Shown here: positions 1-32,000 of the stretch, piece by piece
Numbering within the stretch: position 1 is the first letter of the stretch
Layout of the letters: every line of letters begins with the position of its first letter
From: Candidatus Hadarchaeota archaeon
Lineage (GTDB): Archaea > Hadarchaeota > Hadarchaeia > Hadarchaeales > Hadarchaeaceae
NCBI GenBank assembly: GCA_964514965.1
Contig: CAZETV010000002.1
Coordinates: 120,001-152,000, forward strand
Direction of reading: 5' to 3'
DNA: 32,000 bases
Program-made: the position numbers and the translations under genes
The notes under the pieces: model-generated
The model's database searches: none
Seen by the model: the letters and a program-made list of their open reading frames with translations, nothing else
Told to the model about the DNA's origin: nothing

Positions 1-2
1 GT

Positions 3-332
3 ATGAAAGATGAGCTGGCAAACAAACGCTGGAACTTGGCCGTCCTAGCAGGCGTCCATTGCACCATCTCAGCATGTGATGCGCTGACGATCTTCTTCTT
101 GGGTAGAAAACACAAGGGGATAAAACACGCCGATGCCGCAAAGCTCCTCGCTAGCATCGAGGGGATTGATCCAAGGAAGTTAAGGGAGAAATCCAACCAG
201 CTCATCTCCATCTTGGATTACAAAACCCCAGTGGAATACGACAAAACCGTGTTCAAGGAGTCGGACGCAAAGGAACTCACAAAAAGGGTCGAGCGCTTTT
301 ACAGTTGGGTCAAGGGGAAGTTGCCGGAGTGA
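3..332 (+). CDS. Small HEPN-domain-like protein (possible toxin half of an MNT/HEPN-type pair; any partner would lie upstream of the window)
   Basis: 109-codon ORF beginning 2 nt from the window edge. Predicted all-helical sequence containing ...ISACDALTIFFLGRKHKGIKHADAAKLL..., with R-x6-H spacing inside the Rx4-6H HEPN range. Family call from memory only. Confidence 0.45.
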   Translation: MKDELANKRWNLAVLAGVHCTISACDALTIFFLGRKHKGIKHADAAKLLASIEGIDPRKLREKSNQLISILDYKTPVEYDKTVFKESDAKELTKRVERFYSWVKGKLPE

Positions 333-343
333 TGCCGATATTT

Positions 344-555
344 GGTCCCGTAGGGGTTCGGGGGGTTCAAACCCTACCCCCGCACCAACAAAAATCGTGC
401 AAAAATCCTGCCCAATTTTTGCCTGAAAATTGCACGAAAGATTTAAACGCCGCACCACAAAAATTACGCAAAAATCCTGCTCGAATCCTGCCCGGTTCTT
501 GCGAAAAATCGTTTGGGAGATTTGAACGGGGGCTTGAACCTATCCGGGCCCGCCA
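344..555. repeat. Composite ~215-nt repeat R1, built from three tRNA-3'-end-like modules (344-387, ~434-457, 515-555; each ends ...CCGCACCA or ...CCCGCCA on the plus strand) separated by two hairpin-forming spacers
   Basis: Aligns by eye along its whole length with the reverse complement of 10214-10430, with one ~10-nt indel. Contains stems TCGTGCAA(395-402)/TTGCACGA(430-437) and CGCAA(467-471)/TTGCG(499-503). Confidence 0.8.
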
Positions 556-600
556 TATGTATACCGTAAGTTTTGCCCAATTCTAGCGGTACGAGTAAAC

Positions 601-1377
601 TCAATCGAGGCGCACGACTTCAATCTTCTTTAAGTCACAAACGCCAAGCTTTGCTTCTTGGGCGAGTTTCAGGTGCCCTACAGTAGAAGGGTCAATCCCT
701 AGAACGGTGGACCCCACAGCATCGGCCGCGATCGGATCGTTTGAAAAAATCATCACATCAAACCGCTTTCGTTCGCCACCCAACTCCGAGCTTAAACTGA
801 GCCGCCCGTCAATCACCGCTAAATCGGGGAGCTTGTAGCGGTTGATGTCGACGATGCTCTCTTCGATGCCCAGCTTGTGAAATCTGCCCTTATCCCGTCC
901 GATGGTGGCGCCGAGCATGTTCTTTAGCGAGAGCGTTACACGGGCTGATGAATGCTGTTTCAAAACAGCCACCGATATCAAATAGGTGCCCTTTAAAACC
1001 ATTGGGAACTCGAACCGCTTCAGCACTGCTGCCTCCGCTTTTTTCAAAACCTCGAACTCCTCCGAATTTAAGTCAACTAGCTTCACCCCGTGATAATTCG
1101 CCAATTCAACATAACCCTGATTACGATAGATAGTGTGGGTGCCCCCAAACCCTGAACCCTCGGCGACGATAAGTTGATTATCGTCCTTGAAAAATTTCAC
1201 GAGAGCTTCAACGGTGTCGGTAGGAGTCGTAACGGGATATGGGCGATCGGCGATGAGGTTAGGTTTTATCACCACTTTCCTGCGATGAACTTCAACACCC
1301 AAAGAGCGCAGGCCCTTTGGTACCATCGTGGTGGGGTCGTTTCCTCTTACAACAACAACTTTCGACATGCCCCTCAC
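601..1377 (-). CDS. DUF362 domain-containing protein
   Basis: 258-aa ORF with the DUF362-typical N-terminal VVIKPNL motif and overall alpha/beta pattern. Lies directly downstream of the AOR gene on the same strand. Start may be the ATG at 1368 (MSKVVVV). Confidence 0.7.
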   Translation of the reverse strand: MRGMSKVVVVRGNDPTTMVPKGLRSLGVEVHRRKVVIKPNLIADRPYPVTTPTDTVEALVKFFKDDNQLIVAEGSGFGGTHTIYRNQGYVELANYHGVKLVDLNSEEFEVLKKAEAAVLKRFEFPMVLKGTYLISVAVLKQHSSARVTLSLKNMLGATIGRDKGRFHKLGIEESIVDINRYKLPDLAVIDGRLSLSSELGGERKRFDVMIFSNDPIAADAVGSTVLGIDPSTVGHLKLAQEAKLGVCDLKKIEVVRLD

Positions 1378-1442
1378 ACTTGTTTATCTAATTATAAAGT
1401 TAAAATGGTCACCCAGAAAGCGATATGGCTGCTAAGAAAGAA

Positions 1443-3278
1443 CTAAAATTTCGCATACTTACTCAAGCCGAGTTCCTTTAACTTCTCAGGGGTCGGCTTA
1501 CCTTTCTTCCACCCGCGCAGGGCATAGTACTCATCGAGCATCGCCCCCAGCTTGACAACATGACCTTTAGACGGACCCTCGGGCATCGATTCTTTGAGCA
1601 AACGTTTGGGTAGCGTGTCGTCCTTGCGGCCAAAGCCCTCGCGGTTGATGAAGAGCCGCTCAAGAGTATAGATACGATCACCGGCTTTCAACAGCTCATC
1701 GGGCGACCAGTTCCACCCTGTTATCGCGTTTAGCATCTCTACTATTTCAGGCATCCAAATGGCGAGGGTCGCAAATTTACAAAAGACGGCCGAATCACAG
1801 ATTGCGAATAGGTCTTGAAGAGTCTTCACCCACTGCGCCTTTCCCTCAGTGGCGAAGCGGTCAAGTCGTTTGGACACACCAAAAATTTCAGGACCTGTCA
1901 TGTAAGCTCGAAGGTGGCAGCTACCACTATTTGAGGTCGCGTATGCCAGCCCGTGTCCCTGAGAACCACGCGAATCATACGCAGACATTTCAAGTCCTTT
2001 AACGTGCATCGCCAGCTCGGAAGCGCCGTATTTCTCCGCGAGGCGCTTCGCCCCGAGCGCGATATCGTTGCCGAATCCTAGGCGATAGGCTGTCCGCCAA
2101 GTAAGCTCCACAATCGCTTGGGGATTGCCGAACTTCAGCACGAGCCCTCTCAGCTTCTCCTTCGATATCTTCCCGCGCTCACTCAGCTCCATTGCACAGC
2201 CCACGATGTTACCATAAGAAATGGGATCAATGCCCAGCTCATCACAGAGGTTGTTGGCCTTTGCTATGGCGTTTAAATCATTGACGTAGCACTGAGGCCC
2301 TAACGCCCAGAGCGCCTCATATTCTGGTCCCTCTCCCTCGACTTGATAAGGTACTTGAGTGATTCGGATTACGCGACCGCATGCAATCGGGCACTCCCAA
2401 CATGCTTTGCCTTTCACCGATATCGTCTTCGCAATGGTTTCACCGCTAATTTTTCCCGCGCTTGGAAAAACGCCCGTCTGAAAATTTCGAGTAGGGAGAA
2501 GCCCATACTCGTTGATAGTATTGACCGCAACAGCAGTTCCAAAGGTAGGCAGAGATTGCCCAGTAATTCGACTCTCTCGTAACATCTTCAACACTTTTTG
2601 AACGACTTCTTTGAATCTCTTCTCGTCCACGATGGGTATTTTTTTGTTTCCACGCACAGCGATTGCTTTGAGCTGTTTCGACCCCATCACAGCCCCAGCC
2701 GCGGCCCTGCCAGCCGTGCGATGCTTGTCGTTTATGATTGCCGCACACATCGCAAGGTTCTCCCCTGCGGGACCGATCGAGGCGATTTTGATATTCGAGT
2801 CCCCGAGTTCCTTACGGATACCGTCCTCGGTGCCACAAGTGCCTTTGCCCCAATACCGCCCAGCAGGCCTGATTTCCGCCTCTCCTTTGCGTATCCACAG
2901 GTAAACGGGCTCGGCCGCTTTGCCCTCGATAATTATTCCGTCGTAACCTGCAAACCTGAGTTCCGGACCGAAGGTACCGCCACAATTGCTCTCTCCAATA
3001 CCTCCAGTCTGTGGTGATTTGGTGATGATGTGGAATCTACCGCTCGTTGGGAATGCCGTGCCTGTGGCAGGACCCGTCATAAAGAGCAACTTGTTTTCAG
3101 GCCCCATAGGGTCGGTACCGGGTTTGAGTTCTTCGATGAGGATTTTCACGCCCAAGCCGCGACCTCCAACAAACAATTTGGCCTCGTCCTCGTCCACGAA
3201 CTCGTCGCGCATTGAACCAGATGAGAGATCAGAACGCAAAAGTTTCAGCTTCAAACCACCGCCTCGAGGAAAAATCAT
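1443..3278 (-). CDS. aor: Aldehyde:ferredoxin oxidoreductase family (tungstopterin enzyme)
   Basis: 611-aa ORF. N-terminus LLRSDLSSGS...FVGGRGLGVKILIEE and length are typical of AOR-family proteins. The internal cysteine-bearing region (CWECPIACGR) is consistent with the 4Fe-4S ligand segment. Confidence 0.9.
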   Translation of the reverse strand: MIFPRGGGLKLKLLRSDLSSGSMRDEFVDEDEAKLFVGGRGLGVKILIEELKPGTDPMGPENKLLFMTGPATGTAFPTSGRFHIITKSPQTGGIGESNCGGTFGPELRFAGYDGIIIEGKAAEPVYLWIRKGEAEIRPAGRYWGKGTCGTEDGIRKELGDSNIKIASIGPAGENLAMCAAIINDKHRTAGRAAAGAVMGSKQLKAIAVRGNKKIPIVDEKRFKEVVQKVLKMLRESRITGQSLPTFGTAVAVNTINEYGLLPTRNFQTGVFPSAGKISGETIAKTISVKGKACWECPIACGRVIRITQVPYQVEGEGPEYEALWALGPQCYVNDLNAIAKANNLCDELGIDPISYGNIVGCAMELSERGKISKEKLRGLVLKFGNPQAIVELTWRTAYRLGFGNDIALGAKRLAEKYGASELAMHVKGLEMSAYDSRGSQGHGLAYATSNSGSCHLRAYMTGPEIFGVSKRLDRFATEGKAQWVKTLQDLFAICDSAVFCKFATLAIWMPEIVEMLNAITGWNWSPDELLKAGDRIYTLERLFINREGFGRKDDTLPKRLLKESMPEGPSKGHVVKLGAMLDEYYALRGWKKGKPTPEKLKELGLSKYAKF

Positions 3279-3350
3279 CGGTCAATTTTAAGTAAGTTTG
3301 GGTAATGGTCTAAAAACTGATTAAAGCATGCACAAATACAATCATTTGGT

Positions 3351-3509
3351 AGCCCGGTGGGGTAGACCAGTGTTGACTGGGCCCAATGGTCAGGGGCTAA
3401 AACCCCCCGCAAAATCCTGCGGGCCTTTGGAGCCCGCGACGGCGGAAGGGAAAAATCCTGCCGAATTCGAACGTCGACATGCCGACCGAAATTCCGCCCC
3501 GGGCTACCA
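3351..3509 (+). tRNA. tRNA-Gln(UUG): tRNA-Gln (anticodon UUG) with A1:U72, encoded CCA and apparently four non-canonical insertions/introns
   Basis: Acceptor AGCCCGG/CCGGGCT. Anticodon arm CGGGC-CTTTGGA-GCCCG. T stem GGCGG/CCGCC. Ends ACCA. Gene is 159 nt, leaving about 80 nt of extra sequence in four blocks (D loop, D-loop/D-stem junction, 53/54, 59/60). Hand-folded; exact junctions ambiguous. Confidence 0.7.
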
Positions 3510-3603
3510 TTCACAACTTTAAATTAATCTCAGCGCTTTGCCCGTCTGCGGCTTAGGGGACCACATTTTTAAAGTTAGTGCCGAAAGTTTTTATGTTGAT
3601 TGA

Positions 3604-4005
3604 ATGTACCCACGCGCTCTCCCTAAACTCCAGCTCATGGCGGACATAGCGTTCGGCATAGCATTGGCTGTACTATATGTTGGCTTCAGCTTGACCCTAA
3701 AAAATATCCAATTGGAGATCAACTCTTTATTCCTCGCAAGTTATGCGCTCCTCGGCCTCGGTGTTTTAGTGTTCTACTTGGTTCTCATGACAAACTCAAA
3801 GCTTGCGCTTCTCCTCCACGTTTGGACATTCCCACTGTTTAGCACTTTAAACCTCTTCCTGAGGTGGATGCCGAGCGTGATGGGTAAAGTAACAAATGTT
3901 CAGGTACTGTTCAGCATCATCCTCGTTTACGTTTTACTTCTGTTCGCATTCTTCGTCGCCCAATCCGCCCTACGCAAGCGGATACTTGAGCGCCCTGTTG
4001 TATAG
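3604..4005 (+). CDS. Hypothetical integral membrane protein (about 4 predicted TM helices)
   Basis: 133-aa ORF, strongly hydrophobic in four segments. TTTAAAG (3568-3574) lies about 30 nt upstream of the ATG, consistent with a short or absent leader. Confidence 0.55.
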   Translation: MYPRALPKLQLMADIAFGIALAVLYVGFSLTLKNIQLEINSLFLASYALLGLGVLVFYLVLMTNSKLALLLHVWTFPLFSTLNLFLRWMPSVMGKVTNVQVLFSIILVYVLLLFAFFVAQSALRKRILERPVV

Positions 4006-4068
4006 CAAATCCAAATTTCACATAATAAAGCAAACCTAATTTAAGAAGAATAAAACATTATTCTCGGT

Positions 4069-4196
4069 AGCCCCGTGGGGTAGACCAACAATGTTGGGCC
4101 CAATGGTCAATCCTGGCGGACATCGTTAAGACCGCAATCTGGATCCGTCGACCCCGGTTCGAAACGGCTCAACCGACGAAGTTCCGGGCGGGGCTA
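4069..4196 (+). tRNA. tRNA-Gln(CUG): tRNA-Gln (anticodon CUG) with A1:U72 and three insertions/introns (D loop, 32/33, 59/60); CCA not encoded
   Basis: Acceptor AGCCCCG/CGGGGCT. Anticodon stem GCGGA/TCCGT, with loop C[ATCGTTAAGACCGCAA]TCTGGA. T arm CCCGG-TTCGAA[ACGGCTCAACCGACGAAGT]T-CCGGG. D region is collinear with the Gln(UUG) gene. Hand-folded. Confidence 0.75.
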
Positions 4197-4201
4197 TCGC
4201 T

Positions 4202-4435
4202 CTAAACTTCAACAACAATTGCCGTGTTAGTGTCGACTACGCCTTTAATCTTGTGAATTCCTTGGACGACAGCGCTAGTCAGTTTTCCAAGGTCTTTGGC
4301 CTCCACCAACACGATGATATCATATGGGCCAGTGACCACGTATACCGATTTCGTCCCTTGAAGTCCTTCTAGCTCCTTTGCGACCTGTCTAACTTTACCT
4401 ATCGCAGTAGTTATCAAAACATACGCTTGTACCAA
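4202..4435 (-). CDS. Stand-alone Lrp/AsnC-type ligand-binding (RAM) domain protein
   Basis: 77 aa. Beta-alpha-beta pattern: AYVLITT...V...L..L.GTKSVYVVTGPYDIIVLVEAKDL..L...V...I..I.GV..T.T.IV. Confidence 0.75.
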   Translation of the reverse strand: MVQAYVLITTAIGKVRQVAKELEGLQGTKSVYVVTGPYDIIVLVEAKDLGKLTSAVVQGIHKIKGVVDTNTAIVVEV

Positions 4436-4480
4436 TCACTCACCTTGTATCTACTTTTTGGGCAGCGCTTAAAAATTTAC

Positions 4481-5065
4481 CTAAACAAACATGACGAATA
4501 TCACGACGAACACAAGTAGGGGTATCTCTATCGCCGCCCAAATTGCGGGTTTCCACAAGAAAACTTTCTCTCCGTCAAGAGGTGGGATGGGTAATAGATT
4601 GAAAAACGCTAGCCAGAGGTTAATAAGCGCGCCCCACAATCCAATCGTGCCAATCAGCCCTGACAAGTAACTTAGAGGAAAGAAGCAACCGGCAATTGCG
4701 ATATTCACAACCGGCCCTGCCAACCCGATTAACCCACTCTGACGGCGGGTGAAATACGATGACAAAATTACGACCGCACCGGGAGCTGCGAAAATAAATT
4801 TGCCTCCAGAGGCCAGCCCGATTAAGAGTGCAAATACCAAGCCGAACGTCCACATCCGGTAGACCGCAAAGTAGCCATATCGATTAGCAACATACTTATG
4901 GGTAAGTTCATGAGCAATGAAACCAAGGACCAGAGGTATAGATATTGCAGCAAAACGCGCTCCCACGCCCTCAAGAGAGAGAAACCCGATCCCCGAAACA
5001 GCAACTGCGAGCACGAGAACTGAGATTAAGATGTGGCGCAACTCAGTCTTTATAAAATGAACCAT
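4481..5065 (-). CDS. Peptidase M50 / site-2 protease-like membrane metalloprotease
   Basis: 194-aa polytopic membrane ORF with HExxH (AHELTHKYV) inside a TM segment and a C-terminal NLLPIPPLDG motif typical of M50. Confidence 0.8.
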   Translation of the reverse strand: MVHFIKTELRHILISVLVLAVAVSGIGFLSLEGVGARFAAISIPLVLGFIAHELTHKYVANRYGYFAVYRMWTFGLVFALLIGLASGGKFIFAAPGAVVILSSYFTRRQSGLIGLAGPVVNIAIAGCFFPLSYLSGLIGTIGLWGALINLWLAFFNLLPIPPLDGEKVFLWKPAIWAAIEIPLLVFVVIFVMFV

Positions 5066-5070
5066 CTAGT

Positions 5071-5292
5071 TCACGTTGACTCTTTGATGGTAATTTTTCG
5101 CTTGAGGATTAACTCGGCCGACCGAATGACAGACCCACCAGCGCCTATGGCCCTGGCGATTTGCTCCTTCGGCACGTATACAATAAGCCCATCTTCCTGC
5201 TCCTCTACTTTGCTTATCGGGACGTTCAGCATTTGCTTTAGTTTTTCGCTTATCTCTACTTCCATTTTTTCAACTCCATTTGATGTCTTCAT
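5071..5292 (-). CDS. KH-domain RNA-binding protein
   Basis: 73 aa with a GxxG loop (IGAGGSVIRSAE) in a KH-like beta-alpha-alpha-beta context. Confidence 0.6.
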   Translation of the reverse strand: MKTSNGVEKMEVEISEKLKQMLNVPISKVEEQEDGLIVYVPKEQIARAIGAGGSVIRSAELILKRKITIKEST

Positions 5293-5380
5293 AACCTATT
5301 TAAAAAGTTTGCTAAACATTGAGATTCCTTTGATCAATATTATGCTACCCAAAATCACAAAAAAAATCTGCCGCAATTCT

Positions 5381-6136
5381 CTAACTACTGACCTCGTATT
5401 CCACGCTCGTCCTCCAACTTCCAGAGAGCCCCTTGCTCAGTCTTTCATAAATACCCGGCACATGCCCAGCGCCCACCACACATGCAACTTTACCGGTGCT
5501 CGCGGATAGCAGCATCGCTACCCTCGAGGCCATGTAAGCATCACGCTCCCCGATTAACACTTGGTAAGAAGTTGGCGAGGTCCGCTTCAACTCCTGCAAC
5601 AAGTAAGCGACAATTTGGTCGTCGGTAAGCCGCTCGAGCTCCACACGATTTCCAAAAGGTAGGAGGCCCAGCAGAAGTCCCACAAACAGCTTTACACGTT
5701 CTCGCCAAGACATGCGATTGATGAGCCGCTGCATAGTTATGTTGATATCCCGGTCAATCAGCTCCACCCGCGCGCCGATTTCTCTGGCGTGCCTGATTGC
5801 GACTAGCATCTCCTCGCCAGCTGGCATACCAGTCTGATGCGAGAACCTGTTTTGTAAGAGGTAGAGCAGGCTGTTAAGCAGCCCCAGCCTAATCCCTCCG
5901 GCGCGCACTGATTCAAGCATGCTTGGCCGTTTGAGGTCTTGAGTGAGCGCTAAATAGCGGGCGGGACAGAGCTCCACAGCAACAACATCCGGCTTTTCCC
6001 CCACAATGATTTCTTTGACCTCCACCGCGCTCTTAGGCAGGACATGCGCGACCCCTATAAGGAGAAGGCGGTCATCTAACTTTCGAAGCACCCTTGATCC
6101 CCCAGACCCGATAAGTGAGAAGTATGTGTTTTCCAA
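5381..6136 (-). CDS. TraB/GumN family protein
   Basis: 251 aa. N-terminal LLLIGVAHVLPKS...DVVAVELC and C-terminal VVGAGHVPGI motifs are characteristic of TraB-family proteins. The annotated start overlaps the upstream gene by 65 nt, so the true start may be internal. Confidence 0.7.
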   Translation of the reverse strand: MENTYFSLIGSGGSRVLRKLDDRLLLIGVAHVLPKSAVEVKEIIVGEKPDVVAVELCPARYLALTQDLKRPSMLESVRAGGIRLGLLNSLLYLLQNRFSHQTGMPAGEEMLVAIRHAREIGARVELIDRDINITMQRLINRMSWRERVKLFVGLLLGLLPFGNRVELERLTDDQIVAYLLQELKRTSPTSYQVLIGERDAYMASRVAMLLSASTGKVACVVGAGHVPGIYERLSKGLSGSWRTSVEYEVSS

Positions 6137-6743
6137 TTTTTTTGACGCTAAGGAGTTTTAGCTTTACACCATTTCGAACATCGGCGAATCCAGCACCACC
6201 GACCAAGGACTTCGCCTTAGCTCCACCCACTATCCGGGGCGCTACGGCTACGCACACCTCGTCCACCAACCCCTGCTTGAACATTGCCCAGTTTATGGTC
6301 GAACCCCCTTCAAGCAAAACTCTGCGCATCCCCAGTGAGCGGAGTCGCCTAAGCAATCTACGCAGTTTAACCTTCTTATTGCCAATCACGATGATTTCAG
6401 CTCCAGCCGCTCGCAGTTCTTCAATTTTTCGTTTAGGGGCCCGCTTAGACACGGAGATAATGGTCTTAGCTGAACCGTTAAGAACTCGGGCATTGACCGG
6501 CGTCCTTGCCTCGCCATCAATAATCACGCGGACGGGATTTTTCCCCTTCACCCGCCGGACTGTCAGCAAAGGATCGTCAGCCAGAACTGTGCCAACTCCC
6601 ACAATCACTGCATCAACGCTTGCACGAAGTTTATGAAGGCGGTTGAGATCCATCTTGCATGAAATCTTGCTGTCCCCAGCTACAGTCGCAATCTTGCCAT
6701 CGAGCGTCATTGCAGCGTTGAGAATCACATAGGGGCGAGTCAT
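6072..6743 (-). CDS. ribD: 2,5-diamino-6-(ribosylamino)-4(3H)-pyrimidinone 5'-phosphate reductase (RibD C-terminal-type, archaeal riboflavin pathway)
   Basis: 223 aa. PYVILNAAMTLDGKIAT...S......L.RLH.LRA.VDAVIVGVGTVLADDP.LTVR matches the RibD_C/dihydrofolate-reductase-like reductase signature. Confidence 0.8.
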   Translation of the reverse strand: MTRPYVILNAAMTLDGKIATVAGDSKISCKMDLNRLHKLRASVDAVIVGVGTVLADDPLLTVRRVKGKNPVRVIIDGEARTPVNARVLNGSAKTIISVSKRAPKRKIEELRAAGAEIIVIGNKKVKLRRLLRRLRSLGMRRVLLEGGSTINWAMFKQGLVDEVCVAVAPRIVGGAKAKSLVGGAGFADVRNGVKLKLLSVKKIGKHILLTYRVWGIKGASKVR

Positions 6744-6789
6744 GGTGTGTCCAACGAAGTCTTGTCTTCCAGCTCTTAAGTTGTAGGGA

Positions 6790-6885
6790 TGGGGCCAGGG
6801 TCGGGATTTGAACCCGACACACGGGATATCTGCGAGAAAAACTCCCCACAGTCCCGGATGTTAACCAAACTACACTACCCTGGCC
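6790..6885 (-). tRNA. tRNA-His(GUG): tRNA-His (GUG) with encoded G-1 and CCA and a canonical ~18-nt intron after position 37
   Basis: Reverse complement reads G-GCCAGGG-TA-GTGT..ACAT-C-CGGGA-CTGTGG[GGAGTTTTTCTCGCAGAT]A-TCCCG-TGTG-TCGGG-TTCAAAT-CCCGA-CCCTGGC-C-CCA. Confidence 0.9.
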
Positions 6886-7009
6886 ACGACTAAAAATTGG
6901 TGAGACTTGTATTTAGATTTACTTTTTTCGCGAGGTCTGGTAGTTAAGAACCGTGCCTAGGGCTAAAGCGAATATCATACAAATACTTTCTCACAGAAAA
7001 AAATAAAAC

Positions 7010-8026
7010 ATGAAATTACTACTAGCTACTAAAGGTGCTAAATTGAAAGTATTGTTGCTTTCAAGAGCTGATGTCGAAACACTCATTTCAATACGTGAAG
7101 TTATCAAAGCCGTTGAGGGGGCATTTATGGCAAAAGAACTTGGTAAAACCCAGATGCCTCCAAAATCATATGTATTCTTAAACCGCTATGATGGCGATTT
7201 CAGGGTAATGCCCGCTTATCTGGAAGACACTGAAGCGGCGGGAGTAAAAATTGTCAACGTTCATCCGCAAAACCCTAGTAAGCACGGTATGCCTACGGTG
7301 ATGGCAATCATCGTATTGCTTGACCCACGAACCGGTGCTCCTCTTGCGATTATGGACGGTACAACGATTACCAATCTAAGAACCGGGGCCAGTGGTGCTG
7401 TAGCGGCAAAGTACTTGGCGCGGAAGGACTCTCGTGTGGTTGCAATAATCGGGGCCGGGGTACAAGCTACAAATCAGTTTTTAGCCCTAAACGAGATTTT
7501 CAAAATTGAAGGATTAAGGGTAAGCGACAAGCTTGAGGCGAACACGAAAAAATATGCCTCTGAAATGAAAAAACGATTCGATATCAGCATAAAAATAACC
7601 AACGTTAAGGAAGCTGTTCAAGGCGCAGACATCATAGTAACAACCACACCAGTCAAGAGCCCCATCATCATGAACGATTGGATATCAGAGGGTGTGCACA
7701 TTAACGCGATAGGCGCAGATGCTCCGGGAAAGCAGGAACTTGACCCCAAGATATTGAAACGAGCTAAAATAGTTATAGACAACTGGGAGCAAGCGTCCCA
7801 TAGTGGTGAGATAAACGTACCCTTTTCAAAAAGTATGTTGACTCGCGAGGATATACATGCCGAACTCAGTGAGATAGTTAGCGGGAAAAAATCCGGTCGC
7901 ACATCAAACGAAGAGATAACGATTTTCGACTCGACCGGTCTGGCGATTCAAGACATGGCAACTGCTTTGATAGCTTACAAAAAAGCTAAAAAAAATGGAA
8001 TGGGCACGGAAGTGGAGTTACTGTGA
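7010..8026 (+). CDS. Ornithine cyclodeaminase / mu-crystallin family NAD(P)-dependent enzyme (archaeal alanine dehydrogenase-like)
   Basis: 338 aa. MPAY....AAGVKIVNVHP.N......PTVMA.I.L.D..TG.PLAIMDGT.IT..RTGA..AVAAKYLAR and Rossmann motif IIGAGVQA are typical of the OCD/mu-crystallin family. True start may be a few codons downstream (LKVLLLS). Confidence 0.8.
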   Translation: MKLLLATKGAKLKVLLLSRADVETLISIREVIKAVEGAFMAKELGKTQMPPKSYVFLNRYDGDFRVMPAYLEDTEAAGVKIVNVHPQNPSKHGMPTVMAIIVLLDPRTGAPLAIMDGTTITNLRTGASGAVAAKYLARKDSRVVAIIGAGVQATNQFLALNEIFKIEGLRVSDKLEANTKKYASEMKKRFDISIKITNVKEAVQGADIIVTTTPVKSPIIMNDWISEGVHINAIGADAPGKQELDPKILKRAKIVIDNWEQASHSGEINVPFSKSMLTREDIHAELSEIVSGKKSGRTSNEEITIFDSTGLAIQDMATALIAYKKAKKNGMGTEVELL

Positions 8027-8279
8027 TCATCAGTCAACAACAAGATGGGCTGGCACGACTTCTTTTTCCCTTCTACAGTTTAACTAAAAATTTTGTTGAC
8101 AATCTGCTTGGTAATTCGACTCTAAATATGCCCCAAGGTATTATCAAAACCTTAAAAAAAACGGAGCGGTCAAGAATGATTGGATGGATTGCTGAGCCCG
8201 CTAATTTTATGCTAAAAAAATGTGTGGAATACATGTTGGCGGTTGAAAACGAAACTCATGTTGAAGGAGGTCTGAAAAC

Positions 8280-9413
8280 GTGCTCGTGAGCTCGCGAAAA
8301 AAGATGGATATCCACGCTGGTATTGCCTCTGAATTCTCGGAAATCTTGGACAAAACATTGGCAGGCGAGGAGCTGAGTGTGGCCGATGGCGAACGGTTAT
8401 TAAGAGCCGAAGGCGGGGAACTCCACACACTTGTTCGTGCGGCAGATAGGGTACGGAGTAAAATTGTTGGGGAGATTGTAACTTACATAATAAACAGGAA
8501 CATTAATCACACTAACATTTGTACGGGAAGCTGCAAGTTCTGCGCTTTTAAACGTTCGCCCGAAGATCCTGACGCCTATATGCTCACCCATGAACAGATT
8601 GCAACTAAAGTTCGTGAGGCACTTGATTTTGGAGCAACGGAAGTTTGCATCCAAGGCGGACTACGTCCTGACTTCGGCCTGAATGACTACATCGGTATCC
8701 TCCGAGCGGTGCGAGATGTCTCATCGAGCATTCACATTCACGCTTTCTCCCCTTCCGAACTTGACAACATCGCGATGCATGAGAAACTACCTGTCGAAAA
8801 AGTCATCAAAACGCTTCGCGACGCGGGGCTGAATTCGGTTCCGGGGACGGCAGCTGAAATCCTTATCGGCCGTGTTCGAGAAATCATCTGCCCTAAAAAA
8901 ATCTCCACGAGTCGGTGGGTCGAAATAATCAAAACTTGTCATCGTTTGGGTGTGCCGACTACAGCTACGATGATGTACGGACATGTGGAAACGTTGCGAG
9001 AGAGAGTTCAACATCTATCTTTGATTCGCGAAATCCAACGCGAGACCCGAGGCTTCACCGAGTTCGTTCTTTTACCTTTCATGTTTCACAACACACAGCT
9101 TTGGCGCGGGAGATTGATCAGCTCATCTCCAAGCATCGCCGAAAACCTCCGGACCCATGCTGTTTCAAGACTGATGCTTGCCGGTTTTATCGATAACATT
9201 CAAACCTCGTGGGTCAAGCTTGGCCCACACGGAGCCCAGCTTATGTTAACAGCGGGGGCGAACGATCTGGGTGGAACCCTGTTTGAAGAAAATATCTCCA
9301 GAGCAGCGGGGGTAAACCAACCGATGATGACGCCCAAGAAGCTGGAACAGCTCATCTTGGAATTGGGTCGCGTGCCCCGCCAGCGGACGACAACCTACAA
9401 GTTGCTTGAATAA
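8280..9413 (+). CDS. cofH: Radical SAM enzyme of the CofH/MqnC/MqnE group, most like FO synthase subunit CofH
   Basis: 377 aa. NINHTNICTGSCKFCAF radical-SAM cluster motif, GATEVCIQGG, AFSPSE, PGTAAEIL, TATMMYGHVET and GGTLFEENISRAAG motifs. Lies near the ribD-type reductase that makes the CofH substrate precursor. Start may be the ATG at 8304. CofH versus Mqn cannot be separated by eye. Confidence 0.6.
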   Translation: MLVSSRKKMDIHAGIASEFSEILDKTLAGEELSVADGERLLRAEGGELHTLVRAADRVRSKIVGEIVTYIINRNINHTNICTGSCKFCAFKRSPEDPDAYMLTHEQIATKVREALDFGATEVCIQGGLRPDFGLNDYIGILRAVRDVSSSIHIHAFSPSELDNIAMHEKLPVEKVIKTLRDAGLNSVPGTAAEILIGRVREIICPKKISTSRWVEIIKTCHRLGVPTTATMMYGHVETLRERVQHLSLIREIQRETRGFTEFVLLPFMFHNTQLWRGRLISSSPSIAENLRTHAVSRLMLAGFIDNIQTSWVKLGPHGAQLMLTAGANDLGGTLFEENISRAAGVNQPMMTPKKLEQLILELGRVPRQRTTTYKLLE

Positions 9414-9578
9414 AGATGTGAAGGTATAAGCGCCCAGTTATAGCTGGAGTAATTATTGTTACTTTGCCATTATCCGTGTGTGATTAGCGTTGCACTGCAG
9501 CGAAAATCTTTCTTTTCCTTTCAGTACTTCTCCAGAGATTTTAATTCCAAAAAATTAGGATAAGTTAACAGCGAAGTC

Positions 9579-9591
9579 AATGCTGTGTAAG
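9579..9591. repeat. 13-nt direct repeat AATGCTGTGTAAG, left copy, flanking the MazG-like gene
   Basis: Identical 13-mer recurs at 9987-9999. Both are preceded by AGT(C). Confidence 0.6.
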
Positions 9592-9632
9592 ATATTCGAA
9601 CCAGCATTCGAACCCGCTATTTAATGAACTTG

Positions 9633-9952
9633 TTAATCACTCTCTGAACCTGCACTACCTTTCTTCAGTCTGGTTTCATATTTTTTTAGGACTAATTCTA
9701 ATGCTTCTTCTAAATCAACACCAAAAGAATTAGCTATTGTAATAAGTGAATATAGTAAATCCCCCAGTTCAGTTTTTAACTGTTCTCTATACTCAAGTGG
9801 TTTTCTACCATAGTCACTCATTTTAAGAATTTCTTTTGCAACCTCCCCAAGTTCGGATAGAGTATCTAAGACCCTGTGTTCCGGGGGGATTCCAAACCTT
9901 TTTTTTGACAAAACTCCTTTATTTTCCTTTGAAGATGTTTTAAATCGCTCAT
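9633..9952 (-). pseudogene. MazG-like nucleoside triphosphate pyrophosphohydrolase, split by a frame change inside an A8 tract (T8 at 9899-9906 on plus)
   Basis: ATG at 9952 opens MSDLKHLQRKIKEFCQKK, a typical MazG N-terminus, which stops after 28 codons. The -1 frame continues RFGIPPEHRVLDTLSELGEVAKE...ELGDLLYSLITIANSFGVDLEEAL (MazG EExxE/D helices) to 9633. One extra A, or a -1 slip, restores a protein of about 106 aa. Confidence 0.65.
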
Positions 9953-9986
9953 AACCACACCTATTTTATTAACCTATTTAATAAGT

Positions 9987-9999
9987 AATGCTGTGTAAG
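9987..9999. repeat. 13-nt direct repeat AATGCTGTGTAAG, right copy
   Basis: Identical to 9579-9591. Confidence 0.6.
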
Positions 10000-10027
10000 G
10001 GCTCTGTTGAAAGTCTATATTTTTAAC

Positions 10028-10152
10028 CCGCCGGGGAGTTGGACTCCCGTGTGGCGGGGGGGAAACACAGTAGTGGTGTGTTTTCCATGAGTAGCAGCAT
10101 CTTGAGGAAAATAAAGCGTTTGCTTGTCAGGAACCGCGTGCCGCGGTTCCTG
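10028..10152. other. GC-rich cluster of three strong hairpins within AT-rich DNA (possible small structured RNA or recombination/termination element)
   Basis: H1 10028-10057: CCGCC-G-GGGAGT-TGG-ACTCCC-GTGT-GGCGG. H2 10061-10086: GGAAACACA/TGTGTTT(T)CC. H3 10128-10152: perfect 11-bp stem CAGGAACCGCG-TGC-CGCGGTTCCTG. Confidence 0.35.
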
Positions 10153-10213
10153 CACGCGATGGGTCCGAAGACTTACGAGTTCGCGGATCACGCACTCGCG
10201 CTGCTCTTACGCG

Positions 10214-10430
10214 TGGTGCGGGGGAGTAGGTTCAAGCTCTCGTTCAAATCTCCCAAAAGATCTTTCGCAAGAATCGAGCAGGTTTCGAGCAGGATTCATG
10301 CGTAGTTTTTGCGGTGTAGAGTTCAAATCTTTCGTGCAATTTTTGGGCAAGAATCGGGCAAGATCGAGGCAGGATTTTTGCATGGATTTTGGTGGTGCGG
10401 TATTAAGGGTTTGAACCAAGATTTGTACCC
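10214..10430. repeat. Composite ~215-nt repeat R2 (inverted copy of R1) with three modules beginning TGGTGCGG, GCGGTG and TGGTGCGG
   Basis: Modules at 10214-10254, ~10311-10337 and 10393-10430. Spacers form stems CGCA(10266-10269)/TGCG(10299-10302) and CGTGCAA(10333-10339)/TTGCATG(10378-10384). Collinear with the reverse complement of 344-555. Confidence 0.8.
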
Positions 10431-10479
10431 ACACTTTTAATTTTTGATCCTTGATAAATGGGAAGTCACAGGTTTTTGA

Positions 10480-12984
10480 TTACAAAGGCGACCAAGTATC
10501 TTCAGCTAATCGTTTCCAATCATTAGGACCAAGAGCGATTAAAGTCGCAAGATCTGCTAGTGCTTTCCCACGAATTATGTACAGTGTTGGTTTTTTCAGA
10601 GCGTTTGGCGTGATGTAAATAAATGTATTATTCCCTTCTTCCAAGGCTAGTTTTGTTTCAGCTTTCGTAAGCGTAACAGGATATTCTTTGCTTCTGCCTT
10701 TTGCCTCTATTTTCTTCGTGGTCCCATCCGGCATCCGTGATGGGATGTCGAATCCAGCCCCTCTTGCTTCGGATTCATGTAACTCGTGAGAATCAATTCC
10801 GTATTTTTCTTTTTCATAACAAAGTGCAGTTAATATACCAATTCTCCACGCAATTCTATCTTCATCAAAATTTTTCCCTAATTCCAGCTCTTCAAAGAAC
10901 TTACGCCAAGTCAAAAGTCTATCGTGGGTTTCGTTCTTGATAAATACAGGATCTAAAAACTCAAAATCTCCATCAACAACTCCCTTTCTATCAAGTATCC
11001 CCCTTTCCAGCAATAATTCAATGTTCTTTTCCGGTTCAAATTCTTTTGAAAACCAGACTTTCTTTGGGTCGATCCATTTGCCAGTTTTCGTTTTAACTAA
11101 AATTCCAGAAAGATCATTGGAACCTACAAACCCATTCTCCCACCATCCTTTCAGCAATTTGACATTATTCACTTTTTCATCATCAGGAATACGCGTATCT
11201 GCCAATTTCTTTAGTAATTCAGGGACGCGATCTCTTCTCATATGAGTTTCTAACACATCCCTACCCAATTCTTGAGCTCCAAGCCTTCTGAGGTACTTGA
11301 GAATTAACTCGTCCCTTAAGTCTGGATGCAAGAATCTGAATTTACTTGGAAAGTATTCCGCTCCACGATTTTCAATCTCGGCATTTTCTGGAATCCAAAT
11401 ATCGGAAGCCCGACAAGTTTGCTGCTCTTGATCTAGAAAGCTTGTAATACTTAGATAATCGTACTTTATCTGAGATTGGTAGCCTTCAGAATATCCTAAA
11501 AATTCTTCAGCTAACGCTCGCAGACATTGCCTATAGTATTTCAACCATTCGTCCCTGAAAGTAGCCTTAAAACGTTCAAAATCAAACGGATAACTTCGGA
11601 AAAAATCACGGATTAACTGGAAGTTTGATATCCCTAACAATTCGTGAGGTCGGCAATCGGGATGAAGAATTTTTTTGCCCGAGAGCTTTTCGATTGATTC
11701 TTCCCCTAAAAACCTCACAACACTCTCAGATACTTGAATGGTTTCATTTGCTCTGACGAAAGATCCATCATGTCGTACAAAGTGATCTCCATTTCTAATT
11801 TCGCTTTCAATGGGATTTAACAAGTATCTATCAATCATATAAGGTTTGGCCCGTGTAATGAGAACATTTGTGTAAGAAAATTTCCATCTCTCGTGAATTT
11901 TGAATATCTTGATAATCTTTTGAATCAGGATATTTACGGCCTCTTCCAATAACCATCTATTCCAAGAGGTCTCATACTTAATTTCTTCTCTGCCAGGAGC
12001 TGTTAAAAAGTCTGCATGCAACATAAATGGGATTCCTCCGTATTCAACTTCTCGAGTAGGGACGTGGCTAAATATACCAAACGCTATAGTTCCCGAAGGT
12101 TCCGTTGTAAGGTCCATTTGCTCATTTAATCTAAAAGCGATTCCAATCTCTCGCTTTTCTACGCGACTTCTCCATTCCTTGGTGACGGGATCAGCTCTAA
12201 TATCCTCAGGAACTTGAAGCGCATGTCGAAAAACAAGCCATTTTGTAATATCGATTTTTCCATTGTAATTGAATTCAAGTTGGTGGATCTCGTAATTGTC
12301 TCTTTTTTCTAAGATTGATTTTCTTATGATTTTCCTCTTTCCATCCCACGCTAGCTGGATCTCATTCAAATGACGCAAAAACAAAAGTGTGCGTGGATGC
12401 AGATTCTCAAATTCTTCTCGCAACTTTTGAATTCCTTCCTGTTTTAAAGGGATTGAAAAGATTGTTCCTTGAGTTTTTATTCTTTCGAAGAATTCTCTTG
12501 GCAGTTCATCAATCCAAATAGGCGTAATCTGCCAAGGAATTTTCGTAGGCTCGGCCCAATGATTCTTGTCGAATTTAAATCGGTAAGGAGTTGAGTAAAT
12601 GTGCGGACATGAAGAGATTAAGAAAATGGACTTAAATCCGACTCCTAGATACCCCAAGTACTCACGCGGATCTTTTCGGGATCTGCCTACTGAACATATA
12701 GGTTCCACATCGTCTGGGGAGAAAGAACCACCATTATTGTAAATTTTTAAAGTGGTTTCTTCCAAAGTTGCATCTATTTCTGTAGCTCCTGCATCTTCAG
12801 CATTTTGGAAGAATTCAAGCAAGAAATGACCAATTCTCGGAAAAGTAGTTTCTACTATCCACATTGCTCCGGCTAGCGCTTCTAAAACGCGTCCGTCCTT
12901 TGTGTAACTTTCCCTGATTTTATCGATATGTTCTTTGGCTTGTCTTTCATCATTCGCTAAAATTTCTTCTCCCATTAAAATCAT
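10480..12984 (-). CDS. Sacsin/MORC-type GHKL (Bergerat-fold) ATPase fused to a C-terminal DUF3883 / PD-(D/E)xK-like domain
   Basis: 834 aa. N-box LLEFFQNAEDAGAT, G1-like KIYNNGGSF and G2 GYLGVGFKSIF within the first ~130 aa. C-terminus ARGAGFDIPSRMPDGTTKKIEAKGRSK...NTFIYITP matches the G-x-G-[YF]-D-I...IE-x-K-G pattern of DUF3883 (NOV C-terminal) domains. AT-rich codon usage. Confidence 0.7.
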   Translation of the reverse strand: MILMGEEILANDERQAKEHIDKIRESYTKDGRVLEALAGAMWIVETTFPRIGHFLLEFFQNAEDAGATEIDATLEETTLKIYNNGGSFSPDDVEPICSVGRSRKDPREYLGYLGVGFKSIFLISSCPHIYSTPYRFKFDKNHWAEPTKIPWQITPIWIDELPREFFERIKTQGTIFSIPLKQEGIQKLREEFENLHPRTLLFLRHLNEIQLAWDGKRKIIRKSILEKRDNYEIHQLEFNYNGKIDITKWLVFRHALQVPEDIRADPVTKEWRSRVEKREIGIAFRLNEQMDLTTEPSGTIAFGIFSHVPTREVEYGGIPFMLHADFLTAPGREEIKYETSWNRWLLEEAVNILIQKIIKIFKIHERWKFSYTNVLITRAKPYMIDRYLLNPIESEIRNGDHFVRHDGSFVRANETIQVSESVVRFLGEESIEKLSGKKILHPDCRPHELLGISNFQLIRDFFRSYPFDFERFKATFRDEWLKYYRQCLRALAEEFLGYSEGYQSQIKYDYLSITSFLDQEQQTCRASDIWIPENAEIENRGAEYFPSKFRFLHPDLRDELILKYLRRLGAQELGRDVLETHMRRDRVPELLKKLADTRIPDDEKVNNVKLLKGWWENGFVGSNDLSGILVKTKTGKWIDPKKVWFSKEFEPEKNIELLLERGILDRKGVVDGDFEFLDPVFIKNETHDRLLTWRKFFEELELGKNFDEDRIAWRIGILTALCYEKEKYGIDSHELHESEARGAGFDIPSRMPDGTTKKIEAKGRSKEYPVTLTKAETKLALEEGNNTFIYITPNALKKPTLYIIRGKALADLATLIALGPNDWKRLAEDTWSPL

Positions 12985-13000
12985 GCCTATTACATGTAAA

Positions 13001-13672
13001 CTATTTACCTGTTCTTATTTCTCCTGCTTCCATTTCTTTTAACGTTCCATTTATCACATCTATCATCTCTTCGGGAACCGTATGTGTGGGATATCTTCTG
13101 CTCCCTGTTTTCCAATATATTCGATAGGATCTAGTTATCGCTAAATCTCTCGGCGCTGGGTACGTTCCTCTCATATCCCTTATCTTTGCTAGTATGTCGA
13201 TCCATGTTGCACCTCCATAAGCCTTATCCCACTTGCTCTCTTTATGTAGTTCAATAATAGCCTTCAAAAAATGATATGCTCTATTTTTAGTGTCCTTTAA
13301 TGCTCCCAAAACCTCTTTGCGTATATCACCCTGCCTATCCTCTAGCCTGAAAATGCCTTTCTTAATATCGAAATAGTAGTGCTTACCTATAAAACAATCT
13401 ATCTCTGTGTATTCAGGCAGGCCGACCTCATTCAGAGCAGAAATAAACTTTTCATCGTCTAGTTTCTCTGGATTAGTTAGCTCTTCCAGAGCTTTTTCTT
13501 TCTCTTCAGCTACAAAGTAAGCGTAAGTGTCTTTACTAAACTTATAGTCGAAATCATCAAACCACTTTAACCTGGCTACCTTTCCTAACCTATAAAGCCT
13601 TCTATCATTATAGAAAAATCTTCTCAGCAAAATATTCCTTTCTTTCACTTTAGATTGACTCATGTTACCCAT
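13001..13672 (-). CDS. Hypothetical protein, partner of the GHKL-DUF3883 gene (no recognisable domain)
   Basis: 223-aa ORF ending 16 nt upstream of the 834-aa gene start, same strand. TTTATAA (reverse complement of 13691-13697) lies ~22 nt upstream of the first ATG, so the real start may be the ATG at 13663 on a leaderless or short-leader mRNA. Confidence 0.6.
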   Translation of the reverse strand: MGNMSQSKVKERNILLRRFFYNDRRLYRLGKVARLKWFDDFDYKFSKDTYAYFVAEEKEKALEELTNPEKLDDEKFISALNEVGLPEYTEIDCFIGKHYYFDIKKGIFRLEDRQGDIRKEVLGALKDTKNRAYHFLKAIIELHKESKWDKAYGGATWIDILAKIRDMRGTYPAPRDLAITRSYRIYWKTGSRRYPTHTVPEEMIDVINGTLKEMEAGEIRTGK

Positions 13673-13690
13673 AAATTTTAATGGTTTTCC

Positions 13691-13697
13691 TTATAAA
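13691..13697 (-). promoter_or_regulatory. Putative archaeal TATA box for the 223-aa/834-aa operon
   Basis: Minus-strand TTTATAA preceded by purine-rich AGC, 22-31 nt upstream of the two candidate ATGs. Confidence 0.35.
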
Positions 13698-13804
13698 GCT
13701 TTACCGTATTAGGTCAAGCTTGCTCTTATACGATATAGATAACCAAAAAAACGGTTTCCCGTAAAATCTCCTCAGAAAATGCCTAGGCTACTTAGCAGAA
13801 CCTA

Positions 13805-13848
13805 TGGTGTGAAAGTTGGATTCACACCCTCGTTCATACCCTCACCCC
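13805..13848. repeat. Degenerate copy of the ~42-nt tRNA-3'-end-like module (TGGTGTGAAAG..CTCGTTCATACCCTC), containing an 8-bp hairpin
   Basis: Aligns with 10214-10254 and 15230-15270 (shared TGGTG...GxTTCA...C.CGTT.A.A.C). Hairpin GGTGTGAA-AGTTGGA-TTCACACC at 13806-13828 lies ~80 nt downstream of the 369-aa gene stop. Confidence 0.5.
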
Positions 13849-13908
13849 CCTTGCGGTTACAGGCTGAAGTTGTAGTGGGTTTGGTTAGGTTTCATATCTA
13901 CTCAAGGC

Positions 13909-15009
13909 CTAAATCCACTTTTTGTACTTTAGATAGTAGACGTAAACAGCCACGATCTCGTCAAATACATTCTCAAGATTCTCGAAAAAGAACGGTGTGT
14001 CAGGATCGCAGATGTGTGTAGCATAGTTTCTTAACGCCCAAAGAATGAGAACATTCTTTTCAGGCCTATTGCACTTTAAAGCTTTCCTCACTAGATCATC
14101 GAAATCCTTTGGTGTCTGAGGACTTTTGTTTCTTGGATTTACTTCGTTCTTAAACCAAGTTTCTTTCCCGAATATTGCAGATAATAGTTCGCCTAATGTT
14201 CCAGAAGTCTTTTCATAGTATCTCATCCTTAATTCAATGAATCGACAAAGGCTGATTACTCCGTCAAATAGCCTTAATCTGGTGTAGATGTTATTCCTGT
14301 TCAAATAAATCCCACGATCTTTCTCTTCTTTTAGGAGCACCAGATTTCTATGAACGACCCAAAGTGAGCCCTCTAGCAAAGCGCGTTGCTCTGGAGAATC
14401 GTCAAGTTCCTTAAATAATTCATCAATGTTAACACTATCTTTGAATTCGGTGTTGTATTTGTCGATTGCTTTTTTCATCATAATCCAAGGAGCCTCTCCG
14501 CCAAACTGGCTTATGCCTTGACGATGAGCGCTTTCTGTAAACTGAGTGTATAGTGGATTGTGGAAGATGTTCTTAGTAGGGTCCCCCGCCCATCCTCTAT
14601 CTTCGTGGCAAGCCCAAAGCAGGTAAGCGATGCCTCCGTCAAGGTCTCCTTCGGCTAATGCAGATACACCAAGATTTCCACAAACCATTCCCTTGTTAAG
14701 TGGTTTATTGTTTTTCTTCTCGTATTCGTTAATCGCGTTCAATATTTGCCAATAATACATTTTAGACATGCCTGTGACGTTCTTTTGTAAAAATGGTATG
14801 CCAATATTGTTTGCCCGATTGAAATACTCATTCTTTTTGTCATAGCCTCCTTCTGGCTTTTCATGATCGTATGGTTCCGCCGCTTTCATGTCTTGTTGTA
14901 GATCCATTAATCCCAAAGACACAGCTTTCTCGTATGACTTGAGACAATCAATCGCGAGAGTAATCCCAAGCCTGTAATTGTTCCACCTACCGAACTCTAA
15001 CAGAGACAT
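13909..15009 (-). CDS. Hypothetical helical protein with a C-terminal HEPN-type RNxxxH motif (candidate RNase/abortive-infection effector)
   Basis: ORF 13909-15018 opens with GTG. The ATG at 15009 is preceded by GGTGA 5 nt upstream, so it is the preferred start (366 aa). ...LILWALRNYATHICDPD... gives R-N-x3-H in a predicted helical C-terminal region. No other motif recognised. Confidence 0.55.
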   Translation of the reverse strand: MSLLEFGRWNNYRLGITLAIDCLKSYEKAVSLGLMDLQQDMKAAEPYDHEKPEGGYDKKNEYFNRANNIGIPFLQKNVTGMSKMYYWQILNAINEYEKKNNKPLNKGMVCGNLGVSALAEGDLDGGIAYLLWACHEDRGWAGDPTKNIFHNPLYTQFTESAHRQGISQFGGEAPWIMMKKAIDKYNTEFKDSVNIDELFKELDDSPEQRALLEGSLWVVHRNLVLLKEEKDRGIYLNRNNIYTRLRLFDGVISLCRFIELRMRYYEKTSGTLGELLSAIFGKETWFKNEVNPRNKSPQTPKDFDDLVRKALKCNRPEKNVLILWALRNYATHICDPDTPFFFENLENVFDEIVAVYVYYLKYKKWI

Positions 15010-15229
15010 AAATTTCACCTATCTTTTTAGGTCCAACACCTAAATAGAAGTTGCCTTTCTGTAGGGAATTGTCAGAATCTAACATTGTGTTTAACGCGAT
15101 AATTATTTTTAAGATATGCTTACATGCACCTTCGACTCCAAACTAGTTTCAGAACGCCTTTTCCAGCTTTTTACGGCTCCTTTACGGGAAAACTACGTGA
15201 AAAATGCCCAGATGGCTTCGTGGAATGTA

Positions 15230-15270
15230 TGGTGCGGGGGGTTAGGTTTATGCTACCGTTTAAATCTACC
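15230..15270. repeat. Third direct copy of the ~42-nt tRNA-3'-end-like module (TGGTGCGGGGGGTTAGGTTTATGCTACCGTTTAAATCTACC)
   Basis: Same orientation as, and alignable with, 10214-10254 (TGGTGCGGGGGAGTAGGTTCAAGCTCTCGTTCAAATCTCCC). Confidence 0.65.
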
Positions 15271-15483
15271 GAAACTCGCGATCCACTCATCGCTTATTTA
15301 TAACTTATTTTATAAGATATAGATATTCTGGGCGCTGACTGGCATTAACCCCCAATCAAACGACTCGCACAAGGAAAGCATAGTAGTCGAAGGGTCAATC
15401 CCCATTACTCTTTGCTTTAAGGGTCTAGCTCACGTGGCCGCCACCTATTGGAATTTGCAGCCTCCCGGGCGGCACGCAAAAGG

Positions 15484-15490
15484 CTTTATG
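15484..15490 (+). promoter_or_regulatory. Putative BRE/TATA element of the alba gene
   Basis: GCAAAAGG-CTTTATG lies ~37-55 nt upstream of the candidate ATGs at 15527 and 15542. Confidence 0.3.
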
Positions 15491-15541
15491 CCACCCCACC
15501 AAATTAAGGGCGCCCGACTAAACAAGATGAGGCAGGAAACA

Positions 15542-15865
15542 ATGGCTGAAGAAAAGGCAGCAGAGAAAAAAGTAGTTGCGGAAAAAAAGGCAGCGGCAGA
15601 AAATGCCGTTTTTATCGGAATAAAACCAGTGATGAACTACGTGTTGGCAGTGATAACGCAGTTCAACATGGGGACCGGTGAGGTCACCCTCAAGGCACGA
15701 GGCAAAGCCATCAGCAGGGCCGTCGATGTAGCAGAGATCGTCAGAAATCGATTTTTGCAGAGTTTGGCCGTGAAGAACATCCAAATTGGAACTGAGGAAC
15801 TTCAGGCCGAAAGTGGCACCATTAACGTGTCCACCATAGAGATAACGCTTGGAAAGGGTGAATGA
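15542..15865 (+). CDS. albA: Chromatin/RNA-binding protein Alba with a Lys/Ala/Glu-rich N-terminal extension
   Basis: C-terminal ~90 aa ([45 protein letters not shown]...V....I.IGTEEL) is a canonical Alba fold sequence. Start assigned to the ATG at 15542 (alternative 15527). The ORF-track start at 15434 is unlikely. Confidence 0.9.
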
Positions 15866-15880
15866 ACACCTTTCCGACAC

Positions 15881-15896
15881 TTTTATTTTTTGTTTT
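15881..15896 (+). terminator. Oligo-T terminator after alba
   Basis: TTTTATTTTTTGTTTT starts 16 nt after the stop codon. Archaeal RNA polymerase terminates at T runs. Confidence 0.5.
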
Positions 15897-16132
15897 CAAT
15901 CTCTGGCAGGAGCCATTCGATTGTTGTAGTATAACTGGCATGAGTTATTTTCAGCTCCCGACAAATTCTCGATCGATTATAGGCAAAACCGCCGCGTGCT
16001 CGAGGGGCTCATAAGCATAGAGAGCAAGCCGCTCAGGAACAATATAGCAGGCTATATAACCACTCTATTAAAACAAAAATTCGAGGAGAGATAAAGTGCC
16101 ACCTTCGATTAGTGCAAAGCTCTGCAATGCCG

Positions 16133-16678
16133 CTAATGTCGGGAGAGGATTCTGTTTATCTTTTGTGCTGCTCTTTTTACATCTCTCATGCTCTTCACCC
16201 CGGCGCATACACCCTTGCCCGATACGAAGAGCAACAATACCGCCTTAGGATCGTCGAGCCTGAACACGAGGCCTGGGAAAATCTCCGGCTCGTATTCGGT
16301 GTTCTCGAATCTGATAGCTATATGCTCGAGATCGAACTTCCTGCCGAAATTAACGGATGCCACGATATTCTGAACCTTGACTTTTGGCTCCGTTTTCACC
16401 TTTATGTGTGCTTCTCTGATCTTTCGGGTCAGCTTCTTTATCGCAAGCTTGGCATCGGCCATGCTCCTAGCGCCGACGCAGTTCATCTTACCCGAGGCGA
16501 AGATGAGAAATGATGCTCGAGGATCCTCTGATTTATAGACTACGCCGGGAAAGCTTTCCGGATCGTAGCGTGCGCCGTCCAACGACCTAGCCAACTTATG
16601 GAGGTTGAACTCTGTGTCCTCGTATGTGACCGAGAGCACGATATTTTGGATTTTAATTCTTACTCCAGCCATCTCCAC
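16133..16678 (-). CDS. tbp: TATA-box binding protein
   Basis: 181 aa with the two direct TBP repeats (IQNIVLSV...FPGVVYK...ASFLIFASGKMNCVGA and VQNIVASV...FPGLVFRL..PKAVLLLFVSGKGVCAG). Confidence 0.95.
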   Translation of the reverse strand: MEMAGVRIKIQNIVLSVTYEDTEFNLHKLARSLDGARYDPESFPGVVYKSEDPRASFLIFASGKMNCVGARSMADAKLAIKKLTRKIREAHIKVKTEPKVKVQNIVASVNFGRKFDLEHIAIRFENTEYEPEIFPGLVFRLDDPKAVLLLFVSGKGVCAGVKSMRDVKRAAQKINRILSRH

Positions 16679-16880
16679 CCCATAGATTAATTGGTATGTT
16701 GTACTTGCCCATTTCGGTTACACTACCTCCTAGGCGTCGCGCAAAGGATAAAATCAGGGTCAAACATCAGAGGATCAAGAAGTATGGCAAGCGATCAAAG
16801 ATGAGGACGGCAATAAGAGAGGAGCCGACAAAGCTACCGCTAATTCGAGAGAAAATGCCAAAGCCTTAGGTAAAAGGAGC

Positions 16881-17123
16881 TTACTCCCTAACAACTTCAG
16901 CTGTGGCAAATCTTGGCCGCACTTCATTTATGCGGATCTTTACCTCATCCCCGACATTTGCGCCGGATACGAAGACCACAAAGCCCTGCACGCGAGCGAT
17001 CCCATCCCCGCTTTTGCCCCGTCCTTCTATCTTTACTGTAGGGGTGTCACCCGCCTTAACCGGTGCGGGTGTAGATGGTCCTCGTTCAAAGCCTCTTGGT
17101 CTGTCTCCACTTCGTCTGTACAC
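16881..17123 (-). CDS. TRAM-domain protein
   Basis: 80 aa. VKAGDT..VKIEG.GKSGDGIARVQGFVVFVSGA.VGDEVKIRI.EV..RFA.AEVV is the stand-alone archaeal TRAM/OB pattern. Confidence 0.85.
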   Translation of the reverse strand: MYRRSGDRPRGFERGPSTPAPVKAGDTPTVKIEGRGKSGDGIARVQGFVVFVSGANVGDEVKIRINEVRPRFATAEVVRE

Positions 17124-17554
17124 TTCTCCAACTCCTTTCTCTTGGATAGAGTAACTCTTCGTCTACGCTATTAACACTTCCTACATATGATGTATGATGT
17201 CTCCTTTAATGACGGGATTTTACCTTAGGGATTTCGAAAGAGTCTCGATCTGTACTGTGTCTAAAAAATGCAGGTATGAGCTTGGAGAAGGAAGATAACC
17301 ACTACTTAGCTAACAACCCCGCGTCTTTTTATCGAAAGTGGGAGAATAGGTTTGTGGTAAAATGGGTAAAAGGATCTTAAAGGGGATCCGAGAACGGAAG
17401 AGAAGGGAGAGAAAGAGGTCAGAAAGGTAACCTTATTATAAGTTCGACCCCTAGTTTGGATTTACCCGGGAGATTCTTGTTTTTAAGGAGCCCTCCCTCT
17501 TTCTTCAGTTCTTGGCTGCACGCAACTCCAACAACGCCGCTGCTTTTGTGATCA

Positions 17555-18211
17555 TCAACGCCCAAATTTCCTTTCTTGCGCATGGTACCAACTGAAGGCC
17601 GCCTCCCAATCTTGTTCTGTGCATTCAGGAAATAGTTTTTTGATAAAGTAAAGCTCAGAATATCGTGCTTGAATACTTAAGAAATCGGACAATCTTTGAA
17701 GGTTGCCTGTTCTTATTATTAGATTAGGTTCTATATCTACCATCAAAAGAGACTTCACCTCTGATTCCGGTTCCCTAGATGCTTTCAAACAAGCATTCAA
17801 AAATTCATGTTGAGCACTCCATGCCATTAGAAACACCACACAGTGTCTTGTATAGGCTTTAGTGGCTTCGGTAAGTTGATCCATTACCTCCCTCAAAGAA
17901 ACTGGGAATACTTCTCGTTGTGTAGAATAAAACTGAAAATTAATCTGTTTTTGATGAACTTCTGAATTCGAGTCCAAGTATTTTCGAAACTCTTTTTCAT
18001 AAAGAGCGAATACCTCTTCGAGCTTTTCTTTGGGTCTTTTGAGATTATCTTCGCTCAAAGCATAAACAATTATATGCGAGACATCCTTTTGAGAACAGAA
18101 GTCTAGGAACGTCCTTAGTGTTTCTACGCCCTTTCTAAATACCTCAGCCTCGGATATACCGTATTTTTCAGCGTATCTACGGTTACCATCCGGTATAAGC
18201 CCGACGATCAT
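17555..18211 (-). CDS. uppS: cis-prenyltransferase (undecaprenyl/di-trans,poly-cis-polyprenyl diphosphate synthase family), divergent
   Basis: 218 aa. IPDGNRRYA (DGNRRWA motif), VYALSEDNLKRP, IIRTGNLQRLSDFL and YSELYF correspond to conserved UPPS blocks with several substitutions. The gene sits in an AT-rich patch. Confidence 0.7.
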   Translation of the reverse strand: MIVGLIPDGNRRYAEKYGISEAEVFRKGVETLRTFLDFCSQKDVSHIIVYALSEDNLKRPKEKLEEVFALYEKEFRKYLDSNSEVHQKQINFQFYSTQREVFPVSLREVMDQLTEATKAYTRHCVVFLMAWSAQHEFLNACLKASREPESEVKSLLMVDIEPNLIIRTGNLQRLSDFLSIQARYSELYFIKKLFPECTEQDWEAAFSWYHAQERKFGR

Positions 18212-18354
18212 GAAAAATCACCATTCTGTGTTACTTAAGTCGGCTATAAATATTTCAGAAGATGCCAAAGTCACCCTTATGCCGTTGCTACTCTGTACCA
18301 AAACCCGCCAAATTTTTGGCCATCAGCGCGTACTCCTTTTTTGATATATCAAAT

Positions 18355-18400
18355 TAGGCTCATGACCCAATTAAACTACCCATTTTCCAAGCCCAAAAAT
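18355..18400. repeat. 46-nt direct repeat, copy A (TAGGCTCATGACCCAATTAAACTACCCATTTTCCAAGCCCAAAAAT)
   Basis: 41 of 46 positions identical by eye to 18882-18927, same orientation. Confidence 0.8.
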
Positions 18401-18526
18401 CTGGCAAACAAATCTCCCCCTAAAACAAAGTCCACGCTCAAAGGGGACTTATAAAGGGAGATTTTGTCAAAATAAGGTGTTATAAGCGTGTCATGGTTTC
18501 GGAGTTAGGGAAACGTCGAAAAAAAG

Positions 18527-18769
18527 TCAAGTTTTGACACTAGGAGACCAAGCTTGAAGTTTCCATTCATCCTCACCTAAATCCAAGTTTTCAAAACATC
18601 TACTACATACCAACCTTGGTCTTCTTTTCCTCGGAAACCTCACTATCCACATCTTGTCTTGCGGAAATTCCTTTCCGCACTTGTAGCATTTGTATTGTTT
18701 TCGCAATTTACCCTCCTCCCGGCAGACTTCTGGTGGGCCAGTTACGTGGCCATGCCATGCGGCTATCAC
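18527..18769 (-). CDS. Small zinc-ribbon protein (CxxC...CxxC), hypothetical
   Basis: 80-aa ORF (GTG start) with CYKCGK...CSRCF. Overlapped in another frame by a 39-codon ORF (18708-18827, MPTRKFTDEQLREGYARGLSDS...). Confidence 0.45.
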   Translation of the reverse strand: MIAAWHGHVTGPPEVCREEGKLRKQYKCYKCGKEFPQDKMWIVRFPRKRRPRLVCSRCFENLDLGEDEWKLQAWSPSVKT

Positions 18770-18881
18770 TTAACCCACGAGCATAACCTTCTCTTAACTG
18801 TTCATCCGTGAACTTGCGTGTCGGCATTCTTATCACCTTTATTTACCCAACTACTTTTGGATTGGATTAAAATTTTCCTAA

Positions 18882-18927
18882 TAGGCTCATGATCCAATTA
18901 AAACGCCAATTTTCCAAGCCCAAAAAT
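18882..18927. repeat. 46-nt direct repeat, copy B
   Basis: See 18355-18400. Confidence 0.8.
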
Positions 18928-19034
18928 AGGGCAATCGGGGGGGCGTTCTGCGGGCCGATTAGATGCCGATGTATCAAGTTTTAAGAAACCTATCTCTTTC
19001 GCTTCTTCTTTCGCTTTTTGGCCCTTGCCATTTT

Positions 19035-19895
19035 TCACCCCTCCTTCCACTTCTTTTTCCCTTTTTTCTGAACTGCCGAGGTTAAACCGAGCACTTCTCC
19101 AAGCTGGGTGCCGAGCTGGGTTGGGCTCACCACGATCATGTTCTTCTCGCGAGCTATCTCAGTCATGGTTTGGAGTTCCCGAAGCCTCAGTGCGGACGGG
19201 TTCTTATGGTACTGCTTTGCAGCCTCGGCCATTTTCTTCGCCGCCTCGAACTCGCCTTGGGCCATTATCACCCTCGATCTCCGTTCCCGCTCCGCTTCCG
19301 CCTGCTTAGCTATCGCGCGGAGCATCTCCTCGGGCAGGCTCACGTCCCTTACCGTCACCGAACTCACCTTTATGCCCCAAGCATCAGTCCCCTCATCGAG
19401 GATCTTCTGAAGGCTCGCATTCAGTTCATCACGCTTAGTCAGCAGTTCGTCTAGGTCCCTTTGCCCGAGCACATCGCGCAGCGTGGTCTGAGCGAGCAGG
19501 CTTGTGGCCATGATGTAGTGCTCCACCTTCATTATGGCATCGTTCGGGTTCACCACCCGCATGTAGACGACCGCATCGACATTGACGCTCACGTTGTCCT
19601 TGGTGACCACACTTTGTTTAGGTACATCGAGCGTTAGCGTGCGCAAGTCGACCTTCATTATCCTATCGAGTATCGGAACGATCAGGAAGATCCCAGGCCC
19701 CTTGATCCCAGCGAACCTGCCCAACCTGAATTTCACCGCCCGTTCGTACTCCCGCAGGACCCTTATCGCGGCCATCAGAAATAGGGCGACGAGAAAAACT
19801 ATGGAAACAATTAACCCTACCAACCAATCCTCGGGCACTGGTTCACCAAACTCCATTCTAATGCCCGTATTTAAATCCACTACCGGCGTCAGCAC
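19035..19895 (-). CDS. SPFH/band-7 (stomatin/prohibitin-like) membrane protein
   Basis: 286 aa. N-terminal TM helix, then REYERAV.FRLGR......GPG...I.P..D....VDLR....DVP.Q...TKDNV...VDAVVY..V..P and a coiled-coil AEAERE region. Confidence 0.9.
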   Translation of the reverse strand: MLTPVVDLNTGIRMEFGEPVPEDWLVGLIVSIVFLVALFLMAAIRVLREYERAVKFRLGRFAGIKGPGIFLIVPILDRIMKVDLRTLTLDVPKQSVVTKDNVSVNVDAVVYMRVVNPNDAIMKVEHYIMATSLLAQTTLRDVLGQRDLDELLTKRDELNASLQKILDEGTDAWGIKVSSVTVRDVSLPEEMLRAIAKQAEAERERRSRVIMAQGEFEAAKKMAEAAKQYHKNPSALRLRELQTMTEIAREKNMIVVSPTQLGTQLGEVLGLTSAVQKKGKKKWKEG

Positions 19896-19953
19896 GATTT
19901 TGAATTTGACTAGCGTAGTACATTTTCAGGTGGTAGTACCATCGAAAAATGTT

Positions 19954-20196
19954 TCAAGTGGTACTATTTTTCCTCATTTTTGCCGTATTTTCCCGTGACC
20001 GGCCGCGGATTATCATCGTGCCATATCGCTTGAGTGCTTCGCTGCCCTGGAGTTCTTCCGCATCCTCGAGCACGAGATTTACGTGGGTGTCAACCCCACT
20101 TATCTTGCCCCGAAACTCCCTGCCGCCCTTGAGGCTCACGAGTACCGATGAGCCGAGAGCGCGGTTTAAGACATCTAGAGGTCGCTGCGCGGGCAT
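19954..20196 (-). CDS. Sm-like (LSm/SmAP) RNA-binding protein with a basic C-terminal tail
   Basis: [43 protein letters not shown]...GTMIIRG contains the Sm1 and Sm2 motifs. Start assigned to the ATG at 20196; the track start at 20208 is TTG. Confidence 0.85.
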
Positions 20197-20415
20197 GAAA
20201 ATCGTCAATCTCTCAGTGATGCCACATTTAAGCGTTGCTTACGACGCCACGGGTAAGAAAGTAGGGACGTTTTTTGAGCATTACTGGGGGGAAAGCTCGA
20301 ATTACCTCCCACTATCGGATTTTTTATTTTTACGCGATAGGTCTAAGCTCCACACTAGCCGGTCCTCCGCTACGGGTATACTCCCAAAAAATCAAGGGCC
20401 CATGCAAAACTTGAT

Positions 20416-21627
20416 CTATCTCTGCTCAAAGTCCACTTTGATGCCGTAGACAAATCGAAGGGTTGCATAGTGGTCCCCCAACCCCAGCGATTGAACTCTA
20501 TCCAAGATGCCCTCGGATCGATAATCGTGCGCAATTGTTGCCATGTCTACGTATGCCCTAGTGCCCCTTTTAGACCCACATTTCGGGACGATAACCTTCC
20601 AATCGGGGTAAAGAATAACTTTGGCGATGCTATCCACCTCGCCCAGCTTGTGGCCTCCACCGTGAGGAAGTATATTCGCTCCCCTTAACTTCTCATACGC
20701 CCATCTATCAATAGCCCTCGAACCAGTCACAACTTTGATTTTTTCCGGAGAAAGGTTCATTCTGCCCTTGACGAGGCACGCCGGGAAATCATCGGTTAAA
20801 GTTATCACGAAAATCTCTCCTTCCTCGTGGATGAGGTTACATCCGATAATTGCTTCGTTGGGGCCGATCAGCTCATAATGGTTGTGATTCGCTATTACCT
20901 CGCCTCCAAAAATCTCTACAAAAAGAAGCTTTCTTTTTCTCTTGGAAAAGTCGCTCGCGTACCCGCAACGTTCTCTGTACTCTCGTGCATCGGCGCCCTG
21001 CAGGACGTATGATTTGCCGAAGGGCGTCCGCATTTCTTCGGCCCTTTCACAAACGAAGTTAATTAATGAGTCACGCATTTCGTCCGAAGAGGTGTGTAAG
21101 ACCGCGACTATCCTCGGCAGATCAAGGGTTTCGTAATTTTCAACCTCATATAAATTCAAAAAATGGCTGCCCGGGCTAAAATTTCTCAACCCGATTTCTT
21201 TGCCATCGATTTTGAGACCTTTTTCCCTCATTTCGTGTAGGATGTCCAATATTTCTTCAAGATCGGGATCGTTTTTTGCTGCACCGACTAACATGCCACA
21301 AAAGTCAAATTCCATCTCCCCGGGGACGAGGTCATACGAGCCATCCCCCCATATGATTTTGCCTCCCTCGGGGATCGATTCATAAAATTTGTGGGGGGAT
21401 GTTTGAAACGTGAAATCCGGCGCGCCGATGAACATGGCCCGGGGTTCATATCCCAATTTTTCTTGGATGTAATGCATCTTTGCTACAAAGAAGGTTGTAT
21501 TTATCTTACCAACCTCCTCGGCGGGATCGTTCATCCCCAAGTTGAAAAGATATTTCTCCGCATTTTTCATCCTCTTATCAAATTCCTCTCTACTCAGCGG
21601 GTAGCGTCCCCTCAATTCATATTCCAT
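20416..21627 (-). CDS. Divergent RtcB-superfamily protein (RNA ligase-like)
   Basis: Motifs in RtcB order: EFDFCGM (D..C metal site), SPGSHFLNLYEV (GNHF-type), VLHTSSDE (HSGSR-type), ANHNHYE (HN), PHGGGHKL (HGAGR-type). Shorter than canonical RtcB, and the N-terminal PDxHxG block is not recognisable. Start assigned to the ATG at 21627; the track start at 21675 is GTG. Confidence 0.45.
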   Translation of the reverse strand: MEYELRGRYPLSREEFDKRMKNAEKYLFNLGMNDPAEEVGKINTTFFVAKMHYIQEKLGYEPRAMFIGAPDFTFQTSPHKFYESIPEGGKIIWGDGSYDLVPGEMEFDFCGMLVGAAKNDPDLEEILDILHEMREKGLKIDGKEIGLRNFSPGSHFLNLYEVENYETLDLPRIVAVLHTSSDEMRDSLINFVCERAEEMRTPFGKSYVLQGADAREYRERCGYASDFSKRKRKLLFVEIFGGEVIANHNHYELIGPNEAIIGCNLIHEEGEIFVITLTDDFPACLVKGRMNLSPEKIKVVTGSRAIDRWAYEKLRGANILPHGGGHKLGEVDSIAKVILYPDWKVIVPKCGSKRGTRAYVDMATIAHDYRSEGILDRVQSLGLGDHYATLRFVYGIKVDFEQR

Positions 21628-21799
21628 TGGATCACCAAGATAGATATAGCAATTCCTCCAATAACTTTTGCGCACAAAGGGAGAATATCTTAAAGCTAAA
21701 AAATAAGATGGTCTGAATCCTGCTTACAGGTAAAGCTATGCATCAACGCAATAATTGGGTTTTGATCTAGCAAATGATACTTTCAGCTTTTTACTAAAT

Positions 21800-21828
21800 G
21801 CGCCAGCCATTTTTGACCTATGGTGCGG
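21800..21828. repeat. 29-nt direct repeat (GCGCCAGCCATTTTTGACCTATGGTGCGG) duplicating the 3' flank plus 3' terminus of tRNA-Leu
   Basis: 27 of 29 identical to 22799-22827. Continues into a diverged T-arm-like sequence to about 21857. Confidence 0.8.
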
Positions 21829-21926
21829 TATTAGGGGTTTGAACCCAGATTTGTACCTCAGGCAAAATTCTGGGAGATTTTTGGAAAAACTTCGTAAATC
21901 TTGCCCAGATCACTTAGCGAGACTTA

Positions 21927-21963
21927 TGGTGCGTTATTAGGGATTTGTACCTAGGTTTGTACC
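21927..21963. repeat. Further degenerate tRNA-3'-end-like module (TGGTGCGTTATTAGGGATTTGTACCTAGGTTTGTACC)
   Basis: Resembles 21821-21857 and 10393-10430 (TGGTGCGGTATTA(A/G)GGGTTTGAACC.AGATTTGTACC). Confidence 0.55.
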
Positions 21964-22026
21964 TTCCAGAAGATCTCCGGAAAATCTCCTCGGACACTAA
22001 ATTATTGGGCATCTACTTTTCCCTCG

Positions 22027-22584
22027 CTAACTCTTCTTCAAAGAGTGAGGAATATAAAAGTTAGATTCTTTCTTCTCCATAAATAGCTGGTATGGTCGAA
22101 GTATAGTAGGCGTTTCGCTCTCTGGATATTCTTCTCTTTCAATAAATCCAGCAGACTTGTAGATATGCTGAGCTACAGTCATGAATTTAGAAGTTTCGAG
22201 CAGGAATGAAGAACATCCAAACTCTCTGCCCACCTCTAATAGTCTATTTAGCATCTGTTTTCCATAGCCTCTTCCTCTGTAAAGGGGACGGATGTACATC
22301 CGCTTGATTTCTCCAATCTCATCACTCAATTTCCTTAGTGCTCCCATCCCAGCGATATTTCCTTCAACTACCAGTAAGTAAATGATACCATCTGGAGGTT
22401 TCAAACTTGTAAGATCTTCAAGATGGGCATCAACATATTCTGAAATGGTCTGTCCAATGATGGAAACAGCATCAAGCTGGTAATTCTCTCTGAATTGATC
22501 TGCAATCCATGTTATAAGTTCAATATTCAGCTGGACGTATTCTTCTTTGTGAACATCCAGGTCGAGTGGAACAAACTCTTCCAT
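22027..22584 (-). CDS. GNAT-family N-acetyltransferase
   Basis: 185 aa. The acetyl-CoA binding motif MYIRPLYRGRGYGKQMLNRLLE (R/Q-x-x-G-x-G/A) and beta-strand pattern are typical of GNAT. Confidence 0.85.
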   Translation of the reverse strand: MEEFVPLDLDVHKEEYVQLNIELITWIADQFRENYQLDAVSIIGQTISEYVDAHLEDLTSLKPPDGIIYLLVVEGNIAGMGALRKLSDEIGEIKRMYIRPLYRGRGYGKQMLNRLLEVGREFGCSSFLLETSKFMTVAQHIYKSAGFIEREEYPESETPTILRPYQLFMEKKESNFYIPHSLKKS

Positions 22585-22616
22585 GCAATAGCCCTCTTCT
22601 ACATATTTGGCTCATT

Positions 22617-22763
22617 CTAGATATTAATTTCACATTTTGCTGCGGGTTGTCCCCCTCTTGGAACCTCTTCTGGAACCCAGCGGGGTTGAAATATAATAAA
22701 GATCAAAGCGCTCACAACCAAAATCGCTGCAATAATCCCAGCCGCAATAGCAAATTTACTCAT
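22617..22763 (-). CDS. Possible 48-aa single-pass membrane peptide (below the ORF-track cutoff)
   Basis: Translated by hand: MSKFAIAAGIIAAILVVSALIFIIFQPRWVPEEVPRGGQPAAKCEINI. Lies between tRNA-Leu and the GNAT gene, same strand as GNAT. Confidence 0.3.
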   Translation of the reverse strand: MSKFAIAAGIIAAILVVSALIFIIFQPRWVPEEVPRGGQPAAKCEINI

Positions 22764-22798
22764 GGCGCGTTTTCACGCCAGACTCTATTCTACCAAAG

Positions 22799-22827
22799 GC
22801 GCCAGCCATTTTTGAGGTATGGTGCGG
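22799..22827. repeat. 29-nt direct repeat, copy overlapping the genuine tRNA-Leu 3' end
   Basis: See 21800-21828. Confidence 0.8.
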
Positions 22828-22926
22828 GGGAAGGGATTTGAACCCTCGAACTCCTAAGAGACCAGCCCCTCAAGCTGGCACCTTTAGTCGGTCGTTAGAC
22901 CTTTGACCTGACTCGGCCACCCCCGC
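22820..22926 (-). tRNA. tRNA-Leu(GAG): tRNA-Leu (GAG), class II, encoded CCA, with a ~19-nt insertion/intron at the D-stem 3' side
   Basis: Reverse complement: GCGGGGG-TG-GCC-GAGTCAGGTCAAA-GG[TCTAACGACCGACTAAAGG]T-G-CCAGC-TTGAGGG-GCTGG-TCTCTTAGGAGTTC-GAGGG-TTCAAAT-CCCTT-CCCCCGC-A-CCA. AAAGGT repeats at both insertion borders. Confidence 0.85.
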
Positions 22927-22964
22927 GCCAAGCAAAATTATGCGCTGCGGAGATTTTAATCTTC

Positions 22965-23753
22965 TTAGAGTTTCTTCACTTGCTTCGAAAATTCGTTGAG
23001 CTTGCTCTCGACGACTCCCATAGCCTTAAGGATAATCTGTTCGGGCGGCATGCTGCCCGTCGATTCGATGCGGAAGATGAACTTCGTGGGGTCGCTTCCT
23101 ATTCGGATTGCTTTGGGCGAGCAAGTCTCGGCGCAGGCTTTGCACATTGTGCATAACATTATATCACTAATTTTCGGTTTTTTCCCAGCGAGTTCGATAA
23201 TTTTCACCGGGCAGGCCTTGACACAGGCACCGCAACCGTCGCAGGCTTTTTCGTTAAGCTCGAACACTGGCATGTACTTGTACGCGACCACTCCAGGTTG
23301 CCATTTCGCGTGCTCCTTGCCAAATCCCAAACGCGCGATGGCAGTCAGCTCAAGGTGCTGCTTCTCCTCGAGCTTGATGATGGGGATAGAACCGCTCACT
23401 GGTAAGACCTCTTCATCAGTCGACTTCAAATCGCCACTGAGTGCAGTCACATGACCATCGCGCTTAAGCGTCAGGGACACGCTACACTTAGGGCAGCGCC
23501 CTTCCCGACAGCCGCACTCACCTGGCAGGTTGTAACCTTTCAGGGGCGTGCGAAGGGGGACTAACCCGAGTCGGTGCGCGAGAACCTCATCATACATCGC
23601 AGAATCATTGACTTTAAACTCGACTTCATCAATCGCCATCACCGGTACTTCGCGCAAAGCGGCCCGGCGGAGGGCGTTCGCGAAGGCTGGATTAGCGCCA
23701 GATAGCACGAACTCCATCTCGTCACCTTTAAGCTTTCGAATTTTGAGTTCCAT
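22965..23753 (-). CDS. rpoD: DNA-directed RNA polymerase subunit D (Rpo3) with ferredoxin-like 4Fe-4S insert
   Basis: 262 aa. N-terminal FANALRR..L.EVP..AID.V....N.S...DE.LAHRLGL.PL and two CxxCxxCxxxCP motifs. Position after uS11 is the conserved one. Confidence 0.95.
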   Translation of the reverse strand: MELKIRKLKGDEMEFVLSGANPAFANALRRAALREVPVMAIDEVEFKVNDSAMYDEVLAHRLGLVPLRTPLKGYNLPGECGCREGRCPKCSVSLTLKRDGHVTALSGDLKSTDEEVLPVSGSIPIIKLEEKQHLELTAIARLGFGKEHAKWQPGVVAYKYMPVFELNEKACDGCGACVKACPVKIIELAGKKPKISDIMLCTMCKACAETCSPKAIRIGSDPTKFIFRIESTGSMPPEQIILKAMGVVESKLNEFSKQVKKL

Positions 23754-23762
23754 TTTTTCACC

Positions 23763-24152
23763 TCATACTCGACGGCCTCTTCTCCCTCCAGGTCGTCGAC
23801 ATCCATCGTGTGGAGTCGGCGTGGTATCCTCAATTCTCCCAATCCTTAAACCTGCACGCGCTAGTGCCCGAATTGCCGCCTGCGCTCCGGGACCAGGACT
23901 CCTAGAATTGCCCCCGCCCGGCGCACGCACTTTGATGTGAATGCCTGTGAATCCTTTCTCCATCGCCTCCTCAGCCGCGCGCATCGCAGCCTGCATAGCC
24001 GCGTAGGGTGAGGATTCCTCTCGGTCGGCCTTGACCACCATGCCTCCTGACCAGCGAGCTATGGTCTCTGCCCCGGTGAGGTCAGTTATGTGAATGATGG
24101 TGTTGTTGAATGATGAGTAAATGTGAGCGACTCCCCACTTACCGTCCATCAT
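23763..24152 (-). CDS. rps11: 30S ribosomal protein uS11
   Basis: [24 protein letters not shown]......GGM.VKADR.ESSPYAA is canonical uS11. Confidence 0.95.
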
Positions 24153-24739
24153 GCTGTCTCCTCCTTAGACTGCGCTTTGGCTTCACCTTCAGCCTCCTCG
24201 GGGCGGGTTTCCACCTTCTCTTCGACGATTGTTTCGGCCGCTGGGGCTTCGGGCTTTGGCTGAACCTTAAAAGACGAACCCTCTACATATCCGATTACAC
24301 CCTCTTCATCGAGGGGCACCAAGTAGCTCGGTACGCTGACTTGTTTGCCCGAGATAGTTATATGACCATGAAGCACAAGCTGTCGGGCCTGCTGTGGCGT
24401 TCGAGCTAAACTTTTGCGATAGATGATAGTTTGGAGGCGGCGCTCGAGCAGGTTTTCGATGTTCAAGCCAAGCACATCATCCAACGTCGTACCCTCACCC
24501 ACGAGACCAAGGCGGCGGAGCCGCGTTAGAAGCTGTTTGGTCTCTAGTTCCGCTTGGGGGCCCGAAGCGGTAAGCAGGTGCCGGGCCTGCCGCCTGAAGT
24601 TTCTGAGCAGGGTCTGAATCCGCCATATTTCCTCTTTTCGGCGGAGCCCGTATTGGCGGAGGAGTTTGTCCTCGGCGTCCGTCCGCTCTTTTTCCCAAGG
24701 ATGTAAGGGCCTGAGATATTTCTTCCGCTGGCGCTTCAT
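24149..24739 (-). CDS. rps4: 30S ribosomal protein uS4 with an acidic C-terminal extension
   Basis: RKKY..P.HPW...R...E..L...YGLR.K.E.W and S4 domain HGHI.I.G..V..PSY.V. The last ~45 aa are E/A/P/K-rich. Confidence 0.95.
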
Positions 24740-25269
24740 TCTGTCTTCTCCTCCTCTTTCGTCTCTACTTCTTTTTTCTCCCGCCTGCCTCTCCCAACTT
24801 TCGCGGCTTCTTCGCGTATACGGACTTCCTTGTGCTTCACTCCCACGACTAGGCCTTTGCGACCAGTGGTGCGCGTTCGCTGACCTCGCACGGGCAAACC
24901 AAGCTCATGTCTAATGCCTCGGCGACTTCGAATTCTACGCTCACGCCCGATGTCAGTGCGCGTCACCATCGCCACATCCGCGCCCAATAGGTGGACATCC
25001 TTACCAGTATCGTAATCCTTTCGCCGGTTGAGCATCCAGTTCGGCATTCCATGCTCGGCCGGGTTTTTTAAGACTTGCTCGAGACGTTCCACTTTATCTT
25101 TGTTCAAATTGCCAAGCTTCTTAAACGGGTCAATATCTGCGGTATAAGTGACAGCTCGGGCGAATGTCAAATTCACGCCCTTCAAATCAGCTAGCGCTAG
25201 CTGTATCTGCTTCTCGCCAGGTAGGTCCTTTCCCGCAAGCCGCACGATATGTTTGAATTCTTCTGGCAT
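24736..25269 (-). CDS. rps13: 30S ribosomal protein uS13 with a charged C-terminal extension
   Basis: FKHIVRLAGKDL.G.K.I..AL..LKGV and RG.RH..GL.VRGQRT.T are canonical. Tail is K/E-rich. Confidence 0.95.
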   Translation of the reverse strand: MPEEFKHIVRLAGKDLPGEKQIQLALADLKGVNLTFARAVTYTADIDPFKKLGNLNKDKVERLEQVLKNPAEHGMPNWMLNRRKDYDTGKDVHLLGADVAMVTRTDIGRERRIRSRRGIRHELGLPVRGQRTRTTGRKGLVVGVKHKEVRIREEAAKVGRGRREKKEVETKEEEKTE

Positions 25270-25330
25270 TCAAATCGCCAACTAGGTCTTTCTTAAATTC
25301 GCTGAAGGTCTTATTAAAACGTTCGAAAGG

Positions 25331-25418
25331 TGGCGCCGGGGAGGGGATTCGAACCCCTGCGGCCCAAAGGACCACAGGTTCTCCAAACCTGCGCCTTACC
25401 TGGCTAGGCTACCCCGGC
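25331..25418 (-). tRNA. tRNA-Ser(GGA): tRNA-Ser (GGA), class II, CCA encoded, no intron
   Basis: Reverse complement: GCCGGGG-TA-GCCT-AGCCAGGTA-AGGC-G-CAGGT-TTGGAGA-ACCTG-TGGTCCTTTGGGCCGC-AGGGG-TTCGAAT-CCCCT-CCCCGGC-G-CCA. Confidence 0.9.
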
Positions 25419-25491
25419 AGTCAATTTATCTATAATCTCGGCTCTATAATCACTTTCTCGCTCAGCCAGGTGGTCGAATAGGAACTTTCTA

Positions 25492-26478
25492 TCATTTCCA
25501 TTTCCGCTGGTACGTGCCCGGTAACATCACCACGCGTTCAGGTTTCGCTACGATTCCGTGCTCGGCTTCATAGATTTGCTTTGAAGTCATCGAGGCACGA
25601 GCTAGCGCGACGACTTCACCCTTAAGCGTCATCAATGCCACGAGGTCATCCTGAGAGATTCCCGTGTCGACTTGGAGCACGCCTGGTGCCGCGAGGCTGG
25701 CGCCGTGGCAAAGCGCATCGACGGCTCCATCGCGTACGACTAATTTGGGCAGGTGCTCAACCGCAGCCTCCACGGGCAAAATGACTTTGCGCAAGTGCTT
25801 CTCATCACCATCCTCGCTCCAGAAAGCGTAGGCGTCGGCAAGGTCTTGTAGTTTGACTAGGGTGTCGTCTTCGCGAAAAGGTCCTGTCCGCGTCCGACGA
25901 AGCTCCCGCATGTGGGCACCGCAACCCACGACCTCACCCATGTCGTGCATAAGCTTGCGCATGTATGTGCCCGCCTCGCATCCCACGCGCATGAGCACAT
26001 CCCTGCCATCCCGCTCCAAGAACTCGATGTAGTAAATTTTCCTCGTACGAAGTACCCGTTTGACTGCTGCCCGTAATGGAGGGCGCTGATATATCTCACC
26101 TTCAAACTCGTGCAACAACTGCTTGAGCCTATGGTCAGGCACATCACCGTGGAGATGCATTACGCAAATGTATTCTTTCCCCGCGGGCAGCAAAGTCTGA
26201 ACTATTTTCGTCGCATCCTCAAGTGCTGTCGGCAACAGCCCGCTAACCTTTGGGTCGAGAGTTCCGCTGTGCCCCGCGCGGCGAACCTTTAGCATGCGCT
26301 TCACCCAAGCGACGATTTCGTGCGAGGTTGGCCCAATAGGTTTGTCTAGATTGATGATTCCCAAGCGCAAGTATTCATTAATCGGGCGTTTGTCGGGTTT
26401 GCAGCCATGACTGGGATCGGTTATATCTTGGGCCCGGATTAGACTTTCACGCTTGACATCGGATGGTAGTTTGCCCAC
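25492..26478 (-). CDS. cbf5: H/ACA RNP pseudouridine synthase Cbf5 (TruB family with PUA domain)
   Basis: 328 aa. GIINLDKP.GPTSHE.V.W....L...RAGH.GTLDP.VSG.L catalytic-Asp motif and a C-terminal PUA-like region. Conserved position next to eL14 and Cmk. Confidence 0.95.
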   Translation of the reverse strand: MGKLPSDVKRESLIRAQDITDPSHGCKPDKRPINEYLRLGIINLDKPIGPTSHEIVAWVKRMLKVRRAGHSGTLDPKVSGLLPTALEDATKIVQTLLPAGKEYICVMHLHGDVPDHRLKQLLHEFEGEIYQRPPLRAAVKRVLRTRKIYYIEFLERDGRDVLMRVGCEAGTYMRKLMHDMGEVVGCGAHMRELRRTRTGPFREDDTLVKLQDLADAYAFWSEDGDEKHLRKVILPVEAAVEHLPKLVVRDGAVDALCHGASLAAPGVLQVDTGISQDDLVALMTLKGEVVALARASMTSKQIYEAEHGIVAKPERVVMLPGTYQRKWK

Positions 26479-26490
26479 TTAAAACACCTA

Positions 26491-26781
26491 TTACTGAACG
26501 CTAGGCTGTGTCTTGGGTTCAGAAGGTGTCTCTGACGGCTTTTCTGTTTTTACCAAACCCGCTGCCTCAAGCGTGCGTTTGACATCCTCGTCAGTGGCCT
26601 CCTTCGCAATTTCAACTTTCTGCTCGAGAGGCTCAAGGTGTGCGATGTTGCATCTGCGCCGTTTGACCCCAGGGCCACTCACTACCACGTAGATGTCGTC
26701 AAGCACATCCACGATGACGCACCGCTTACCCGCCTCATGCCCAGCGAGTTTCACGCAAATTCTACCTACTTCCATCACCAT
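26491..26781 (-). CDS. rpl14e: 50S ribosomal protein eL14
   Basis: EVGRICVKLAGHEAGKRCVIVDVLDD.YVVVSGP..VKRRRCNI.HLEP is typical archaeal L14e (KOW). Confidence 0.9.
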   Translation of the reverse strand: MVMEVGRICVKLAGHEAGKRCVIVDVLDDIYVVVSGPGVKRRRCNIAHLEPLEQKVEIAKEATDEDVKRTLEAAGLVKTEKPSETPSEPKTQPSVQ

Positions 26782-26782
26782 C

Positions 26783-27319
26783 TCACGACCTCTTTCGAAT
26801 GAACTGCTTCACCGCAAACTCCAAAATCCGTACCATCTCCTTAATGGTGAAACGCTCTGTGTTTAGCACGATGTCAAACGATGAATTATCATTGACATCT
26901 ATACTGTAAAATTGTTTGAAACGCTTGGCCTCGCTCCGCTCACGTTTGCGAGTTTCATTAAGCACCTCTCTGTACTTCCGCTTCTCCCGAAGAGCAATCC
27001 GCTTAACCCTTTCCTCTAGCGGGGCGGTGAGCAAGATTCTCAGGTCCGCCTTTTTAGCCATCCACCCGGCGAGGCGGGCATCGATAAGCACATTTTTGCT
27101 CTTGGCAGCCGCTACAGTTTGTCGGTCGATTTGGTGATCTATGCTAGGACGGCGTTCGGCGTAACGGGAAAACTCGTCGAGCGTCATCCTCCGTTCTTTG
27201 GCGAGCTGTCTGAAAACGGACCCCGCGCAGACATAGCGGAGTTTGAATTTTTTTGCCAGCGCCAGTGCGGCAGTCGTCTTTCCAGCCCCGTGCAAACCGC
27301 TTATAGTAATGACTACCAT
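26783..27319 (-). CDS. cmk: Cytidylate kinase (archaeal type)
   Basis: MVVITISGLHGAGKTT P-loop start at 27319, 4 nt after the eL34 stop. The 54-codon N-terminal extension in the ORF track overlaps eL34 and is rejected. Confidence 0.9.
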   Translation of the reverse strand: MVVITISGLHGAGKTTAALALAKKFKLRYVCAGSVFRQLAKERRMTLDEFSRYAERRPSIDHQIDRQTVAAAKSKNVLIDARLAGWMAKKADLRILLTAPLEERVKRIALREKRKYREVLNETRKRERSEAKRFKQFYSIDVNDNSSFDIVLNTERFTIKEMVRILEFAVKQFIRKRS

Positions 27320-27323
27320 TCGC

Positions 27324-27599
27324 TCACGCTCGAGCAGTTTCTTTGATTTCCTGACGCGCACAGGCGGGGCAGAGATAACCACCATAGGGACGATTCGGCA
27401 CACGGGAACTGCGTGGAAGGGACCGCAGCTTGCTCGGCCTAACTCGGGGAATGCCCCCCAATGGACGCCCACAAGAGGCACACCTCGCCACTCTTGCCCG
27501 TCCCTCTTTGTAGTGCGCGACGGTTCGCCCTCCGGGAGTACAGACGAAATGCTGTTTGTATCTTGCAGAGCGGTACCTTCGTGCGGGCATATTAATCAC
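27324..27599 (-). CDS. rpl34e: 50S ribosomal protein eL34
   Basis: RRYRS.RYK....TPGGR...HY........C..CG..L.G.P is a canonical L34e zinc-ribbon-like pattern. Start may be the ATG at 27590. Confidence 0.9.
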   Translation of the reverse strand: MINMPARRYRSARYKQHFVCTPGGRTVAHYKEGRARVARCASCGRPLGGIPRVRPSKLRSLPRSSRVPNRPYGGYLCPACARQEIKETARA

Positions 27600-28437
27600 G
27601 GATAAGCAATTTTCGCCAAATTTGAGAAAACCCGAAGTAAGTGAGGAGATACCAACTTAGAAAACCGCAGGAGACCCAAGTGCCGAAGAAGGGGAGGTCT
27701 AGGCGGAATGGTAGCCATGCCACGACCCATCCCGCGTATATACCCGATAGAATGAACCAGAATATGAAATATGGCACGATGTAGAAGAGCGTGGGCTTGA
27801 AATTTTCCTTCATCATCTCCCCCTGAAGCGACATTATCCGCTTTTGATCCTGTTGCAGCTTGTACACGTTCTTCATGCCCCGCTTGCGCTGAGCTTCGCG
27901 GAGTTCCTTCTGGAATGCAGACACCTCTGCCTTAATCTGCCTCATGCGCTCCCAGTTCACGACACGTCTGGTTATCAAGGTGATGATGAGGGAAACTAAT
28001 ATCCCGATTCCGAGGACGATGAATAGCGCGTATTCGTAGATGGAAGACAACCCAATCTTGAGCTCGCTCGCCAGTAGGGAGATGTCTGAGCGTAGGGCCC
28101 GGATATTCTCCTCCGTTGCCGATTGCTGCAAAGAGCTGAAAGTTTGGGTTATTCGGTCGTTTATCTCTGTGAGCTCCGTGCTATTGCCAATCTCGTTTTC
28201 ATATGACGCCACAAGACTATTGTAGAGTGTTCGCGCTTGGCTCAAACTTCCTGATGCACCACTTCCCTGCCTAAGTGAAATTATGGAGCTGTCCACGGTC
28301 TGCAAAAGTATCTTGTACGTCCCCTGCGCATCTTCCGCCTCCTCTGCACTAACCGTCATGGCAAAGCTTGCAAACAAGAATACTGCGATTAGCGAGCAAA
28401 CGAGTATGCGACGCATGGGTTCACCCAAGTACCTCAA
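27592..28437 (-). CDS. DUF106 / EMC3-TMCO1-like membrane protein (archaeal YidC/Oxa1-superfamily homologue) with a ~130-aa N-terminal secreted extension
   Basis: C-terminal half (MRQIKAEVSAFQKELREAQRKRGMKNVYKLQQDQKRIMSLQGEMMKENFKPTLFYIVPYFIFWFIL) matches the DUF106 coiled-coil plus TM layout. Sits in the conserved slot between adk and eL34. N-terminus has a signal/TM segment and a Ser/Leu-rich domain. Confidence 0.7.
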   Translation of the reverse strand: MRYLGEPMRRILVCSLIAVFLFASFAMTVSAEEAEDAQGTYKILLQTVDSSIISLRQGSGASGSLSQARTLYNSLVASYENEIGNSTELTEINDRITQTFSSLQQSATEENIRALRSDISLLASELKIGLSSIYEYALFIVLGIGILVSLIITLITRRVVNWERMRQIKAEVSAFQKELREAQRKRGMKNVYKLQQDQKRIMSLQGEMMKENFKPTLFYIVPYFIFWFILSGIYAGWVVAWLPFRLDLPFFGTWVSCGFLSWYLLTYFGFSQIWRKLLIRD

Positions 28438-28999
28438 CCATTTCCTTCACAGTTTCACTGAGTTTTCCATCCCTATTATGGATTATCCTCACTGCCGCGC
28501 CCGAGAGCGCCGCATATGCCGTAGCCGTAGCGCGATTTAATAGTTGGTGTTCCACGACTTCACCCAAGAGTTCTTCATCCCGTCTACGCGTGGTGTCCTT
28601 GACGCGTCGCCGTGCAACCTCTTCAGGAGTCGCTTCAACTATCACAATCGATTCGGGATTTAGCTCCTCAATCACCCATCGGGGTAGGCCGGGATAATAG
28701 CCCTCGGGTTTTTTGATTAAGCAGTGGGTGTCAACGATCACGAATTTTTTCCGGGCCGCGCGTGCGATCTGCTTTCCGGCCTCACGCTGGATTTCACGAT
28801 ATGAGTCTGTCGGAAATTTCCGCATCTCATCGCGGTCGGTCACCCCTTTGAAATCGCGCATTAGTTTGAGCATCACGTCACCGTAGTTTATAAACTGATA
28901 TTCGACGCCCTGAGCTTTGAGCTGCTTTAGCGCTTCTTGGACAACTGTACTTTTTCCAGAGCCTGGCACACCCGTAACCACGACTATCTTACTCACCAA
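28421..28999 (-). CDS. adkA: Adenylate kinase, archaeal AdkA type
   Basis: VVVTGVPGSGKSTV P-loop, ~190 aa, directly downstream of secY. Confidence 0.9.
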   Translation of the reverse strand: MVSKIVVVTGVPGSGKSTVVQEALKQLKAQGVEYQFINYGDVMLKLMRDFKGVTDRDEMRKFPTDSYREIQREAGKQIARAARKKFVIVDTHCLIKKPEGYYPGLPRWVIEELNPESIVIVEATPEEVARRRVKDTTRRRDEELLGEVVEHQLLNRATATAYAALSGAAVRIIHNRDGKLSETVKEMVEVLG

Positions 29000-30350
29000 A
29001 TAACCTCCTCATCGCTGGAAACATCTCTGCCATTCGCTCCTTTGCTATTTCTTGGTAAAGACTATACATAATCCCCACGGTCAGTAAAATGCCCGTGCCA
29101 CTGCCCAATGCACCCATAAAGTCTGCAAGCCCTGAAATCGCGCCGACAAACGCTCCACCTAACAATGTAGCGGTCAGGATATACCGGCTTAACACCCACT
29201 CCATGACCCGAACATCGTGACGGAAACCAGGGATGAGCATTCCAGATCGATCGAGCTGACGCGCCACATCGCGAGGCCCCATCCCCGTCATGTTGACCCA
29301 CATCCAAGCAAAACCCATACTCATCAGAACTAAAATTGCCAAATAAATCACTGCTCGAAACGGGTCAGCCGCGAGGGCAAAGATACCATTTGGGGCACTT
29401 AAGTAGTAGGTAACTCCTTTAACGGGAGGGAAAACCATACCCAATATTTTAACATTCGCAAATACTACCATTGCGAGAATTACTGGAATATTTGAGGTAT
29501 AGAGGAACTTGATAGGATAGCGTCCTCGAACTCCTCCGAAGCGTCCGTAAGCGAGTGGTATCTCGATGCGCATGCTCTCGGCGTACACGACGATTAAGAA
29601 GACGATGATGGTGGCGAACACACCCATCATGTTCGGCATTCCTGGTCTGAAAAATGCATCAGAAATGTTGCCACCGCCGAGCATGGTTCCGAAGAAATTG
29701 GGAATCGCGCCGGTAAACAGGCCCCCGCTTTGCAGTGGGTTGAAAGCCTGCCAAAAGATCGTCCCCGCAACGCCGGCCGCGATGAAAAGGCTGACCCCAC
29801 TCCCAAACCCATATTTCGAGACCACTTCATCAAGGTAGACCACGATGATTACCCCTATCGTGAGCTGAACGATCAGGAAAATACCAGCGCCTGAGCCAAA
29901 GGCGACCCCGTACCACCCCGATATCACGAGCATCGACGCCTGGAAAACGCCCATGAGTATGGCACCTATTTTCTGAACGCCAGTGAAGAGAGCGCGATCA
30001 TCTGGCTGGCTTAGATTAAGCCCGATTATCTTACTCCCGACCAATAGCTGCATGACGATACCCGCGGTGACGATCGGCCCGATACCAAGCTCCATCAAGC
30101 TCCCCGCATGGCTGGCGAGGATAAATCGCAGTTGACCAAAGACTGCCGTTTGCCCTGCTCCAGCAACCATTCCATAAAGCGAAACTTGGGTTAAAACGAA
30201 GAAGGCGATGAGGGCTATCGCTGTCCACATGAATTTTTCCTTAAAGGAAACGTGCCGCTTCGGAACTGCGACCTCAGGAAGTCTTCGTACGAGGGCATCA
30301 AGAACGTAAAGTTTGGATCGCGGCTTCTCAACTTGTTCCATCACCTTCAC
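28989..30350 (-). CDS. secY: Preprotein translocase subunit SecY
   Basis: 453-aa polytopic membrane protein in the conserved uL15-SecY-Adk position, with SecY-type TM pattern and a GIGPIVTAGIVMQLL plug/TM2 motif. Confidence 0.95.
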   Translation of the reverse strand: MKVMEQVEKPRSKLYVLDALVRRLPEVAVPKRHVSFKEKFMWTAIALIAFFVLTQVSLYGMVAGAGQTAVFGQLRFILASHAGSLMELGIGPIVTAGIVMQLLVGSKIIGLNLSQPDDRALFTGVQKIGAILMGVFQASMLVISGWYGVAFGSGAGIFLIVQLTIGVIIVVYLDEVVSKYGFGSGVSLFIAAGVAGTIFWQAFNPLQSGGLFTGAIPNFFGTMLGGGNISDAFFRPGMPNMMGVFATIIVFLIVVYAESMRIEIPLAYGRFGGVRGRYPIKFLYTSNIPVILAMVVFANVKILGMVFPPVKGVTYYLSAPNGIFALAADPFRAVIYLAILVLMSMGFAWMWVNMTGMGPRDVARQLDRSGMLIPGFRHDVRVMEWVLSRYILTATLLGGAFVGAISGLADFMGALGSGTGILLTVGIMYSLYQEIAKERMAEMFPAMRRLFGE

Positions 30351-30786
30351 CTGTTATTGCATTGCCTCCTGCTTCCTCAAGTTTTCGCTTCGCCGACCCA
30401 ACAAATTCTTTAGCGACAACCTCGATAGGGCGGGTGATGTGTCCTCCACCGAGCACCCTCTCAAAACCAAGCTTCCTGATGTCAACCACGATCCGCTCTT
30501 CCTCCCGCTTGGCGATCCCCTGCTGCAGAAATTCTTCGAGGCGCTCGTCGAGTTCACCAATATTAATCGCATTGACTTTTCTATTCACTTTGGGTAAGCG
30601 TGTGAATCCATGCTTGCCGAAATATTTGGGCATGTATCTGAGTGTGTAAGACCACTTCTGCTTGTGGCCACCGCTGCGTCCCTTTCCACCCTTTTCCCCG
30701 CTCCCGCGTCCCCTTTTTGCGCATCCCCTTCCGTAAGTTCTTCCGCCTCGTTGCCTTCGAACCTTTCGTCTTCTTCGCACAACCAT
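30328..30786 (-). CDS. rpl15: 50S ribosomal protein uL15
   Basis: Gly/Arg/Lys-rich N-terminus (RGGRTYGRG..KRGRGSGEKGGKGRSGGHK) and conserved position. Confidence 0.9.
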   Translation of the reverse strand: MVVRRRRKVRRQRGGRTYGRGCAKRGRGSGEKGGKGRSGGHKQKWSYTLRYMPKYFGKHGFTRLPKVNRKVNAINIGELDERLEEFLQQGIAKREEERIVVDIRKLGFERVLGGGHITRPIEVVAKEFVGSAKRKLEEAGGNAITGEGDGTS

Positions 30787-30795
30787 TCAAAACAC

Positions 30796-31263
30796 CTAAA
30801 TCATTTTGAGGATGAGCTCATTGATTCGCTCACCACGGTAGCCCAGATCGCCAAAATCATTAAATGGTCGCTTAATGGCTTTGAATCCCTTTCGCGGTGG
30901 GTGAAGTCTGAAAACTTTCTTCAATCTAGGAAGTGATCTAAGATTGGTCTCTCCAGCATGCACTGCAGCAGCGAACTCGCTCAATGATTGAAACGAAGTT
31001 TGAGATTTGACGAATTCATCAGTCAAGCGCTCGTCGCCAGCTAGCCTACCGCGTTTTCGGATGAGTTGCTCTAATACTTCCTTATCAATCTCCCCCCACG
31101 TAAGCACATCCTTTGCCTTCTGCAGCATCCCGCAGTATGTGGGGACATCATCGATTACAACGCAATGATTGACGCGCGTTAGGCATAACATTTTCATCAT
31201 TTCCCTCACCTTACGCCGCACATTCACGCTACTGCGTACTCTAATTACTGCTAGCTTGGTCAC
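30796..31263 (-). CDS. rpl30: 50S ribosomal protein uL30
   Basis: LAVIRVRSSVNVRRKVREMMKMLCLTRVNHCVVIDD is canonical archaeal L30. Confidence 0.9.
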   Translation of the reverse strand: MTKLAVIRVRSSVNVRRKVREMMKMLCLTRVNHCVVIDDVPTYCGMLQKAKDVLTWGEIDKEVLEQLIRKRGRLAGDERLTDEFVKSQTSFQSLSEFAAAVHAGETNLRSLPRLKKVFRLHPPRKGFKAIKRPFNDFGDLGYRGERINELILKMI

Positions 31264-31936
31264 CTACTTCACCAACCTTTCCGATAAAAACGTGACCCCT
31301 ATGGGATTCCCGCAGAGCTACCCTCGTGGTCTGCTTGAGAGCGTCGAAAGTAGCAAGAGCGAAGTTGAGTGTCGTGCGTGTTTGCCCGCGTGAGTGAATC
31401 CAAGCATCCTTGATTCCAGCCATTCGAAGGATTATCTTCGAGACCTCGGCCGCTGTTAACCCTAGTCCGCGAGGGGCGGGTTTTATCATCATGCGAACGC
31501 TACCGCTTCTTCCAGTGACTTCAAATGGAACTGAATGAGGCCTCCCGCAAGCACACTCCCAGCTTCCGCAACCTCGCGCGACCTCCACGATGTTTAGTTT
31601 CGCCGTTGTTATGGCTTTTCTTATGGAGGGGCCAATCTCGCGCGCGCTCGCGTGTCCAACTCCAACAATCCCTCCCCGATTTCCGACTGCCGTGACTACA
31701 CGATATTTAATCCGACGCCCCGACTTGTGCATCCGCTGAACCAAGCTAACCCCCAAGATTTCCTCCTCGAGTTTTGGCACGAGTGCATCGATCACTTCAG
31801 ACTCTTTAATCGGCCTACCCTGCCGCAGAATCTGGGATATTTCTGTTATCTGCCCTTCCTTTACTGCTCGCCCCATGTTCGTCCGAGGCTGCCAAAGTTC
31901 AATGCTGAATTTCTCTCTTATTGGTTTTTTCCGCAT
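31241..31936 (-). CDS. rps5: 30S ribosomal protein uS5
   Basis: W.P.T..GR.VKEG.I, VVTAVGN..G.VG.G.....E...AI.KA and GSGSV.MMIKPAPRG.GL motifs. Start set to the ATG at 31936, 1 nt after the uL18 stop. Confidence 0.9.
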   Translation of the reverse strand: MRKKPIREKFSIELWQPRTNMGRAVKEGQITEISQILRQGRPIKESEVIDALVPKLEEEILGVSLVQRMHKSGRRIKYRVVTAVGNRGGIVGVGHASAREIGPSIRKAITTAKLNIVEVARGCGSWECACGRPHSVPFEVTGRSGSVRMMIKPAPRGLGLTAAEVSKIILRMAGIKDAWIHSRGQTRTTLNFALATFDALKQTTRVALRESHRGHVFIGKVGEVGDQASSN

Positions 31937-31937
31937 T

Positions 31938-32000
31938 CTACTCACCAAACTGCGTAATTATTGCCTGCTTGATTTCATTAAAGTGCTCCGGTAGCTGTTC
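31938..32000 (-). CDS. rpl18: 50S ribosomal protein uL18, 3' end only (truncated by window edge)
   Basis: Hand translation ...EQLPEHFNEIKQAIITQFGE* resembles the archaeal L18 C-terminus and sits in the expected position upstream of uS5. Confidence 0.6.
   Translation of the reverse strand, partial: EQLPEHFNEIKQAIITQFGE

Follow-up and report, generated by a model that had tools for sequence, protein, structure and literature searches.

A tRNA-Gln(UUG) gene with four putative BHB introns in an uncultured Hadarchaeote

We describe a tRNA-Gln(UUG) gene of an uncultured Hadesarchaeon (Hadarchaeote) which, we conclude with high confidence from its sequence, is functional, is apparently the only gene for this tRNA in its genome, and contains four BHB introns that would be cut out by EndA, with the exons joined by RtcB into a 76-nt tRNA. 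Under the mechanism that we propose, transcription of the gene would yield a precursor RNA about 160 nt long, where each intron would pair with adjacent exon bases to form a BHB motif; EndA would then cleave in both bulges of the motif and RtcB would ligate the exons, leaving an ordinary tRNA of 76 nt that has the A1-U72 pair and ends in CCA. We infer that splicing of all four introns takes place.

The gene is located on the plus strand at positions 3351-3509 of the window, i.e., the whole stretch of 32,000 nt that was analysed, and its 159 nt comprise five exons (15, 5, 33, 6 and 17 nt) and four introns (21, 21, 20 and 21 nt), with the CCA encoded at 3507-3509. With the introns in parentheses, it reads AGCCCGGTGGGGTAG ( ACCAGTGTTGACTGGGCCCAA ) TGGTC ( AGGGGCTAAAACCCCCCGCAA ) AATCCTGCGGGCCTTTGGAGCCCGCGACGGCGG ( AAGGGAAAAATCCTGCCGAA ) TTCGAA ( CGTCGACATGCCGACCGAAAT ) TCCGCCCCGGGCTACCA. 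The introns interrupt the D loop twice (at 15/16 and about 20a/21) and the T arm twice (at 53/54 and 59/60), account for 83 of the 159 bases, and isolate two micro-exons of 5 and 6 nt. The features of the locus are:

3320..3327, plus strand: A/T-rich box ATTAAAGC, 24-31 nt upstream of tRNA position 1, read from the sequence
3351..3365, plus strand: exon 1, AGCCCGGTGGGGTAG, positions 1-15 (acceptor 5' strand, U8, D-stem 5' strand, A14, G15), invariant in eight four-intron orthologs
3366..3386, plus strand: intron 1, ACCAGTGTTGACTGGGCCCAA, 21 nt, at 15/16 in the D loop, class HBh'
3387..3391, plus strand: exon 2, the 5-nt micro-exon TGGTC (D-loop U16, G18, G19, U20, C20a)
3392..3412, plus strand: intron 2, AGGGGCTAAAACCCCCCGCAA, 21 nt, 3' side of the D loop (about 20a/21)
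3413..3445, plus strand: exon 3, AATCCTGCGGGCCTTTGGAGCCCGCGACGGCGG, 33 nt (D-loop end, D-stem 3' strand, anticodon arm, variable loop CGAC, T-stem 5' strand GGCGG), with a single variable column among the eight four-intron orthologs
3446..3465, plus strand: intron 3, AAGGGAAAAATCCTGCCGAA, 20 nt, at 53/54, full hBHBh' motif
3466..3471, plus strand: exon 4, the 6-nt micro-exon TTCGAA (T loop 54-59), identical in all eight four-intron orthologs
3472..3492, plus strand: intron 4, CGTCGACATGCCGACCGAAAT, 21 nt, at 59/60
3493..3509, plus strand: exon 5, TCCGCCCCGGGCTACCA (U60, T-stem 3' strand CCGCC, acceptor 3' strand CCGGGCT, discriminator A, CCA), identical in all eight four-intron orthologs

As a first-pass annotation of this DNA had described, the acceptor stem (AGCCCGG/CCGGGCT, discriminator A), the anticodon arm (CGGGC-CTTTGGA-GCCCG, with the anticodon TTG at 3427-3429) and the T stem (GGCGG/CCGCC) are intact in a 159-nt gene that holds four extra blocks. 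When these blocks are removed in silico, ARAGORN calls a 76-nt tRNA-Gln(ttg), and the canonical cloverleaf is restored with a 7-bp acceptor stem, the A1-U72 pair, the D loop AGTGGTCA, the T loop TTCGAAT and the encoded CCA. When the window was searched with the gene unspliced, neither ARAGORN nor Rfam (at the gathering threshold and at E <= 10) returned anything at this locus. The third and fourth blocks had been delimited exactly as we find them (3446-3465 at 53/54 and 3472-3492 at 59/60). The first had been correctly assigned to the D loop and given a length of ~16-19 nt that is too short, the intron being 21 nt (3366-3386) and including GCCCAA past the hairpin; for the second, the length of about 21 nt holds and the best placement is one base leftward (3392-3412). 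The upstream box is probably an archaeal TATA-like promoter element, judging from its sequence, and a similar box (gATTAAAGCa or aATTAAACCa) is present at equal distance in the four-intron orthologs. Two mechanically called ORFs of 79 and 64 aa overlap the gene, at window 3275-3514 (minus strand) and 3328-3522 (plus strand); both are probably spurious, and gene finders could miscall them as proteins.

The intron boundaries given above were set by homology to an intronless ortholog of the same genus, independently of any BHB search. We searched 40 related genomes and recovered the same locus in many species, with full-length identities of 92-95% for the gene in seven further members of the genus. 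In G001, a member of this genus, the gene is intronless (AGCCCCGTGGGGTAGTGGTCAATCCTTCGGGCCTTTGGAGCCCGAGACCCCGGTTCGAATCCGGGCGGGGCTA, 73 nt), shows no indels relative to the predicted spliced product, to which it is 88-89% identical, and has the counterpart of exon 2 joined to its neighbours, reading TAGTGGTCAATCC. All four introns are present in eight species of the genus (G000, which is the host genome studied here, G002, G003, G005, G006, G007, G008 and G012), and the remaining intron-bearing combinations were found as follows:

Intron 1 only: G017, G022
Intron 2 only: G024
Introns 1 and 2: G004, G019, G037, G028
Introns 1, 2 and 4: G015
Introns 1, 3 and 4: G023

Since the introns occur singly or in subsets among relatives, the blocks are four independent, separable units, and the comparison with orthologs that the first-pass annotation had proposed as a check thus gives zero to four introns at one syntenic locus. 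The counterpart of intron 3 in genus g11 (G023) is 17 nt long, and intron 4 is also found in G015, in G023 and in the tRNA-Gln(CUG) paralog. Intron 2 is present in three families of the order and is hence old, contrary to the suggestion that block 2 was a recent gain. Gene order is also kept, in the sequence AFOR (aldehyde:ferredoxin oxidoreductase), tRNA-Gln(UUG), ORF133 (133 aa), tRNA-Gln(CUG) and M50 peptidase, and the intronless G001 gene still has its ORF133 neighbour. An assembly artefact is ruled out, as the structure is common to eight independent MAGs.

Within one GTDB genus, the loci (L003-L022, L094-L123) fall into two Gln(UUG) sequence types. Type A has the acceptor AGCCCGG, the T stem GGCGG and four introns, and its mature form is one base off that of genus g11, which has introns 1, 3 and 4; type B has the acceptor AGCCCCG and either no introns or two. 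The sequences suggest a deep split, gene conversion or tRNA gene transfer. A free-choice run of our BHB remover on the orthologs was discarded, having given wrong mature forms for several of them.

Using the published BHB definition, in which the bulges are 3 nt each and the cut falls after the second bulge base, a motif can be modelled at all four homology-defined junctions, as expected from the earlier proposal of four separate BHB-type introns at non-canonical positions. The modelled motifs are as follows, a hyphen marking the cut within each bulge:

Intron 1: H GGGT (exon)/GCCC (intron), with 4/4 central pairs; bulges AG-A and AA-T; h' CCAGT/ACTGG (5 bp); no h
Intron 2: H GTGG/CCGC; bulges TC-A and AA-A; h' GGGG/CCCC; no h
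Intron 3: H CGGC (exon, 48-51)/GCCG (intron); bulges GG-A and AA-T; h' AGGG/TCCT; h CGA/TCG (3 bp)
Intron 4: H TTCG (exon)/CGAA (intron); bulges AA-C and AT-T; h' GTCG/CGAC; h the T stem, after removal of intron 3

The helix h' is 4-5 bp in all four introns, which exceeds the 2 bp asked of one or other flanking helix (h or h'). Our own BHB search returned 32 strict candidates in the 156-nt precursor, so that BHB formation alone is weak evidence, and it is for this reason that boundaries were placed by homology instead. Of arbitrary boundaries in these sequences, 0.11% carry a strict BHB, defined by 4/4 central pairs and an h' of 3 bp or longer, and all four of the homology-defined ones carry it; with four independent boundaries all qualifying, chance does not account for the result. 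The same holds beyond the host: across 17 intron-bearing orthologs we count 37 introns defined by homology, every one with 3-nt bulges and an h' of 3-9 bp, and 36 of the 37 have a 4/4 central helix (the exception, intron 2 of G028, has 3/4), where intron 2 of the eight four-intron genes scored 4/4 only with intron 1 removed.

Examination of these motifs in the primary transcript and after removal of neighbouring introns points to a partly ordered pathway. In the primary transcript, the central helix has 4/4 pairs in introns 1, 3 and 4; that of intron 2 is ATGG/CCGC, with 3/4 pairs, as long as intron 1 is present, and becomes GTGG/CCGC, with 4/4 pairs, once intron 1 is out. Similarly, the outer helix of intron 4 has 0 bp in the primary transcript and 5 bp with intron 3 removed, as only then are the T-stem strands adjacent. 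In its MFE fold, the precursor already forms the acceptor stem, the whole intron 1 BHB and the H and h' helices of intron 4, with the T stem closed and intron 3 looped out. We also computed the probability of each BHB conformer, P(BHB), from constrained partition functions. For intron 1 this is about 0.54 in the primary transcript and independent of neighbour removal; for intron 2 it rises from 1e-4 to 0.5-0.86 after removal of intron 1; for intron 4 it rises from 0.03 to 0.76 after removal of intron 3; and for intron 3 it is about 0.003 in the primary transcript (37 C) and lies within 0.002-0.04, because this fold competes with the T stem throughout. These models predict that intron 1 leaves before intron 2, through the 4-bp central helix, and intron 3 before intron 4, through the outer helix. 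Intron 2 of G004, G015, G019 and G037 differs in this respect: there the intron 2 strand of the central helix is CCAT, which pairs 4/4 with or without intron 1, whereas its counterpart in the four-intron clade, CCGC or CCAC, needs intron 1 to be out before all four pairs can form, so that the dependency of intron 2 on intron 1 seems to be a derived feature of that clade.

The host genome (1.28 Mb, 94.5% complete) encodes both enzymes that such a pathway would use. The EndA gene (G000 C1:874866-875426, plus strand) encodes 186 aa and matches PF01974 at E = 1.4e-33, and the RtcB ligase gene lies outside the window (G000 C2:162963-164270, minus strand) and matches PF01139 at E = 1.3e-179. The closest EndA loci all come from Hadesarchaea/Hadarchaeota MAGs, with up to 93% identity (Hadesarchaea archaeon DG-33), which identifies the host as a Hadarchaeote rather than a member of the Thermoproteales or of TACK. 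Apart from two 1-residue indels, the protein runs collinear to the M. jannaschii alpha4 enzyme (1A79, E = 5.5e-35), aligns with it through the YERG...HS...HSVxKK motifs and conserves the catalytic residues (Tyr/His/Lys). It contains neither the 9-residue crenarchaeal loop of the A. pernix alpha subunit (3P1Z_B) nor the five extra residues that precede the catalytic His in ARMAN-2, and the alignment shows no insertion relative to M. jannaschii EndA that could be identified as the 'L3' loop. The enzyme is of the single-gene alpha4 type and would assemble as an alpha4 homotetramer. The first-pass annotation had placed the gene in a Thermoproteales-like context, and this does not hold for a Hadarchaeote with a single alpha4-type EndA and no crenarchaeal loop.

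Two observations speak against splicing by EndA. Introns 1 and 2 have no outer helix, i.e., they are of the relaxed HBh' class, and alpha4-type EndAs are described by Kaneta et al. 2018 (PMC5829648) as cutting strict BHB motifs only; in addition, the thermodynamic model favours the T stem over the BHB of intron 3. The first of these would fit a situation in which the introns are real and splicing requires an extra factor beyond a single alpha4 EndA, such as an undetected second subunit or another nuclease, and the roughly 5% of the genome that is missing could hold a second EndA subunit, or indeed a second Gln(UUG) gene. We consider the need for such a factor improbable. A profile search of this 94.5% complete genome with filters off found no second EndA-like ORF (next best E = 0.88), most Hadarchaeota MAGs likewise returned one EndA locus, and Kaneta et al. 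class the EndA of Hadesarchaea as alpha4 and tie it to heavy tRNA gene disruption. Some Hadarchaeota MAGs (e.g., JZ-2_201705_bins_153 and SRP323688_co1_140) have two EndA loci, which could be paralogs or bin redundancy.

Substitutions are concentrated in the introns. When the eight four-intron orthologs are compared, a single exon column out of 73 is variable and, of the 83 intron columns, 23 are (Fisher p = 2e-6), in species whose flanking AFOR proteins are 82-87% identical (six of seven relatives measured). In the 5' half, aligned from 15 distinct sequences, pairing holds in 97.6% of cells for the BHB helices of introns 1 and 2 together with the anticodon stem, with both-side changes at eight pairs, in 23 cells; 0 of 500 shuffles match any of these measures and slid controls are 31-53% paired. 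Compensatory changes occur in both H and h' of intron 1 and likewise in the BHB helices of intron 2. For example, a D-stem change from GGGT to GTGT is accompanied by a change of the intron 1 strand from GCCC to GCAC or GCAT, and the intron 2 pair U16:A is replaced by C16:G, with covariation at alignment pair 47:77 (UA, CG, UG). The two T-arm introns show one-sided, wobble-preserving changes (CGGC to CGGT, GCCG to GCTG, CGAA to CGGA) and loop changes, in an alignment of seven distinct sequences of introns 3 and 4 with too little variation for a covariation test. A whole-gene MAFFT alignment was left out of these counts, the T arm being misaligned in orthologs lacking introns 3 and 4.

It is very improbable, in our judgement, that the locus is a decaying pseudogene in which the four blocks are inactivating insertions. 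Standard finders do not recognise it, four insertions are unusual for one small gene, and the intron 3 BHB is sparsely populated in the thermodynamic model, all of which such decay would explain. It would not explain exons that are near-invariant across eight species while the introns vary, which also tells against the signs of decay noted previously, nor BHB motifs kept at all junctions with compensatory changes in the helices of introns 1 and 2, nor a conserved promoter-like box. Furthermore, no second intact Gln(UUG) gene, which the first-pass annotation had named as a sign of a pseudogene, was found in the 94.5% complete genome by BLAST of the precursor or mature sequence or by a BHB-aware census. 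The CUG isoacceptor cannot read CAA, and the genome uses this codon heavily (2973 CAA vs 2741 CAG in 487 long ORFs, i.e., about equally frequently), which again argues against loss of the sole Gln(UUG) gene found. Least credible of all is that only two or three introns exist, with blocks 1 and 2, or 3 and 4, excised as one long intron that includes a micro-exon: the micro-exons are indeed just 5 and 6 nt and the BHB search does give longer candidates spanning two blocks, but excising 3366-3412 would lose TGGTC, including the universal G18 and G19, excising 3446-3492 would lose TTCGAA, which is the T loop, both micro-exons are in place in the intronless ortholog, and relatives have intron 1 without intron 2 (G017, G023), intron 2 without intron 1 (G024) and intron 4 without intron 3 (G015).

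The four-intron gene stands in a genome with many disrupted tRNA genes. Our census, which is partial, gave 39 loci with 36 removed blocks, counts that include one false locus (rejected by ARAGORN) and some under-spliced genes; Gln(UUG) alone has four blocks, Gln(CUG) has three and several genes have two. The census missed tRNA-Tyr, initiator Met and others, and a relaxed second pass added only Glu(UUC). The BHB-guided, depth-first remover over-split long introns, taking five steps for the two actual blocks of tRNA-Trp. Of the five tRNA genes in the window, ARAGORN detected one and Rfam two, so that Hadarchaeota MAGs will seem to lack essential tRNAs.

The other tRNA genes that we inspected are interrupted in a similar manner. 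The tRNA-Gln(CUG) paralog (window 4069-4196, plus strand) has no encoded CCA and three introns, of 20 nt at 15/16, 16 nt at 32/33 (H = GCGG/CCGC) and 19 nt at 59/60; the first and last are homologous to introns 1 and 4 of the UUG gene, with the last being close to UUG intron 4 of G015, and blocks 2 and 3 are absent, as had been stated. The tRNA-His(GUG) gene (window 6793-6884, minus strand), with an 18-nt intron by the anticodon, was missed by Rfam at the gathering threshold and found by ARAGORN with introns allowed and by the census. The tRNA-Leu(GAG) gene (window 22823-22926, minus strand) has a 19-nt D-loop intron (gene positions about 23-41), and a near-identical intron is present in tRNA-Leu(CAG) at G000 C1:952350-952453. 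Outside the window, about 1.9 kb upstream of the EndA gene, tRNA-Trp(CCA) (G000 C1:872810-872972, plus strand) has a 58-nt intron at 37/38, with UGAUGA and CUGA motifs that are box C/D-like (compare other euryarchaeal tRNA-Trp introns), and a 31-nt intron at 53/54. A further locus outside the window, of 191 nt (G000 C1:66803-66993, plus strand), has initiator-type acceptor ends (AGCGGGG...CCCCGCTA) and an isolated CTCATAA element, and a strict-BHB search of it gave no exon solution.

The kind of feature described here is already known, and the lineage had already been flagged as rich in disrupted tRNA genes. Archaeal tRNA genes are reported to have up to three introns in the tRNAscan-SE 2.0 paper of 2021 (PMC8450103), which covers the multi-intron genes of the Thermoproteales (Pyrobaculum, Thermofilum, Caldivirga; Sugahara et al. 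2007/2008). These resemble the present gene in having several short, non-canonical BHB introns in the D and T arms of one gene, and in having neighbouring introns where one leaves before the next BHB can form, so order dependence of this sort is itself known (PMC8450103); they differ in a published maximum of three per gene, compared with four in this Gln(UUG) gene. Their hosts belong to the Thermoproteota and have a heterotetrameric (alpha-beta)2 EndA with the crenarchaeal loop, whereas here a Hadarchaeote has one alpha4-type gene and no loop. The earlier view that four introns would be at or beyond the known range is correct insofar as four exceeds the published 'up to three' (PMC8450103), and not as regards 'beyond', since a preprint of October 2026 gives up to five intervening sequences in one Asgard tRNA gene. 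In Asgard archaea most tRNA genes are interrupted, with over half of all tRNA genes carrying several introns; the introns lie at BHB-competent sites, and standard annotators miss many of those in the D arm. Valentin-Alvarado et al. 2024 report multiple introns in more than half of the tRNA genes of Atabeyarchaeia and Freyarchaeia. The Asgard archaea are a different phylum with much larger genomes than this host, Hadarchaeota are absent from those censuses, and the Asgard EndAs carry an L1 loop according to Kaneta et al. (PMC5829648). A close known case is Hadesarchaea YNP_N21, of the same lineage, which in the same paper (PMC5829648) has a single alpha4 EndA and many disrupted tRNA genes; the paper credits the breadth of the enzyme to an 'L3' loop, and its text, as far as consulted, gives no four-intron gene. 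A eukaryotic three-intron tRNA gene, with introns in the D arm, anticodon loop and T loop, offers a further parallel, in that its order of removal correlates with BHB stability; that order was established experimentally by RT-PCR, whereas ours is only predicted.

The gene is therefore an extreme case of a known archaeal habit and not unprecedented; what is new is the gene itself, the presence of four introns in a Hadarchaeote Gln tRNA, the series from zero to four introns at a single locus, and the splicing interlocks that we predict. Outside the Asgard archaea, it takes the documented count of introns in one archaeal tRNA gene up to four, and a syntenic locus with 0, 1, 2, 3 or 4 introns is a ready series for the study of intron gain and loss. 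The locus also provides defined substrates on which alpha4 EndA can be studied with relaxed, position-independent and order-dependent BHB motifs. We offer tentatively, as a possibility that we hold with some doubt, that a homotetrameric EndA of the alpha4 type, lacking any insertion over the strict enzyme of M. jannaschii, excises four non-canonical introns from one tRNA, two of them relaxed (HBh') and devoid of an outer helix, by an interlocked pathway (intron 1 before intron 2, intron 3 before intron 4) whose first dependency was made obligatory by a T-to-C change in intron 2 of the four-intron clade. If this is true, a broad EndA substrate range and extreme fragmentation of tRNA genes would require neither the known specificity loops nor a heteromeric architecture.

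Follow-up and report, generated by a model that had tools for sequence, protein, structure and literature searches.

A composite array of small integrase-less gene cassettes at the 3' end of a tRNA-Leu gene in a Hadarchaeota genome

Organisation of the tRNA-Leu(GAG) locus

The window, i.e. the whole stretch of 32,000 nucleotides of a Candidatus Hadarchaeota contig analysed here, carries a tRNA-Leu(GAG) gene on the minus strand (22820..22926) with an encoded CCA, a 24-nt D-arm insertion and a score of 43.7 bits for the Rfam tRNA model. Its last 11 nt, CCCCCGCACCA, constitute the core shared with a series of repeat modules, and the gene is the anchor of the array and its attB-like site. The 3' half of this tRNA differs at five positions, including two compensatory pairs, from the invariant 3' half of eight relatives. 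The features past the tRNA, described below from the tRNA outwards, lie on the minus strand unless stated otherwise.

Cassette 1 (21965..22819; GC 0.40-0.43), which adjoins the tRNA and is missing from two related contigs (L002/L003), consists of an alpha-type flank (22788-22819) and a gene for a GNAT acetyltransferase (22027-22584; Pfam Acetyltransf_1, 6.6e-17). The flank is 83% identical to 21789-21846 and represents flank family 2 across genomes. The cassette is closed by a B-type module (21927..21971), an attR-like junction that agrees with the copy in another genome (L006) at 39/45 positions, shuffles reaching at most 27. Beyond it lies an 'empty' unit of 106 nt (21821..21926) devoid of cargo, in which a beta flank (21859-21926) is joined directly to a B module (21821-21857); flank-plus-module units of 90-122 nt make up 13 of the 50 non-redundant intervals in other contigs. 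A 6.6-kb block (15275..21820) follows, delimited by an alpha flank (21789-21820) on the tRNA side and by the A module at 15230 on the other, with Pfam-based assignments for a 419-aa protein, Band7, an 80-aa ORF, UppS, TRAM, TBP and, on the plus strand, Alba. The block is missing at the rpoD-tRNA-Leu locus of L002, L003 and L007. Its UppS, TRAM and TBP segments have 90-95% identical counterparts in L127, which lie at a different locus in permuted or inverted arrangement. These conserved genes, within 15271-21820, form no simple cassette, and the block looks like relocated chromosome.

The A-type module (15230..15274) is followed by a cassette (13849..15229) with a beta flank (15181-15229) and a 369-aa ORF (13909-15018) that has no family match, and then by a decayed module (13805..13848) ending in CACACCA. 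The beta flank past this module (13756-13804) is well conserved (96% over 24 nt) and opens the next cassette (10431..13804; GC 0.38-0.40), which carries a 223-aa ORF (13001-13672) and a gene for an 834-aa sacsin-ATPase/NOV_C protein (10480-12984; Pfam SACS 2e-13, NOV_C 1e-7) matched by PADLOC to the Tiamat defence protein TmtA (6.5e-91). A B-type module (10393..10430) agrees at 37/45 positions with copies in L006 and L012 and is 94.7% identical to L006:1625-1662 and L012:1984-2021. Next is a cargo-less unit (10214..10392), comprising a gamma-like flank with 11-nt periodic repeats (10259-10392) and an A-type module (10214-10258), which forms an arm of a 154-nt inverted repeat with its partner at 389-542. 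The distal and most decayed part of the array (9492..10213), not common to L002/L003, includes a delta-like flank (9492-9578) of a family also recognised across genomes, a decayed B-like module on the same strand as the other array modules (9579-9614), a MazG-like gene (9633-9911; MazG 3e-11), two GC-rich palindromes (10027-10062 and 10128-10152) and a possible core remnant (9989-10003).

A second array runs convergently on the plus strand; its end is at 343..557, with a HEPN gene upstream (3-332; 2.7e-5), and its anchor is beyond the window. This end contains a 45-nt copy of the tRNA-Leu 3' half (343-387) that is 89% identical to those of the relatives, its first 18 nt being identical, together with gamma-like flanks, a mini-module (439-456) and an A-like module (513-557; 30/45). 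The copies at 343-387 and 513-557 are an inverted set, and the 154-nt repeat is 84% identical to its counterpart at 10227-10380.

Statistics of the repeat modules and extent of the array

A preliminary description of the window had proposed that three same-orientation copies of a module resembling a tRNA 3' end, here at 10214, 13805 and 15230, partition an island at 10214-15270, and all three are present as it described. The 11-mer TGGTGCGGGGG occurs on the plus strand at 10214, 15230 and 22820 and on the minus strand at 377-387; allowing one mismatch, five matches are found against 0.49 expected, a number reached in none of 100 shuffles. The 10214 and 15230 modules are 80% identical across 45 nt and match the A-module consensus, derived from 62 metagenome contigs only with the window left out, at 36/45 and 40/45 positions (ungapped), whereas the top score among 200 locally shuffled windows was 28/45; the resemblance thus exceeds chance. 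The 13805 copy is degenerate (below 27/45) and terminates in TTTCACACCA, but its junction, CACCA/TAGG, and the 50-nt downstream flank belong to a family retained in other genomes. Additional same-strand B-type copies at 21927, 21821 and 10393 score 36-39/45 when compared with copies from other genomes. As had been stated, the modules are not tRNAs: neither ARAGORN nor Rfam detects one there even at E<=10. The further statement that they cannot fold is correct only in part, since the family consensus retains a T-arm-like 5-bp stem (GGTAG/TTTAAAC/CTATT), which is degraded in the window copies.

The array extends well beyond the island first delineated. In L002, whose RpoD is 94% identical to that of the window, and in L003, the genes cofH-OCD-RibD-TraB...AOR lie 1.1 and 2.2 kb past rpoD-tRNA-Leu in the same orientation as in the window, the spacing to cofH in close relatives being only 1.1-2.2 kb. 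Nucleotide homology with these contigs breaks exactly at 22820, the tRNA 3' end, where that with all relatives stops, and resumes at 9491; therefore 9492-22819 is the variable region, with at least eight junctions. One of the intervals described as holding a single transcription unit, 10214-13805, contains an extra module (10393) along with two genes. A second, independent assembly from the same run recovers 9591-25361 at 100% identity and spans seven junctions. The Logan assembly of this run is interrupted at 486, 9591-9608 and 25361, positions within repeat units or the tRNA-Ser. The modules are confirmed as the joints of a 13-kb patchwork of small integrase-less gene packets at the tRNA-Leu end.

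Distribution in related archaea

Direct copies are present downstream of the same tRNA, in its orientation throughout, in L006, L007, L009, L012, L022, L024 and L033, and many related archaea have these joint sequences on either side of unrelated genes. The A module was found in 62 metagenome contigs; its 44 non-redundant copies have a mean pairwise identity of 0.77 over the 34 non-core nt, a value that is partly circular because the search pattern fixed 20 of 45 nt, and the identity drops to 0.28 directly past CCA. The tRNA-Leu and the A, B and C modules are each joined to alpha, beta/gamma and delta flank families, with CCA as the junction throughout. Core-to-core intervals (n=50) comprise 16 of 90-261 nt and 34 of 0.65-10.5 kb, the latter mostly with 1-3 ORFs. 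The cargo proteins (n=52) serve metabolism, regulation or transport, and the 25 families listed of 58 include no integrase.

The repeated insertion into one att site, with a resulting tandem array, that the preliminary description had suggested is supported by this comparison. Related genomes are polymorphic exactly at the tRNA end, and an empty/occupied pair was found in L019 and L022 (~90% identical), the latter carrying a 2,719-bp insert of gamma flank, P-type ATPase and A module bounded by an 11-15-nt core repeat. A 2.65-kb cassette without integrase (B12-radical-SAM gene and C module) is 98% identical at two sites, past tRNA-Leu(CAG) in L066 and past an A module in L104, the homology running from the CCCCCGCAC junction to the module's CCA. 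Insertion polymorphism, exact junctions, the recurrence of the att arms around unrelated cargo in many Hadesarchaeal contigs, and the presence of one integrase-less cassette in identical form at two different sites are thereby demonstrated.

Search for the recombinase

The window contains no integrase, as had been noted: neither Pfam searches of the main ORFs nor tblastn with three integrase queries gave a match. The earlier view that the enzyme is elsewhere or lost does not hold for every lineage, as tyrosine integrases are encoded directly past this tRNA in L005, L010 and L131/L132. The flank of the L005-type element starts with the palindrome TTTACYAGTAAA, also present in C modules. No recombinase tied to A/B modules or beta/gamma flanks was detected in ~0.6 Mb of loci. 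The one integrase located close to an A module (L077) is that of a tRNA-Val site. A search for a free circular form or a viral or plasmid copy of any att arrangement was likewise negative.

Proposed mechanism and alternative explanations

The region 9492-22819 is probably a composite array that arose as units inserted repeatedly and site-specifically at the tRNA-Leu(GAG) 3' end, with an integrase supplied in trans. Because relatives encode a tyrosine integrase directly past the same tRNA, the enzyme is presumably of that kind. An incoming circular unit would carry a three-part att site, namely a ~45-nt module mimicking the T-arm and acceptor end of the tRNA, the core CCCCCGCAC(CA) and a ~50-nt flank, the conserved arms totalling ~100 nt per unit. 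Recombination inside the core would restore the tRNA end, leaving the flank next to the tRNA and the module and core at the far side, so that newer units would be tRNA-proximal and older, decayed ones distal; the three copies first reported would then be far-side (attR-type) junctions. The units are non-autonomous, with one to few ordinary cellular or defence genes (GNAT, the Tiamat TmtA-like protein, MazG, unknowns) and no recombinase, some being cargo-less flank-plus-module units of ~100 nt. At least some cassettes are presumably still mobile, while part of the array may be inert since the window modules at 13805 and 9579 are decayed. Against this mechanism stand the relocated-chromosome appearance of the 6.6-kb block, the negative searches for a recombinase and a circular form given above, and the ~98-nt cargo-less units, which are too short to form circles and which simple integration and excision do not explain.

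Ordinary self-mobile elements, whether integrative plasmids or viruses, could instead have left the modules behind as inert scars, each element having brought its own integrase to tRNA-Leu before integrase and backbone were deleted, with no working cassette system. This origin is possible but rather unlikely. Archaeal elements are known to integrate in tandem and subsequently to lose their integrase gene (PMC8371274; PMC6563490), and integrase-bearing islands occupy this very tRNA in L005, L010 and L131; scars should drift, yet the non-tRNA part of the A/B modules and their flanks are conserved around unrelated cargo, and also between genomes in which RpoD shares only 62-65% identity with that of the window. 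The lack of an integrase in the window and the decay of several modules, strongest distally, agree with such scars. Evidence to the contrary comes from the integrase-less single-gene cassette that is 98% identical at two separate sites, the uniform ~98 nt of the cargo-less units, and a cargo of cellular type, the families seen including no genes for replication, capsids or conjugation.

Casposon- or MITE-like transposons with short terminal inverted repeats, inserting at the tRNA-Leu end and making the shared core a 9-11-nt target-site duplication rather than an att overlap, are improbable, as neither Cas1, PolB nor a transposase was detected in the window or the listed cargo families and the enzymes found at the site in relatives are tyrosine integrases. 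Neighbouring units do have a single core copy, like tandem casposons with one target-site duplication at Methanosarcina tRNA-Leu, whose target keeps a CGCA motif (PMC4779613) also found within this core; an inverted pair of 6-12 nt, made up of the flank starts (TAGGTY...) and the module ends (...RACCTA), surrounds the core, and the ~98-nt units resemble MITEs. The C-type modules, however, have 17-21 nt in common with the tRNA, unlike a fixed-length duplication, and the 45-nt 3'-half copy at 343-387 fits exchange of a long att segment, as does the altered 3' half of the window tRNA. Unit orientation is also constant relative to the tRNA, whereas casposons at tRNA-Leu occur both ways (PMC4779613). 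Pseudogene fragments of tRNA-Leu, chance similarity or mis-assembly of a repeat-rich MAG, with no recombination system, are hardly credible and largely refuted here: the contigs are metagenomic and the Logan assembly has the breaks given above, but the scores far exceed shuffles, two assemblies are 100% concordant over 9591-25361 with its seven junctions, the architecture recurs in dozens of independent contigs and MAGs, and similarity ceases exactly at CCA.

Comparison with known systems

Serial insertion of non-autonomous cassettes has counterparts in the tandem elements and cis-mobilisable elements (CIMEs) integrated at tRNA genes (bacterial islands and ICEs; archaea), with which the array shares an intact tRNA gene at one end, same-orientation direct repeats of the tRNA 3' end bounding successive inserts, the newest insert adjoining the tRNA, and inserts without their own integrase alongside integrase-bearing islands at the same site in relatives. 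The units here are, however, much smaller (0.1-3.4 kb, one or two cellular genes), ~98-nt cargo-less units are common, and no cognate autonomous element was found for the A/B types. Only 9-11 nt are in common with the tRNA; the other ~34 nt of the module and the ~50-nt flank represent arms specific to the element, and are conserved around unrelated cargo and among Hadesarchaeal species.

In the Vibrio VCRs, a lineage-specific site repeat is conserved while the cargo is unrelated, a parallel to the array modules. Chromosomal integrons (attI with attC arrays, and CALINs), reported also in archaeal MAGs (PMC9668308), likewise have one fixed insertion point, arrays of small recombinase-less cassettes, conserved lineage-specific recombination-site repeats around unrelated cargo, the same cassette at different positions and some empty cassettes. 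The term integron-like, used in the preliminary description, thus suits the architecture but not the sites. Integron attC sites were rejected: the sites have neither an attC-like single-strand hairpin (z-scores -1.3 to +1.6) nor an R''/R' inverse core pair, no intI adjoins the array, the insertion point is a tRNA gene end, and cargo orientation is unbiased (52 vs 43). The site is also split in the linear array, each cassette beginning with the flank and ending with the module.

The casposons and target-specific transposons at Methanosarcina tRNA-Leu (PMC4779613) resemble the array in their target, the tRNA-Leu 3' end, and in tandem arrangement with a single short CGCA-containing repeat between neighbours; they differ in that here Cas1 and PolB are lacking, inverted terminal similarity is very short, orientation is uniform and some junctions have long tRNA-identical segments. 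In Thermococcales, the pTN3 integrase drives chromosome rearrangement between tRNA-Leu-derived sites (PMC5495485). Unlike that system, no SSV-type suicidal integrase fragments were seen here, nor was an inversion of the 556-10213 block detected relative to L002. Similarities to it are the inverted tRNA-Leu-derived att copies 9.7 kb apart (343-557 vs 10214-10430) and the gene blocks (TBP, TRAM, UppS) permuted or inverted relative to the 90-95% identical contig.

Anchor tRNA gene and extent of the variable region

The array adjoins a tRNA-Leu(GAG) gene at 22823-22926 (minus strand; Rfam 43.7 bits), located directly downstream of rpoD. This tRNA gene encodes its own CCA, carries a 24-nt insertion in the D arm and ends in the 11 nt CCCCCGCACCA. 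This intact target gene forms one boundary of the array. RpoD (22965-23753, minus strand) is 94% identical to that of L002, a contig of another Candidatus Hadarchaeota MAG, and 80-91% identical to those of several Hadesarchaea MAGs, which assigns the window to a Hadesarchaeon. In L002 and L003, the series S13-S4-S11-RpoD-tRNA-Leu leads, with 1.1 or 2.2 kb in between, to cofH-OCD-RibD-TraB...AOR, the latter genes being oriented as in window 1443-9413. Nucleotide homology between the window and these two contigs ends exactly at 22820 and restarts at 9491; therefore, the variable region comprises 9492-22819 (13.3 kb), within which at least eight junctions are present.

The contigs of many relatives terminate 0.1-3 kb from tRNA-Leu, as expected for a polymorphic, repeat-rich spot. 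Window segments 9591-25361 and 486-9608 recur at 100% identity in an independent Logan assembly of the same run and, since the two assemblies agree, the internal order of the array is not the artefact of a single assembler. Exact-protein look-ups for strain variants of the window returned matches only in contigs of the same sample. Elsewhere, L024 and L025 (both from MAG026) each carry S4-S11-RpoD-tRNA-Leu at 89% identity, but the inserts that follow the tRNA differ (2.2 kb vs 1.1 kb), which would mean either two strains binned together or a duplicated locus. Within the cofH...AOR segment, a tRNA-His(GUG) gene was read by eye at 6793-6889 (minus strand), between the RibD-like gene and OCD; it includes G-1 and the CCA end, has an 18-nt intron following the anticodon and was missed by ARAGORN and Rfam.

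Module copies and their flanks

The three repeats of the preliminary description, resembling a tRNA 3' end and ending in CCA, are all present in one orientation at 10214, 13805 and 15230. The 11-mer repeat is found five times against 0.49 expected, a number reached in no shuffle, and the copies at 10214 and 15230 share 80% identity over 45 nt. When scored against a consensus of the A module built only from contigs of other organisms, these two copies match at 36 and 40 of 45 positions, respectively, while the best of 200 shuffles attains 28. The copy at 13805, already considered degenerate, is a decayed module that ends CACACCA/TAGG and leads into a flank conserved in other genomes. In keeping with the preliminary description, the modules are not tRNAs: tRNA-Leu and tRNA-Ser are the only tRNA genes that ARAGORN and Rfam (E<=10) recover, and no cloverleaf is detected in the modules. 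Identity with another known RNA family was likewise rejected, there being no Rfam match to the modules even at E<=10.

Beyond tRNA-Leu, direct repeats of the tRNA 3' end amount to seven further minus-strand copies in the orientation of the tRNA. Copies absent from the preliminary description are those of a second type, the B module (GGTACAAATCTGGGTTCAAACCCCTAATACCGCACCA), at 21927, 21821 and 10393 (36-39 of 45 positions matching copies from other genomes), and a decayed B-like copy at 9579-9614 (minus strand). At the window's left end, the other strand carries a 45-nt copy of a tRNA-Leu 3' half (343-387) as well as an A-like module (513-557), which together form an inverted repeat of 154 nt and 84% identity with 10227-10380. 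Every junction, read in the sense of the tRNA, has the form module-CACCA/flank, the flanks falling into the families alpha (TAGGTCAAAAATGGCTGGCGC), beta, gamma and delta. The frequency of a paired TAGGCA motif in the window is no higher than chance.

The 3' half of the window's tRNA-Leu differs at five positions, two compensatory pairs among them, from the 3' half that is invariant in eight relatives, and the first 18 nt of the copy at 343-387 are identical to the relatives' version. Both observations would fit the exchange of a longer att segment in some events.

Several smaller features accompany the modules. The gamma-like flanks at 388-510 and 10259-10392 contain 11-nt periodic repeats (GCAAGAATCGG / GCAAAAATCCT) and an internal repeat of about 69 nt that includes a miniature module (gatttaaacgccgcacca, 439-456). 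GC-rich palindromes at 10027-10062 (aacccgccgggg...cggcggggggg) and 10128-10152 (caggaaccgcgtgccgcggttcctg), in the stretch without genes that borders the 10214 module distally, could be terminators or a small RNA.

Probable recombination joints in related genomes

Extra modules follow the same tRNA in seven other Hadesarchaeal genomes, always in the orientation of the tRNA, and in the rpoD-linked loci of other genomes all eight extra copies lie downstream of the tRNA in that orientation. Presence/absence polymorphism with break-points at the repeats is observed between the window and L002/L003 and within the contig pairs L019/L022, L064/L085 and L066/L104. In L022, about 90% identical to L019, an insert of 2,719 bp comprising a gamma flank, the gene for a P-type ATPase and an A module is bounded by a core repeat of 11-15 nt, while in L019 the tRNA is joined directly to the same downstream sequence. 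A 2.65-kb segment with one B12-radical-SAM gene and a module of the C type is 98% identical between L066, where it follows tRNA-Leu(CAG), and L104, where it follows an A module. The only left-hand sequence common to the two positions is CCCCCGCAC, and homologous recombination would require a longer one.

A metagenome scan detected the A module in 62 contigs. Among 44 non-redundant copies, the mean pairwise identity is 0.77 over the 34 non-core nucleotides, a figure that is partly circular because the search pattern fixed 20 of the 45 nt, vs 0.28 over the 34 nt past the CCA. Each main flank family occurs next to the tRNA-Leu end as well as next to modules of the A, B and C types, and the joint is always at the CCA. 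A conserved site is thus associated with unrelated cargo and the same cassette with different positions, as is typical of integrons. The array is a real feature, and the interpretation of the preliminary description, repeated site-specific integration at one att site, is upheld with corrections by the insertion polymorphism, the exact CCA joints and the cassette occupying two sites.

Cassette sizes and cargo

The 50 non-redundant core-to-core intervals include 16 of 90-261 nt (mode about 98), which consist of flank and module only; the remaining 34 span 0.65-10.5 kb, mostly with 1-3 ORFs. The orientation of the cargo ORFs is unbiased (52 sense vs 43 antisense); of the 11 larger genes in the window's array, 10 run with the tRNA and one, Alba, against it. 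The system is unusual in its small units, its many empty units and its element-specific arms of about 100 nt, which are conserved across cargo and species. The cargo-less units of about 98 nt cannot circularise and may be cargo deletions or the sign of a transposon-like mechanism.

The cargo proteins include glycoside phosphorylases, CBS proteins, methyltransferases, GNATs, oxidoreductases, regulators, transporters and radical-SAM enzymes, with no integrase among the 25 of 58 families listed. The window cargo consists of a GNAT, a 369-aa protein and a 223-aa protein, both of unknown function, an 834-aa TmtA-like protein and MazG. The 834-aa protein, a sacsin-type ATPase with NOV_C, matches the PADLOC Tiamat TmtA profile at 6.5e-91 over about half of its length and is followed after 16 nt by the 223-aa protein, which lacks a family match; this unit (10480-13672, minus strand) may be a shortened two-gene defence cassette. 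At the extreme left end (1-332, plus strand), an ORF with a HEPN domain (2.7e-5) immediately precedes the inverted copy of the tRNA-Leu 3' half; it probably belongs to the cargo of a second array, one that runs past the left end of the window.

Candidate recombinases

The absence of an integrase, pointed out in the preliminary description, was confirmed by Pfam searches of the main ORFs and by tblastn with three integrases, neither of which finds one in the 32 kb. The rpoD-linked tRNA-Leu of L005 and L131/L132 is immediately followed by a XerD-like tyrosine integrase (about 320 aa) that, preceded by a 173-aa protein, heads an island of >10 kb with helicase and restriction genes; L010 has another integrase at the rpoD-linked tRNA-Leu. 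The flank of the integrase elements in L005, L131 and L133 opens with the 12-nt palindrome TTTACYAGTAAA, which C modules, that of the integrase-less radical-SAM cassette among them, also contain 8 nt upstream of the core. Judged from this shared motif, the C cassettes present the pattern that would be expected of non-autonomous units served in trans. The palindrome is absent from the window, and no cognate integrase element was found for A and B units, the types present there. The recombinase of the array would act in trans. With live site-specific recombination, the excised circle of the cassette encoding the 369-aa protein would join the module to its own flank (...GGGTGTGAATCCAACTTTCACACCA / TACATTCCACGAAGCC), and a precise deletion would bring together a module and the flank of a cassette not adjacent to it (e.g. 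...CCTAACCCCCCGCACCA / TAGGTTCTGCTAAGTAGCC).

An integrase near an A module in L077 was rejected as a candidate: its gene abuts tRNA-Val and its family (2,627 matches) adjoins tRNA-Ile, tRNA-Arg and tRNA-Val in Bathyarchaeia, and it is therefore unrelated to the module. Exact-pattern scans of IMG/VR for a free or viral form, using both modules (A and B) and the integrase-type junction, as well as a scan with the L005 integrase protein, returned nothing, and a viral or plasmid origin was set aside on this basis.

A second site of integration in relatives is the tRNA-Ser gene at 25334-25418 (minus strand), which neighbours rpS13: L004 (6732-8403) and L005 carry there an insert of about 1.5 kb that encodes a tyrosine recombinase and is bordered by duplicated window sequence (25320-25389). 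The contig from the independent assembly of the window's sample ends inside this tRNA-Ser (25361).

Comparison with known mobile systems

With tandem tRNA-integrated elements the array shares the tRNA at its boundary, the same-orientation repeats and the polymorphism, and differs in having no integrase inside the element. In bacteria, integrase-less units accreting at att sites are known as CIMEs; the C cassettes of other contigs conform to this type, being bounded by att sites, devoid of an integrase and provided with the palindrome of the integrase elements. For archaea, both tandem integration at one site and integrase gene loss have been described (PMC8371274, PMC6563490). The term integron-like holds in so far as the system works like an integron or a CIME array; it does not extend to membership of the integron family. 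In integrons intI adjoins attI, whereas here rpoD lies upstream and no tyrosine recombinase is present in 32 kb; integron cassettes are small, mostly single-ORF and of one orientation; here most cassettes have 1-3 ORFs, with mixed orientation over the whole set and a nearly uniform one in the window. Identity of the sites with attC hairpins was rejected, since flank+module and module+flank units gave no folding signal (DNA fold z = +0.78, -1.33, +1.59, +0.60 and -0.90) and Rfam has no match there. Canonical integrons with attC have been reported in a few Hadarchaeota MAGs, in a paper in which tRNA has no occurrences (PMC9668308).

A casposon or TIR transposon would bring a Cas1 casposase with PolB, or a transposase, neither of which was found in the window ORFs or in the cargo (25 of 58 families listed). 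The shared core of 9-11 nt and an inverted similarity of 6-12 nt (flank start TAGGTY, module end RACCTA) are compatible with terminal inverted repeats and a target-site duplication, and equally with inverted core-type integrase binding sites; casposons do target tRNA-Leu, with a shared duplication containing CGCA (PMC4779613). A second insertion mechanism, considered because of a 10-nt duplication (TTCTGGAGGG) around the L006 cargo, was dismissed, as the duplication was not seen in other cassettes.

A more specific proposal than serial site-specific insertion is put forward tentatively, as one that may well prove incorrect: Hadesarchaea would possess a dedicated, integron-analogous cassette system, built on different parts, in which tRNA-Leu 3' ends are fixed insertion points, conserved arms of about 100 nt that mimic tRNA (A/gamma, B/beta) are portable sites on single genes and a trans-acting recombinase moves cassettes, and at times blocks of core genes such as the TBP region, among several arrays of the genome. 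If mobilised in trans, the cassettes would constitute a second, independently built cassette-capture platform in archaea and would explain the exchange of single metabolic, transport and defence genes in an uncultured subsurface lineage, as well as the frequent breaks of Hadesarchaeal assemblies just downstream of rpoD and around TBP. If they are scars only, the locus is an ordinary tRNA-linked genomic island. The conserved A and B modules can readily serve as sequence tags with which to locate variable gene pools in metagenomic data, and the defined target (CCCCCGCAC at the tRNA end) with defined arms provides a handle on a new archaeal recombinase.

Conserved genes within the array

The 6.6-kb interval at 15271-21820 contains genes for TBP, Alba, TRAM, UppS and Band7. 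Segments of window 15800-18264 comprising UppS, TRAM, TBP and the region adjacent to Alba are 90-95% identical to L127:7250-10540, on a 104-kb contig, where they occur at a different locus in permuted order with TBP inverted. In L116, TBP lies between convergent modules, and tRNA-Leu-like 3' fragments are located between TRAM and TBP in L127 and adjoining TBP in L116. By analogy with Thermococcales, where chromosome rearrangement is integrase-driven (PMC5495485), the block may have been exchanged among arrays at several loci. An inversion of 556-10213 between the arms of the inverted repeat was ruled out, the orientation relative to rpoD being identical in L002.

The TBP homologues in the protein database are mostly on very short contigs. 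Within the TBP/UppS block, a direct repeat of 53 nt and 87% identity (18355-18407 and 18882-18934, plus strand) brackets an 80-aa ORF (18527-18769, minus strand); it begins with TAGGCTCATGA like the beta-type flanks, but on the opposite strand.

What the first reader, a model, noticed from the sequence alone, without database searches (positions are those of the whole stretch)
10480..13697. AT-rich two-gene cassette: GHKL ATPase fused to DUF3883/PD-(D/E)xK-like module plus an orphan 223-aa partner, a candidate undescribed conflict/defence system
Seen in sequence: the 834-aa protein carries a Bergerat-fold N-terminus of the sacsin/MORC/NOV type (LLEFFQNAEDAGAT, YNNGGSF, GYLGVGFKSIF). Its C-terminus (GAGFDIPSR...KKIEAKGRSK...FIYITP) fits the D...E-x-K core of DUF3883 domains. 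About 550 aa between the two domains match nothing I recognise. A 223-aa ORF with no recognisable motif ends 16 nt upstream on the same strand and has its own TATA-like TTTATAA, so the pair looks like one short-leader operon. The cassette is markedly more AT-rich than the flanking housekeeping genes and is bounded by att-like direct repeats (10214-10254 and 13805-13848). Established knowledge: GHKL/MORC ATPases coupled to nuclease-fold domains have been predicted to act as restriction-like or abortive systems. Inference: this ATPase-nuclease fusion with an obligate small partner is not an arrangement I can match to a named defence system.
Basis: partly seen in the sequence, partly recalled or inferred. 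Interest (0 to 1): 0.82.

Follow-up and report, generated by a model that had tools for sequence, protein, structure and literature searches.

The report
Tiamat-like nuclease behind promiscuous archaeal leader gene
The large gene is a short relative of the known single-gene anti-virus protein TmtA (Tiamat), and the small "orphan" gene in front of it belongs to an unnamed archaeal DNA-binding family that sits in front of, or is fused to, many unrelated defence genes, so it is probably a shared regulator or sensor rather than a dedicated partner.

Summary
Both ORFs, the quoted motifs, the low G+C and the repeats are real.

- **The 834-aa protein matches a named system.** It hits PADLOC's TmtA (Tiamat) model at E = 6.5e-91. 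It has an intact GHKL ATPase and an intact DUF3883/PD-(D/E)xK triad. About 250 homologues of about 830 aa exist in archaea and bacteria. In six contexts examined they stand alone in defence islands or mobile elements.
- **The 223-aa protein is neither orphan nor an obligate partner.** It belongs to a tight family of about 143 clusters, archaeal wherever a source names the organism, with no Pfam, NCBIfam or PADLOC model. None of 58 other loci carrying it encodes a TmtA-like gene.
- **Its downstream neighbour is tightly linked but highly variable.** Examples are TIR, HEPN, HNH, an HsdM-led type I R-M module, OLD/AriA-like ATPases, cyclase-like and proteasome-like genes. More distant relatives are fused to TIR, AAA+ and GTPase domains.
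- **It looks like a DNA-binding protein.** The model (pLDDT 95) ends in a winged helix. A palindrome abutting the TATA box travels with it.

Best reading: an acquired defence islet in which a generic winged-helix regulator or sensor heads an operon with a self-sufficient Tiamat-like effector. The "att-like" repeats belong to a dispersed repeat family.

The parts
10480..12984 (-). 834-aa short-form TmtA (Tiamat)-like protein: N-terminal sacsin-type GHKL ATPase, Hsp90/MutL-like middle domain, helical region, C-terminal DUF3883/NOV_C PD-(D/E)xK nuclease
12523..12831 (-). GHKL (SACS) ATP-binding core, aa 52-154. Family-invariant E57, N61, D64 (N box) and G111, G114, G116, K118 (G2 box).
   Evidence: Pfam SACS E 2e-13; NCBIfam P_loop_sacsin; sacsin SR1 crystal structures E 2e-8; invariant columns of A5
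10573..10818 (-). DUF3883/NOV_C restriction-endonuclease-fold domain, aa 723-804. Family-invariant D746, E760, K762.
   Evidence: Pfam NOV_C E 1e-7; invariant columns; secondary structure of the model; DUF3883 described as an REase domain in PMC3710099
12985..13000 (-). 16-nt spacer between the two genes with no TATA box, implying co-transcription
13001..13672 (-). p223: member of an unnamed family (archaeal wherever named). Helical N-terminal part plus C-terminal winged helix, with near-invariant WDKAYGGATW and YKTGSRRYPTHTVPEE motifs.
13690..13721 (-). p223 promoter: 26-nt palindrome AAGCTTGACC-TAATAC-GGTAAAGCTT (13696-13721) overlapping the TATA box TTTATAAG (13690-13697), a candidate operator. 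The ATG is at 13672.
10214..10445 (+). Roughly 230-nt composite copy of a dispersed repeat, downstream of the 834-aa gene
13805..13848 (+). Diverged solo repeat unit between p369 and p223. Contains the perfect hairpin GGTGTGAA-N7-TTCACACC.
15230..15274 (+). Solo repeat unit upstream of p369, 80% identical to 10214-10258
13909..15018 (-). 369-aa ORF of the same low-GC islet, with no recognisable family; not part of the p223 module elsewhere
9633..9911 (-). 92-aa MazG-like nucleotide pyrophosphohydrolase domain protein at the low-GC edge of the islet

Best explanation
This is a roughly 6-kb low-GC, horizontally acquired defence islet (about 9500-15500) lying between cofH and the Alba gene in an archaeal chromosome. 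Its core is a bicistronic operon.

The second gene is the effector, a short (834 aa) relative of the single-gene Tiamat protein TmtA. Shown: the fold and the invariant catalytic residues. Inferred: a sacsin/Hsp90-type GHKL ATPase clamp coupled to a C-terminal DUF3883 PD-(D/E)xK nuclease uses ATP binding and hydrolysis to license cleavage of foreign DNA. It needs no partner, because its homologues occur alone.

The first gene, p223, belongs to an unnamed family of winged-helix proteins that is archaeal wherever a source names the organism. This family is the portable front end of many unrelated defence cassettes. Shown: it is followed within -50 to +48 nt by at least 20 unrelated gene families, it is fused to TIR, AAA+ and GTPase domains in more distant relatives, and it carries its own conserved palindrome and TATA promoter. 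Inferred: a p223 dimer binds the palindrome overlapping its BRE/TATA and represses the operon until a signal releases it. That would make it functionally analogous to the bacterial BrxR/CapW regulators found upstream of diverse defence systems.
For: TmtA identity: PADLOC PDLC03972 E 6.5e-91 plus 8 further TmtA models. GHKL. Intact catalytic residues E57/N61/D64 and D746/E760/K762, invariant in 32 homologues. Homologues stand alone next to an OLD-like ATPase, pAgo, GmrSD, PIN, transposases and a serine recombinase/ImmA. No p223 occurs there. No TmtA-like gene occurs in 58 other p223 loci. 24 of 30 same-strand downstream genes lie within -50 to +48 nt, and the 30 fall into 30 clusters of which 24 are singletons. 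They include TIR_2, HsdM, AAA_21/AAA_15, cyclase-like, HEPN, AbiJ_NTD5 and proteasome-like genes. Even the closest p223 relatives (86% and 72% identical) precede an HNH nuclease and a SNF2-NOV_C gene. The AF2 model has pLDDT 95, and all of its best PDB and viral fold matches are winged-helix regulators. The most conserved residues map to the predicted recognition helix and wing. The palindrome plus TATA is enriched: 42-45% of p223 upstream regions against 1-7% of other genes' upstream regions. The window clade keeps the same 26-nt palindrome despite different downstream genes. The window's 834-aa protein has no extra domain relative to stand-alone homologues.
Confidence: 0.55

Rival explanations
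1. p223 is a nucleic-acid-sensing subunit that physically switches on the neighbouring or fused effector. The pair would then be a true two-component sensor-effector defence system, with p223 reused across many effectors.
For: Recurrent fusions of the p223 domain to TIR_2, CAP12-type TIR, AAA+/MCM-like and Ras-like domains. Translationally coupled spacing of -19 to +48 nt. The wing and recognition helix are extremely conserved, as if they bind one conserved ligand.
Against: The partners are unrelated in sequence and share no detectable adaptor region. They include the first gene of a type I R-M module (HsdM, with an HsdS specificity subunit further downstream in L007). The window's TmtA-like protein has no extra domain compared with homologues that function without p223.
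Confidence: 0.2
2. p223 is a hyperpromiscuous type II antitoxin (Panacea-like in concept) that autoregulates through its winged helix and neutralises diverse toxic effectors.
For: The gene is upstream, with overlapping or short-gap bicistrons, a palindromic operator at its own promoter, and many unrelated toxin-like partners such as TIR, HEPN and HNH. There is a precedent for one antitoxin domain serving dozens of toxins (PMC8832971).
Against: No similarity to DUF4065/Panacea or to any antitoxin family. TmtA-like homologues live without any antitoxin. Covalent fusion to TIR domains is odd for an antitoxin. Partners include non-toxic genes such as HsdM.
Confidence: 0.1
3. The adjacency has no functional meaning. 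p223 has another role (for example replication or partition of a small mobile element, or a marker of an integration hotspot) and defence genes merely accumulate next to it.
For: The flanks on both sides of p223 are variable and contain integrases, transposases and R-M genes. Weak fold matches also include TubR, ORC/Cdc6 winged helices and SSV1 F-93.
Against: The bias is directional: the variable gene is on the same strand immediately downstream with operon-like spacing in 24 of 30 cases. The domain is fused to effector domains. There were no hits in 2.9 million viral contigs.
Confidence: 0.1
4. One reading: an undescribed defence system made of a GHKL-nuclease fusion and its obligate, dedicated small partner, mobilised between att sites.
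For: A 16-nt gap, a shared promoter, low G+C and flanking repeats.
Against: Zero co-occurrence outside this contig. A strong TmtA match. The repeats are a dispersed family with at least 4 copies, and there is no integrase.
Confidence: 0.04

Closest known systems
Tiamat (TmtA), the single-gene anti-phage system represented in PADLOC/DefenseFinder
   Same: Strong profile match (E 6.5e-91; 9 of 9 TmtA models hit). N-terminal GHKL ATPase and a PD-(D/E)xK nuclease domain. Single-gene occurrence of homologues in defence islands.
   Different: 834 aa against profiles of 1063-1782 positions. The best match covers profile positions 41-675 of 1302. It is archaeal, and here it is placed in an operon behind another gene. 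The short form has not been tested experimentally.
Sacsin SRR / NO VEIN / MORC-type GHKL proteins
   Same: Sacsin-type Bergerat ATP-binding motifs. Fold matches to Hsp90 N+M, sacsin SR1, MutL and MORC2. The NOV_C domain is shared with plant NO VEIN.
   Different: A prokaryotic stand-alone defence-island protein with an intact nuclease triad; not a chaperone or chromatin protein.
BrxR / CapW (wHTH-WYL-WCX) and RptR, CapK/CapS: regulators encoded upstream of diverse bacterial defence operons
   Same: A small winged-helix protein encoded first, an inverted repeat at its own promoter, and association with many unrelated defence systems and islands (PMC9122601, PMC9122588, PMC12255303, PMC13373217).
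   Different: No WYL domain and no sequence similarity. Archaeal promoter architecture (palindrome abutting BRE/TATA). p223 domains are also fused covalently to TIR, AAA+ and GTPase domains. Regulation is not demonstrated.
Panacea (DUF4065) hyperpromiscuous antitoxin domain
   Same: One conserved small partner is combined with dozens of unrelated toxic effector genes in bicistrons (PMC8832971).
   Different: No homology. Partners include non-toxin genes. The effector in this window has homologues that need no antitoxin.

Membership tests
Tiamat (TmtA) | Significant match to TmtA profile HMMs | tested here: met
   PDLC03972 E 6.5e-91 (aa 51-705 against profile 41-675/1302). Eight other TmtA models hit between E 1e-56 and 4e-3.
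Tiamat (TmtA) | Full-length architecture comparable to reference TmtA (profiles of 1063-1782 positions) | tested here: not met
   The protein is 834 aa and the best stretch covers about half of the profile. The whole homologue family is 735-890 aa, so this is a short-form subfamily.
Tiamat (TmtA) | Single-gene system (acts without partner genes) | tested here: met
   Homologues are stand-alone in 6 contexts. Only this window places one behind p223.
Tiamat (TmtA) | PD-(D/E)xK nuclease domain | tested here: met
   NOV_C E 1e-7. D746, E760 and K762 are invariant. Tiamat is listed among PD-(D/E)xK single-gene systems.
Tiamat (TmtA) | Protection against viruses when expressed | not testable with these tools
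   Needs heterologous expression and virus challenge.
GHKL (Bergerat-fold) ATPases, sacsin type | N box (E/N/D), G1 and G2 glycine-rich boxes, and the Bergerat fold followed by a transducer-like domain | tested here: met
   SACS and P_loop_sacsin are above their cutoffs. E57, N61, D64, N83, G85 and G111-K118 are invariant. Foldseek matches Hsp90, sacsin SR1, MutL and MORC2 at E 2.5e-9 to 1e-5.
BrxR/CapW wHTH-WYL-WCX regulators (for p223) | WYL ligand-binding domain and WCX dimerisation domain | tested here: not met
   No Pfam, NCBIfam or PADLOC match for p223. The top 50 fold matches listed are dominated by MarR, ArsR/SmtB and ORC winged helices and none is labelled BrxR, CapW or WYL.
BrxR/CapW wHTH-WYL-WCX regulators (for p223) | Encoded upstream of diverse defence systems, with an inverted repeat in its own promoter | tested here: met
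   This is a working-like resemblance, not membership.
Winged helix-turn-helix DNA-binding proteins (for p223) | H1-S1-H2-H3-S2-wing-S3 topology | tested here: inconclusive
Panacea/DUF4065 antitoxins (for p223) | DUF4065 domain | tested here: not met
   No Pfam hit at E up to 1.
Integrated element bounded by att sites | Two near-identical direct repeats flanking the element, an integrase, and often a tRNA target | tested here: not met
   The repeats are 60-80% alike and occur at least 4 times in both orientations. No integrase is present in the islet and no tRNA is adjacent. Only the first 11-14 nt equal the reverse complement of a tRNA 3' end.

The most novel reading that the evidence does not exclude
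p223 defines a previously undescribed portable 'front-end' module, a winged-helix domain that is archaeal wherever a source names the organism. It regulates or triggers at least 20 unrelated immune effectors in trans, as the first gene of bicistrons, and TIR, AAA+ and GTPase effectors in cis, as fusions. It would then be an archaeal counterpart of BrxR/CapW or Panacea. Its uncharacterised downstream genes (for example the 255-, 242-, 260- and 406-aa proteins in L013, L026, L028 and L053) would be candidate new archaeal defence genes.
Probability: 0.5. Interest if true: 0.7.

Novelty: new variant of a known kind. Interest (0 to 1): 0.52.

Why it matters
The effector itself is a member, in short form, of a known but mechanistically unexplored system (Tiamat). 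Its value is modest: it shows that a compact version of about 830 aa with intact ATPase and nuclease residues is widespread in archaea and bacteria.

The more useful result is the small gene. Regulation and triggering of archaeal immunity are poorly charted. A conserved, easily recognised leader gene that precedes many unrelated defence genes gives two things. It is a candidate common control element for archaeal defence islands. It is also a guilt-by-association probe for finding new archaeal defence genes downstream of it.

Tried and rejected
- **Co-occurrence test.** I scanned genome and metagenome collections for p223 relatives and searched the flanks with tblastn for the TmtA-like protein, p369 and the MazG-like protein. 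Nothing was found outside the window's own contig. The reverse test on 12 TmtA-like loci was also negative.
- **Viral origin.** There were no p223 relatives in 2.9 million viral contigs.
- **Sequence identification of p223.** Pfam, NCBIfam, PADLOC and PDB gave nothing.
- **att-site reading of the repeats.** Rejected, because copies are 60-80% alike, number at least four, lie in both orientations, and there is no integrase.
- **tRNA-fragment reading of the repeats.** Only the first 11-14 nt match the reverse complement of a tRNA 3' end, and Rfam finds no tRNA-like structure there, so this is left open.
- **Structured RNA in the islet.** There were no Rfam matches above noise.
- **Source organism.** It could not be named. 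The cluster look-up returned no names or accessions.
- **Original Tiamat description.** The preprint held in the library does not use the name or describe the domains, so the TmtA architecture is taken from PADLOC profile lengths and from one preprint.
- **Generic best-inverted-repeat scan of p223 upstream regions.** It was swamped by AT-rich palindromes. I replaced it with motif-specific counts against controls.
Full report
**1. Observation**

The six-frame ORF list shows an 834-aa ORF at 10480-12984 and a 223-aa ORF at 13001-13672, both on the minus strand. They are separated by 16 nt, TTTACATGTAATAGGC, with no TATA box of their own. Public gene calls begin the large gene at Met4, giving 831 aa.

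A TATA-like TTTATAAG lies at 13690-13697 on the minus strand, 17 nt before the p223 ATG, so the mRNA has a short leader or none.

G+C falls to 0.34-0.43 between about 9500 and 15500, against about 0.45-0.58 outside. This low-GC zone is wider than the finding. It also holds a 369-aa ORF (13909-15018) and a 92-aa MazG-like ORF (9633-9911), all on the minus strand. The zone lies between a radical-SAM CofH-type gene and the Alba gene.

The genomic setting (Alba, TBP, archaeal RNA polymerase subunit D, CofH) is archaeal. The organism could not be named.

**2. The 834-aa protein is a short relative of TmtA (Tiamat)**

- *Profile matches.* Pfam gives SACS (aa 52-154, E 2e-13) and NOV_C/DUF3883 (aa 723-804, E 1e-7), both above their curated cutoffs. 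NCBIfam gives the sacsin ATP-binding domain.
- *Defence-system match.* Against PADLOC the protein hits nine TmtA models. The best is PDLC03972 at E 6.5e-91, aligning aa 51-705 to profile positions 41-675 of 1302.
- *What Tiamat is.* It is a single-gene system, listed among single-gene PD-(D/E)xK defence systems (bioRxiv 10.1101/2024.10.26.620412). DUF3883 was described as a restriction-endonuclease-fold domain (PMC3710099).
- *Family size and conservation.* A database search found 247 homologues, mostly 735-890 aa with the same SACS + NOV_C architecture. They come from archaea (Methanodesulfokora, Thermoproteota, Nitrososphaerales, Micrarchaeia, Methanosarcinales) and bacteria (WOR-3, Atribacteria, Bacillota).
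- *Catalytic residues.* In an alignment of 32 homologues the GHKL residues E57, N61, D64, N83, G85 and G111-K118 are invariant. So is the nuclease triad D746, E760, K762.
- *Structure.* The AlphaFold model (pLDDT 87) matches full-length Hsp90, sacsin SR1, MutL/MLH1 and MORC2 at E 2.5e-9 to 1e-5. Its C-terminal end has an alpha/beta pattern consistent with the nuclease core.
- *Limit of the match.* The protein is much shorter than the TmtA profiles (1063-1782 positions). I therefore file it as a short-form TmtA-like subfamily, not as a tested Tiamat protein.

**3. TmtA-like homologues stand alone**

Six contexts were read: P0002, P0003, P0008, P0105, P0063 and P0039. In each, the homologue has no conserved same-strand partner. 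It lies beside an OLD-like AAA_15/AAA_21-TOPRIM ATPase, a Piwi/pAgo pair, GmrSD, PIN, transposases, or a serine recombinase with ImmA/HTH and phage replication genes. A tblastn search of p223 against these loci found nothing.

**4. The 223-aa protein is neither orphan nor a dedicated partner**

- *Family.* p223 has 104 homologous clusters by single-sequence search and 143 by profile search. Most are 205-235 aa and 50-86% identical. The few with names come from Methanomethylicota, Thaumarchaeota, Thermoplasmatota and Iainarchaeum.
- *Conserved motifs.* There is no Pfam, NCBIfam or PADLOC model. The alignment shows near-invariant motifs WDKAYGGATW and YKTGSRRYPTHTVPEE.
- *Co-occurrence.* I fetched 58 further loci carrying a family member. 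None encodes a TmtA-like protein, p369 or the MazG-like protein.
- *Downstream genes.* 30 loci have a same-strand gene next downstream. In 24 of them the gap is -50 to +48 nt. The 30 downstream proteins fall into 30 clusters, of which 24 are singletons.
- *What the downstream genes are.* They include TIR_2, N6_Mtase/HsdM (with an HsdS specificity subunit further downstream), AAA_21/AAA_15 ATPases resembling AriA, GajA, Old and AbiLi, nucleotide-cyclase-like, HEPN, AbiJ_NTD5, proteasome-like and TPR proteins, and several proteins with no family.
- *Closest relatives.* They differ too. P0122 (86% identical) precedes a 611-aa HNH protein. P0126 (72%) precedes a 107-aa ORF and a SNF2-NOV_C helicase with DUF1156. 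P0128 precedes other genes.
- *Flanks.* Both sides carry a mix of housekeeping, R-M, integrase and transposase genes.
- *Viral contigs.* No relatives were found in viral contigs.

**5. The p223 domain is also fused to effector domains**

An exhaustive profile search of 1.84 billion representatives found only 89 clusters. Many are longer proteins in which the p223 domain is joined to another domain:

- TIR_2: P0269, P0275, P0295, P0316, P0332
- CAP12/Pycsar-type TIR: P0219, P0242, P0245, P0247
- AAA+/MCM-like ATPases: P0263, P0291
- a Ras-like GTPase: P0290
- FKBP: P0248

The wing motif K(T/S)GSxxYP and the IPxEIIP helix start are kept across these distant members.

**6. What p223 looks like**

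The AlphaFold model is very confident (pLDDT 95, pTM 0.89). Its C-terminal half has the order H133-144, short strand, H157-166, H174-182, then a hairpin at 187-198. That is the winged-helix topology. The most conserved residues fall on the putative recognition helix and wing.

**7. A cis element travels with p223**

In the window, a 26-nt palindrome AAGCTTGACC-TAATAC-GGTAAAGCTT (13696-13721) overlaps the TATA box.

The same palindrome plus TATA is kept in L002, L005, L006, L072 and L075, although their downstream genes differ.

In most other loci a related, G/C-richer palindrome abuts the TATA box, of the form TACC..CCAC-TTTTNA-GTGG..GGTAAAG. In a subset it lies between the TATA box and the start codon.

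Motif counts are as follows:

| Motif | p223 upstream regions (40 non-redundant) | Upstream of 345 other ORFs in the same loci | Random windows |
|---|---|---|---|
| Right arm + TATA | 42% | 0.9% | 0.6% |
| Core palindrome | 45% | 7% | 4.4% |

A palindrome at the BRE/TATA of its own gene is what an autoregulating dimeric repressor would need. Binding itself is inferred, not shown.

**8. Mechanism**

*Shown:*
- the domain composition and intact catalytic residues of the effector
- its independence from p223 elsewhere
- the promiscuity of p223
- the conserved promoter palindrome
- operon-like spacing

*Inferred:*
- p223 binds the palindrome and controls the operon.
- The TmtA-like protein acts alone, as an ATP-gated nuclease against foreign DNA.

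The regulator model accounts for the unrelated partners, including an HsdM-led type I R-M module. It also accounts for the absence of any adaptor domain in the window's TmtA-like protein. The fusions to TIR, AAA+ and GTPase domains suggest that the domain may also sense a signal. I therefore keep a sensor-subunit model (0.2), a hyperpromiscuous-antitoxin model (0.1) and a meaningless-adjacency model (0.1) as rivals.

**9. The repeats**

- a roughly 230-nt composite copy at 10214-10445 (+)
- a second composite copy at about 345-560 (-), 88% identical over 90 nt
- solo units at 13805-13848 and 15230-15274

The units begin with TGGTGCGGGGG. That is the reverse complement of the 3' end of the intron-containing tRNA at 22823-22926. 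Rfam detects no tRNA-like structure in the repeats. The islet has no integrase. They may be decayed tRNA-derived att relics or a small non-autonomous repeat. They are not a specific att pair for this cassette.

**10. Comparison with known systems, and novelty**

The effector is a new (short-form, archaeal) member of the Tiamat/TmtA kind.

The leader gene works like the bacterial defence-island regulators BrxR and CapW (PMC9122601, PMC9122588), or like the Panacea antitoxin domain (PMC8832971). It is not a member of either family: it has no WYL or DUF4065 domain and no sequence similarity to them. I found no named family that covers it.

What remains of interest is the p223 family as a portable front end of archaeal defence cassettes.

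Overall rating: new variant of a known kind, interest about 0.5.

Noticed in passing
window 345-560 (-), 10214-10445 (+), 13805-13848 (+), 15230-15274 (+): A dispersed repeat family, with composite copies of about 230 nt and solo units of about 45 nt. The units start with the reverse complement of the 3' end (CCCCCGCACCA) of the tRNA at 22823-22926. They could be tRNA-derived att relics or a small non-autonomous element.
   Followed up: partly
window 22823-22926 (-): A 104-nt tRNA, presumably intron-containing, found by Rfam (43.7 bits) but missed by ARAGORN.
   Followed up: no
window 13909-15018 (-): A 369-aa ORF in the same low-GC islet with no match in Pfam, NCBIfam, PADLOC or PDB, and absent from other p223 loci. 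It is possibly another uncharacterised defence or mobile-element gene.
   Followed up: partly
window 9633-9911 (-): A 92-aa stand-alone MazG-like pyrophosphohydrolase domain protein in the most AT-rich stretch (GC 0.34) at the islet edge.
   Followed up: no
window 13806-13828 (+): A perfect 8-bp hairpin, GGTGTGAA-AGTTGGA-TTCACACC, inside repeat unit b, about 135 nt upstream of the p223 start.
   Followed up: no
L013:2066-2833, L026:2461-3189, L028:6877-7659, L053:2452-3672, L022:1266-1874: Genes immediately downstream of p223 homologues that have no Pfam family. By association they are candidate new archaeal defence genes.
   Followed up: no
L016, L011, L047 upstream regions versus window 15230-15250 and 10214-10234: The G-rich right arm plus TATA of p223 operators in other loci (CGGTGGGGGGTAAGCTTTAAAT) resembles the start of the window's dispersed repeats (TGGTGCGGGGGGTTAGGTTTAT), which lie on the opposite strand here. 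It is unexplained whether this is chance.
   Followed up: no
L062:8888-11352: A TmtA-like homologue in Methanodesulfokora-related contigs lies next to a Piwi (pAgo) gene paired with a Hypoth_Ymh gene, and near an OLD-like ATPase. This is a clear archaeal defence island.
   Followed up: no
L075:6199-11555: Downstream of a p223 homologue lies a SNF2 helicase fused to NOV_C (DUF3883) followed by DUF1156. This is the same nuclease domain as in the window's effector, on a different ATPase chassis.
   Followed up: no
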